Shown here: positions 1 to 64,000 of the stretch, one piece after another
Position numbering within the stretch: position 1 is the first letter of the stretch
Layout: each line of letters opens with the position of its first letter
Notes under the pieces: generated by a model
Told to the model about the DNA's origin: nothing
Databases searched by the model: none
Seen by the model: the letters and a program-made list of their open reading frames with translations, nothing else
Assembly (NCBI RefSeq): GCF_006345805.1
Contig: NC_043005.1
Coordinates: 74,958,001 to 75,022,000 of the forward strand
DNA length: 64,000 nucleotides
From: Octopus sinensis
Taxonomy: Eukaryota
Direction: 5' to 3'
Translations under genes and position numbers: made by a program

Positions 1-656
1 GTACTTAATTTATCGACCCCGAAAGGATGAAAGGCAACGTCGACCTCAGCGGAATTTGAACTGAGAACGTAACGGCAGATGAAATACCTATTTCTTTATT
101 GCCCACAAGAGGCTAAACATAGAGGGGACAAACAAGGACAGACAAAGGGATTAAGTCAATTACATCAACCCCTAGTGCGTAACTGGTACTTAGTTTATCG
201 ACCCCGAAAGGATGAAAGGTAAAGTCAACCTCGGCGGAATTTGAACTCAGAACGTAACGGCAGACGAAACACCGCTAAGCATTTCACCAGGCGTGCTAAC
301 GATTCTGCCAGTTCACCGCCGTAACAGACTTTCTAAAGATTCTAGTTTTGCTCATGCAAGCTAAATTTCTCTGTGATGTGATTTAATTTGAGTGTAAATA
401 TGTAAAAGCCAATCACATCCAGAATGCATATGATCCACCTCATTTATATGTAATTAGGCACAGGCATGGCTGTGTGATTAAGAGGTCGGTTTTTGAACTA
501 GTTTACAATCCCACAACTTAGTTTGATACAAAGGGACTGATAGAATAAACGATGGCAGGCTTTAAAAATATATTGTAAACTAGAGATCAATGACATTTGA
601 AGTACATAACCCACCTCATTTATATGTCTCCCTCTCTCTCTCTCTCTCACTCTCTC

Positions 657-712
<56 letters not shown>

Positions 713-949
713 AATAATAAAAGGGTAAAATTAATTAATTATTAATTATCAATTTTACCAAGTAGTGTTCAGTATGTAAAAAGACCATTTATGGTATATT
801 TAAAACATTACGTTATATAATTAGGGTTTAGTAAAATAATTTACTTTACCACACACCGAATTTTAGAAATAGCAGCCCAAAAATTTTAGCTATTTCTTCT
901 ACTATAAGAAAAGTCTCCTGGACAATGTATACTCAAAAATAATTCACGC

Positions 950-1014
<65 letters not shown>

Positions 1015-2271
1015 ATATATATATATATGTATGTGTATATATATATGTTATTAGCTAAGCTAAGATACCATGTGCATTACTCAAGATGTAATTATCTTTG
1101 CTTCAGCGACTGTATTCATGAGCATATATAAAGTGGATATGCAGGGCAGATACATTTTGAGATAATGTTTTATATTGCCTACACTGCTTGACTGTTTACT
1201 TATTTCATCAAACCAAAACAACTAAAAGCAGAACAATGCATTTGATCTCAAAATGTAAAGTCATGTAACCCGATATAGTAACACATTGGTTATGCTCTGT
1301 TGATTGTTTTTTTCAATTCACCATCTCTTAAAATATATCCTGTATCTCTTACCTTTTACTTGTTTCTGTCATTGGCCTGTTGCCTTGCTGGAGCAAATGC
1401 AAGGGATAAGTGGAACAAATTGACCCCAGTTTTTTTATGCTTTTATTCTTTGACTTGTCTCAAAGGTGGCAAGCTGGCAGAAATTTTAGCATGCCGGGCA
1501 AAATGCTTAGCAGTATTTCATCTGTCTTTACGTTCTGAGTTCAAATTCTGCTGAGGTTGACTTTGCTTTTCAAACTTTCGGGGTCGATTATTAAGTACCA
1601 TTTGTGTACTGGGGTCGATCTTTGTGTTTGACTGGTACCCTCTCCAAAGATTCTGGGCCTTGTGCCTAAAATAGAAAAGATTCTTTGACTTGTCTCAGTC
1701 ATTAGACTGTGGCCATGCTGGGGCACCACATTGAAAATGCTTTAGTTGAATGAATTGACCCCTTTACTTGCTTTTATTTTAATGCCTGGTACTTATTGTA
1801 TCGGTCTCTTTTACTGAATTGCTAAGTTACAGTGATGTGAACACACCAAAACTGGTTGTCAAGCAGTGGTGAAGAGACAGACACAAAGACACACACACCA
1901 GTTACACCATCTACAACCACAATGTTGTGTGTGTGTAATATTGTAATGTAGAATATATATATAAGAAATAGAAAACGAAACCATAATAAATTCAATTGCA
2001 ATTTAAATATTTTATACAAACAAATTACATCTCATAAATATATAAGTTGTGTGTATATAAAATAATATATATATAATAACAAATAAAAAATGGAAAAACA
2101 AATTTAGTGTTGTTATATCAACTTTATATGATATTAGAAATGTGGATTATTTATTCATTTAACAAAATGAGAACCTTAATATATATTAATTATATATAAA
2201 TATTATATATATTATATATATAATATTTAGTGTATCATGGATATTAATATTATTATATATATATATATATA

Positions 2272-2320
<49 letters not shown>

Positions 2321-3357
2321 GTTCAAAACGTAAAACATTTTGTCATTTTCCTGAGCGTCAAACTAATACACCTGCTTGTTGTTCATACACCTGTCTTCGT
2401 CTTTTATTTTTCTGTAAATTTCAACTATATATATATATATATATATACACACACATTCACCATGTGCATATTTTAATATCCTCATTGATTTTAATATGGA
2501 CAACGTAAAAAACACCCACTACACTCGCGGAATGGTTGGCGTTAGGAAGGGCATCCAGCCGTAGATACACTGCCAAATCTGACTGGGCCTGATGAAGCCT
2601 TCCGGCTTCACAGACCCCAGTTAAACCGTCCAACCCATGCTAGCATGGAAAACGGACGCTAAATGATGATGATGATGATGATGATGATACAACCTTGCAA
2701 GTACGTTTATGCATTTATATATTTTTATATTTTTATATTACATCATGCATATATGAGTACACTTATTATGCTGTGAAGTATTCCGATGCTTTGAAATATG
2801 TTGAGTAAATATGACCTTTGAAATTTGCTCTCTCTTTCTTGGCTTTATATATATATATATATATACACACACATACACATATACACACACAGAGGGATGA
2901 CACTACTGGGTGGACATCCAATAAGCTAAATGTAGACCCCATATGGTCTGACCACTAAGAAAAATTGTTCTCAAGAAAATTCTGCGCCTATATATATATA
3001 TCCCATAAATAATGTGGTGTTTTATACTTTTAATTTTCAAAATTAAGAAAAGCAAAGCTCTTTTTAAATTTAAAATATACTCTCCTTCATTTTGTACAAT
3101 GCTCTTCCATCTATATGATAGACTGCAGGGCTCCTCTTCCAAAATTTTCTCTTGTCCGTGACGAAATATACTCCTCCAGTACTGTTCTGATCTCGTCTAC
3201 AGATTCATATTTTTCTGTCCAAATGATTTTGAAGACTGTGAAAGGATAATCAGATGGGGTGTAACGGGCAGAAGTCTTGCTTCCATTGCATTCAAACTTC
3301 ACCATTCAACTGTAACAGTGTGTGTGTGTGAATATATACACACAAAGAGATCTATAT

Positions 3358-3770
3358 AGGCGCAGGAGTGGCTGTGTGGTAAGTAGCTTGCTAACCAACC
3401 ACATGGTTCCGGGTCCAGTCCCACTGTGTGGCATCTTGGGCAAGTGTCTTCTGCTATAGCCCCGGGCCGACCAATGCCTTGTGAGTGGATTTGGTAGACG
3501 GAAACTGAAAGAAGCCTGTCGTATATATGTATATATATATATGTGTGTGTGTATATGTTTGTGTGTCTGTGTTTGTCCCCCCTAGCATTGCTTGACAACC
3601 GATGCTGGTGTGTTTACGTCCCCGTCACCTAGCGGTTCGGCAACAAAGACTGATAGAATAAGTACTGGGCTTACAAAGAATTAGTCCCGGGGTCAATTTG
3701 CTCGACTAAAGGCGGTGCTCCAGTATGGCCGCAGTCAAATGACTGAAACAAGTAAAAGAGTAAAAGAGAG
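3358..3770 (+). mobile_element. tRNA-derived SINE family B with internal (TA/TG)n and (AGTAAAAG)n tail
   Basis: ggagtggctgtgtggtaag A box, ggttccgggttcagtccc B box; copies 16104-16527(-), 27893-28305(-), 31965-32350, 33240-33625(-), 40150-40530(-), 43770-44175, 50441-50844, 58830-59320(-). Confidence 0.9.
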
Positions 3771-4345
3771 TATAGAACATACATGCATATATGCATAACA
3801 GTTTAAATAGTAGCTGCTGTACAAATGCATATATGTATGCGTGCGCATACAATCATATATTTGTTTAACAGTTATGGTCAAAATTATATTTATACAAGCG
3901 ATTCTAAATTTTTGCATTGTGAATTTGAAACCTTCAGAATCTGGAAAAGCAAGTTAAATTCCTATTTCTTTATTGCCCACAAGGGGCTAAACACAGAGGG
4001 GACAAACAAGGAAAGACAAAGTGATTAAGTCGATTACATCGACCCCAGTGCGTAACTGGTACTTAATTTATCGACCCCGAAAGGATGAAAGGCAACGTCG
4101 ACCTCGGCGGAATTTGAACTGAGAACGTAACGGCAGATGAAATACCTATTTCGGCAGACGAAATACGGCTACGCATTTCGCCCGGCGTGCTAACGTTTCT
4201 GCCAAATTCCTTAACGCTTCTCGTTCTACTTGCCTTGCCATGAACGGTAACTAAGTAAAACTGTATGCATGAGTTCCCTCCCTTGATCTGTTTTTTTTTT
4301 AAAATCAATATATGATGAAGTTCTGTTTGAGAACAACGTTATAAC

Positions 4346-4397
4346 GAGTGCATCAATGAGATAAACTTAACACGTGTGTGTTTACATCTTTGCACGC
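4346..4397. promoter_or_regulatory. Candidate regulatory cluster: two MRE-consensus sites (TGCRCNC), GATA site and CACGTG/HRE core
   Basis: gagtgca 4346-4352 (rc TGCACTC), AGATAA 4359-4364, CACGTG 4371-4376, TGCACGC 4391-4397, in CpG-richer unique sequence upstream of SLC40A1. Confidence 0.25.
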
Positions 4398-7070
4398 TTA
4401 TTCGAAATTAATGTTGCTTGGGTGGTGTTGGCAATTCTATCAATAACTTATTCGTTTGTTTCTTGTTTTCGAAGCCGTGTGGAATAAGAGATCCGTTCGT
4501 TATTAAAAACAAGTAGTGTTTAGTGTTAGGAGGGGATCATCCGACTGTAAAAGAATAACATATTTGTCAAACTCCACTTTGATTTTCTCCACAAAACTTA
4601 ACCTCACTCGGGTTTTCCATAAAAACCTGCGTCCACCACGAGTGTGGTAAGTAGCTTGCTTACCAACCACATGGTTCCGGGTTCAGTATGGAAAAGTGTC
4701 TTGCTTTTGGTAAGATATGCAATATTTGTAAGATGAAGAACCATATTCAGTCTTGCTTCCTGTTTTCTAAGGAGACATTTGAGAAAGGGAATGAAGTTGA
4801 TACTGATGCAGGTAGTGACCAGGAATTGAGCCATGCCTTCTACATGGGGAGCAGTGATGGCAACTCATGAACCTCCCTTAAATTAAAAGATACTGAAATA
4901 CAGATACAAGCATGTCCGTCACTAAGGGGCTGCACTGGATAGCACTGTCCCCTCAACCATTCAGTATTATATCCTTAAATTTACAGTGATACACTTGTTT
5001 CAAAACTCCACTTTAGCATTATTACAAATTAGTGCCCCCAGGCATCAAAGTCTAGTGATGGGCCTGGATGTAAGAAGAAATTAGCAGCAACATAACCGTT
5101 ATTCTCAAAGAATAGTTTGATAAAACTAGGGTCTTTCAATGTGGAATCTTGCAATGCTTGCATCAAACAGTTTGATTGTTTGGGAAACAAACTGTTGGGG
5201 TAGTCTGAAACTGTATTTCAGGTAGAAAGAAGGAATGATATAGTTTCCTGAAGTGCAAGCAACAAAAAAGTCTCTTACCTTGACTTGGCAGATGTCCCTG
5301 AAAGGAATTCCTCAACCGTGACAAGAACTTGCTGTGTTATTCAGGGACAGTCTCTACCCAATATGCGTGTCAGCAGCCAGAATTCCTGAGGACCCTATAC
5401 TCATGTTGGTTCTTGGTGACTATCCATGCCAAAGAGAGGACGTTCAAATCACCTGTTTTTTTGTTTTTTTCACTTGACTTCTCTTTCCCAGTCACTTAGT
5501 TAGTGCAGCATCCACTAACCTCTCCTTACAATTTTGGCTTGTCACCCACTGTCTCACATTCCCATGATTTTTGCTGAATGTTATAAAAAGCAAGGTCTGA
5601 TTAGATGTGCTGAGACCCATTAGTATGTCCCCTCACTTCACACATGCAGTCTGACTATAATGAATTATTAAAAGATATAAAAGCTAAAATCAAATTGACA
5701 GTAAATAAAATTAAATCTGCATGTTATGAATCTCGACTGCTTTCTATACATATTTATTCCCCTAGTAGTGAAATTAGAGGAAATGCTAGAAACCACTTAA
5801 TGTAAAAGAGATGAAGTGAATAAGTGTCTCCATTGTGTGTGGTGTGCAAGTCTGATGGTGGTTTATGTATTTTTACAGATGACAAGATTAGAATAATTCT
5901 CAGTCTATGTTCTGACTTTTAATTGGCTCCAAATATTTGTTTCAAATTTTGGCACAAGACCAGCAGTTTTGAGGAAGTGGGTAACCACTACGCCATACGC
6001 CTGTGGGCATATGGCATAGTGGTTAAGAGCACAGACTGCTAACCCCAAGATTCCGAGTTCGATTCGAAGCAGTGACCTCAGCAACAATGACGACAACAAT
6101 AATAATAACATCGAAGAATACTTTAGGAATGAGAACCCAGGTTTGAAATTTCCCCAAGACACCTGATGAAGGCTGGAGGGTATATCAGCTGAAATGTTGT
6201 GTTAACAACAAACAAGATGAGGACAAATATCCCCATTGCTCAGCTGGTGCTTATTTTATCAACCCCAACAGGATGAAAGGCAAAGTTAATCTCGGTAGAT
6301 TTGAACTCAGAATGTAAAGATGGACAAAATGCCACTAAGCAGTTTTGCCCTGTATGCTGATGATTCTCCCAGTTCATTGCCTTATCGACTCCAAATATTG
6401 ATTTCAAATTTTTGCACAAGGCCAGCAATTTCAGGGAAGTTGATTATATTGGCCCCAGTGCTCATCGACCCCAAAAAGATGAGAAGCAAAGTTGACCTCA
6501 GCAGATTTGAACTCAGAATGTAAAGCTGGACATTCTTATGTCCGGCATTCTTATGAGTCTCCCAGGTCACCACCTTTATGATCTCACCAAAATATTTATG
6601 GCTCAAAATATTTTTGAGTCAGCATTACAGAAATTGGCATCTGTGAAATATTTGACAAAGATTACTACACTCTCGGAGTGGTTGGCGTTAGGAAGGGCAT
6701 CCAGCTGTAGAAACTCTGCCAGATCAAGATTGGAGCCTGGTGTAGCCATCTGGTTCGCCAGCCCTCAGTCAAAATCGTCCAACCCATGCTAGCATGGAAA
6801 GCGGACGTTAAACGATGATGATGATTGGTTTAGTCAGTGCCTACCCTTAAAAGATAATTTCTGATGAAGCTTAAGCAATAACAACAGTGAATACTTCTCT
6901 TTGGTTATTGCATTGGACACATCTACCATAGGGTATAAAAACAGTAAACACCATATTTCAATGTGCCTTCGAAAATGTATTAGTAAGTGTGGCTGGTATT
7001 ACAATCTCTCACAATAACATTTACATTGGTGGCTGTACTACTAATGATCTGAAATACAAAGGAAAAGTGC

Positions 7071-7414
7071 ATTATTTACATTATTTACATTCGACGGATA
7101 TTTGTCCTCATCTTGTTTGTTGTTAACACAACGTTTCAGCTGATATACCCTCCAGCCTTCTTCAGGTGTCTTGGAGAAATTTCGAACCTGGGTTCTCATT
7201 CCTAAGGTATTCTTTGATGTTATTATTATTATTATTATTGTTCAGGTCACTGCTTGGAATCGAACTCGGAATCTTGGGGTTAGTAGTTCGTACTCTTAAC
7301 CGCTATGCCATATGCCCGGGCATATGGCGTAGCAGTTAAGAGTGCGGACTACTAACCCCAAGATTCCGAGTTTGATTCCAAGCAGTGACCTGAACAACAA
7401 CAATGATAATGATG

Positions 7415-7450
<36 letters not shown>

Positions 7451-7621
7451 TAATAATAATAATAATAACAACAACATCAAAGAATACCTTAGGAATGAGA
7501 ACCCAGGTTCGAAATTTTCCCAAGGCACCTGAAGAAGGCTGGAGGGTATATCAGCCGAAACGTTGTGTTAACAACAAACAAGATGAGGACAAATATCCGT
7601 AATGTAAATAATGTACATAAT
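7071..7621. repeat. About 550-bp palindrome: head-to-head tRNA-like heads + (AAT)n + Penelope-like tail
   Basis: Centre cccggg 7315-7320; arms are reverse complements; single-arm relatives at 5985-6230 and 31465-31700. Confidence 0.9.
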
Positions 7622-7804
7622 TCCTCATCTCTTAAATATAGAAAAGAAAAGTAATTTTGTAAAAATTCACCTCCCTTGATATTGCTGTTAATGAAGAGAA
7701 GAGTGACTTATGAGATCTCCAAACATAGTATTCAACTGGACAATATGTTTGTGAAGAAGGTATTAGACTTAAAAATCTTAGAGAATTGAAAAGAATTTTT
7801 CTTC

Positions 7805-8790
7805 TGTCTATCTAGGCAGCATTTGTCTCATAGACAAGAACAGAGGAGAATGTGAGATTTAGGATTGGCAAGGACTGGTATGCTTTCGACAGTCTTTGAG
7901 CTGTCTGGAACTCCAAAGCTATCTCCCTCAAAACAAAACTACGCATCTTCAGTTCCAGTGTCAATGCTGTTCTTCTTTATGAGTCAGAAATTTGGAGGGT
8001 CATCAAAGCCATAAAGAGTAAGCTACAGATCTTTGTCAACTAATATCAGTGATACATGCTCATGACCTGGTGGCTGGACAAAATTTCAAACACAAGTCTG
8101 GGATAGAATGAACCAAACTTCCATCAATCAAGAGGTTCTTATTTCTTTATAGCCCACAAGGGGCTAAACATAGAGGGGACAAACAAGGACAGGCAGAGGG
8201 ATTAAATTGATTACAGTGACCCCAGTGCATAATTGGTACTTAATTTATCGACCCTAAAAGGATTGAAGGCAAAGTCGACCTTGGTGGAATTTGAACTCAG
8301 AACGCGATGGCAGACGAAATACCTATTTCTTTACTGTCCACAAGGGGCTAAACACAGAGGGGACAAACAAAGACTGACAAACGGATTAAGTCAATTACAT
8401 CGACCCCAGTACGTAACTGGCACTTAATTTATCAACCCTGAAAGGATGAAAGGCAAAGTCGACCTTGGTGGAATTTGAACTCAGACCGTAACAGCAGACG
8501 AAAAACCGCTAAGCATTTCGCTTGGCGTGCTGACATTTCTGCCAGCTTGCCACCTTAAATCAATCAAGAGATTCTGAAAAGGAAATGGGGCTGGATCAGT
8601 CACATTCTAAGCAGTATTGCAGGACAAATGTTAAACTGGCAACTCAAAGGACCCAAGAAAACCTGGAAAGAATGCATGGAGAATGAAATGAAAGCAATCA
8701 GTCTCACTTGGTCTGAAATCAAAGAGGTGGCCCAAGATCACATCCACTGGCATGAAATAGTTATGACCTAATATTCCTTATGAAGTAGTG
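7805..8790 (+). mobile_element. Degraded RTE-type LINE 3' fragment split by a SINE dimer
   Basis: YLGS, KTKLRIFSS, VLLYESEIW, EILKRKWGWI remnants; SINE 8135-8558 flanked by 12-bp TSD ATCAATCAAGAG (8123-8134, 8559-8570). Confidence 0.75.
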
Positions 8791-10120
8791 TGGACTAACT
8801 TTTCTCCTGTGAAACAAAATGTTACTAATCTGTGGCTCAACACTGAAAAATAATGACCTTTCAACTTAGAAAACAAATGAAAACAACACATACATGATAA
8901 AACAAAATGATTAAAAGGAAAAAAAAGAAAAATTAAAAGTACAAAAGATTACATTATCAAAAAAATCTCTCACTTTAGAAAATACAGGTGGGTGAAATCA
9001 GAGATCAACCAGCGAAACAGCAATCCCAGAATTACTTCAACAACAAGGGTTAATTCATTCTAGCATATTCTGAGAAAGTGGATTTTCAGAGGTATGAAAA
9101 AATAGCCCTTTATGTTTTTATGGCGGAAGAAACACACTAATCCATTTGAAACATTAAAGAGACATTTGGCTGAACCCCTGTGGCACAGATGTTTGATACA
9201 ACAAAAAAAGCTATGGTTATTACAGCTGCTAGTCAATATTCATGGAGGCACAATGGCCCAGTGGTTAGGGCAATGGACTCGCTGTTGGAGGATCGTAGTT
9301 TCAATTCCCAGACCGGGCATTGTGTGTGTCTATTGAGCGAAAACACCTAAAACTCCACGAGGCTCCTTCAGCTGAATACTCGTCATTGATTGGTTGAAAT
9401 TACCGAAATTTGACAACTCTAACCCTTTTGTTACTAACCCGGCCAAAACCGGCTCTGGCTCTGTGGTAAAATGTCTTGTTTTCAGAAGTTTTGAATTAAA
9501 ATATTCCACCAAGCCTTAGTCACAATTTACATTCCTAACACTAGCTTAATGATAACTAAGTTATTTTACTAAATTCTTTGTTATATTCAAAATAATTGAA
9601 AGAAACACAGAGCATCTCAAAATAAATACAGTAACGAAAGGGTTAACAAAAAATAACTTCCAAAATACAGAATTTTCTCAGCAACGCCAAGAGTAAAAGA
9701 TGTTTTATGTAACACGTTCTACAAGTATACGAAGTTTGAAAGCATTTAGTTACAAAAAAATAATTTTTAAATCTGTCAGTCAAAAAGTAAAGATCCAATA
9801 ATAAATTCAATAGGAAATGAGCTTCTGTTGTAATGAAATTAAATTTTTGAGTGGTGAAATATGTCAAAGCTGGTATACAAATATGTATTGTTACTAACAA
9901 CCTATGAAGTTACTTTATGTGGACTTCTCTGATCCTAGTGCCATCGCCAGATGGTGAATTGGTGACTTCAGTCACATCTCAGCCTCAGTACAAGTCAAAA
10001 GATTAGTTTCTGTGTAGATAAGTAATTAGTAAGTTAGAGATAAAGCACTCTTTAACTATGATCTGAATAAATGAACTTCATTGTCATATTATCTAGCTAT
10101 GTTTACATTCCAAGTACGTG

Positions 10121-10196
<76 letters not shown>

Positions 10197-10253
10197 AATA
10201 AATATATATATATATAAATTTTCACAAGTAGACAAACGTAGGTAAGCACTCAT

Positions 10254-10333
<80 letters not shown>

Positions 10334-10517
10334 GTATTTATTATGACTATGTATACATGCTAACACACACATACACAGAAACATGTGTGTACGCATGTAT
10401 CTATATATGTATATACATATATCTAAATAAATAAATGTATGTATATCTAAATAAATAAAGTACCGCTTGCAAAAAATAAAAAAAAATTCTGAAGTATTTT
10501 TCCTTTCAGACAAAAAA

Positions 10518-10575
<58 letters not shown>

Positions 10576-10723
10576 GTGCCTTAACTTACCACACTGGTTT
10601 ATATATATATCAAAGGATAAACAAAAATAACAATAACAACAACAACAACAAAAAAACAATACTTTCTCACGATATCAGTTTTTTGTTTAGTGGTTTGGTC
10701 ACTTACAAGCATAACATATCATC

Positions 10724-10853
10724 ATGGCTGAAGACAAATCTTCTAAAGATGATAAAAGTGATGTACCTACTGCAGCACCGTCATCAGAAACTCTGTCTGA
10801 GTCAGTTGCATCCACGGCAAACATCATACCTGTAATTAAAGTACCTTGGCATA
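10724..10853 (+). CDS. SLC40A1: Ferroportin coding exon 1 (MAEDKSSKDD...PVIKVPWH, phase 1 end); exon begins at acceptor 10691
   Basis: ttttgtttAG acceptor at 10689-10690; in-frame TAA at 10712 before ATG; atcATGG Kozak context; A|GTAAGT donor at 10854; the phase 1 end joins exon 2 in frame. Confidence 0.75.
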
Positions 10854-10904
10854 GTAAGTCAATAACTTCTCAAAGAAATCTCAGTTAATACAACAATTGA
10901 AAGA

Positions 10905-10937
<33 letters not shown>

Positions 10938-10988
10938 TGTGTAAATGTATATGTTTGTGTGTATATATATATATATATATAATATATA

Positions 10989-11019
<31 letters not shown>

Positions 11020-11380
11020 ATATATTTAACGATTATTTATATCATTATTTATATATTTAATGATTATATATATATATATATTTAATGATTATTTTTCTCT
11101 GACATATATAATATATATTTTTGAATTTTGGAAACTGTTTCACTTGGTTTAGTCTTGTCTGTATATGTAGGCGTCGGAATGGCTGTCTGGTTAGGAAGTT
11201 TGCTTCCTAGCTATATGGCTTCGGGTTCAGTCCCACCGCATGGCACTTTGGGCAATTGTCTTCTGCTATATCCTCGGGCCGACCGAAGCTTTGTGATTGA
11301 ATTTGGTAGGCGGAAGTTACTGCCATGTATGTATATGTGTGCGTAGGTGCTTGTGCCTCTCCGAGAGAGAGACAGAGGGA

Positions 11381-11416
<36 letters not shown>

Positions 11417-13629
11417 ATAATAATAATTTTTATAAGCTTAAAGCTTATAAAATATTATTAATATTATTATTACAGAATTATTCGGTGCTTGTGGCCAATA
11501 AAAGAAAGTATTATTTACAGAATTGTAAAAATCAAACCTGCTTACCAAAAACCATCACATATATATATATATATATGTATTCTGATTACCATTTTGAAGT
11601 TCCCATGGTGAGTGACCGGTGGATAGCTGCATGTTCAAACCACTTTCTATATTGAGTAATTTTTTCATCTGATTTGTATATACACATATACATATGTGAG
11701 TGTGTGCGCATGAATCTATATATATCAGTGTCTAAAATAGTGTCTATGTGTCTGTGTGTGTTTGTGTACATATTAAAATTTAGTTTAGTAAATAGACTCA
11801 CAAAAATCATAGTGTCGAAAATTTGATCATCTCCAACAATTTACCATCTTGATGCTAACAATTTCTTTTCAGGGTTCTTTTATCATAACATCCTTTTGTT
11901 TTTCTATCAACGCCCAAGTGATTGTTATTTTAATGATTCAAGAGAGATTAGTTAAATTAGCTGTTAAAACTTTCAGCACAAGGCTGCTGTCTTTTTATAC
12001 ACTCAGCAAAGCTTTCAAACAGCAAATGTCAAGGACGGAACTAAATGTTGAATGATGTGTTTGTAGTTGTACTGTCCATAGCTATCCGGGCTCTGAGTAT
12101 GCTGTTTTCTGTAACCCCACCGTCCTTCTCATCTGAGAAAAAATAAATGATATAGATATGTAATGAGGAATTTTAGTTCTGAAATAGGTTTTGAACATGT
12201 ATTTATGTAACTTGCTTCATAAGGCTGGGGTCATTCCAGGTTATAGGTCCCAGAAATATCACTATGTGTAGAGCTGACCAGGCCCGCCAGTACTCTCTAT
12301 TGCTTGTGGGCCCCGTGCCAGCCCCTCTGCATTCTCCAAAGTGTCATTGAGCTTCTTGAGATCTTCCCCAATATATCTGTATATTGTTATTGGAAACATA
12401 TATCTGTATCTATATAGTAAATATGTGTGAGTGTATCTGTGTTGTAACCATTCCAGTCAATTTGGTGTTGCTGTTTTATGTCTCTTCTTTCCATGACTCA
12501 GTTTGTTGTGTGACCTCCAGTGACATTATTCTAGAGTTATTTTTACAAGCTGGGAGAAACATTTATAAATTTCCCAGCCTTGATGCAGTACCAGACAGTG
12601 GCTCTCATGGCTTCTGATCTTAACTGATTGGAAGTGTTATCATGTACATTGTTTTGTGAGCTGGCAGAAACGTTAGCACGCCGGGCGAAATGCGTAGCCG
12701 TATTTCGTCTGTTGTTACGTTCTGAATTCAAATTCCTCCGAGGTCGACGTTGCCTTTCATCCTTTCGGGGTCGATTAAATAAGTACCAGTTACGCACTGG
12801 GGTCGATATAATCGACTTAATCTGTTTGTCTGTCTTTGTTTGTCCTCTCTGTGTTTAGCCCCTTGTGGGCAATAAAGAAATAGGTATTAAAGATGGGCTA
12901 CAGCAAATATTCTGCTCAATACCACAGATTTGCTTGTCAGTTGTTTGACCTTAACCATTTGACCATGTCCCTTAATGGCCGACGATATGTGCAGAAGTAG
13001 TGGGGAAGCATCATAGCCATGTGTTAAAAGGAATTCTTGGAGGTTTGGATAATTCACCTTTGGAAATATGGGTGGTTTGTTCAAAGTCCTTAAACAATCC
13101 TTATTCAGGGACCTTTTGAGCAGGATGGGCTACTCAACCAGAAGAAAATTCTAACTGGGCCCCACCTACAAGGTCATGTGCTGTTTATCTTGATATGAGA
13201 TCACCATGTCATGCACATATGGTTGTGATGCATGTGCCTGGTGTACCCTTATCAGACGGGTATTTGTGATGGGTATACTGGGCTTCGTATATTTTACCCC
13301 AGTGTCACTTTGATGGTATGCACTGCTCTCTCACTCAATAATAATGATGATGATGATGATAAAGGCTTTACTTGTAAAAACAGAGACTTAATATCTCTGA
13401 GTGAAAGGAAGAAAGTGAGAGGGGAAGGATTGTTTACTGCTCCTACTGGTTTGTGATAACCGACTTAAAGATCAATGTATCAAAATTATTTTTTGTCGTT
13501 TTTTGTAGCTTTATGTGTTTTATTTATTTGTATTAATTTATTTCTTTGCTTTATAAAGAAATGAATAGATAAGAAATTTTTTGTGGAAGGTAGGAGTTTG
13601 ACTACTTGATTTCACTTCTGACATTACAC

Positions 13630-13727
<98 letters not shown>

Positions 13728-14352
13728 CATGCCTATATGGCTGATACAGTCATTCATTTTTCCTCAATCTCTGTCATTTACATGTAGTCTTGATTCTTTA
13801 TGGTAAACTTGCACTATCTTCAAGAACAGAAGCCCCAGAAACAGACATGTCTCTGGCACTCTCCTCACACACTGCTGAATGATTTCCATCCGCCTCAATA
13901 CATTTTACATTTTGAAACACAGAAAATTCATAAGAGATATTATCTTTGAATGAAAACCTCAGTAAATTTGCTTTTCATTGTATATTTACATTAAGTATGA
14001 TACACAGATGATTATTTTAATCTAATACTGTGTCTGTTGCATACAACAAATATTTATTCAACCAGGCAACAATTTACAATACCAGTGAATGTGTATTCAC
14101 TGTTTTCTCACATATCAGTGGTGACAAATTTCATCTAAGCATGTGGGGCTTGGTGTGTGTACATACTACGGACAATGCCCAACAGGGCAGAAATACTCAG
14201 GTGTTTTCTCTTCCTGTTGCTGGGACAGTTTCTGTCTCCCTCCAATATACATTGTTTTTAAACATAACATGTCTGTAAGAGATGTTATCTCCAGACAAAT
14301 ACTAATTTAAATTTGCTGTTCAACAATCTAGTTATAGCCATCCTTTTAATTA

Positions 14353-14863
14353 CCGTAAATCCTCAAGTATAATCTGCATTTTCCCCCAAAATTTAAAGGT
14401 CAAAATCCTTAGTATGTATTATACACAAGGTTAAAAATGAAAATTATTTTCTAAGCAATGTCCGAGTCTCTATTTGCTGTCCGGCAATGTTTATTCAGAT
14501 GCATTTTGTAATGTCGGACGCGAAAATATCTTAAGCTAAGCCTGAAAGCAATGAAGTCATAAAAGAATCATCCATAAGTTGCAATAAGCAACATTTATTA
14601 AATGTTATTACTGTTATTTCTTTATTTTCTGCAAACAAAATGCACAGAAAAGCTACACGTTTGCATTATGTTATATTTACAATAATGATAAAGTACATTA
14701 CCGTATACATTTTTACAAACCAAGGACGTTATATAGACCTCTTTGACTCAAGTTAGAGAAGGGGTGCGTATTATACACAAGGTTTAGGCTTTTCAGAGGT
14801 ACAGACCCCTAAAAATCACCTGCGTATTATACTCAAGGGCAGACTATACTCGAGGGTTTACGG
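14353..14863. mobile_element. 511-bp TA-flanked Tc1/mariner-pogo type MITE
   Basis: TA|CCGTAAATCCTCAAGTATA...ATACTCGAGGGTTTACGG|TA. Confidence 0.8.
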
Positions 14864-14977
14864 TACTGAAAAACAGTAATCCATGATTTTGTTGTTTGGT
14901 AGGTATGCATGTGAGACTCAGGGACGTATGTTCCAGGTGTGCTAGGAGAGTACTGCACATCCATTGAAAATGGCAAA

Positions 14978-15372
14978 TCTTTATATATAAAAGAGAGGTT
15001 GTGTGCTCTCTGTCTCCTATGATTTAGATTCCTAACTGCTCCCACATTTTGTGGTGCACTTTAACCAAAACCGGGTATCTTATAGTCGTGATTCATATCG
15101 AGCCCTTCTGGGTATTAGCGTGCGTCTACGATGAGTCTATGATTTAAAAAAAATTTACCATCAATTTTTCCCATTTTTTAATGCATTTTTGGCATATATA
15201 AGGGAAGTAACTCTCTAAAAATGTATTATTAAATCTCAGAACGTAAAAAGCTACAGTACCCCCCCCCTTTGTGGTTAGCCATATTGAGATGGCTATTATA
15301 CTTTACATCTCTAAAAATGCTTATATAGTTATTTTCCTTACAAATCCGAGCAACGCCGGGCGATACTGCTAG
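14978..15372 (+). mobile_element. Non-autonomous Helitron (same family), SLC40A1 intron 1
   Basis: A|TCTTTATATATAAAA...ccgagcaacgccggg...CTAG|T. Confidence 0.92.
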
Positions 15373-16934
15373 TTTATTATAAATATTAAGCTTCCGTGTC
15401 GGTGGCACGTAAAAAGCACCATCCAAATCGTAGCCGAAGCCAGTGCTACCTCGACTGGCTTCCATAAAATGCACCATCCGAATTGTGGCCGATGCCAGCG
15501 TCGCCTCGACTGGCTTCCATGTCGGTGGCACGTAAAAAGCACCATCTGAATCGTAGCCTAAGCCAGTGCCACCTTGACTGGCTTCCATAAAATGCACCAA
15601 TCTGACCGTGGCCGATGCCAGCCTCGCCTGGCACCAGTGCAGGTGGCACGTAAAAAGCACCCACTACACTCACGGAGTGGTTGGCGTTAGGAAGGGCATC
15701 CAGCTGTAGAAACTTTGCCAGATAAGACCGGAGCCTGGTGCAGCCTTCTGGCTTCCCAGATCCCCGGTCGAACCGTCCAACCCATGCTAGCATGGAGAAC
15801 GGACGTTAAACGATGATGATGATGATGATGATGATGATTAACCTTACTTGTTAATTTAATCACAAATCTTAGTGGAAAACTTTTGTTATACTCCAGCTTG
15901 AAATTTGGTGGCATTAGGTGTAGCAGCACACCCAATACAACAACTGCGATATGCCACTGGTGAAGCTGTGCATGAATGATATAACAACACAAAGCAAACA
16001 CTTAATAGTAGCTTTTGTTTCACCACACAAGTAATATTGAGGTTGGTCATGAATTATAAGTTTAACAAAAGGTCAACACAACTGAAGGAATAATTCAGTA
16101 ATACTCTTTTACTCTTTAACTCTTTTGCTTGTTTCAGTCATTTGACTGCGGCCATGCTGGAGCACCGCCTTTAGCCGAGCAAATTGACCCCAGGACTTAT
16201 TCTTTGTAAGCCTAGTACTTATTCTATCGGTCTCTTTTGCCGAACTGCTAAGTTACAGGGACGTAAACATACCAGCATCGGTTGTCAAGCAATGTTGGGG
16301 ATACAAACACAGACACACAGACACAGACACACACACACACACACACATATATATACATATATACAATGAGCTTCTTTCAATTTCCGTCTACCAAATCCAC
16401 TCACAAGGCTTTGGTTGGCCCAAGGCTACAGTAGGAGGCACTTGCCCAAGGTGCCACGCAGTGGGACTGAACCCGGAACCATGTGATTGGTAAGCAAGCT
16501 ACTTACCACACAGCCACTCCTGCGCCTAGTGTTCATAAATATTTGATTATTAAAGCTCTGTACTGAAATTTGTCAAGACAAGAATATATACACACTAGAT
16601 TTATATCAGTCAACTATATTGACATATTCAGGCTGAGCAGAAGGTTGTGAAAACAACTACTGTAAACAGCAAGAGAGTGTGTGGAGCAAGGCCATGGGTT
16701 ATTACTAGTTTTTATATAACTCTTGTAAGGAAATGTACTAGAGCCTTATATGATAGAATGACCTTTCACATGATGTCTGGCTACTGCTTGCTCGTGTGAA
16801 CAAGATTGTGCTATGTCGTGGCTTAAACTTTGTTATTTGACAACTTGGTTTGAAGTCATTAAAAATAATCATTGAATTATTTATGAAGTTTTTTCAAATT
16901 CAGATTTTCAAATTATATATTTATGCATTTTCAG

Positions 16935-17002
16935 GAAACTTGAAGAAATATTTCACAAGTCTATCCTTCCTTGTCTACAGTAGTCATGCTCTTTCCTGCT
17001 GG
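16935..17002 (+). CDS. SLC40A1: Ferroportin coding exon 2 (NLKKYFTSLSFLVYSSHALSCW)
   Basis: ttttcAG acceptor, GTAAGT donor at 17003; 68 nt; matches ferroportin TM1 (human YLTSAKFLLYLGHSLSTW). Confidence 0.93.
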
Positions 17003-18355
17003 GTAAGTAAAAGACAAGAATAAAGTTTTTTTCATCATTGAAACTAATTTTTTTTAAAACAATTGATTTTATGTATTAGCTGGAAATGTTTTAAAAACCA
17101 TCATCATCATCAGTTTAATATTCATATTCTCATGTTTGCCTGGGTTAGATCAGTGGTTCCCAACTGGGGTCAATATGGCCCTTGGGACTCCATATGGCAC
17201 TTGTGGGATCCATATGAGATTTTGTTGTTAAAGTTTCATCATCATCATCATCATCATTTAGCATCTGTTTTCCATGCTAGCATGGGTTGGACGGTTCAAC
17301 TGGGGTCTGTGAAACCAGAAGGCTGCATCAGGCCCAGTCTGATCTGGCAGTGTTTCTATGGCTGGATGCCCTTCCTAACACCAACCACTCCGCGTGTGTA
17401 GTGGGTGCTTTTTACGTGCCACCTGCACAGGAGCCAGACAGAACTGGCAAACGGCCACGAACGGATGGTGCTTTTACGTGCCACCGGTACGGGGGCCAGG
17501 CGAGGCTGGCAATGGCCACGAACGGATGGTGCTTTTTACGTGCCACTGGCACAGAGGCCAGTCGGGGCGGCGCTGGCAATGGCCACGATCGGATGGTTCG
17601 CTTACTTGTCACCGGCACTGGTATCACAGCCGCAATTTCCATTGATGTTGATCGACTTCGATTTTGGTTCTGCTTTCTGATTTGATTTGGTTAAAGTTTA
17701 TCTGCAATAAATCTGCTATATTTCTACAATTCACAAATTATGTTAACAATTTTTTAATACAATTCCTTATAATATTTAATTATAAAAATATATGATTTTT
17801 TAAACATCAAATGGCTAGGAGGGTCCATCTGAGTAAAATAGGAATCAAAAGCATCTAGAAGCAAAAAATGGTTGAGAAACACTAGATGAGATGGAATTCT
17901 TTGAGGCAGATTTTCTACAATGTTCTTCTAGTTGCCAGCCCTCATCTGTTTCCAAGCATGGTGCCTGACGTACGGGAGATCCACTCTTTAGGTAATTCCC
18001 TAATAGTTTCTCTATATTTGAGAACTTCACTTGTACTTTTCTTTTTGTCCTTTATATCTGAAAAGTCTAAAGTGGCAAGCTGGCAGAATCATAAGCACAC
18101 CAGGCAAAATGCTTAGCAGCATTTTGTCTGATTTTATGTTCTGAGTTCAAATCCCACCGAGGTTGACTTTACCTTTCATCCTTTCAGGGTTGATAAAATA
18201 AGCACCAGCTGAGTATTGGGGGCAACATAACTGACTTACTCCTTATCCTGAACTTGCTGGCCTTGTACTGAAATTTGAAGTCAGTATCTGAAAAGTCTAA
18301 CTTTGCTTGATACAAAACCAACGAAATTGCTCAAGTGTTCTCCTTTTATTTTCTA

Positions 18356-18757
18356 CTAGCAGTATCACCCGGCGTTGCTCGGGTTTGTAAGGGAAATAAC
18401 TATATAAGCATTTTTAGAGATGTAAAGTATAATAGCCATCTCAATATGGCTAACCACAAAGAGGGGGGGGTGTTACTGTAGCTTTTTACGTTCTGAGATT
18501 TAATAATACATTTTTAGAGAGTTACTTCCCTTATATAAACCGAGCGAAAATGCATTAAAAATACGGAAAAATTATGGTAATTTTTTTTTAAATCGTAGAC
18601 TCATCGTAGACGCGTGCTAATACCCAGAAGGGCTCGATATGAATCACGACTATAAGATACCCGCTTTTGGTTAAACTGCACTGCAAAATGTGGGAGTAGT
18701 TAGGAATCTAAATCGTAGGAGACAGACACACAACCTTACTTTTATATATAAAGAAGA
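18356..18757 (-). mobile_element. Non-autonomous Helitron (same family), SLC40A1 intron 2, inverted
   Basis: Reverse complement of the 14978-15372 and 46764-47160 copies, with TC/CTAG ends. Confidence 0.92.
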
Positions 18758-19110
18758 TATCTTGAATCAAAAACTTCCTATCAACCAGCACAATTGCAGC
18801 ATGCATCTGACATGACTCATTAACCCATATTTTATCAACTGCCTGTGCCTTAGGGTTCCATCTGCATATTCATGACCTTATTGTCACATCTAACCATATA
18901 TCCTCCTGTAGCCCTTCATTCTTTCTTAACTTTCTTCACATAACCATCATTCACAAACAAGATGCCTCCAAAACATCCTCCAATAGAGTCATGACAATTT
19001 GCAGCTCTAAAACACAATCTCTACTCACATCAAGAAAACAGTTTTGCTCTATACTTAGTTGTGAGTTGAGCCTGTATAATTCAGGCTCAACTCACAACCA
19101 AGTCCCTTAA

Positions 19111-19331
19111 CTCTTTCATTACTAACCTGGCTGAAACCGGCTCTGGCTCTGTAGTACAAATGTCTTGATTTCATAAGTTTTGAATTAAAATTTTCCACCA
19201 AACCTTAGTCACAGTTTATGTTCCTAACACTAGCTGAATGATAACTAAGTTATTTTACTGAATTCTTTGTTATATTTTAAATAACTGAAAGAAACACTGA
19301 GCATCTCAAAATAAATATGGTAACGAAAGGG
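19111..19331. mobile_element. About 220-bp TTAA MITE; further copies 9423-9642, 39556-39776, 53618-53836
   Basis: Same CCCTTTC(G/A)TTAC termini as the 34513 element, TTAA flanks, four near-identical copies. Confidence 0.88.
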
Positions 19332-19626
19332 TTAAACTCATCACAGGTCTCAGAATCTCGTGTGTGTGTGTGTGTGTCTCGATATAGGTTGGAATTCTAA
19401 TTATTCTATGTTAAATGTTAATAATTCTGAAACTATAGTTGAATATGTTTGCCAACCAAATCCATAAGTTGAGTTTACAGATAGTCATGCTAATTAATTT
19501 TGCTATTTTGCTAGTTTATGAAATATCAAAAATAATTTGTAATCATTTCAAAATGGTTGTTCTGCGTTCCTTTAAAATTATGAAATATATGATTGGCTGT
19601 TTATATTTCTTTGTTTTCTTATCCAG

Positions 19627-19786
19627 GGAGACCGTATGTGGTCGTTTTCGGTTGGACTCTTTCTGATAGAGATTGCTCCTGAAAATCTAAGGCTCACTGC
19701 TACCTATGGCCTGTTGTCAGGCATCATGATCTTTTTCATGGGTGCTATCGTTGGCAATTGGGTTGACAAAACTGAACGGTTGAAAA
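19627..19786 (+). CDS. SLC40A1: Ferroportin coding exon 3 (GDRMWSFSVGLFLIEIAPENLRLTATYGLLSG...GAIVGNWVDKTERLK)
   Basis: ccAG/GTAAGT boundaries; 160 nt; GDRMW and G.WVD...RLK ferroportin motifs. Confidence 0.97.
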
Positions 19787-19974
19787 GTAAGTGAAACTAT
19801 TTCTCTGTTTAAGATAATATATCATTAACCATGCAGCTTTCAGTCATAGAGGGAGTCGGTGTTGATGTTATGTTTGGAAAGATGAACAAGTTTTCATGAA
19901 GTTTTAGCTTTTAACATTTTATTACCCTTCAAAATCAATGAATTATTCAACAAGAGAACCTCTGTGTGGTCTCT

Positions 19975-20178
19975 ATAACTGTTTTCTCGGTGACAATGTG
20001 AGACTTATATAACTGTTTTCTTGGTGACAAAGTGAGACTTATATAACTGTTTTCTTGGTGACAAAGTGAGACTTGCATAACTGTTTTCTTGGTGACAAAG
20101 TGAGACTTACATAACTGTTTTCTTGGTGACAAAGTGAGACTTATATAACTGTTTTCTTGGTGACAAAGTGAGACTTAT
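19975..20178. repeat. 34-bp minisatellite, about 6 copies
   Basis: Unit ataactgttttcttggtgacaaagtgagacttat at 19975, 20009, 20043, etc. Confidence 0.95.
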
Positions 20179-21655
20179 TAAGGCACCCTGCCAAATGTTT
20201 TTGCCTATTCCTTTTCAGAAGATTTTCATGTCATATAGGAGTTTCCTTCTTTGAGTCTTGTAAAGTTCTGGTAACTTAGAATCTGCATCCAGGAAGGTCA
20301 TCCATATCTTGAGATATATAGTTTTCCAGAGCAACACCACCAATTTATCTTGATTCAGGCTTATAAATCAGGGTATATATCTTATAGTTATTAAGAGGAA
20401 TGACTAGTAACCATGTGCAAAAAATCCTGATCTCATGGGTAGCTACCGCAACTAATCCAATGACCTGACATTGTTAAGCAAGTGAATTTGCTTCCAGGCT
20501 GATCTTATCCATCTGCATTTATAGAACCAACTCTTAATACAGCCATATGAGGAAAACGAAAAGTGGGAAAGGTCACATACCTTGTTTTTGAAGGGACAGG
20601 TAATGTTGTTTTCTTGGTGGCAAAGAGGCTTATTAAGGCACGCTGCCAAAGGTTTTTCTCCATCTTTTTCAGAAGATTTTTCAAGTCACATAGGAGTTTC
20701 CATGTAAACTTCTCGTAATTTTTTTTTATCAGAAGTCCATTATAGGGTGTTTTGGGGATAAGATCCTCGAAGCCCTCCTCCTCCTCTTCTATTTTTGTAG
20801 TTTTTTGTTACATTGTGTTGTGTCCTTCATCAATTCACTATTGTTTTGTTTTTTTTCATTTAGAACAGAGGAGTTGAGAAGTGGTGTGGCTAGTGTAGTT
20901 GATGATGATGATGATGATATTGTTTTTGTTGTTTCTGTTTTAGCAACTTTTCTTCAATCTGGAATTAAAAACTTGCTCATGAATTAGACTCACTAGGGGG
21001 CACCCCTTCATCAATGATGCTCAGCTTATAACGATTTTAATGAATGTTGTCTAAACCTATATATTAATATTGATTTTCACTTGAAAATGAATTATATAAT
21101 TCACAGCCAGTTTTATATTTCCTCTCCCTCTGTGATAACCAATCATTCATCATACTAACTTCGCTCTCTGTAGAGAACTATGGCTCAATGTCCGTTTATA
21201 AATCAGCAGAACACATGCAAGATGTTGTTAATATTGTTTGCATTGCTGATTAAAGAAGAATCAGAAATTGTAATTGTGCTTTTATGGCTCTCTCTCAATG
21301 CTTGTTCAGCTTGAATGCTATTTGATATCTTTGTTCTTTGCATTCACTCTCAGTAACAATTCTATATGTTTATTCACATATGCGTTCGTGTTTGTCTATG
21401 AATGTATATTCTTTTGATTGCCGCCACACTAAGGCACAACTTTGAAGGTCTTTTAGTCAACCACATCTACCTCAGTGTTTAATTTGAGACTTGTAGTCTT
21501 CTCTCAGTCACTATTTGCTGCAATGCTAAGTCAAGTCATGGAGATGTAAACATAATAACACTGATTGTCAAGCTGAAGAACTTCTATGTAGTGGGACTGA
21601 ACCTGAAACTACATGGTTGTAAAGTAGACTTCTTAACCATGTGTCCATACGTGTT

Positions 21656-21727
<72 letters not shown>

Positions 21728-23049
21728 TTAACATCCATCTTCCATGTTGGCATGAGTTGGAATGTTTTGGGCTTACAAAGAATAAGTCCTGGGGTTGATT
21801 TGCTCGACTAAAGGCGGTGCTCCAGCATGGCCGCAGTCAAATGACTGAAACAAGTAAAAGAGTAAAAGAGTATATCTAAAACATTTTTGTACTCCAGAAA
21901 ATAAAGGTATTAAGTTTCCTTTCTGTTTTCTTCATTGTTTAAATGAGGATTATAAATTACTTAAGCTTGCCACTGCACTACCAGTTATAATCTCAAATGT
22001 ATAGTTTGTATTATTACAGAACATAGAGACAGTGAGCTGGCAGAATTGTTAGCATGCTGGGTAAAATTCTTTGGGGCGTTTCATCTGTCTTTGTTCTGAG
22101 TTCAAATTCCGCTGAGGTTAACTCTGACTTTCATCCTTTCGGGGTTGATAAAATAAGTACCAGCTGAGTGCTGAGGTCAATGCAGTCGACTTACCACTTT
22201 CATCGAAATTGCTGGCCTTGTGCCAAAATTTGAAATCATTACTACAGAACATACAGGTGATGAGATGGTAGAATTTCTAGCACGCTGGGTGAAATGCTTA
22301 GCAGCATTTTGTCTGTCTCCATATTCTGAGTTCAAAATCTGCTGAGGTTGACTTTGCTTTTCATCCTTTTGGGGTTGATAAAATAAGTACCAGTTGAGTA
22401 CTTGGGCCGATGTAATCTACTTATCCTCCTCTTTCAAATTCCAGGCCTTGTGCCTATAGTAGAAAGGATTATTCTCTGCTTGCAAAGACCTGTTGAGGCA
22501 AGTGAAATCAAAGTCGAAATCGAAATCAAATTCGATGACTGCCATCCGTGCTAGTGGAGCGCTAAGAGTACCATCCGAGCATGATCGTTGCCAGAGCAAA
22601 AAACTGGCTTCTGTGCTGGTGGCACATAAAAAGCTCCATTCAAGCATGATCGTTACCTGCATCGCCTTACTGGCACTTGTGCTGGTGGCACGTGAAAAAA
22701 CATTCGAGTGAGGTCATTGCCAGTGCCGCTGGACTGGCTCCTGTGCAGGTGGCACATAAAAAGCACCATTTGAGCATTGCCGTTGCCAGTACCGCCTGAC
22801 TGGCCCTCGTGCCGGTGGCACGTAAAAGCACCCACTACACTCTTGTAGTGGTTGGCGTTAGGAAGGGCATCCAGCTGTAGAAATTCTGCCAGATCAGATT
22901 GGAGTTTGGTGCAGCCATCTGGTTCACCAGACCTGTCAAATCGTCCAACCCATGCTAGCATGGAAAGCAGACGTTAAACGAGGATGTTAATGATGATGAT
23001 GACATTCATAAACAAACACTGAAGCATCGAGTGAGCTGGTATTTTTAGA

Positions 23050-23300
23050 AATGAAGAAAATCTCAAGTACAAGAAAATAGCTCAGAGGATTGGGTAAAAC
23101 ACTCTTATAGATGGGAAAACATGGCCAGCAAACCGCTACAGAGAATCAAACTCTGTACTTCTCAAATTCTAAAAGTACAGAGTTTGATTCTTTGTAGCAG
23201 TTTACTGGCCATGTTTTCCCAAATATAAGTATACTTTACATGATTCTCTGAGCTCTATTCACAGCTGTTCTCCTGCATTTTAAGATTTCCTTCATTTGTA
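23050..23300. repeat. Foldback (about 250 bp) in SLC40A1 intron 3
   Basis: Inner arms 23113-23160 and 23173-23220 are near-perfect reverse complements, 12-nt loop; weaker outer arms. Confidence 0.85.
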
Positions 23301-24037
23301 CAAATAGTAAGATTACATTTTGGGCAAACAAGAGTTTTACTGTTTTGTTTGATTTCATATTTTACAAAGTAGTCCTTTTGTGTTCTGAGTTCAAAACCTG
23401 CAGGTGGCAGCTTTATCATTTCAACTTCCCTGAGTCAAACATCAAGCATGTGATGAAATATGGTGGATAAAATTGACTGCTCCCTTCTTATCTCATGATG
23501 TTTTTAGCATTTTGATTTTATATATGTATGCCCTTACTATCACCTCATTTTACAGTATAGACTGAGAGTCTTTTATCATGCTATCATCATGGCAGAGCAG
23601 CTGTCTCCCAAAACTGATGTACCCTCCACTGCACTGAATTAGTTAACCCTTACAAAAAGCTTTCTTTCGGCCAAATTAAGATATGGATATTATTGTATAA
23701 GGGATTTTTCTTGGTTAATATTTCCTTAGTTTTTGTTATATTTAATTTTGACAACTTGCACTCCATCAGTTCCAGTTGATCCCATCAACAGAAGAGCCTG
23801 CTCATGAAATTTATGTGCAAGTGGCTGAGTACTCCACAGATGCATGTACTCTTAACATAGTTCTCAAAGAGATTCAGAATGATGCAGAATATGGCAAGGT
23901 TGGCCCTTTGAATTAAACATTTGTTTTGTTGCAGTCCATGCATTTACTGATACTAAAATGAAAATTTACACCCAGACACATATATACATGTATACACATT
24001 CATATCTATGTATATTCTTTTTTTTTTTATTTTACAG

Positions 24038-24280
24038 CTGTTAAAATATCATTATTCATCCAGAACTCAAGTGTAATAGCATGTGCAATTGTTGTAGCAG
24101 TCTATTTAACTTGGAAAACCCAAATTGTTGACACTTGGAATGGATTTGGAGACATTCTCTCCAAAATTGCAATAATCGGTTTAGCTATTATTGCTAGACT
24201 TGCTTCCTTGGCAGGAAACATTTCTGTACGCAATGACTGGATTGTTGAAATAAGTGAAAGAGACCCAACTAAACTTGCTT
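24038..24280 (+). CDS. SLC40A1: Ferroportin coding exon 4 (TVKISLFIQNSSV...ARLASLAGNISVRNDWIVEISERDPTKLA)
   Basis: poly-T tacAG acceptor, GTGAGT donor; 243 nt, phase 1-1; QN.SV and DWIV motifs. Confidence 0.96.
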
Positions 24281-25887
24281 GTGAGTATTTCATCTCGGTG
24301 AAAATATATATTAAACTTCTAAACTTCTTTTTAAAATATCTTTATGTATTGTAATTTTAAAATATGAAAATAAATCTTTACTGAAATAAATATGTTTTCT
24401 TAAAATGTTTTAACGATATCATAGTTGATTTTGTCAAAAATTAAAAATCAAATTCGATGATTGGCATCCGTGGTGCTAGCGGGATGCAAAGAGCACCATA
24501 CGAGTGTGATCATTGACAGAGTGGCGAACCGGCTTCCATGCCAGTGGCACTTAAAAGGCACCATTCGAGCATGATCGTTACCAGCGTCGCACTACTGGCA
24601 CTTGAGCCCCGTGCTAGTAGGGTATTAAGAGCACCATCCAAGTGTGATCGTTGCCAGAGCGGCTATCTGGCCTCCGTACTGGTGGCATGTAAAAAACACC
24701 ATTCCAGCGGGATCGTTACCAGCATCGCCTTACTGGCACCTGCGCCGGTGGCATGTGTAAAAGATTCGAGCGAAGTCGTTGCCAGTGCCACCTGACTGGT
24801 CCTGTGCCGGTGGCACGTAAAGCACCCACAACACTCTCGGAGTGGTTGGCGTTAGGAAGGGCATCCAGCTGTAGAAACTCTGCCAGATCAAGATTGAAGC
24901 CTGGTGCAGCCATCTGGTTCGCCAGCCCTCAGTCATATGTCCAACCCATGCTAGCATGGAAAGCAGACATTAAACGATGATGATGATAGTTGCTATACAA
25001 TCAATTGAAAATTGTAAAGGCTGAGGTTTAAATGTAGTTCTAAATTTTGAAAAAATTTTTAGCAGATACAGATGTGAATGTGTGATTAAGAAGCTTGCTT
25101 TCCTACCATATTATCAGCATCTCAGGCGAGTGTTTTCTACTATAGCCCCAGGCTGACCAAAGTCTTGTGAGTAGACTTAGTAGATGGAAACTGAAAGAAG
25201 CCCATCACATACATACATGCATGGATGCATGATTGCATACATACATATTTATAAATATTAAATACATATACTACTCTTTACTCTCTTTTACTCTTTTACT
25301 TGTTTCAGTCATTTGACTGTGGTCATGCTGGAGCACTGCCTTTAGTCGAGCAAATCAACCCCAGGACTTATTCTTTGTAAGCCTATTACTTATTCTGTTG
25401 GTCTCTTTAGCCAAACTGCTAAGTTACAGGGATGTAAACACACCAGCATTGGTTGTCAAGTGATGTTGCGGGGACAAACACACACACATACGACGGGCAT
25501 TGGCTCAGGTGCTTTTTACATGACACCAGCTTTTTATGTGGCACAGAGTTAATCAGATCAGAGAACATATTCCAGTTGATAGATTGCCAGTCTGTCATAG
25601 GTAACTATATGATACCTATTCTTTGACAAGGCAAACCAGAGCAATGGAGACATAAATATCTTGCTCAAAAACACACATACCAATTAGATGTATAGTGCTA
25701 GTATCACTGGCTTTTACTTTCCGTATTGCTTAGTTTCATTTAGATCATTGGTTCTCAACCATTTTTTTTTATCTGTGGACCCCTTTGATTCCTACTTTAC
25801 TTGGATGAACCCTCTTAGTCATTTGGTGTTTAAAAGAATCATATTTTATTTTTATAATTAAATATTATTAGCAATTGTATAAAAAAT

Positions 25888-26236
25888 ATCACTGATCTAG
25901 ATGGTCTGATCACTGATCTAGATGGACTGATCACTGATCTAGATGGTCTGATCTTTGATCTAGACGGTCTGATCACTGATCTAGATGGACTGATCACTGA
26001 TCTAGACGGACTGATCACTGATCTAGATGGACTGATCACTGATCTAGATGGACTGATCACTGATCTAGACGGACTGATCACTGATCTAGACGGACTGATC
26101 ACTGATCTAGACGGACTGATCACTGATCTAGACAGACTGATCACTGATCTAGACGGACCGATCACTGATCTAGATGGACTGATTACTGATCTAGACGAAC
26201 TGATCACTGATCACTGGTCTAGATGGACTGATCACT
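25888..26236. repeat. 21-bp minisatellite, about 16 copies
   Basis: Unit atcactgatctaga(t/c)ggactg; explains the SPSRSVI pseudo-ORF. Confidence 0.95.
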
Positions 26237-26662
26237 TGAGGGTAAAATGTCTTCAGCTATTATAAGCCACAGTGCCTTTGGCGGCATATGAACTCCTGAT
26301 TCTTTGGTTAGTAGGCACAAGTATTTTAATTGTTTGGCTAGCAGCGACACTCTTGTTAAAGCATAAATTTTGTCAAATATAAATCTACAATCAATGATTC
26401 AAGGTATGATTAATTGTTTTCTTTCATGTTATATCTTATTTTCTGAAATTATGGCATAACATCAAACATGTATCTTTTACTTCTTTTCTAGAAGAGAAGA
26501 AAGAGAGAGAAAATAAAAATATAACATTAACCTCTTTATTCATTTACATTCTATCTTAATGTAAAACTATATTGATTTGATTAATTTTTATTAGTTCTTA
26601 ATTTCTTAACAGTGTTTTAATTAATTTTTGATCTTTGTCATCCTATTAATTTATTTATTTAG

Positions 26663-26890
26663 ACATGACTGCTGCCCTACGCCGTATTGACCTTGCAGTT
26701 AAACTCCTGTCACCTATTCTTGCTGGTCAGTTAATGACATACATTTCTATTGTGGCTGGTTCCCTGTTTATTGCTGTTTGGAATTTTATCTCAGTATTTA
26801 TAGAGTATTTTTTGCTATACAAAGTCTTCCAAGCAGTTCCAACTCTGGCTACAAAGAAAAAAAGTGTAACTGCTGGAGAAGAACAACAAG
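26663..26890 (+). CDS. SLC40A1: Ferroportin coding exon 5 (YMTAALRRIDLAVKLLSPILAGQLMT...WNFISVFIEYFLLYKVFQAVPTLA...)
   Basis: tttAG/GTAAT boundaries; 228 nt, phase 1-1; RRID, GQLMT, WN..S...EY motifs. Confidence 0.96.
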
Positions 26891-26999
26891 GTAATATGCT
26901 AACTAAAAACTATTGTATACTCCTCCTCTACCACCACTATGTGTGTGTGTGTGTCTGTGTGTGTGTGTGTGTGTGTCTGTGTATACTGACCAACATACT

Positions 27000-27890
27000 C
27001 TCATGGAATGTAACCAAATGAGGTTTATTTTTCAACATGGTCCCTCTTGTGGCTCATAGACTTTTTCCATCAATGTTGCAGTGCTTAAATCCTTTTGGTG
27101 AAGAAGCTTTCATCAACAGTAGATATGACATCACCATCACTGTAATACTGCTTTATCGTGTTGGGGGAACAGATGATAGAAACTTGAGGTCAAATCAAGA
27201 GAACAGGGAGGATTATCAACCAGGTCAAAGTCACAGTCATGTACAGCAGTCATTGAAACCAAGGACTCATTTGCTGGAGTATTGTCCTGATGAAACAAGA
27301 CTCCCTTTCATCAATTTTCCAGGGTTTTTTGTCTTAATAGCCTTTTATAACTGCCTCAGTAATTTGGCATAGAATTCTCCATTGATGGTGTGGTCATTTT
27401 GAAGATGGTTAATAAACACAATGCCTTTCACATCCCTAAAATCTGAGGCCATCACCTTCCCTGCAGATGAAATGATCTTGGCCTTCTTTGAAGCAGGCAA
27501 GGAGAGGTGTTTCCACTTCATGGATTGTCTCTGGCTCAAAGTGATGAAGCCAATACTCATACTGGGTTGGGAAATGTTTGAGGAAACCAGCTGGATTTCC
27601 TGTGATGTGATCAGCTTCTTGCGCTGTTTATCAGCTATCACATGTAACACTCGCTGAACAGAAACCTTCATCACACCAAGTTCATTGTGTAGAATATTCT
27701 CAACTCTCTCGCAATGTATGCCAGTAGCACTGGCTGTGTGATTTAGAGTTGACTCTCCATCTTCCATCACCATGTGGTGAACACAACCATTGTTTCCCTT
27801 GGTGGTGGCAGTTGCAGGACATCCAGACCCTGAGTCATATTCAAGACTCTCCCTTTCTCTCCTAAATTCAGCTGCCCACTTTTGCACTCT
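27000..27890 (-). mobile_element. Degraded mariner transposase in SLC40A1 intron 5
   Basis: Minus frame 27345-27887: KWAAEFRR.RESL, SGCPAT, LHNELGVMKVS, KKAK...SAGKVMAS, TINGEFYAKLLRQL. Confidence 0.85.
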
Positions 27891-28979
27891 CTTTTACTCT
27901 TTTACTTGTTTCAGTCATTTGACTGTGGCCATGCTGGAGCACCGTCTTTAGTCGAGCAAATCCACCCCAGGACTTATTCTTTGTAAGCCTAGTACTTATT
28001 CTATCGGTCCCTTTTGCCGAACTGCTAGCTTACAGGGATGTAAACACACCAGCATCGGTTGTCAAGCGATGTTGGGGGGACAAACACAGACACACAAACA
28101 TATACACGCACATACATATATATATATATACATACATATATATGATGGGCTTCTTTCAGTTTCCGTCTACCAAATCCACTCACAAGGCTTTGGTCGGCCC
28201 AAGGCTATAGAAGAAGACACTTGCCCAAGGTGCCATGCAGTGGGACTGAACCCGGAATCATGTGGTTGGTAAGCAAGCTACTTACCACACAGCTACTCCT
28301 GCTTACAAAATAAATATAAGATAAAAAAAATTGTCAACTTTTATTATATTCATTATATAGATTGTTTCCGGTATAGATAAATATTATTAAGAAATATTAC
28401 TGGTCCCTGGCACACTGGAAAAAAAAATGCCTGTATGCCACATCAGATAGTTTGAGAAGCACTGTTTTAGATTACAGTAAGCTTTTGGCTATCGCAAGTG
28501 TTACGTTCCAAGACCTCCGATAGAAATAATTGAAATCTAAAAGTATATATATACCTATCAGCTGCAGAAACCCGGATATACTGAGGAGTCTGTGATATAA
28601 ATTTACATATGCTGAGACCCCCTTCAGTCATGACTGACCATGGGATTGCACCTAGAAATTTACCCTCCTAGGTACAAGTCCGGGCAAGTTGTTTATGGAA
28701 GACCAGCAGTCGCCCATGCATACCGGCTTCCCGTCTCCATGCCACCAGTGTTATCCAAGGGAAAGGCAACAGCTGGTACAGTTTGGCACTGTGACGTTGC
28801 AAGTCATTTGTACAGCTGAGTGAACTGGAGCAACGTGAAATAAAGTGTCTTGCTCAAGAACACAACACGCAGCCCGGTCCGGGTATTGAACTCACAACCT
28901 CATGATCATAAGCTCGATGCTCTAACCATTGAGCCATGTGCCTTCACAATTAACATATATTAGCCAGAAAAATCCTTGA

Positions 28980-29128
28980 TGTACTAAGTGCGCGATAGGT
29001 GAACTGTGAAGTACTGAGTGTGTGATAGGTGAACTGTGAAGCACCGAGTGCGCGATAGGTGAACTGTGAAGTACTGAGTGCGCGATAGGTGAATCACGAT
29101 GTACTGAATGCACAATAGGTGAACTGTA
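28980..29128. repeat. 30-bp minisatellite, about 5 copies
   Basis: Unit gtactgagtgcgcgataggtgaactgtgaa. Confidence 0.9.
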
Positions 29129-29263
29129 GTATGGTGAGGGATTACTGAACAACGAAACTTCCATGAACTTTTTTCCTATTATTTTGAAATTTACTGTTTT
29201 GCTGTCTGAAAAATAGTTGAAAATCATCTTTTGTTAACATGTCTTTTTTAATTTCTTTTCCGG

Positions 29264-29584
29264 CTGAAAATGATGATCAAAACAAAAATAAATCAGAATC
29301 AAATGATGTGGAGGGAACCTCAAATTCTGTTGAAGAATCCACTGAAAGCCCACAGTTAGAAGCCATGAAAGTGAGCTCAGATGATACTCAACCAAAACCA
29401 GATGAAAGCTCCCCAAAAGCTTGTAGCAGATTAGCTAAACATCCTCTGTGCATGTCTTTTTTCTCTGGAATATTTACCCTTTACAATGGCTGGAGCATAT
29501 ATCTAAAATATGATGTGGCCCCTGCTGGATTTGGACTTGCTCTCGTATATATGACAGCCCTTGGTTTTGACAATATCACTGTTG
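29264..29584 (+). CDS. SLC40A1: Ferroportin coding exon 6 (central loop to AGFGLALVYMTALGFDNITVG); 5' boundary uncertain (29264 non-canonical or 29297 canonical)
   Basis: open frame 29239-29655 contains YMT.LGFD motif; G|GTAAGA donor at 29585; pyrimidine tract ends in ccGG at 29262-29263; next in-frame AG at 29295-29296. Confidence 0.88.
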
Positions 29585-31500
29585 GTAAGAATCTTTACTT
29601 AAAACTTGATGTTTATTTATTCATTACACTGACATATAACCACGTACATTTATAAATCGCAACTGTGTATAACTGCATATATTTATAAGCAGGGCTGATT
29701 GAATTTGTTTCTCTAAATGACTTATTTTTTTTTTAATCAACCTCAGAATAAAGCAAAATTAATCCATTAGTTTTTGAAATCAGGATGTAGAAATGTGAAA
29801 GCAAACATTGTTGTGATGCTGTTTCTACTATTTTATTATCTGGAATTTAAAATTATCTAAAAAATAAAAAAAAAATGCTAAATTTATTTTAAAACATCTA
29901 AATTAAAACAATACAAAATTTCCAGTTTTAGTTTTAATCCAAACCTGAAAATGTTTAAACATTATTTTTGATTAGGCACAAGACCAGTTTCTTACTAAAT
30001 GCAGAATAGTTGAATCAACCACAGTATATTACTGGTATGTAGATTAAAAGCACCATCCGAACGTTGCCGATGCCAGCACTGCCTTGACTGACTTCTGTGC
30101 CGGTGGCATATAAAAAGCACCAACCGATTGTGGCTATTTGCCAGCCCCCTCTGGCCCCGGTGCCAGTGGCATGTAAATGGCATGTAAAAAGCACCCACTA
30201 CACTCATGGAGTGGTTGGCGTTAGGAAGGACATCCAGCTGTAGAAACACTGCCAGATCAGACTGGAGCCTGGTGCAGCTGCCTGGCTTCCCAGACCCTGG
30301 ACGAACCGTCCAACTCGTGCTAGCACGGAAAATGGATGTTAAACGATGATGATAATGAAAGACATAATCAATACTGACAGTATTTTTGAATCAGCATCTT
30401 CATCAGAATCATTTTACACTGCTTTTCCACTCTTATGTGAGTTGGATGGTTCTTCTGAGGTCATGTTTTCCAGCCAAATGCTCTTGTTGCCCACCTTTTT
30501 GGTCATTTCTTATGTCATGCATAAAAAGGTGGTATATCTGTTCTAGAACCTGGATGTACAATCTTATTTTTAACCCTCAATGTAGAATGACAAAAACAAC
30601 AATTTCAGGAGAGGGGGTTAGTTGATTACATCGACCCCCCCCCCCCAGTGTTCAACTGGTACTTATTTTATTGACTCCAAAAGGCAAAGTCAACCTAGGC
30701 AGAATTTTTGCTTAGAACATAAAGATGGACAAAATACCTATCTCTTTACTACCCACAAGGGGCTAAACACAGAGGGGATAAACAAGGACAGACAAACGGA
30801 TTAAGTCGATTACATCGACCCCAGTGCGTATCTGGTACTTAATTTATCAATACCGAAAGGATGAAAGGCAAAGTCGACCTCGGCGGAATTTGAACTCAAA
30901 ACGTAACAGCAGACGAAATACGACTATGCATTTCGCCTGGCGTGCTAACGTTTCTGCCAGCTCACTGCCTTCAAAAAAGTCTACTAATATAATACAGTCA
31001 TTTAAGGTAGTGAGTTAGCAGAATTGTTAGTACACTAGACAAAATACCGAGTGGCAAATTCCACTGAAATCAACTTTGGTTTTCATCCTGTTGGGGTTGG
31101 TAAAATAAGTACAAGTGCATTGAAATTCAATATTATATTGAAACTAATTTAATATAGTTATAGGTGCAGGAGTGGGTGTGTGGTAAGTAGCTTGCTTTCT
31201 AACCACATGGTTCCAGGTTCAGCCCCCCTCTGTGGCACCCTGGGCAAGTGCCTTCTACTATAGCCTTGGGCCAACCAAAGCTTTGTGAGTGGATTTGGTA
31301 GACTGAAACTGAAAGAAGCCTGTCGTGTGTGTGTGTGTGAGTGTGTATATGTTTATGACTGTGTTTGTCCCCGGGTGTGTTTACAACCCCGTAACTTAGC
31401 GGTTTGGCAAAAGGGACCGATAGAATATATACTAGGCTTACAAAAAATAATGCAGTTCTATATTTAACCCCAAGATTCCAAGTTCGATTCCAGGCAGTGA

Positions 31501-31550
<50 letters not shown>

Positions 31551-32095
31551 TCGAAAAAAATAAAATACCTTAGGAACGAGAACCCAGGTTCGAAATTTTC
31601 CCAAAACACCTGATGAAGGCTGAAGGGTATATCAGCCGAAACATTGTGTTAACTAACAAGGTAAGGACAATTATCTGTCAAATGTAAATAATGTAAATAA
31701 TTTACAAAGAATAAGTCCTGAGGTTGATTTGTTTGACTAAAGGCAGTACTCCAGCATGGTCACAGTCAAATGACTGAAACAAATAAAAGAATAGTGTAAT
31801 TAATATAATATATTAATATAGTTGTATTTCGGGATGGTCACACATGAAAACAAAAAGTGTCACTGAAGAGGTCACAGATGTGTGAGAAAAGATTTCCAGA
31901 CAATGGACATGAGTTAAAATTGTAAAATAAGAACAGTACTAAATGAGTGAAGAAAAATATATATATAGGTGTAGGAGTGGCTGTGTGGTAAGTAGCTTAC
32001 TTACCAACCACATAGTTCCGGGTTCAGTCCCACTGCGTGACACCTTCGACAAGTGTCTTCTACTATAGCCTCGGGCTATAGTAGAAGACACTTCG

Positions 32096-32136
<41 letters not shown>

Positions 32137-32497
32137 GTGTATATGTTTGTGTGTCTGTGTTTGTCCCCCCTGACATCTCTTGACAACCGATGCTGGTGTG
32201 TTTACATCCCCATAACTTAGCAGTTCAGCAAAAGAGACCGATAGAATAAGTACAAGGCTTACAAAGTATAAGTCTTGGGGTCGATTTGCTCGACTAAAGG
32301 CGATGCTCCAGCATGGCCACAGTCAAATGACTGAAACACGTAAAAGAGTAAGTGTGTGTGTGTTTATTCGGCAAAAAAATAAAAAATTACTGTCCCGAAA
32401 TACAACATCCGTTTCAACATACAGTTTCATAGAAATCTTTCAAAACGAATTAATATGGTGTTTCCATTTAATTGTTTATTTCTATAATTCATTTCAG

Positions 32498-32917
32498 GTT
32501 TCGCCTATTCACAAGGTATAACGGAATCAATTCTTGGAATTCTTATGGCTTGTGGAGCTATAATTGGTATCATGTCAACATTTGTTTACCCAAGAATCAG
32601 AAACAAAATTGGTTTGTCGAGAACTGGTCTCATAAGTTTTTCACTGGAAATTTTTTGCTTGACACTTTGTTTAATGTCAATTATCGCTCCAGGAAACCCT
32701 TATAAATTTATGACATACCCTCATTTAATAGAAAAATCCACTGTATCACAAAATAATGCTTCGATGGCCATCTATAATGTCACCAGCACCACCAGCAGCG
32801 AATTTTCAGCTCAGTCAAATATAACATCAACAACTGTTGCCCCTGAAAATGTTAAAAAGCTATCATCGTACATTTCCATTGCTTTATTAATGGGTGGAAT
32901 CATCACTGCTCGATTTG
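32498..32917 (+). CDS. SLC40A1: Ferroportin coding exon 7 (GFAYSQGITESILGILM...GLSRTGLIS...PGNP...LLMGGIITARF)
   Basis: tttcAG/GTAAGT boundaries; 420 nt, phase 1-1; matches human AYTQG, GLVRTGLIS, PGSP, AARIG. Confidence 0.96.
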
Positions 32918-34169
32918 GTAAGTTGATTACATTAGTCTTTGTCATAGTTTTTCATCTAGATTCACACTAGTGATGGATCTAAATATTTATAGATTATATA
33001 GGCACAAATGTGGCTATGTGGTAAGAAGCCTCATTCCCAACTTCATGGTTCCAGGTTCAATCCTTCTCTGTGGCACCTTGGACAAGTGTCTTCTACTACA
33101 GCCTTGGACTGACCAAAACCTCCTGAGTGGGTTTGGTAGAAGGAAACTGAAAGAAACTTGCCACATGTGTGTGCGTGTGTGTGTCTGTGTATGTGATACA
33201 CACACACCATGTATATATTCCTGGATATGAATATGCTTTCCTTTATTTTATTTGTTTCAGTCATTTGACTGTGGCTATGCTGGAGCACCACCTTTAGTCA
33301 AACAAATCAACCCCAGGACTTATTCTTTGTAAACCTAGTACTTATTCTATCAGTTTCTTTTGCTGAACTGCTAAGTTATGGGGACATAAACACACCTACA
33401 TTGGTTGTCAAGTGATGGTGGTGGAACAAACACAGACACAGAAACAGTTACATATACATATATACGACGGGCTTCTTTCAGTTTCCATCTACCAAATCCA
33501 CTCACAAGGCTTTGGTTGGCTTGAGGCTATAGAAGAAGACACTTGCTCAAGGTGCCATGCAGGGGGACTGAACCTGGAGCCATGTGGTTGGTAAGCAAGC
33601 TACTTACCACACATCCACTCTTGTGCCTATGTATAAATTCATATATATATATATATATATCATCATCATCACCATCGTTTAACATCCGCCTTCCATACTG
33701 GCATGGGTAGAACGGTTTGACTAAGGACTGGCGAGCCAGATGGCTGCACCAGGCTCCAATCTGATCTGGCAGAGCTTCTACAGCTGGATGCCCTTCCTAA
33801 TGCCAACCACTCTTAGAGTGTAGTGGGTGCTTTTACGTTCCACTGGCATGGGGGCCAGTTATGCGGTACTGGCTATGGCCATGCTCAAATGCTGTTTTTT
33901 AAGTGCCACCTACACAGGAACCAGTTCAGTGGCACTGGCTCCTCACTTGAATGTTGTTCATATGCCACCGGCACAAGTGCCAGTAAGAGATGCATTCAGT
34001 AACAGTTCTTTAAAGTAAAGACTATTTGCCAACATAATGTGGCAGTCCTGGAAGGGACGATTGTTACTGTTGTTTAGCCTCAGGAAATATCATTTCCAGC
34101 TGGCTATACCATGCAATATTTGTGTCCTTATATTTTGTTTTTTAATATTTATTATCTTTATCTTTCCAG

Positions 34170-34453
34170 GTTTATGGTCTGCAGATTTGACAGTAACTCA
34201 GCTTTTTATGGAAAATGTAGATGAATCTGAACGTGGTGTTGTGAACGGTGTTCAAAATTCTTTGAATATGCTTATGGATATGTTAAAATTTTTATTGGTT
34301 ATTTTGATATCAGAAACGTCTGACTTCTACATTTTAATCATTATCTCTTATATGTTCATTTGCTTTGGCGGTATGAGCTTTGCAAGATACTCTTACCGTG
34401 CTCGTGGGCATTTATTTCATTTTGACAAAGTATGTGCATGCTCTAAACAGTAA
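34170..34453 (+). CDS. SLC40A1: Ferroportin coding exon 8 with stop (GLWSADLTVTQLFMENVDESERGVVNGVQNSLN...GHLFHFDKVCACSKQ*)
   Basis: ctttccAG acceptor; GLW..DLTVTQL...E.ERG..NGVQNS signature; TAA 34451-34453. Confidence 0.95.
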
Positions 34454-34512
34454 TAGCAGCAAAAGTTATTTATTATTAATATCACTATCATTATTATTAT
34501 TATCATTATTAA

Positions 34513-35628
34513 CCCTTTCGTTACCAAACCGCCCAAAGCTGCCCGAAAAATATTTTGGTTAATGTGACCAAACCGCCCAAAGCCGCCCGAATTTACCTAT
34601 TCATATTTAAATGAGAATATCAGAGCAAATCTCTTTAGTACATTCGTGAAAACATGTGATTATACTTCGTAAACAGTTAATCTACAGTTTTGTACAACGA
34701 TCGACGTGTAATTTTAATTCCCTGAATTTTTGGAGATTTTTTTCCACATGTTTTCGGCATCGATTTTTCTTCAACTTTGAAAATAGATAGGAGTTTCATG
34801 TTATCAAGCATTGATTCCGAATTGGAAAATTTGTGAAACAAATACTGGGTACTGTTGTGGATTCAGTTTTTATACAGGGAAACTAATGTTAGTCAGCATG
34901 GCTTAGGGTATGATGTGGTCTGGAAGTTATTGTTTGAAGCGATCAATGTGGAAACAAACTTAAACAGAATGTAAATAAACGCAAAATGGGGGTTCAAATT
35001 TTGGAAAATTTGTGAAGCAAATACTGGGTACTGCGTGGATTTAGTTTTTATACAGGGAAAATAATGTTAGTCAGCATGGCCTAGGGAACGATGTAGTCTG
35101 AAATTTATCACTTCCATACCATAACCAGGGCCGTATATTATTTTTTGACCGATTTCTTTAGTTCGGTCAAACTTAAGGTGGATTCAAGTATTTCACTTTA
35201 TTCCACCTTTATGGTACACCTGTTGTGCATTAAATTCAACTGATGATATAGTGATGTGCACAATTCTTCTTTATCACAATTTTGTTGCATACCCATTTGA
35301 ATATTAGCTGATGATTCATTTTCTATGGTGATGTTTAAGCAAAATTTTAATATTTTTACCTTTTGCTCAATTTAAAATTTTAATATTTTTACCTTTTGCT
35401 CAATTTACCTGGAGTTACCTGTAATTAAAGTCACTTTGAGACTAAAGTTATGCAATAGAATTGATTAAGAACCCTTTCTTTAATTATGTTCCAAATATCA
35501 CATTAATATGTTGATAAGTAAAAAAGTTACAGTTATTTAATGAAACAAGCCTAGATTCATGATCATTTTAGAATTTAATTGAAACTCGTGAGGGGTGTAT
35601 TTTGGTCAGAAATATAGTAACGAAAGGG
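34513..35628. mobile_element. piggyBac-like non-autonomous element (1116 bp), TTAA TSD
   Basis: TTAA|CCCTTTCGTTAC...GTAACGAAAGGG|TTAA; internal direct repeats about 34830-34935 and 35002-35103. Confidence 0.88.
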
Positions 35629-35825
35629 TTAAGGTGGCAAGCTGGCAGAATCATAAGCATTCTGGTTCAAATTCCGCTGAGGTCGACTTTGCCTTTCATC
35701 CTTTTAGGGCTGATAAAATAAATACCAGTTGATCACTGGGATTGATGAAGTTGGCTTACTCCTTCCCACCAAACTGCCGGCTTTGTGCCAAAATTTGAAA
35801 CTATTATTATTATTATTATTATTAT

Positions 35826-36379
35826 TGAGTGAGAGAGCAGTTCATGCCATCAAAGTGACACTGGGGTAAAATATACGAAGCCCAATATACCCATCATGAC
35901 TACCCGTCTGATAAAGGTACACCAGGCACATGCATCACAACCATATGTGCACGACATGGTGATCTCATATCAAGATAAACAGCACATGACCTTGCAGGTG
36001 GGGCCCAGTTAGAATTTTCTTCAGGTTGAGTAGCCCATCCTGCTCAAAAGGTCCCTGAATAAGGGTTGCTTTAGGATGTTGAACGAAACACCTATGTTTC
36101 CAGAGGTGAATTATTCAAACCCCAAAGAATCCCTCTCAACACATGGCCATGATGCTCCCCCACTACTTCTGCTCGTGATCAGAGATGCACATATCGTCAG
36201 CCACTAAGGGACATGCTCAACTGGTTAAGGCCAAACAACTGACAAGCAAATCTGTGGTATTGAGCAGAATATTTGCTGTAGCCCATCTTTTATACCAAGA
36301 CAAAACAATGTACATGATAACACTTCCAATCAGTTAAGATCAGAAGCCATGAGAGCCACTGCCTGGTACTGCATCAGGG

Positions 36380-36380
<1 letters not shown>
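35826..36380 (-). mobile_element. About 550-bp interspersed repeat; second copy 12583-13360(+) interrupted by a SINE-A
   Basis: The two copies are reverse complements; (AAT/GAT)n tails. Confidence 0.75.
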
Positions 36381-36418
<38 letters not shown>

Positions 36419-38594
36419 GGCAGTGAACTGGCAGAATCGTTAGCTTACTAGGCAAATTGCTTTGAGATATTTCATGCCTATATGTTCTGAGTTCAAATTC
36501 CACCGAGGTTGGCTTTGCCTTTCATCCTTTTGAGGTTGATAAAATAAGTACCAATTGAATACTGGGGTCAATGTAGTCGACTTCTCTCCCCCCCCCCCCG
36601 AAATTTCAAGCCATGTGCCTGCCTATCGAGGTGGGAAGTGAATTTTATCTTGTTATGTGAGTTATTAATTAATATTGATATCTCATCTGCGTATTTTTGT
36701 TTCAAACCCTGATTAAAACTGTAGCCATAATCACTGTTTTGGAGAAATTAGCATCAAAGAAATATTGCACAATGATTTATTAGAAGCTGTGTAATATTTG
36801 TGAGACATAAACTGGTGCAGTGCAGGGACTAAAACAAATTGTGGTGAATATAAGGTAAACTTTAAGTATTATTTTAATGGAGGAACTTAGCGGAGATAAA
36901 ACTATAAGTAATTATTTCTACAACAACAACAACAACATCACCACCACCGCCACCACCATTGTTTAGCGTCCGCTTTCCATGCTAGCATGGGTTGGACGAT
37001 TTGACTGAGGATTGGCGAACCAGATGGCTGCACTAGGCTCCAATCTTGATCTGGCAGAGTTTCTACAGCTGGCTGCCCTTCCTAACGCCAACCACTCTGA
37101 GAATGTAGTGGGTGCTTTTACATGCCACCGGCATAAGTGCCAGTCAGGTGGTACTGGCAATGGCCATGACCATTTCTATAATATATACAAAGTTTTATAT
37201 CCTTGTATGTTGGATATATAATGTAATATAATGAAGCAGGAGGGAAAGAGAGTATTTCCTTGACACAATACGATTACTATTACATGAGACTCAACGCTTT
37301 ATATCAATGGCTCACAGTGAACTACCAGTTAACCTGAACTGCCAATCGCTCACAGTTCTTTGATTTATAACAATGAGTCAATCCACCTTTAGTCACTTGA
37401 GTAGGAAGTTGGAATCCTTCCACAACACAAGGTCTGAAATTTGGTGGGAGGGACCTAGTCAGTTACATTGACCCAAGTGCTGTAACGGGTACATATTTTA
37501 TCACCCATCACCACCACCACCAAAAAAAAAAAATGGGAGAAAGTTAGCTCCAGCAGAATTTGAACTCGGAACTTAAAGAGACAGATGAAATGCTCTTAAA
37601 CGTTTTATGTTTTTCCAGTGTGCTAACAAATCCCTCAGCTTTCCACACCGATAAAGTTATAAATAATAGCACATACATATTGGGTTAACCCCTACCTGCC
37701 AACTATTTTCCATCCAAGTGTTTTTTTAAATCAATTTTCTACATGCTAATTAATGTGGCAAACTGGCAGATTTCTTACCATGCCAAGCAAAATTTTTGTG
37801 GCATTTTGTCGATCTCTAAGTTCTGTGTTCAAATTCCACTGAGGTCGATTTTGCCTTTCATCCTTTTAGGGTCAATAAAATAAGTACCAGTTGAGCAATG
37901 GGGTCAATGTAATCAACTTATCCCCTCCCCTAAAATTGCTGGCCTTGTGCCAAAATTTGAAACCAATATTCTACATGCTATTATTTATAGCTCTATCCAC
38001 CATTAAAATGATTTATTTCATATTTCAAAGATTTTTTTAAAAAAGATTTAAAAAATTTTTGTATAGTAAATCTTTTTTTTTTTTTATAAAATAATGGCTA
38101 TTGTATCAATGCCATATAAATGTAAATAAGTTGATAAACAGAGTGATAATAGGTTGTAAATAGATTGACAAAAATTTTGTAAAAGATGGGAAATACTAAA
38201 ATATGTGTAGTGGTCTTCTCACTCTCTTTCCTCAGTTCAAAACTTTCCAAGCTCAACTTTGGCAGTTATGACTCTGGGTTCAATAATGCCATAAAGTCAT
38301 TTGATTCTCTCATTCATATTCATTACAGACAAACTGTAGTCTTGTTTAAGTTTAAGGAGTCATTGTTTAACATACTCATTTTCTTATATCATCTATCCAT
38401 CCATCTATTAGAAACCACAGTGCCTTGCTGCAGGGATTCAATTCTCTGCAGATTTATTCTACCCCAATTTTTGTTCAATGATCTCTTGAAATTGTTTGAC
38501 TTAATGTCCTAATACATCAGAAAAAAAATAGTACAATTCATAATTTCTTAGTTTCCGGTCCAAATAATAATTGTGTTGTATATTGTCATAAGTG

Positions 38595-38840
38595 GAGGCA
38601 CGTGATTTAGTGGTTAGGGTGTCAGCACCATGATTGTATGATTGTGGTTTTGATTCCTGGACTGGGCGACGAGTTGTATATTTGAGCAAAACACTTCATT
38701 TCACATTGCTCCTGTCCACTCAGCTGGCAAACATGAGTAATGCTGCGATGGACTGGCGTCCCATCCAGCTGGGAAACACATACGCCATAGAAACCGGGAA
38801 ACTGGGCCCATGAGCCTGGCTAGGCTTTAAAAGGGCGAAT
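38595..38840 (+). mobile_element. tRNA-derived SINE with a V-domain-like core
   Basis: A/B boxes then gctgcgatggactggcgtcccatccag, resembling the V-SINE central domain (recalled); another tRNA-headed SINE at 28590-28945(-). Confidence 0.6.
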
Positions 38841-41141
38841 TTATTTTATTTTTCATATTGTCATAAAACTATATTTTTTAAGGTTTTGTCAAAAGAATTT
38901 TTTTTTGTATGTGGCCAGTACTTATTTTATGTATACAACAGAGAACAAGCACAAAATAGATGTTAACAGCACCTAAACCCTCGACTTTTTCTTGATGTAT
39001 ATGGTATTTTCTGGCACACAAGTTAATGTAGTATACAGTGTAAACATGTGTAAGCATTCAAATACCTTTCCAAAATCCTGCTGCATTTCACATGGAATTT
39101 TTGGTCCTCCAAAGTCATCTTGGTGTATAAGTCAAACTTACATTCTTTGGCTGTAAATTTTGGTTTGCAAAAAGGTGGCGAGTTGGCAGAAATGTTTGCA
39201 CACCGAGTGAAATGCTGAGCGGTATTTTGTCCGCCGTTATGTTCTGAGTTCAAATTCCACCGAGGTCGACTTTGCATTTCATCCTTTTGGGGTCAATAAA
39301 TTAAGTACAAGTTACGCACTGGGGTCAATGTAATTGACTTAATACCTATGTCTGTTCTTGTTTGTCCCCTCTGTGTTTAGCCCTTTGTGGGCAATAAAGA
39401 AATAAAAAAAAATTTGGTTTGCAGAATTTGACTTGTATGCCAGAAAATATGGTAAATACTTCAATGCATTTAGGCAGGAACTTTACTCTTTTTTATGTTA
39501 CTATCAGTATCTGATTTTTTACCTCTTGACAAATTCCATCCAAAATATCACTTAACCCTTTCATTACCAAATCGGCTGAAACCGGCTCTGGCTCTGTAGT
39601 ACAAATGTCTTAGTTTCAAAAGTTCTGAATTAAAATCTTCCACCAAATCTTTGTCACAATTTATGTTCCTAACACTGGCTGAATGATAACGAAGTTATTT
39701 TACTAAATTCTTTGTTATATTTAAAGAAATTGAAAGAAACACAGAGCATCTCAAAATAAATATGGTAACGAAAGCGTTAATCAAAACAAAATGCCTTAAT
39801 CCTCATCAACAATCATTAGTCAACTGATTCATACATAACATCACTCTGCATCTATCTAGTCTTCATCACTCTTCATTACTTTGAATGACTTTCTATTGTG
39901 AAATTATAATTCCTAGTTTCAATTTCTAAAATATAAAACTAAATTAACTCAGTGACGAACTAGTTTCTTCTTGTTTTTATGTTTTGGTTTTTAAATTCTA
40001 ATTGTAAATTAATTTTTGTGTCTTCCATAGTTTTTGAATTAAATTAATATATTTTTCATACTTCTCCATTTTGTGTTTTTGTTGTTTCTTGTTTTGAATA
40101 TAAAATAAAAAGTTATTGAGAAGGTTTAAAGGTTAATGCTTATACTATTTACTATTTTACTTGTTTCAGTCATTTGACTGCGGCCATGCTGGAGCACCGC
40201 CTTTAGTCGAGCTAATCAACCCCAGGACTTATTCTTTGGGATACTAGTATTTATTCTATCAGTCTATTTTGCCAAACCGCTAAGTTACGGGGACATAAAC
40301 ACACCAGCATCGGTTGTCAAGTGATGTTGTAGGGACAAACATACACACACACACACATATATATATAGATATATACAATGGGCTTTTTTGAGTTTCCATC
40401 TACCAAATCCACTCACAAGTCTTTGGTTGGCCTGAGGCTATAGTAGAAGACACTTGCCCAAGGTGCCACGCAGTGGGACTGAACCCGGAACCATGTGGTT
40501 GGTAAGCAAGCCACTTACCACACAGCCCTTTACAAAAACAAAACCTTTCAGCCTAAAATGTTCACTTTCTGTGTATAAAACTGTAAACATGCTGGTTTAT
40601 TATGTCATTATCATCATCATGTCACCACCACCATCATCATCACCATCATATCACCACAATTACTAATACTACCACCACTACCACCACCATCACCACAATT
40701 ACTAATAACACCACCACCGCCATCACCACAATTATTAATACCACCACTACCACCACCGTCATCACTACCATCATTTTCATTAACCTCATCATCATCAGCT
40801 TCATATCTAATTTTCCATGCAGGAATAATTGAGTGAGAGCCTACTCACTGTATTTCATTATGTTATGGCTGTTTTTATCCCTCACAGAGGAAAACAAATT
40901 TCAAATTACATTTCCTTTGTGTTCCACGTCATTGACTGTTGTACTCTTTTGGTTCCTTACTAGTTTCAGTTGTTGGACTGTAGCTATGCTAAACCACTGC
41001 CTTCAAAGATTATAGTTGTTCATATCAACCCTGTATCAAACTCTATTTGTCAAACTGCTAAGTGGTACTTTGGGCAAGTGTTTGATATAGCCTTGGCTGA
41101 CAAAAGCCTTGTTGAGTGGATTTAGTGAATAGAAACTGAAT

Positions 41142-41522
41142 TAAGGCAGTGAGCTGGCAGAAAAGTTAGCATGCCGGGCGAAATGCCTAGCAGTATTTCG
41201 TCTGCCGTTACGTTCTGAGTTTAAATTCCGCCGAGGTCGACCTTGCCTTTCATCCTTTTGGGGTCGATTAAATAAATACCAGTTACACACCCGGGTCGAT
41301 ACAATCGACTTAATCCATTTGTCTGTCCTTGTTTGACCTCTCTGTGTTTAGCCCCTTGTGGGTTGTAAAGAAATAGGTATTTCGTCTGCCGTTACTTTCT
41401 GAGTTCAAATTCCACCAAGGTCGACTTTGCCTTTCATCCTTTCGGGGGTCGATAAATTAAGTACCAGTTACGCTCTGGAGTCGATGTAATCGACTTAATC
41501 CCTTTGTCTGTCCTTGTTTGTC
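41142..41522 (+). mobile_element. tRNA-derived SINE family A (tandem dimer copy)
   Basis: A box ggcagtgagctggcag, B box gagttcaaattcc, core gcctttcatccttt.ggggtcgata; copies at 1-322(-), 1462-1680, 3960-4205(-), 8135-8558(-), 12656-12888, 18070-18290, 22030-22470, 30590-30970(-), 35633-35800, 36417-36620, 37750-37970, 39173-39405, 52338-52538(-), 54765-55090(-), 62200-62390(-), 62990-63175(-). Confidence 0.9.
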
Positions 41523-42276
41523 CCCTCTGTGTTTAGCCCCTTCATCATCATCATCATCGTTTAACGTCTGCTTTCCATGCTAGCATGGTTTGGACAATTT
41601 TGACTGAGGGCTGGCGAACCAGATGGCTGCACCAGACTCCAGGGCAATAAAGAAATAAGAAACTGAAAGAAGCCCATTGTATATATACATACATTCACAT
41701 ACATATGTATACCCCAAAAAGACATGGGATGAGGTAGTGAAATATGATCTTCAAATGTTGGGCCTAACGAAGGTGATGACAAGTGACTGAGACCTTTGAT
41801 GATATTCTGTTCATGAGAAGACTCATCAAGCCAAGTGAAATCATAGCTGTGGCTGTCACCTGTGACATGTGAATGGCACTCGTGAAATCATAATTGTGGT
41901 CACTGCCAATGTCATGTAAATAGCACCTATTGCTCTCTCGAAGTGGTTGGCATTAGGAAGGGCATCCAGCTATAGAAATCAGACTGGAGCCTGGTTCAAT
42001 CCTCCAGCTTACCAGTTCCAAAGCCGGGTGGATAATCTATAAAACATGTACACATCCTTATGGTCACACACACATCCAATGTCAGCATGGAAAACGGAGT
42101 TTAAATAATGATCCATACAGACAGACATGCACACATACACAGTAACACATCCATACAGTTACACATACACATCCTCATGTATACACAAACGTGTGTATCT
42201 ATCTATCTATATACATACACACACACACACATATATATATACATACATACATACATACATATATACATACATATAT

Positions 42277-42321
<45 letters not shown>

Positions 42322-43017
42322 CATACATACATACATACATACATACATACATACATACATACATACAGACACATGCACATACACACACATATATATATAT
42401 TATATACAAGAACACTGCTACTGAATACTATTAGAAATAATACATACTTCTAAAATTTGCAATTGTTAAAGTAAAATTTGGCTTTCATTTGTTTGATTAT
42501 GAACAATAATGTGAATTTTGTCTCCCACAGCTGCTACAATTTGCATAGTTTATGTGCTAGACAGATGCTACACGAATGTTCAGCATGTTAGCGCTTTAGT
42601 AGATGTTGACTTATTCAATAATTTCTAATAGGTATGCAAATTAATCCTCGTGTGTGCTCTTCATGCCATAAGAAGGAATATTTAACTCATTAACAGTAGC
42701 TGGTTGGTTAGATTAAGAAACTTATAGTCTTTAGGTGATCAGCCGAAATCCTGAATAATTCATAATGGTGTATTCTTTACAAAGTTTGCTTCTCTACTTG
42801 TCAAAGTCTACTCAGGTTGAAAATAAATACTTGCGCCAGAAACAAGATACATCCAGTAACTTCTTGGATAACAGGGGGATGCTTAAAAAATATGACCCAA
42901 ATCGAGTTTCCTGTCTTACTTGCAATGTTAAAGCTTCTAATTTGATAGTTGAAATTCATCAGGTCTCTCTGGTGTAGGGATATCATGGCTCACTAGCAAA
43001 ACAAATTTCTTTTCACA

Positions 43018-43590
43018 TGTAAGGAATATGTGAATATCTCCTCTTGCACTTTTGGGGTGCAAGTTGGTGCAATCACTTTCCGTTGCTTTTATATCCAGAC
43101 TCTACCAGTCAAAGAAACTCAAAAGGCAGACGTAAAAAATAGATATACTTTATTGTTTTATACCGGTGAGAAATCAGTGGTATATCTGATGTCCTTGGTT
43201 CTGGGCGCGCAAGGCTGAAAGTTAATCGATTGTAATATTTACAATGTTCAGCCGCTAAAAACAGAACGGGTCAAAATGGCGTCCGGAGGAAGAAGATGAT
43301 GTCTGCAACAATTCAGGTTAAAAGTCTTCGGCCAAAAGACTGCTGCTATCAAAACCGGAGAGAGAGCGAATTAAACGTCTGCTTTGGTGAAATGCCTGCC
43401 GCTGTCTGTCGGACGCTAATGGTCAACGCTTTATGCTCCCTTGCCTCTTTGTTAAGGCTCACGCTCCCTTGCCTCTTTGTTAAGGCTCGCGCTCCCTTGC
43501 TAAGGCCACGTCAGCAAAATTCCCTCTTTCGGACTTCGTGTATTCGCGAGAGGGCGTTGCGCGCGCGCGCTGTTGTATAGGATCACTACA
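43018..43590 (-). mobile_element. Solo LTR (573 bp) with TGTA...TACA ends and 4-bp TSD CACA
   Basis: CACA at 43014-43017 and 43591-43594; CpG-rich; AATAAA on the minus strand at 43149-43154; about 28-bp tandem repeats at 43434-43505. Confidence 0.75.
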
Positions 43591-45599
43591 CACACTTGCG
43601 AGACCGAAATTCTAATTTGATGGTTGAAAGTCACCAACGCCTGCTACTTGCTGCATCCTTCCAAATCATCCAACTCGTGCCAACAATGAACATGGACATT
43701 AAATGACGACGATGATGATGATGATGAAATTAAATGAAAAGTCATTAGTGTTAATGGTAAGTTTATTAGGTGTAGGAATGGCTGTGTGGTAAGTAGCTTG
43801 CTTACGAACTTCATGGTTCCAGGTTCAGTCCCACTACATGGCAACTTGGGCAAGTGTCTTCTACTATAGCCTCGGGCCGACCAAAGCCTTGTGAGTGGAT
43901 TTGGTAGACGGAAACTGAAAGAAGCCCATCGTATATATGTATATGTATATAATGTATGTGTGTGTGTCTATATGTTTGCATGTCTGTATTTGTCACCCCA
44001 ACATTGCTTGACAACCGATGCTCATGTGTTTATGTCCCCGTCACTTAGCGGTTCAGCAAAGGAGCCCGATAGTACTAGGCTTACAAAGAATAAGTCCTGG
44101 GGTCGATTTGCTCAACAAAAGGTGGTGCTCCAGCAAGGCCACAGTCAAATGACTGAAACAAGTAAAAGGGTAAAATGAGCAACGGACAAAACTCCAAAAT
44201 TCAAATTGATTAAAATTTAAATGAAGATTTTTGATTTTTGGTAAGTATGGTGACAATTTCCAACATTTTTGTTTTATCAAACCCCCACTCAAATCGCAAA
44301 ACAACTTTACTACAAGCAAAGTACCCCCTCCCAGAACACTATTAGAAGAACATAATTTCTCCTCATCCAACACACACACACAGAAATAGCTGCAGTATCA
44401 ATAACCTCATTAGGTCAAACTCTGTTCTGGGATTCACATCACCAACAATAAGTACATAGGAAAAACAGCTCCCACATTTGTGTAAATGTTTTGCTCATCT
44501 CTGCTGAAATACCAGAATAAAATCATTCAGAAATAGTCTGGACAACAGGTACAGGCATCGTTGTATAGTTATGAAATTTGCTTACCAACCACTGGGTTTT
44601 AATTTTAGTCTCTCTGCATGACACCTTAGGCAAGTGTTTTAAACTATAGCTCTGGACTAACCAAGGCCTTGTAAGTGGATTTAGCAGATGGAAACTGAAA
44701 GAAGCCTGTCATGTGTATACACACACACATGCACGCATATACATGCATGCACACATATACATATACATAGGCACAGATGCAACTGTGTGGTAGGAAGCTT
44801 GCTTCCCAACGACATGGTTAATTCAGTTGACTAAAAATTCTTTAAGATGGTGCCCTAACATGGTCACGGTCTAATGAGTGAAACAAGGAAAAATAATATA
44901 AAAGACCTCAGGAAGCTGAACCTTTCAGGTGAGATGACAAAGGTCTGAAATACCTGGCACCTGGCTGTACGCAAGAAGATCCGTACCCCACATCAGAAGT
45001 GTTAAGACCAATCCTCCTGGTTGTGTAAAGCATTCATGGCGCTGCCACGTAGAAGCGCCCATGCAGCATCATGTAAAAGAGCCAGTATGGTGCTATGTAA
45101 AAGCCCCTGGGTAGTGCCTTGTAAGAGCATCCAGCACACTCTGTAAAGTGGTTGGCATCTGGAAGGGCATCAAGCTGTAGAAACCATGCCAGATTAGACT
45201 GGAGTCTGGTGCAGCCCTACCAGCTTGCCAGCTCTGGTCACACCATCCAACTCATGCCAGCTTGGACAACAGGCGTTAAATGATGATGATGATATACATA
45301 CATATATCACAGAGGCAGTGATAAGTGACCTAGACCTTTGGCAATATGTTGTGCTTGATAAGATCCATGAAGCCAAGTGAAATTATAGTCATGTCTGATG
45401 CCGGTGGCACGTAAAAAGCACCAAGTACACTCTCGGAGTGATTGGCGTTAGGAAGGGCATCCAGCTGTAGAAACCATGCCAAATAAGAGTGGAACCTGGT
45501 GTAGCCCTACAGCTTACCAATTCCAGCCAAACCATCTAACCCATGCCAGCATGGAAAGCAGGTGCTGAATGATGATGCTGATAATGATCACACACACAC

Positions 45600-45665
<66 letters not shown>

Positions 45666-46440
45666 TGTATATACCGGTGTACAGGACGGAATTTGAACTT
45701 TTAAAAAATCACCCCAAAACTAGGAATCGTCTTATACACCGTAGAAAATCTGAACCATAACTTCTTGTGGTTCAGAGTAGCACCACTCTCAGTGGAGAAC
45801 AGTGTAAAGCACTCACATAGACCCTATGGGTCTGCAGAGCAGTATTTTCTACTGATATATGCACATATCGATGGAGAACACCGTAACGTAAAACACTCAC
45901 ATAGATCCTATGGTTCTACACGTATGTTTGTGAAACTGGATTGATAAATAAGATTATATTAAAATAACAACACAACGAAACAGCCGACAAACGGAAAATG
46001 TAAACAATCAGTCTGCTCAGCAGGTCCCAGCATCCATTCTGTTTACACTGCTTCGTTAGATCACACTCTCTTTCAGCGCTCAGCCAGCCGAGGGCTTTCG
46101 AGACAAGTGTAGTTACCTTCTGTGACTGGCCAGTTCGTGTCAGTGAGACCAATTACAATAAACCCTACAGTTACCAGTTACTTTTAAACATTTACAGATA
46201 GGATTTCTTGAAAAGGATCAAGCTGTCACTCTTTCATTAGCAGCAGTACGCTCATTGGGTGAACATTAATTTACACCTGTGAAACCCCATCATGTCTCCA
46301 AGTGATAAACGAAGGAAATATGAAACTGGTTTTAAGCTGAAAGTGGTAGCATACTCCAAGTTCCACAACAACTGTGCTACTGCGAGAGAATACGGTGTAA
46401 CCGAGAAGATGGTAAGAGTTTGGAGATTAAAGGAAGACTT

Positions 46441-46650
46441 GGCAATCTTTCGGTACAAGTACCATAACTGCCAATTACTGTTTGTTTACATTTGAAGAAG
46501 AATATCGTCACTTTCCGTAAGGTTTTTTTTTTATATATGTGGGGTTGGAGTTAGGGTTAGTGGGAAGGGTTTCTTTTTTTCTTCAGAAATGTAAATAAAC
46601 CCATGTGGGTTTATAATTGGCAGTTATGGTACTTGTACCGAAAGATCGCC
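46441..46650. mobile_element. 210-bp MITE with 37-bp TIRs and 8-bp TSD (Merlin-like)
   Basis: TIR ggcaatctttcggtacaagtaccataactgccaatta (46441-46477) vs 46614-46650, 1 mismatch; GAAGACTT duplicated at 46433-46440 and 46651-46658. Confidence 0.88.
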
Positions 46651-46763
46651 GAAGACTTATTGATGAGTATACTCAGGACAAAATGAGAAGAGGCACTGCA
46701 CACTGGCCGATTCTAGAGAAACATGTAACTGATATAGTCGGTGAGCAGCGTCGTTTTATGAAA

Positions 46764-47160
46764 TCTTTATATATAAAAGTGAAGTTGTGTGTCTGTCTCC
46801 TATGATTTAGATTCCTAACTACTCCCACATTTTGCAGTGCAGTGTAACCAAAAGCGGGTATCTTATAGTCGTGATTCATATCGAGCCCTTCTGGGTATTA
46901 GCGCGCGTCTACGATGAGTCTACGATTAAAAAAAAAATTACCATCATTTTTTCCCATTTTTAATGCATTTTTTGCTATTATATAAGGGAAGTAACTCTCT
47001 AAAAATGTATTATTAAATCTCAGTACGTAAAAAGCTACAGTAACACCCCCCCCCCTTTGTGGTTAGCCATATTGAGATGGCTATTATACTTTACATCTCT
47101 AAAAATGCTAATATAGTTATTTCCCTTACAAACCCGAGCAACGCCGGGCGATACTGCTAG
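46764..47160 (+). mobile_element. Non-autonomous Helitron inside the pogo ORF
   Basis: 5' TC, 3' CTAG, cccgagcaacgccggg hairpin before the end, inserted between A and T, no TSD. Confidence 0.92.
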
Positions 47161-47945
47161 TAAAATATGTATTTGTGCATGAGTGGGCTAAAGCTAATAA
47201 AGAGCACAGCAAAGACTTTAAAGACACTGCTTCATGGTGTAGTTGCTTCGTGAAAAGAAATGATTTTGTAATGAGACAGAAAACTAAAATATCACAGAAA
47301 TTACCAGTAAGTCTTGACGGTAAAATTACCAATTTCCATCGCTACATAATACAACTGCGTAAGAGACATAATTATCTATTAAGTAATATCGGAAACATGG
47401 ACGAAACACCCATAAACTTTGGTATTGTCGGTAATAGAGCTTTAAATACAAAGGGCACAAAAGCAGTGTTGGTGAAAACAACAGGGCATGAAAAGACAAG
47501 ATTTACGGTAGCACTTTGAAGCATGGCAGATGGAACAAAGCTCAAACCAATGATAATTTTCCAAGAAGAAAACTATGTCTAAAATCAAGGATTGTTTACA
47601 ACTTGACCCAGAAACGAAAATGAGAAAAGAATAGTGCAATGGGTGTAGAAAAATGTGTAGGAAACGAATATAAAAAATAAAAAAAATGCGAGCAAAGCAA
47701 CGGGGGGTGGATGGAGGGGAGAGGATCTCGGAAAATTTATAAGATCCGAGTTTTATCCCACATAACTTTTAGTAAAATGGGTTTTTTTTTGCAATGAAGT
47801 TTTATATAAATACCTTTCAAAAGGCATACATTACGATTATAAAGAAATTTGTGGGTAAAATATTTTCCAAGGGGTGAGGAGAGGAATTCGGAAAATTCAC
47901 AAGGCCCGAGTTTTCCATCATAAATGGATATATATATATATATTA

Positions 47946-50415
47946 GAAGTAGGGTGAGGATTCTCCCTAAAAAAAGTCCATCGCTCCAAGAAAGTGGGCC
48001 GACCACGCATCAACACCGCCAGAACCTCGGACCCTACACTGCGAAAATGTTTTGCTGCTTCTATCAAGGTTGCCCTCAGTAGCTGCCCAACCTCCTCTGC
48101 TGAAAGTAGGTGGGACTATATCAGGGAAGCCTTGTATACGACATCATTGGATACTTTCGGCATGAGAGAAAGGCAAAACCCAGATTGGTTCAATGCTGGG
48201 CTCTCAGAGCTGGAGCCAGTTATCGAAGCAAAGTGTGCAGCTCTGGTGCAATACAAGAGTGACTCTTCTACAAAGTCACTCGAAGAACTCAGAAAGGCAC
48301 GAAATAAAACCCAACTGACAGCCAGATGCTGTGCAAATAGGTATTGGCAGGAAATCTGTCAGAGTATCCAGTCAGCTGCTGACAGGGGCGACACCCGTGG
48401 GATGTATGCTGGTTTGAAGAAGGCCCTCGGTCCATCCGCAACCAAGTCAGCCCCTCTGAAATCAACTACTGGAGACCTCATCAGGGATCAAGGCAAGCAA
48501 ATGGATAGATCGGTGGAGCACTACCAGGATCTCTACTCACGGGAGACCACAGTGGCTGAGGCTGCAGTCGAGAGTGTCAAGATCTTGCCAGTCATGTGCG
48601 AACTTGACAGTCCGCCATCTATAGCAGAGCTCACCAAGGCTGTTGACTCCCTAGCAAGAAATAAGGCTCCGGGAAAAGACGGCATCCCCTCAGAGATCAT
48701 CAAAGCCGGCAAAAACACCATCCTGCTTCGGCACCTTCATGAGCTTCTGTGTCAGTGCTGGGAAGAGGGTACAGTCCCTCAGGATATGCGGGATGCCAAC
48801 ATCATTACGCTCTACAAAAACAAAGGTGACCGTGGTGATTGTAACAATTACCGTGGTATATCCCTTCTAAGCACTGTTGGAAAGACCTTTGCCCGCGTTA
48901 TCCTGGCCAGGCTACAACTACTTGCTTCTCGAATCTATCCGGAATCGCAGTGTGGCTTTAGAAGAAGCAGATCAACTATCAATATGATATTCTCCATACG
49001 CCAACTTCAGGAGAAGTCCAGAGAGCAGAAAATGCCATTATATATGGCCTTCATTGATCTAACAAAGGCTTTTGACTCGGTAAGCAGAATAGGCCTCTTC
49101 CTCCTGCTCCAAAAAATCGGATGTCCACCGAAGCTGCTGAGGATCATCAAGTCTTTCCATGATGACATGCAAGGCACCATACAGCACAACGGTTCAACAT
49201 CAGCCGCCTTCCAAATAAAAAACGGGGTAAAGCAAGGCTGTGTCCTCGCTCCTACATTGTTTGGCATCTTCTTCTCACTCTTGCTGTCACATGCCTTTCA
49301 GACATCAGATGATGGAGTGTTTCTGCACAGTAGAAGTGACGGGAAACTGTTCAATCTCTCGCGCCTGCGTGCCAAGACCAAAATCAGAAACGTCCTGATC
49401 AAGGAGATGTTATTTGCTGATGATGCCGCTCTGGTAACACACACAGAAGAAGCCCTCCAAAGGCTCATTAACTGTTTTGAGCAAGCATGTAACGACTTTG
49501 GCTTAGCTATCAGCCTTAAGAAGACCAACATCATGGGCCAGGCTACATCGGACATCCCAAACATACATATTGGAGACCACAGATTACAAGAGGTGGAGAA
49601 GTTTACCTATCTGGGCTCTACCGTCACCTACAACCTATCCCTTGACGCTGAGCTCAATATACGCATTGGCAAGGCAGCTGCTGCGATGGCCCAACTCTCC
49701 AAACGGACCAAGACCACAAAAATGAAGATCTACCAGGCATGTGTACTCAGCACTCTACTGTATGGAAGCGAGACCTGGACGCTATACACACGCCAAGAGC
49801 GTCGCCTAAACATCTTTCACCTGCGCTGCCTCCGAAAAATCGTCCACATCAAATGGCAGAATCATATCCCCAACAAAGATGTCCTCAGGCAAGCAGGAAT
49901 ACCAAGCATGTTTGCACTCCTCACACAAAGACGTATGAGATGGCTTGGGCATGTTAGCCGTATGAAAGATGGCAGAATCCCCAAGGACATACTCTACGGA
50001 GAGCTTGCTAGGGGTACTAGGTCTGTGGGTAGACCGATCTTACGTTACAAGGATGTTTGCAAAAGGGATATGAAGGCCTGCAACATCAACATTAGCGGTT
50101 GGGAGGCAGTCGCCGGCAACCGTGGAGAATGGCGACGTACAGTAAAAGAGGGTATACAGAGGAGTGACAGAAAGAGAGAGGAGAAATGGAAAGAAAGGAA
50201 GAGACATAAACAAGAGACCATGGCACTACAACCAGCCAGGAACAGTCTTCGCTACATTTGCAGTACCTGCCAGAGGGAGTGTTTGTCCAGGATAGGACTA
50301 CACAGCCACAGCAAGAAATGTAACAGGAAATAAAATATAACAGCAGGACTAGACCTAGAAAAAAAAAAAAAAATGCGCAACTCCATTGTCTCCCGAGACA
50401 GAAAGGATGCCAAAC
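47946..50415 (+). mobile_element. 5'-truncated RTE-clade LINE; 779-aa open frame 47994-50333 with reverse transcriptase and C-terminal Cys/His motif
   Basis: RT motifs YRGISLLS, QCGFR, FIDLTKAFD, GVKQGC.LAP.LF, LFADD, FTYLGS; C-terminal CSTC...H..H..C; short 3' UTR ending ggatgccaaac; no endonuclease domain upstream. Confidence 0.95.
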
Positions 50416-50844
50416 AATATATGTATGTATGTATATATATAGGAGTGGCTGTGTGGTAAGTAGCTTGCTAACCAACCACATGGTTCCGGGTTCAATCCCA
50501 CTGCGTGGCACCTTGGGCAAGTGTTTCTGCTATAGCCCCGGGCCGACCAATGCCTTGTGAGTGGATTTGGTAGACGGAAACTGAAAGAAGCCCGTCGTAT
50601 ATATGTATAATATATATATGTGTGTGCGTGTATGTTTGTGTGTCTGTGTTTGTCCCCCTAGCATTGCTTGCCAACCGATGCTGGTGTGTTTACGTCCCCG
50701 TCACTTAGCGGTTCGGCAAAAGAGACCGATAGAATAAGTACTGGGCTTACAAAGAATAAGTCCCGGGGTCGATTTGCTCGACTAAAAGGCGGTGCTCCAG
50801 CATGGCCGCAGTCAAATGACTGAAACAAGTAAAAGAGTAAAGAG

Positions 50845-50902
50845 TATATATATAGATATATATATATATATAAAAGAGTATATATATAGATATATATATT
50901 AT

Positions 50903-50997
<95 letters not shown>

Positions 50998-51010
50998 CAG
51001 AGAGAGAGAG
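50845..51010. repeat. Long (TA)n microsatellite; many other (TA)n/(CA)n/(TACA)n/(AAT)n/(GAT)n tracts, e.g. 630-710, 950-1050, 2170-2320, 10130-10330, 10520-10575, 13625-13725, 40600-40790, 42200-42400, 59050-59160, 61810-62045
   Basis: Direct inspection. Confidence 0.95.
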
Positions 51011-51769
51011 AATGTAATAAGAAGTGAATGAGAATGACGACGGAAGGGTTAAAAAAGAGTGAAAATAATTGAAGATAAAATGAAACAAGATTGAAGCCAA
51101 AACATTAAAAATTATTGAAAGTGGGTATAAATAAACTCTAAGTAGTGTAGTAGTACTACGCTAGGGTATCTGTAGAAAGCTGAATGTGATTTCGGAATAT
51201 AACAAGGAAAAATTCGGATCTTGGGAATTTTACGAAAGTCCTCTCCCCACCTCAAGATTTTCCCCACAAATTACTTTATAATTGTAATGTATGTCGTTTG
51301 GACGATACTTATATAAAATTTCATTGAAAAAAACTCCCATTTTCCTAAAAGTTATGAAGGAAAAACTCGGATCGTGTGAATTTTCCGAGGTCCTCTCCCC
51401 ACCCTCCCGTTGCTTTGAGCGCATTTTTTTTTCATAAATCAAGTTCCCAGCTGGAGTTTTTGTTCAGGTCAATGAAAACGGGTGAATGAATAAACAAGGA
51501 ATAAAGTTATGATTTGACTGTGTATGGTGTAAGCGACCTGGTGGATTTAGAAAACAGCGGAGCTTCTAGGTATGGGATATGTTTAAGTGTCACTCAACAG
51601 AGGGAACAAAGAAACACATGACCAGGAACAACAGTCGCATGACAATTATTACTGGTGGTTGTACAACTTCAGTTCAGTTGTACAACCATTCGATGTTTGA
51701 ACAAACCATTCAAGTACCACGTTCGTGAATAAAGGAATGAGTGGATGATTAGTGGCAGAAAATTTGGTA

Positions 51770-51925
51770 CTACTAGCGCTAGCTAGTCATGACTAGTCGA
51801 TCCTACAACGACTACCTAGCAAAGTAAATAAAACACAAAAACACAAAGGATCAACTAGTCATGACTAGCTAGCGCGGATGCACGAGTATGCGAGTGCGCG
51901 CACCGGGACCACTCTTCTTAAGTAG
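51770..51925. mobile_element. 156-bp TA-flanked palindromic insertion in the pogo ORF
   Basis: TA on both sides, ctact/agtag ends, 29-bp internal inverted repeat 51776-51804 / 51847-51875. Confidence 0.6.
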
Positions 51926-52884
51926 TACCTTTATGCAAAAGGTGGAAACATGCGTACCCCAGAATTTGGATGTGTTATGTGAATTTGTTATCAACGCATG
52001 GAATGATATTAAAGCGGAAACGGGCATCAGGTCTCTTAAAAGGAGCAGAATATCTAATTTACTACGTGGTACCGAGGAGGACAAGCTGTGGGAGGATGAG
52101 AGGGAAGCAGAAGTCCAAGCCACTTCACTTGATTCTGAGTTTGATCCTTACGTTGATTCTTTGATAAATGCAACTCACGATGTACTTCAAGAACCTCTGA
52201 TGTCAGATAATGTGCCTTTTGAAGGTTTTCAATATATAATGATTGAAGTAATGATCATTTTTATCAAACTATGCTAATAAAATTAAAATCTTCATTGTTT
52301 AATTTGCTTTTAAAACATTGCGAATTACTATATATTTATTTACTACCCACAAGGGGCTAAACACAGAGGGGACAAACAAGGACGGACAAACGAATTATAT
52401 CGACTCCAATGCGTAACTGGTACTTAATTTATAGACCCCGAAAGGATGAAAGGCAAAGTCGACCTCGGCGGAATTTGAACTTAGAACGGCAGACGAAATA
52501 CGGCTACGCATTTCGCCCGGCGTGCTAACGTTACTGCCATTACTATATTAAATAGATGTGTATACGTATATTTCTGTAATAAACGTATTTAGTATACATG
52601 TCATCTTTACCATCCATATATTAATATCATATATGTACCTAGTGGTGCAGATCAGAAACTGGTATAAACAGTTCGAACACAGTCCTACCAATATTCTCGC
52701 GAAGCAAGACAAAATTTACAGGTTAGAGCGTGTGGGATACCTTCGGAGAGGTCTGCGTCGACGAAGAGAAGGCAGGTGTCTTTACTTCAAATCTCCCGCA
52801 TACACCACAGAGTGTACAAATTAGCAATGTACTTTATAACAACATTTCTAATATATTACAATATAATATTATACATAGCGTAAA

Positions 52885-53185
52885 TCTATAAACATATATA
52901 TAAAGCTGAAGTTGTCTGTGTATGGTAGGTTTGGTAGCCTTCAACTAACACTATCTCCTCGGAGACCCTGCGACGGAAGTTGACCAAAATTGAGAGTATG
53001 ATAGAAGAAGGCTTGCTCTTCATTCCGTAGAAGAAAAGATTCAAATCGGACCATGTTAAAACCAAAAATTATTTACATCAAAAAGGTGCTTTCTTTCTAT
53101 GAAAATCCCTATTTTTTTACGATTTTTTGACTGCCTTGTTGCCATTTTTTGGTGTATTTCAACCAGAAAAATATTCACTTAAATT
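52885..53185 (+). mobile_element. 5' part of a second Helitron-like family
   Basis: A|TCTATAAACATATATATAAAGCTGAAGTTGTCTGTG start parallels the other Helitron 5' ends; no CTAG end found. Confidence 0.45.
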
Positions 53186-53929
53186 TTTATCCTGAAAATC
53201 ACCTGTTACTTTTGTTTTAAAGAGCGAAGAAAGTGAAAGATGTATGAAATGGACGTGTGTGTTCATTTCATATACACGTTCATACATCTTTCACTTTCAC
53301 AGGGAATTTGGTCAAACGTGGGGAAAGCACAGAGTGAGAGAGCAAAAACGAAAAGATATTTGTGGAGAAATGATTTATGGGAGCGGATGAACGTCTAAAT
53401 TTGTTATGGAAAAGAATAAGAATTATATAATGAAAAAGAGAGCGGGGAAGTTTGGTATTAATGAAGCTGGCTTAGGGAATGTCTTTGTGAATTTATGGTG
53501 GGGTAATTTACCGGATCTACTGTAGAATAAACAAGTTAATATATTGTAGCACCCTGTAAATACATTTAAACTGAGTCAAAGCAAAAGAAGATATAGGAGT
53601 AGTAATGAAAGGGTTAACTCTTTCATTACCAACCCAGCTGAAACTGGCTCTGACTCCGAGTATAAATGTCTTGTCTTCATAAGTTTTGAATTAAAATCTT
53701 TCACCAAACCTTAGTCACAATTTATGTTCCTAACACTAGCTTAATGTTAATTAAATTATTTTACTAAATTCTTTGTTATATTTTAAATAATTGAAAGAAA
53801 CACAGAGCATCTCAAAATAAATACAGTAATGAAAGGAGAGAAGGGGAGGGACGTGGACGATAATGTTTTTGGTCAGTAGGGGAATGTAATAGTTCTAGGT
53901 AAGTTGGTAGTTTATCGCTAATTTTAAAA

Positions 53930-54466
53930 CTACACAGGTACAAATTAACATGCGTGCGCATATTTTTTTTTGTGTGCCTGTAGTTGTTGACAATAATCAA
54001 GGACATCATATGTGAGAAGATGGGTCATGAAGTGTCCAGTTGTGATTGACCATGCTTGGAAGGCCCTGCCATGGATTGGGCACTGGTGGGTCTGCTGGGC
54101 ATAAAGACTAGGAGTTGACTCTGAACTTGCGCAGTTCATGTTTTATTTTGTGCTCATGCAATCCTGTTCTGTTTGTAGGTGGTGGCACCACTGATGGTGC
54201 AACTTTACCAGGTAGGGTATTCCTGTGCTTACATTTCATTTCCTTACAAACTTTGTAGATGAGAAATCTAACAACTTTTAAAAATCGAGATATTTCTAAA
54301 TTGCTGTGCTCAGCCTTTATAACCACAATAAAAGCATGCTTCTTCATTTCTTGAGTATGGTGAGGGTCTGCCATTATTATTTTCTGAAACAAAGATTATA
54401 CAGAGTTAGCAAAAAATGCAGCAACGACCCAAAAAAGGTATGTCCTCAAATACCTTACACACCCTG
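53930..54466 (-). mobile_element. Internally deleted Tc1/mariner (maT-like) remnant
   Basis: Minus-strand TA|CAGGGTGTG terminus; HTH-like frame HAFIVVIKAEHSNLEISRFLKV. Confidence 0.5.
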
Positions 54467-55327
54467 TATATATATATATATATATATATACATTTAAATT
54501 CTTTTATTCTTTTACGTGTTTCAATCATTTGATTGTGGCCATGCTAGGGCACTGCCTTGAAGGGTTTAAGTTGAACAAATTGACCCCAGGACTTATTTTT
54601 AAGGCCTAATAATTATTCTATCGGTGTCTTTTACTGAGCCGCTAAGTTACAGAGATGTAAACACACCAACACTGGTTGTCAACCGATGATGAGGGACAAA
54701 CACAGACACAAAGGCACACATACAATATATATATATACATTATATATATATATATATATATGTCTACCAAAGTCGACCTTGGCGCAATTTGAACTCAGAA
54801 TGTAAAGACAGACGAAATACCACCAAGCATTTCGCCCAGCATGCTAATGTTTCTGCCAGCTTGCCACCTTAAATACTCTTTTTTACTCTAGGCACAAGGC
54901 CTGAAATTTTTAGGGAGAGGGCCAGGGGATTAGATCAACCCCAGTTCGCAACTGATATTTGATTTATCGACCCCGAAAGAATGAAAGGCAAAGTCAACCA
55001 TGGCGGAATTTGAACCGAGAATGTAAAAACAGATGAAATACCACCAAGCATTTCACCTGGCGTGCTAATGTTTCTGCCAGCTTGCTGCCTTCTTTATGGT
55101 CTAAGTTAAAATCAAAATGGGTTTGACTGTGTCTATCGATTACTCCAAGATTCTTGCAACTAGAACCAATGGCAAACTGAATTAACTCTTACAAATTTGT
55201 GGTCATACACCAATGCAGTAAATATAAAAATAAAATTATATATATCAAAATGATTTATGAAATCTTTTTGTAACTCTTAATGAATTTTCATGTTAGAATG
55301 AAATAAAATATATTTTCTTCCATAGAA

Positions 55328-55390
55328 TTAGTACTGCCTTTGTTTTCTTTCAATCAATCTGGTACAATTTAACGATTTCTTTTTCCAGAT
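55328..55390 (-). CDS. Candidate terminal exon of the same minus-strand gene (IWKKKSLNCTRLIERKQRQY*)
   Basis: Strong minus-strand acceptor tttttatcctctcAG; phase 0 compatible with the 58710-58754 exon; no homology recognised. Confidence 0.25.
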   Translation of the reverse strand: MWKKKSLNCTRLIERKQRQY

Positions 55391-55745
55391 CTGAGAGGAT
55401 AAAAAGTAACAGGTGGTTTTAAATCAACACTACAATAATCTTGGGGTTTATTTTTTTTTTCAGATATGTTAGATATTTGAATGATTAATTTTTACCTTTT
55501 ACTTGTTTTAGTCATTGGATTGTGGCCATGCTGGGGCACCGCCTTGAAGAGATCAAACAGATCAACCTAAACACTTGTTTCTTTTTTAAAGTTTGGTAAC
55601 TATTCTATTAGTTTCTTTAACTTAACCACCAAGTTATAGGGACGTAAACAAACCAACATTGGCTGTCAAGTGGAGGTGAGGGGAAATCACAAAATCACAA
55701 AGACACATACACAAGTGTATGTATATGTATGTGTGTGTGTATATA

Positions 55746-55777
<32 letters not shown>

Positions 55778-56817
55778 TGTATGTGTATTAGGTCCTGGTA
55801 TCTTAGGTGTAAAGAGAGCAAGTCGCAGCCAGGCCCCCTTGCTTGAGTACTACCAAATACTTTTGTTTAGGCCCTCTAACAACACAGTAGCAGCAGTGCG
55901 GCAGCCTGCTAACGTGCCACTCTCGCCGCTGCTGCCGACTGCGCAATGCCCTGCCGGCACCGGCCTGACATACATGAGAAGCACTAAACCCAAATACTGG
56001 GCTGTCAACACTGTCAAGTTCCAGACCAATGCCGGAACTGTTCAAGCATAAAGAATTCTTGTTTCATGGCAGTCACAGCATGAAATTGGTTTGGCAAAGA
56101 GTAAATTTTATAATCTAAATAATAAGAGGACAAAGAAATTCTTTAACACATCTTTAATGATTCATTATAATTGTTTCTGTATCAGTCTCTGCTACTGAAC
56201 TGCCAAGTTATGGGGTCATAAGCACACAGTACCAGTTGGTGGGTGACAAATGCAGACACACACACATGATGTTGGATGGCCCTTATCCTCATTCAAGCAT
56301 TACTCAGGAGCTAAGCTCTTGGTTTGTGGTTCTTCCACCTTCTTCCCAGGAAGAGCCCTATCTACCCCAATATAAAAATCAGAGTGTTTCTTCTCTTGGT
56401 CAGACTGCTGACCGAGGCTAATGCATTCTGTCCGCCCATTTTTGGATGGTCGTTGACTCTTCTGAGTTCTTCTGCCCTTTGCTGGGTTTTGTTTTCATCC
56501 TGCAGGGTGTCCAAAATCCATTTGCACCTCCTCATCAAGCAAACTTAGTGAGGTTGCCAGTTTAGTTGCCGACAGCCTGACCGTATCACAGTTAATGTGA
56601 CATATTAATGTTGCCTTTTTTTTTTTTTTGGTAAGTGACCTTTATATCTTTTTCCCATTGAAATCATGGACATCATATGAATCGCAATGAAAAAATGTAT
56701 ATATATTGATTTATTATTTATTTATTTTATTTTATTGTTTTTATCATGACTGCGTGTGTACCGTTGGCGATTTTTTTTTTCCTCCGTCTTCTCTTCTCCA
56801 GATCTTTCCTTTTCCTA

Positions 56818-56886
56818 TGTTTCTGACGAAGAGTTTCGCTTGAAATGTAAAACCCTCCTTCTTCCCTTCCTTCTTGAGCGTCCAAT
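56818..56886 (+). ncRNA. Type I hammerhead-ribozyme-like motif in a Penelope-like repeat fragment (about 56560-56945)
   Basis: CTGACGA 56823-56829, stem II gagt/gctt, GAAA 56842-56845, GTC at 56880-56882; stems I and III imperfect. Confidence 0.5.
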
Positions 56887-56949
56887 AATACTATATTTGT
56901 TGTGTTTTCTCTTTGTGTTTTCATGTTTGGATTAACTATATATATATAT

Positions 56950-57290
56950 CTGCCCTTCAAGCTACCCGATATAATTTTCTGCTTCCACCATGTTTCCAAG
57001 CTTGACAGGCCTGTCTCTTTGTTTTTATAGCACTGTTTACCTCCTTGTTCCCCCACCATGTCACCATTGGCCTAGCTGTGACTCTGCACCAACCACAGAT
57101 TTCCTCTGTAGCTCTCAGTAGACTCTCCTGCAGGAACTTCCAATTGTCCTGTAAGCTATATGTCCCCAACTCTTCCATTCTCTCATCAGAAGCTTCCATT
57201 AGAAAATCTCTAAATTTCTGTCTGTTTGCTGGGTCTTTGAACTTTCATATTGGTTTATTTCTCTGAGTCTTTCTAGCTCTAATTCTGAAG
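56950..57290 (-). mobile_element. LINE ORF2 fragment (endonuclease-RT linker)
   Basis: Minus frame WKFLQESLLRATEEICGW...VTWWGNKEVNSAIKTKRQA. Confidence 0.65.
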
Positions 57291-57704
57291 TCCCTAACTA
57301 GTAGCCTATGTTGGGTTTTACAGTCTTCATCTGGGAAAGATGCTAGGATAATATATCCATTTAAACTCATTATATGTATACTCTTTACTCTTTTTACTCT
57401 TTTAGTTGTTTCAGTCATTTGACTGTGGCCATGCTAGAGCACCGCCTTTTAGTTGAGCAAATCAACCCCAAGACTTATTCTTTCGGTCTCTTTTGCAAGC
57501 ATCTGTCTATCTCACTGCCTGGTGCTTATTGTCTGGCATTGGAAATTTGAATCAAATTCAAATTTCTAATGTCTGACGATAAGCATCATCTCACACTTTG
57601 AAATTTCAAGTTGCACAGAATTTGAATCATGTATGTTTTGATCCATACTCCAAATAAATGTACTGATTGTCCTTCTTTCGTTTGTCCACTCACTCATATA
57701 TATA

Positions 57705-58383
57705 GGTCTCACTGAGGAAATGACCAGCGACCGAGACCTTTGGAAATATGCTGTGTGTGAAAAGACCAGGCAGGACAAGTGAGTCCAGCCCACTTATGCA
57801 TGCCTTTCCTCCCTTGGACACACAAAGACCTGTTGAGGCAAGCGAAGTCGATATCGAACCTCATCCGACGACAGGCACCTATGCCTACCCCCCTTTGCTT
57901 GCGAAGACCTGTTGGGGCAAGTGAAATCGAAATCGGAATCGAAATTGAACCAATCCTATGACTGGCATCCGGAAGAAGCCAGCACCCCTGGACTGGAGAT
58001 ACGTAAAAAGCACTATCCGAATCGTGGCTGATGCCAGCGCCGCCTCGACTGACTTCCGTGTCGGTGGCACGTAAAAAGCACCATCTGAATCGTGGCCGAA
58101 GCCAGTGCCGCCTCGACTGGCTTCCGTGCAGGTGGCACGTAAAATGCACCAATCTGACTGTGGCCGATGCCAGCCTCGCCTGGCACCAGTGCAGGTGGCA
58201 TGTAAAAAGCACCCACTACACTCACGGAGTGGTTGGCGTTAGGAAGGGCATCCAGCTGTAGAAACATTGCCAGATGAGACCGGAGCCTGGTGCAGCCTTC
58301 TGGCTTCCCAGATCCCCGGTCGAACCGTCCAACCCATGCTAGCATGGAGAACGGACGTTAAACGATGATGATGATGATGATGA

Positions 58384-58386
<3 letters not shown>
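57705..58386 (+). mobile_element. LINE 3' end: ORF2 C-terminus, 3' UTR with about 60-bp tandem units, (GAT)n tail
   Basis: GLTEEMTSDRDLWKYAVCEKTRQDK* at 57705-57782; related 3' UTR copies 2505-2690, 6660-6825, 15390-15838, 17250-17660(-), 22470-23000, 24450-24987, 30045-30350, 33665-33990(-), 36960-37170(-), 45330-45580. Confidence 0.75.
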
Positions 58387-58419
<33 letters not shown>

Positions 58420-58709
58420 TTACACACACACTCACATGTGCGCGCACACACACACATAGATAAAGAGAACAGGTGTTTTGTTTACATTCATAATTTTATT
58501 CAACATTTATTCACACCATCCTTTTCTGGACCAGAAAAGGTTCAGAAAAAGATGCTGTAAATAACTTTTAAATATAATCATGGATGTGAAAAATCTCCAT
58601 TCTCCTTATCATTATTAATGATAAAACTTACTCTATGGAAATTATGCAGTTCTGAATAGGTCAATCGCATTTACCAAACAAGAAAAATTACCAGAGCCTA
58701 ACAACTTAC

Positions 58710-58754
58710 TGTTAACTCAGGTATCACAAAAGGACCATTGTGGTTAACCAGCAG
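58710..58754 (-). CDS. Candidate 45-nt internal exon of an unidentified minus-strand gene (LLVNHNGPFVIPELT)
   Basis: On the minus strand aatttcAG acceptor and GTAAGT donor; only the phase 0 frame is open; unique, non-repeat sequence. Confidence 0.35.
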
Positions 58755-59114
58755 CTGAAATTGAATTAAGAGGAAATATGGTAAATGCTGGGATAATATA
58801 TCCATTTAAACTCATTATATGTATACTCTTTACTCTTTTTACTCTTTTAGTTGTTTCAGTCATTTGACTGTGGCCATGCTGAAGCACTGCCTTTTAGTTG
58901 AGCAAATCAACCGCAAGACTTATTCTTTGTAAGCCTAGTACTTATTCTATCGGTCTCTTTCATTGAACTACTAAGTTATGGGGACATAAACACACCACCA
59001 TCGTTGTCAAGCAATGTTGGGGGGACAAACACAGACACACAAACATATATACACACACACACACACATACATATACATATATATATGTATATGTATATAT
59101 ATATGTATATGTAT

Positions 59115-59163
<49 letters not shown>

Positions 59164-59334
59164 ACTGGCTTCTTTCAGTTTCCGTTTATGAAATCCACTC
59201 ACAAGACTTTGGTCGGCCCAAGGCTATAGTAGAAGACACTTGCCCAAGATGCCACACAGTGGGACTGAACCTGGAATCATGTGGTTGGTAAGCAAGCTAC
59301 TTACCACACAGCCACTCCTATATATATAATCACC

Positions 59335-60510
59335 TGGATCAGCTAGACTGTCTGGTGCCAAGTCAGCTCCACTGGCCACAATATTCGCTCTGTTCTCTTT
59401 GTGTTCTCAGCAGTCTCCTCCAAGTTGCTCCAAACATTTTTCTTAAGTCATCTTCCTACCTGATTGGAGGTCTTCTGAATGGTCTCTTCCACTCACGCAG
59501 GTACCACTTGGCAACTGCACGAGTCCACTGATCGTCTGTGAACATTGCAACATGATTGGCCCATCGTAGCTTTGCATGGTGGTATTCTGTGACGTCCTTC
59601 ATTCCAGTTCTATCCATGATCTCCTTGTTCTGGATATGGCCTTTAAGTGAGATTCTCTGCTGTGACCTTTCCATGGCTCTCTGCACCATAAGCAAATGTT
59701 GTTCTCTCTTCATCAAGGTCCAAGTCTCACATGCATATAGCATTGTAGGCAAGAGTGTGCTGTTGAAGATATTGGCATGAATTGCCTTGTCAAAGTTTGC
59801 CTTCAGCACATCCTTCACCGAGGTGCTCACTCTTCATCCTACTCTTACCCTTCATGAGATCTCATTCTCCATCTCTCACCTCATAGTTACTTCTTGACCA
59901 AGATACACAGTTTCTCACCTCTTATATTTCATCACCTCTGGCTGCTAGGTGACCGACCAGTATCCTCTCAGACCGTGTGTACTTGGTTTTCATACAGCTG
60001 ATCTTCAGGCCAATCACCAAACCCCTGAAATCCAGTTCATCCAGTATGGTCTGTAGCTGATCAGTGCTCTCTGCTATCAGCTCTATGTTGTCAGTGAGCC
60101 TTAGATGGATGAGCAGCTCTCCATTTATCCTTATGCTTCCATTCCAGTTCATGTCTCATATGACTATCTCAATACATGTCATGAAGAGCTTAGGAGAGAT
60201 GGTGTCTCTACCAGAACATTCATTGGTGAGGATAACAGGGCCACATTCATTGTGCACCCAGTATTCACCTTCCTAGGGAGGGTGATGTACTGCATGATGT
60301 ATACCTTGTTTCCTGAGAGCTCGCAGTACTGCACTGATTTCAACTCTGTTGAAGGCTTTCTCATAATCAACAAGCTCAATGCACAGAGGCAACCAGTACA
60401 CACTTGCTTGTTCCAGAAACTGCGTTAGAGTGAATATATGATCTATAGTGCTGTATTGCTTTCTGAAACCTTACCTGTTCTCTTACAAGCTGTTCATGAA
60501 GATAATTGCT
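59335..60510 (-). mobile_element. Degraded RTE-clade LINE RT fragment
   Basis: Minus frames IHLRLTDNIELIAES, MLYACETWTL, LRWANHVAMFTDDQWT, WYLREWKRP. Confidence 0.85.
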
Positions 60511-60885
60511 GAGCAGTTATCGTAACATCAGGATGAGCAGCAGCCAAGGAATATATATATATATATATACAAAATGGCACTCTGTTGCTTACGATGATGA
60601 GGATCTGATCAATAGAACAGTCTGTTCGTAAAATTAATGTGAAAGTGGCTGAGTAGTCCACAGACATGTATATATATATATATATATATATACATACATC
60701 ACAACTGTCCAACAAATGGGAATGTGAAACTGAGTAACAGTTTTGTGATAATTTTGCAGCTTTAATAAAAATTGTGTGTGTATGTATATATATATATATA
60801 TATCTATATGTATATGTATATATCTGTGTGTGTATGTATACATATATGTATATATATATGTGTGTGTCGGTGTGTGTGTACATAA

Positions 60886-61075
60886 ACGAGGGGGCACCCA
60901 AAAGAATCCGGAATTTTGCAATATTATTTTATTCACTCAGTTTTACTTTTTTATCACCTTCAAAGTATTCTCCATTTGAAACAATGCATCTGTCTAGATG
61001 CATTTTCCACTGTTCAAAGCATTAAAACCACTCGTAAACTTGTGTTTTGCTCATGACAGTGTCCTTGTAAACTGT
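60886..61075 (+). mobile_element. Mariner-type 5' terminal remnant
   Basis: acgagggggcacccaaaagaatccggaa resembles mariner TIRs. Confidence 0.45.
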
Positions 61076-64000
61076 GGTGTTCTCTATAAGGCTGGCAGGG
61101 TAAGTTAAGTTCTTTAACCCTCGGCGACGGAGTAATGAGTCATTGATGAAGATTAATCAAATCTGAAATCAGCACTGATATGACTCATCACAGGGAGCTT
61201 GTCTCCCTTGTCAGTCATTAGAAAAGAGCTCTCACATGGCAAGCAAACTTCTTACTACACTGCCACACCTTCAAGAGATTTAAATGACTGTAAGAAAAAT
61301 TCTAATTGTTGCCCAATAAATTGATTTCTCTATGCAAATTATTCCTGAGATATCTTTTCCGGTTTAACATTGTGTAATATAAAAAACATGTCTAGATAAT
61401 CAACATTTTTTTTTAGTTTCAGCTTAAAACATAATAAACATTGACTTTAAACCTAAAGCTGGACAGGTAAGAAATGCAATTGTTAAGTTATGCAAAAAAA
61501 AAACCAACTTGTTATGACGTGTAGAAGTAAACTAAACTATAAATTGGTGATAATCAGGTAACTTGATTAGATTTTACTGTACTTTGGTTGATCTGGAATA
61601 TTCTATTAAATGTCATCTTATATCATAATTTGTGACTTGTAGAGTCATTGGTTGCAAGTTTTCAATAGGCTAATTAATTGTAGGTATTAATTATAGGCAT
61701 TGATTATCTAGCAGTGAGAGTGACAAGAGGTGTGTCTGTATCTTAGTGCAAAGGTGTCTTTTCAAAGAGCACAGATTACATCCTTTGTCATTCTACTTTG
61801 CCACTCTACATAAATGCAAGACACACATATGCATACACACATGAACACACACATGCACGCACACACACACATGAACACGTACACATGCAAGCACACATAC
61901 ACATGTGAACACATACTCACACACACACTCATACATACACACACACATAAACACATACACATAAATGAACACACACATGCATGCACATACACACATGAAC
62001 ACAAAGACACATACACACACATGAATACACATACACACACACACACTTATATAAATCTGGCATTCCAATTGATCTGATCAACAGAGTAGCCTGCTCATAA
62101 AATCAAAGTACATGTGGCTGAGCACTCCATGGACACATGTACCCTTAAAGTAATTCCCAGTGAGATTCAACATAACACAGAATCTTTTCTACTCTAAGCA
62201 CAAGTCCAGAAATATTGGGGGAGCGGGGCCAGTTGATTAGATCAACCCCAGTATGCAACTGGTACTGAAATTATTGACCCTGAGAGGATAAAAGGCAAAG
62301 TTGACCTCAGCAGAATTTGAACTGAGAATGTAAAGATTGACAAAATATCGCTTTGCATTTTGCCTGGCATGCTAACATTTCTGCCAACTTTCCACCTTTC
62401 AGTGTGACACAGAATGTGACAAGGCTGGCCCTTTGCATTACTGGTACAACTTACTTTCACTTTCATCAACTGAGTGGATTGGAGCAATGAGAAATGAAGT
62501 GTCTTGCTCAAGAACACAACATGCTGCCAGGAATGAAACTCATGACCTTCTGACTGTGAGATGAATAGTCAAATCACTGAGCCATGCACTTTCACTATGT
62601 ATTAAAGAAGACATACATTCTAATACTGTTTACATACTCAATAATAACAAGAGCACAAACCTCTGCCAAGGCAACACCAATGTCCACTCAACGATTAGCC
62701 AGAGAAGATTTTTAAAATGAGAATATCAGAAACAAACTCGACTGCTCTCAAAAGTTAAATAAAAAAACAGGGAAAATAATCCAGAATATTTGTCGGGTAT
62801 TGGCTTGATCCCAAAATCTAATCAGTTCATGCCAGTCACAAGACCAAACATCCCTGGAAGTTTCAACTGAATCCAACCTGTAGTTCTTGAGATATCTTGA
62901 CCACGGACAAACAAACAAACAAACACGACTGGAAACAATACCTCCACCTTCGCTAAGGCAAGGTAATAATTAATAATCCTTTCTACTATAGACAAAAGGC
63001 CTGAAATTTGCAGGGAGGGGTTAAGTCAATTACATCAACTCCAGTACTCAACTGGTACTTAATTTATTGACCCCGAAAGGACGAAAGGCAAAGTGGACCT
63101 CAGTGGAATTTGAACTCAGAATGTAGTGATGGGTGAAATGTTGCAAAGTGTTCCATCCAGTGTGCTAACAATTTAGTGATAATAATAATAATAATGAACT
63201 TATTGAGTACAGTGCCCTGGTGTACCACACCTTATCAGAAAAGGTAGCCAAAAGTGCATGTGCAGTACACAATAATGGGCAAAAAAGATAAGAAAGTGAA
63301 CAGTGAATGAGTCATGAAACAAAAACACTAAAAACAGAACATCAAATATACTGCTGGAGAATTTCAGGAAGTATGGAAGTTTTGAAGGATGTAGTTTCCT
63401 GATAGCTAACAACTGGTGTTTATTCTACGCTTCAGTTTATTCTATCCTTCAGCAGTGGGACAGTACTGTTGTTACCAGAATCAGATTAAGACCCATAGAG
63501 GCCTTAAGCATTTAAAAGATTTCTGTGCCTCCATAAATATGTAATTCCAAAACATAAGCAATAATAAGCCATAAAATATATTTTCATTTTTCAAAATGAA
63601 ATAAAAATAATTGTAAGATGGAAATTAATATTTATTTTTGTATATTTCCACTCTATTTATATTTAAAAAACTTTTTTCCTACTTTTTTTAATTGTAAAGT
63701 CTTTGATTAAATCCTCAAAATTATCTTACATAAGACATCTGCTTCTATACTGATCAGACATAGGACATCTTGAATATTATTTTAGCAAGTTCAAAGTGAT
63801 TTCTGTGGTGCCACCTCTTCCTTTGATGCCCTAAGCGTGTGCTTATTTTGCTTAATTGTTAATCCAGGGCTGGTTGTTACACATAAACTTCCAAAAACTA
63901 TTTGATTTATTTTGGAATTGAAGTGTACGCTACAAATTTACTGTCAAATATTCACACTAATACACTTCAGAAACTCATTCACTGACACAACCTCATTCTC

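What the first reader, a model, noticed from the sequence alone, without database searches (positions are those of the whole stretch)
19627..34453. Ferroportin with three of four vertebrate metal ligands replaced (H43S, C326N, H507K)
Seen: GDRMWSF (exon 3), LGFDNITVG (exon 6), SLNMLMDMLKF (exon 8). Established: human ferroportin (GDRMWHF, LGFDCITTG, SMNYLLDLLHF) binds metal at S1 (D39/H43) and S2 (C326/H507). Here D39, D181, D325, D504, R178 and R466 equivalents are kept but H43 is Ser, C326 is Asn and H507 is Lys. Inference: S2 cannot work as a Cys/His site. A Lys next to D325/D504 could act as a built-in cation, implying a different coupling mechanism or metal preference (Fe vs Co/Ni/Mn/Cu/Ca). 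That matters in a probable cephalopod, which uses copper haemocyanin. The N/K state may be general to invertebrates rather than unique.
Basis: partly seen in the sequence, partly recalled or inferred. Interest (0 to 1): 0.75.

Follow-up and report, generated by a model that had tools for sequence, protein, structure and literature searches.

The report
Ordinary octopus ferroportin, protostome-typical metal-site residues
This is the normal, intact octopus copy of the iron-export protein ferroportin, and the three "replaced" metal-binding residues are the standard state in non-vertebrate animals rather than an octopus peculiarity.

Summary
The + strand carries an intact 8-exon, 606-aa SLC40A1/ferroportin gene (10724-34453). 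It has Ser, Asn and Lys at the positions of human H43, C326 and H507. D39, R178, D181, D325, R466 and D504 are kept.

The residues are not unusual:
- Position 507 is Lys in 68 of 68 taxon-named protostome sequences (molluscs, brachiopod, nemerteans, annelids, priapulid, chelicerates, centipede). Daphnia, a barnacle, ostracods and a sea spider, named separately, also carry Lys. It is His in 33 of 33 named deuterostome sequences and in a sponge and two cnidarians.
- Cys326 occurs only in vertebrate SLC40A1. This is already published as co-evolution with hepcidin (Nemeth & Ganz 2021).
- H43 is variable everywhere; it is Asn in teleosts.

Lys507 also occurs in haemoglobin- and haemerythrin-using protostomes, so there is no link to haemocyanin.

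Human C326S/Y and H507R variants keep iron export and lose only the hepcidin response. The inference that transport must differ is therefore weak.

The gene is under purifying selection (dN/dS 0.19 against O. bimaculoides).

One residual point of interest: Lys507 was invariant in every named protostome sampled. I found no paper describing this in the searchable library. It suggests the C-lobe site is chemically rewired across protostomes, which is untested.

The parts
10724..10853 (+). Exon 1 (start codon at 10724; MAEDKSS...VPWH; phase-1 donor GT)
   Evidence: tblastn with O. bimaculoides SLC40A1 X1; sequence and splice sites; 97% nt identity to the O. bimaculoides exon
16935..17002 (+). Exon 2 (RNLKKYFTSLSFLVYSSHALSCW; start of TM1)
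19627..19786 (+). Exon 3: TM1-TM2, GDRMWSF. The Asp39 equivalent is at 19630-19632. The Ser in place of His43 is at 19642-19644.
24038..24280 (+). Exon 4 (TM3-TM4)
26663..26890 (+). Exon 5 (TM5-TM6; R178, D181, N212, S215 and E219 equivalents)
29297..29584 (+). Exon 6: cytoplasmic loop and TM7, LGFDNITVG. The Asp325 equivalent is at 29569-29571. The Asn in place of Cys326 is at 29572-29574.
32498..32917 (+). Exon 7 (TM8-TM9, extracellular loop, start of TM10; R466 equivalent)
34170..34453 (+). Exon 8: TM10-TM12 and stop codon, SLNMLMDMLKF. The Asp504 equivalent is at 34277-34279. The Lys in place of His507 is at 34286-34288.

Best explanation
The locus is the intact octopus orthologue of SLC40A1 (ferroportin), a 12-helix MFS divalent-metal exporter. 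Its Ser/Asn/Lys at human positions 43/326/507 are the lineage-typical protostome state, not a change specific to this gene.

Shown here:
- Cys326 is confined to the vertebrate, hepcidin-regulated ferroportin.
- His507 is found in the sponge, some cnidarians and all sampled deuterostomes.
- Lys507 is invariant in all named protostome sequences, paralogues included.
- His43 varies in every group.

Inferred: the protein still exports Fe2+ (and probably Co2+ and other divalent ions). It would use the fully conserved N-lobe cation-site residues (S35, D39, Q99, N212, S215, E219) and the conserved cavity carboxylates D181, D325 and D504. The Cys/His pair of the vertebrate C-lobe site is mainly the metal-bridged docking site for hepcidin, a hormone that only vertebrates have. 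In protostomes Lys552 most likely pairs with the D368/D549 carboxylates (human D325/D504). There it could serve as a fixed or titratable positive charge in gating or H+ exchange, the role a protonated His507 could play in deuterostomes.
For: Gene identity:
- Pfam FPN1 E=6.6e-121.
- 94% identity to O. bimaculoides SLC40A1, with all 8 exons collinear and ungapped in its genome.
- dN/dS 0.19, dS 0.15.
- The AlphaFold model of the orthologue superposes on human ferroportin 6wbv with TM-score 0.95 and rmsd 2.2 A.

Distribution of states:
- 507 is K in 68/68 named protostome sequences and H in 33/33 named deuterostome sequences. Crustaceans, a sea spider and an annelid, named through, also have K.
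- Amphimedon, Clytia and Rhopilema have H; Hydra and Trichoplax have Q.
- 326 is C in 20/21 vertebrate sequences and in no invertebrate sequence. This agrees with Nemeth & Ganz 2021 (PMC8235187).

The N-lobe site and gate residues are conserved.

Tolerance of such changes in human ferroportin:
- C326S/Y, D504N and H507R keep membrane localisation and iron export but resist hepcidin (PMC6789780; PMC8232785).
- C326S binds Co2+ normally (PMC12594662).
Against: - No transport data were found for any protostome ferroportin. As of a 2014 review, even the C. elegans FPN-1.x roles in iron export were undetermined (PMC4033076).
- In liposomes the tarsier C326A/H508A double mutant transports Co2+ more slowly (PMC7655804 as summarised in PMC12594662). 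The S2 ligands are therefore not irrelevant to transport.
- Strict invariance of Lys in named protostomes argues that it does something specific, not that it is a neutral replacement.
- No iron-responsive element was detected in the window upstream of the gene or in the O. bimaculoides 5' region.
- Nematodes, flatworms and rotifers were not among the named sequences.
Confidence: 0.8

Rival explanations
1. Reader's hypothesis, generalised. Lys507 is a built-in cation that occupies or neutralises the C-lobe site next to D325/D504. Protostome ferroportins would then use a different coupling stoichiometry or have a different metal preference from deuterostome ones.
For: - Lys is invariant in 68/68 named protostome sequences despite only about 40% overall identity and many paralogues. 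This implies strong selection on this residue.
- D325 and D504 are conserved beside it.
- S2 mutation slows transport in tarsier ferroportin, and S2 is proposed as the high-affinity site that drives outward flux (PMC12594662).
Against: - Human H507R, which also places a cationic side chain there, keeps iron export.
- There are no functional data for any protostome ferroportin.
- The split at 507 coincides with a deep phylogenetic split. Other positions (472, 467) are equally diagnostic, so lineage history alone can produce the pattern.
Confidence: 0.25
2. A cephalopod-specific adaptation linked to copper-based haemocyanin, such as a shift towards copper handling.
For: TM11 is Met-rich in octopus (NMLMDMLK), and Met can bind Cu(I).
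Against: - The same S/N/K state, or close variants with K507, occurs in haemoglobin-bearing Tegillarca, Biomphalaria, Capitella and Daphnia, and in haemerythrin-bearing Lingula and Priapulus.
- The M503/M505 pattern is shared by most invertebrates, including His507 deuterostomes.
Confidence: 0.03
3. The apparent substitutions come from misalignment, a wrong gene model or a decaying pseudogene.
For: None found.
Against: - The alignment to solved structures is ungapped around all three sites.
- All 8 exons have canonical splice sites and an open frame.
- Exons match the O. bimaculoides gene without gaps, and dN/dS is 0.19.
- The same residues are present in Octopus, Argonauta and two further close relatives (unnamed; presumably cephalopods).
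- TM7b and TM11 of the window protein contain no His or Cys at all.
Confidence: 0.02

Closest known systems
Human and tarsier ferroportin SLC40A1 (PDB 6w4s, 6wbv, 6vyh, 8dl6-8)
   Same: About 40% identity over the whole TM core (E about 1e-114). The fold is the same (TM-score 0.95). The following residues are the same: D39, Q99, N212, S215, E219, R88, D157, R178, D181, D325, R466, D473, R489 and D504.
   Different: H43S, C326N, H507K. Also Y501M, L503M and L505M on TM11. The N174/Q481 gate pair is replaced by T/M. The animal has no hepcidin, so the hepcidin-docking Cys/His is not needed (PMC8235187).
Other protostome ferroportins (molluscs, annelids, brachiopod, nemerteans, arthropods, priapulid)
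   Same: Lys at 507 in all of them; Asn or Ser at 326; a variable non-His residue at 43. The octopus protein is a typical member.
   Different: Cephalopods appear to have a single gene in the hits seen, whereas Haliotis and bivalves have several paralogues. This was not tested exhaustively.
Human hepcidin-resistant variants C326S/Y and H507R, and the second vertebrate 'ferroportin-like' paralogue (Ambystoma: S326/R507; Pelodytes: S326/H507)
   Same: Non-Cys at 326 and a basic residue at 507, with iron export retained in the human variants. The amphibian paralogues show the same kind of state occurring naturally.
   Different: Arg rather than Lys. The human variants are disease alleles in a hepcidin-regulated setting.
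Bdellovibrio BbFPN (PDB 5aym/5ayn/5ayo/6btx)
   Same: MFS fold with an unwound TM7, and an N-lobe cation site that uses the D39 equivalent (fold match).
   Different: Only about 18% identity. Its C-lobe ligand is His261 at the D325 position. There is no equivalent of the bilaterian D325/D504 plus K/H507 arrangement.

Membership tests
Ferroportin / SLC40 (Pfam FPN1, PF06963) | Full-length match to the FPN1 profile above the curated cut-off | tested here: met
   404 bits against a cut-off of 24.6, E=6.6e-121, profile positions 17-430 of 430 (on exons 3-8)
Ferroportin / SLC40 (Pfam FPN1, PF06963) | 12-TM MFS fold that superposes on solved ferroportin structures | tested here: met
   The AlphaFold model of the 94%-identical O. 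bimaculoides orthologue has TM helices at pLDDT above 90. Against 6wbv_A the TM-score is 0.95 and rmsd 2.2 A.
Ferroportin / SLC40 (Pfam FPN1, PF06963) | N-lobe cation-site residues (S35, D39, Q99, N212, S215, E219) and gate residues (R88, D157, R178, D473, R489) | tested here: met
   All are identical in the window protein
Ferroportin / SLC40 (Pfam FPN1, PF06963) | Fe2+ export activity | not testable with these tools
   Needs a transport assay. No protostome ferroportin assay was found in the literature searched.
Orthologue of annotated cephalopod SLC40A1 | Collinear exon structure and high identity with O. bimaculoides SLC40A1 | tested here: met
   8 of 8 exons ungapped at 91-97% nt identity. 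Protein identity is 570/607 aligned columns, stop included.
Hepcidin-regulated vertebrate ferroportin subclass | Thiol Cys326 together with His507 forming the metal-bridged hepcidin site | tested here: not met
   Asn and Lys at these positions. This is expected, because hepcidin is vertebrate-only (PMC8235187).
IRE-regulated ferroportin transcripts | Iron-responsive element in the 5' UTR | tested here: inconclusive
   No Rfam IRE hit in the whole window at gathering threshold. None at E<=5 in window 1-17100 or at E<=10 in the O. bimaculoides 5' region. The first non-coding exon probably lies left of the window, and transcript ends are unknown.

The most novel reading that the evidence does not exclude
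The His-to-Lys change at position 507 is a fixed character of protostome ferroportins, invariant across every named phylum and paralogue sampled. It marks a rewired C-lobe site: carboxylates D325/D504 plus Lys, flanked by Met503/Met505. In this site Lys acts as an intrinsic counter-charge or proton-relay group. Most animal phyla would then export iron without the Cys/His S2 site described for primates. That would make protostome ferroportins a natural test of whether S2 is a transport site or a regulatory hepcidin site.
Probability: 0.3. Interest if true: 0.5.

Novelty: new member of a known kind. Interest (0 to 1): 0.25.

Why it matters
For this window it matters little. It is a normal orthologue whose "odd" residues are the norm for its superphylum, and the absence of Cys326 outside vertebrates is already published.

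The wider comparative pattern has modest value for the open debate on whether ferroportin's C-lobe site (C326/H507) is a transport site or mainly the hepcidin-docking site:
- Lys507 is invariant in all named protostomes sampled.
- His507 is found in deuterostomes, a sponge and some cnidarians.
- Met503/Met505 in invertebrates is replaced by Leu in vertebrates, exactly where Cys326 appears.

A protostome ferroportin would be a ready-made natural S2 variant to assay.

Tried and rejected
I used a 17-sequence alignment of database homologues instead.
- I looked for a second ferroportin copy in the window. tblastn gave only chance-level hits at 22049-22150 and 59424-59519 (E>0.5).
- I looked for an iron-responsive element with Rfam at gathering and permissive thresholds, in the window and in the O. 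bimaculoides 5' region. I also ran a loop-motif scan. No IRE was found; the motif hits fall mostly in repeats.
- The haemocyanin/copper link was considered and rejected on taxon distribution.
- Pseudogene and misalignment readings were considered and rejected.
- The structure tool returns no coordinates, so Lys552-Asp368/Asp549 distances could not be measured.
Nematodes, flatworms and rotifers are therefore not explicitly covered.
- The neighbour-joining tree is only a rough grouping and was not used for formal ancestral reconstruction.
- Literature searches for a described protostome/deuterostome split at position 507 found nothing.
Full report
**Observation**

I rebuilt the gene from open segments and splice signals. 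I found the two 5' coding exons with the Octopus bimaculoides protein. The model has 8 exons:
- 10724-10853
- 16935-17002
- 19627-19786
- 24038-24280
- 26663-26890
- 29297-29584
- 32498-32917
- 34170-34453

Every intron has GT-AG ends, and the product is 606 aa.

**Identity**

- Exons 3-8 match Pfam FPN1 at E=6.6e-121.
- The best database hit is O. bimaculoides SLC40A1 at 94% identity. The host is an Octopus species other than O. bimaculoides.
- In the O. bimaculoides genome all 8 exons are collinear and ungapped.
- Between the two species dS is 0.15 and dN/dS is 0.19, so the gene is functional and under purifying selection.
- An AlphaFold model of the orthologue has TM helices at pLDDT above 90. 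It superposes on human ferroportin 6wbv with TM-score 0.95 and rmsd 2.2 A.

**Position assignment**

HMMER alignment to tarsier and human ferroportin chains (6vyh, 8dl6; E about 1e-114) has no gaps around the three motifs. Ser72 is at H43, Asn369 at C326 and Lys552 at H507. So are the N-lobe and Ca2+-site residues S35, Q99, N212, S215 and E219, and the gate residues R88, D157, D473 and R489. TM7b and TM11 contain no other His or Cys that could substitute.

**Is it unusual? No.**

I aligned the 120 best homologues and grouped the taxon-named ones.

| Human position | Named protostomes (68) | Invertebrate deuterostomes (12) | Vertebrates (21) |
|---|---|---|---|
| 507 | K 68/68 | H 12/12 | H 21/21 |
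| 326 | N 46, S 19, G 2, K 1 | N 7, S 4, Y 1 | C 20, S 1 |
| 43 | S, A, Q, W, C, I and others | S, A, R, T | N 17 (teleosts), H 4 |

- The protostome set covers many molluscan paralogues, Lingula, two nemerteans, annelids, Priapulus, Tachypleus and Strigamia.
- The deuterostome set covers amphioxus, hemichordates, echinoderms and vertebrates.
- The single vertebrate exception at 326 is a frog 'ferroportin-like' second paralogue.

A profile search of 1.84 billion representatives found 6140 family members. Naming some of these extended the pattern:
- Lys: Daphnia, a barnacle, two ostracods, a sea spider and Owenia.
- His: Saccoglossus, a crinoid and the tunicate Styela.
- His: the sponge Amphimedon and the cnidarians Clytia and Rhopilema.
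- Gln: Hydra and Trichoplax.
- Met: a coral paralogue.

The most parsimonious reading is that His507 is ancestral for animals and Lys507 arose once on the protostome stem. Asp325 is bilaterian; non-bilaterians have S, N or G there. Cys326 is a vertebrate novelty.

The vertebrate-only Cys326 is already in the literature. Nemeth & Ganz 2021 (PMC8235187) state that it first appears in cartilaginous fish, that invertebrates have another residue, and that it co-evolved with hepcidin. I found no paper in the searchable library that describes the Lys/His split at 507.

The link to haemocyanin fails. Lys507 is shared by haemoglobin-bearing Tegillarca, Biomphalaria, Capitella and Daphnia, and by haemerythrin-bearing Lingula and Priapulus (the pigment assignments are from general knowledge).

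The inference that S2 cannot work, and that coupling or selectivity must therefore differ, is weakened by human genetics and biochemistry:
- C326S, C326Y, D504N and H507R are membrane-localised and retain iron export. They are hepcidin-resistant gain-of-function alleles (PMC6789780; PMC8232785).
- C326S binds cobalt normally, and other residues (D325, T320) are proposed to compensate (PMC12594662).
- In the hepcidin complex the Cys/His-bound metal bridges the hormone (PMC8232785; PMC8235187).

On the other side, the tarsier C326A/H508A double mutant is slower in liposomes (PMC7655804, as summarised in PMC12594662). Lys is also strictly invariant across protostome sequences that are otherwise only about 40% identical, which argues that it has a specific role.

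**Most likely mechanism**

Shown: this is an orthologous, selectively maintained ferroportin with an intact N-lobe cation site, intact gates and intact cavity carboxylates.

Inferred: it exports Fe2+ (and Co2+-like ions) as other ferroportins do. The missing Cys/His reflects the absence of hepcidin regulation. Lys552 pairs with Asp368/Asp549 and supplies the positive or titratable group that His507 can supply in deuterostomes.

I put about 0.8 on 'ordinary lineage-typical exporter'. I put about 0.25-0.3 on the stronger idea that the protostome C-lobe site works in a chemically different way. No protostome ferroportin has been assayed in the literature I could search.

**Iron regulation**

No IRE was detected in the whole window at gathering threshold. 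None was detected at permissive thresholds upstream of the gene or in the O. bimaculoides 5' region. The first non-coding exon appears to lie left of the window, so this is inconclusive.

**Verdict**

This is a new member of a known kind and of low interest as a locus. A modest comparative point remains: Lys507 is invariant in sampled protostomes, and Met503/Met505 in invertebrates is replaced by Leu in vertebrates. That would be worth a transport assay.

Noticed in passing
window 26663-26890 (exon 5, human N174 position) and 34170-34453 (exon 8, human Q481 position): The intracellular-gate pair N174/Q481 covaries perfectly across 122 aligned sequences. N174 interacts with Q482 in tarsier ferroportin, and human N174I is a loss-of-function allele. 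The pair is N+Q in 50 sequences and T/S + L/M in 72 (molluscs and the nemertean Tubulanus). The octopus has T+M.
   Followed up: partly
window 34170-34291 (exon 8, TM10-TM11): Besides 507, human positions 472 and 467 separate named protostomes from deuterostomes almost completely. Position 472 is F/Y in deuterostomes and A/S in protostomes. Position 467 is I/V against F/C. This is a caution that lineage history alone yields 'diagnostic' residues.
   Followed up: partly
window 34268-34282 (MLMDM in TM11): Met at human positions 503 and 505 is usual in invertebrate ferroportins. Position 503 is Met in 58/68 protostome and 11/12 invertebrate deuterostome sequences; position 505 is Met in 44/68 and 12/12. 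In vertebrates both are Leu in nearly all sequences (503: 21/21; 505: 20/21), the group that gained Cys326. This may be an exchange of sulfur ligands; it is untested.
   Followed up: partly
related proteins P0121 (Ambystoma) and P0100 (Pelodytes): Amphibians carry a second 'ferroportin-like' paralogue that lacks Cys326. Ambystoma has S326/R507 and Pelodytes has S326/H507. R507 is the same substitution as the human hepcidin-resistant H507R allele.
   Followed up: no
window 47958-50330 (+): A 791-codon open frame with a reverse-transcriptase domain (RVT_1, E=3.8e-33). It is probably a non-LTR retrotransposon copy downstream of the ferroportin gene.
   Followed up: partly
window 27348-27893 (-), inside intron 5: An open frame with a partial mariner-type transposase DDE domain (Transposase_1, E=5e-11). 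It is a transposon remnant in the intron.
   Followed up: partly
window 25888-26212 (intron 4) and 19974-20178 (intron 3): Clean minisatellites: 21 bp x 15.5 copies (93% matches) and 34 bp x 6 copies (96% matches). The first gives a spurious 135-codon open frame (ITDLDGL repeats).
   Followed up: no
window 15390-15629, 17404-17618, 22570-22832, 24489-24746, 58001-58213 and others: A dispersed repeat family with internal subrepeats of about 55-138 bp (tRNA- or SINE-like 'GGTGCTTTTTACGTGCCACCGG...') recurs on both strands. It lies in several introns and in the flanks, and it accounts for many of the long spurious open frames.
   Followed up: no
L001 1-7413 (O. bimaculoides, upstream of SLC40A1): The upstream neighbour in O. 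bimaculoides is a glycosyl-hydrolase-18 (chitinase-like) gene. Sequence matching the window starts only about 4.4 kb downstream of that gene's end, so the gene is probably not in the window.
   Followed up: no
window 16920-16940 and O. bimaculoides isoform X2 (P0001): The predicted alternative start of O. bimaculoides isoform X2 (MCKG...) has no ATG in the corresponding window sequence (IYAFSG...). That isoform is therefore probably not conserved. O. bimaculoides also has Glu where the window has Asp at the human D504 position.
   Followed up: no
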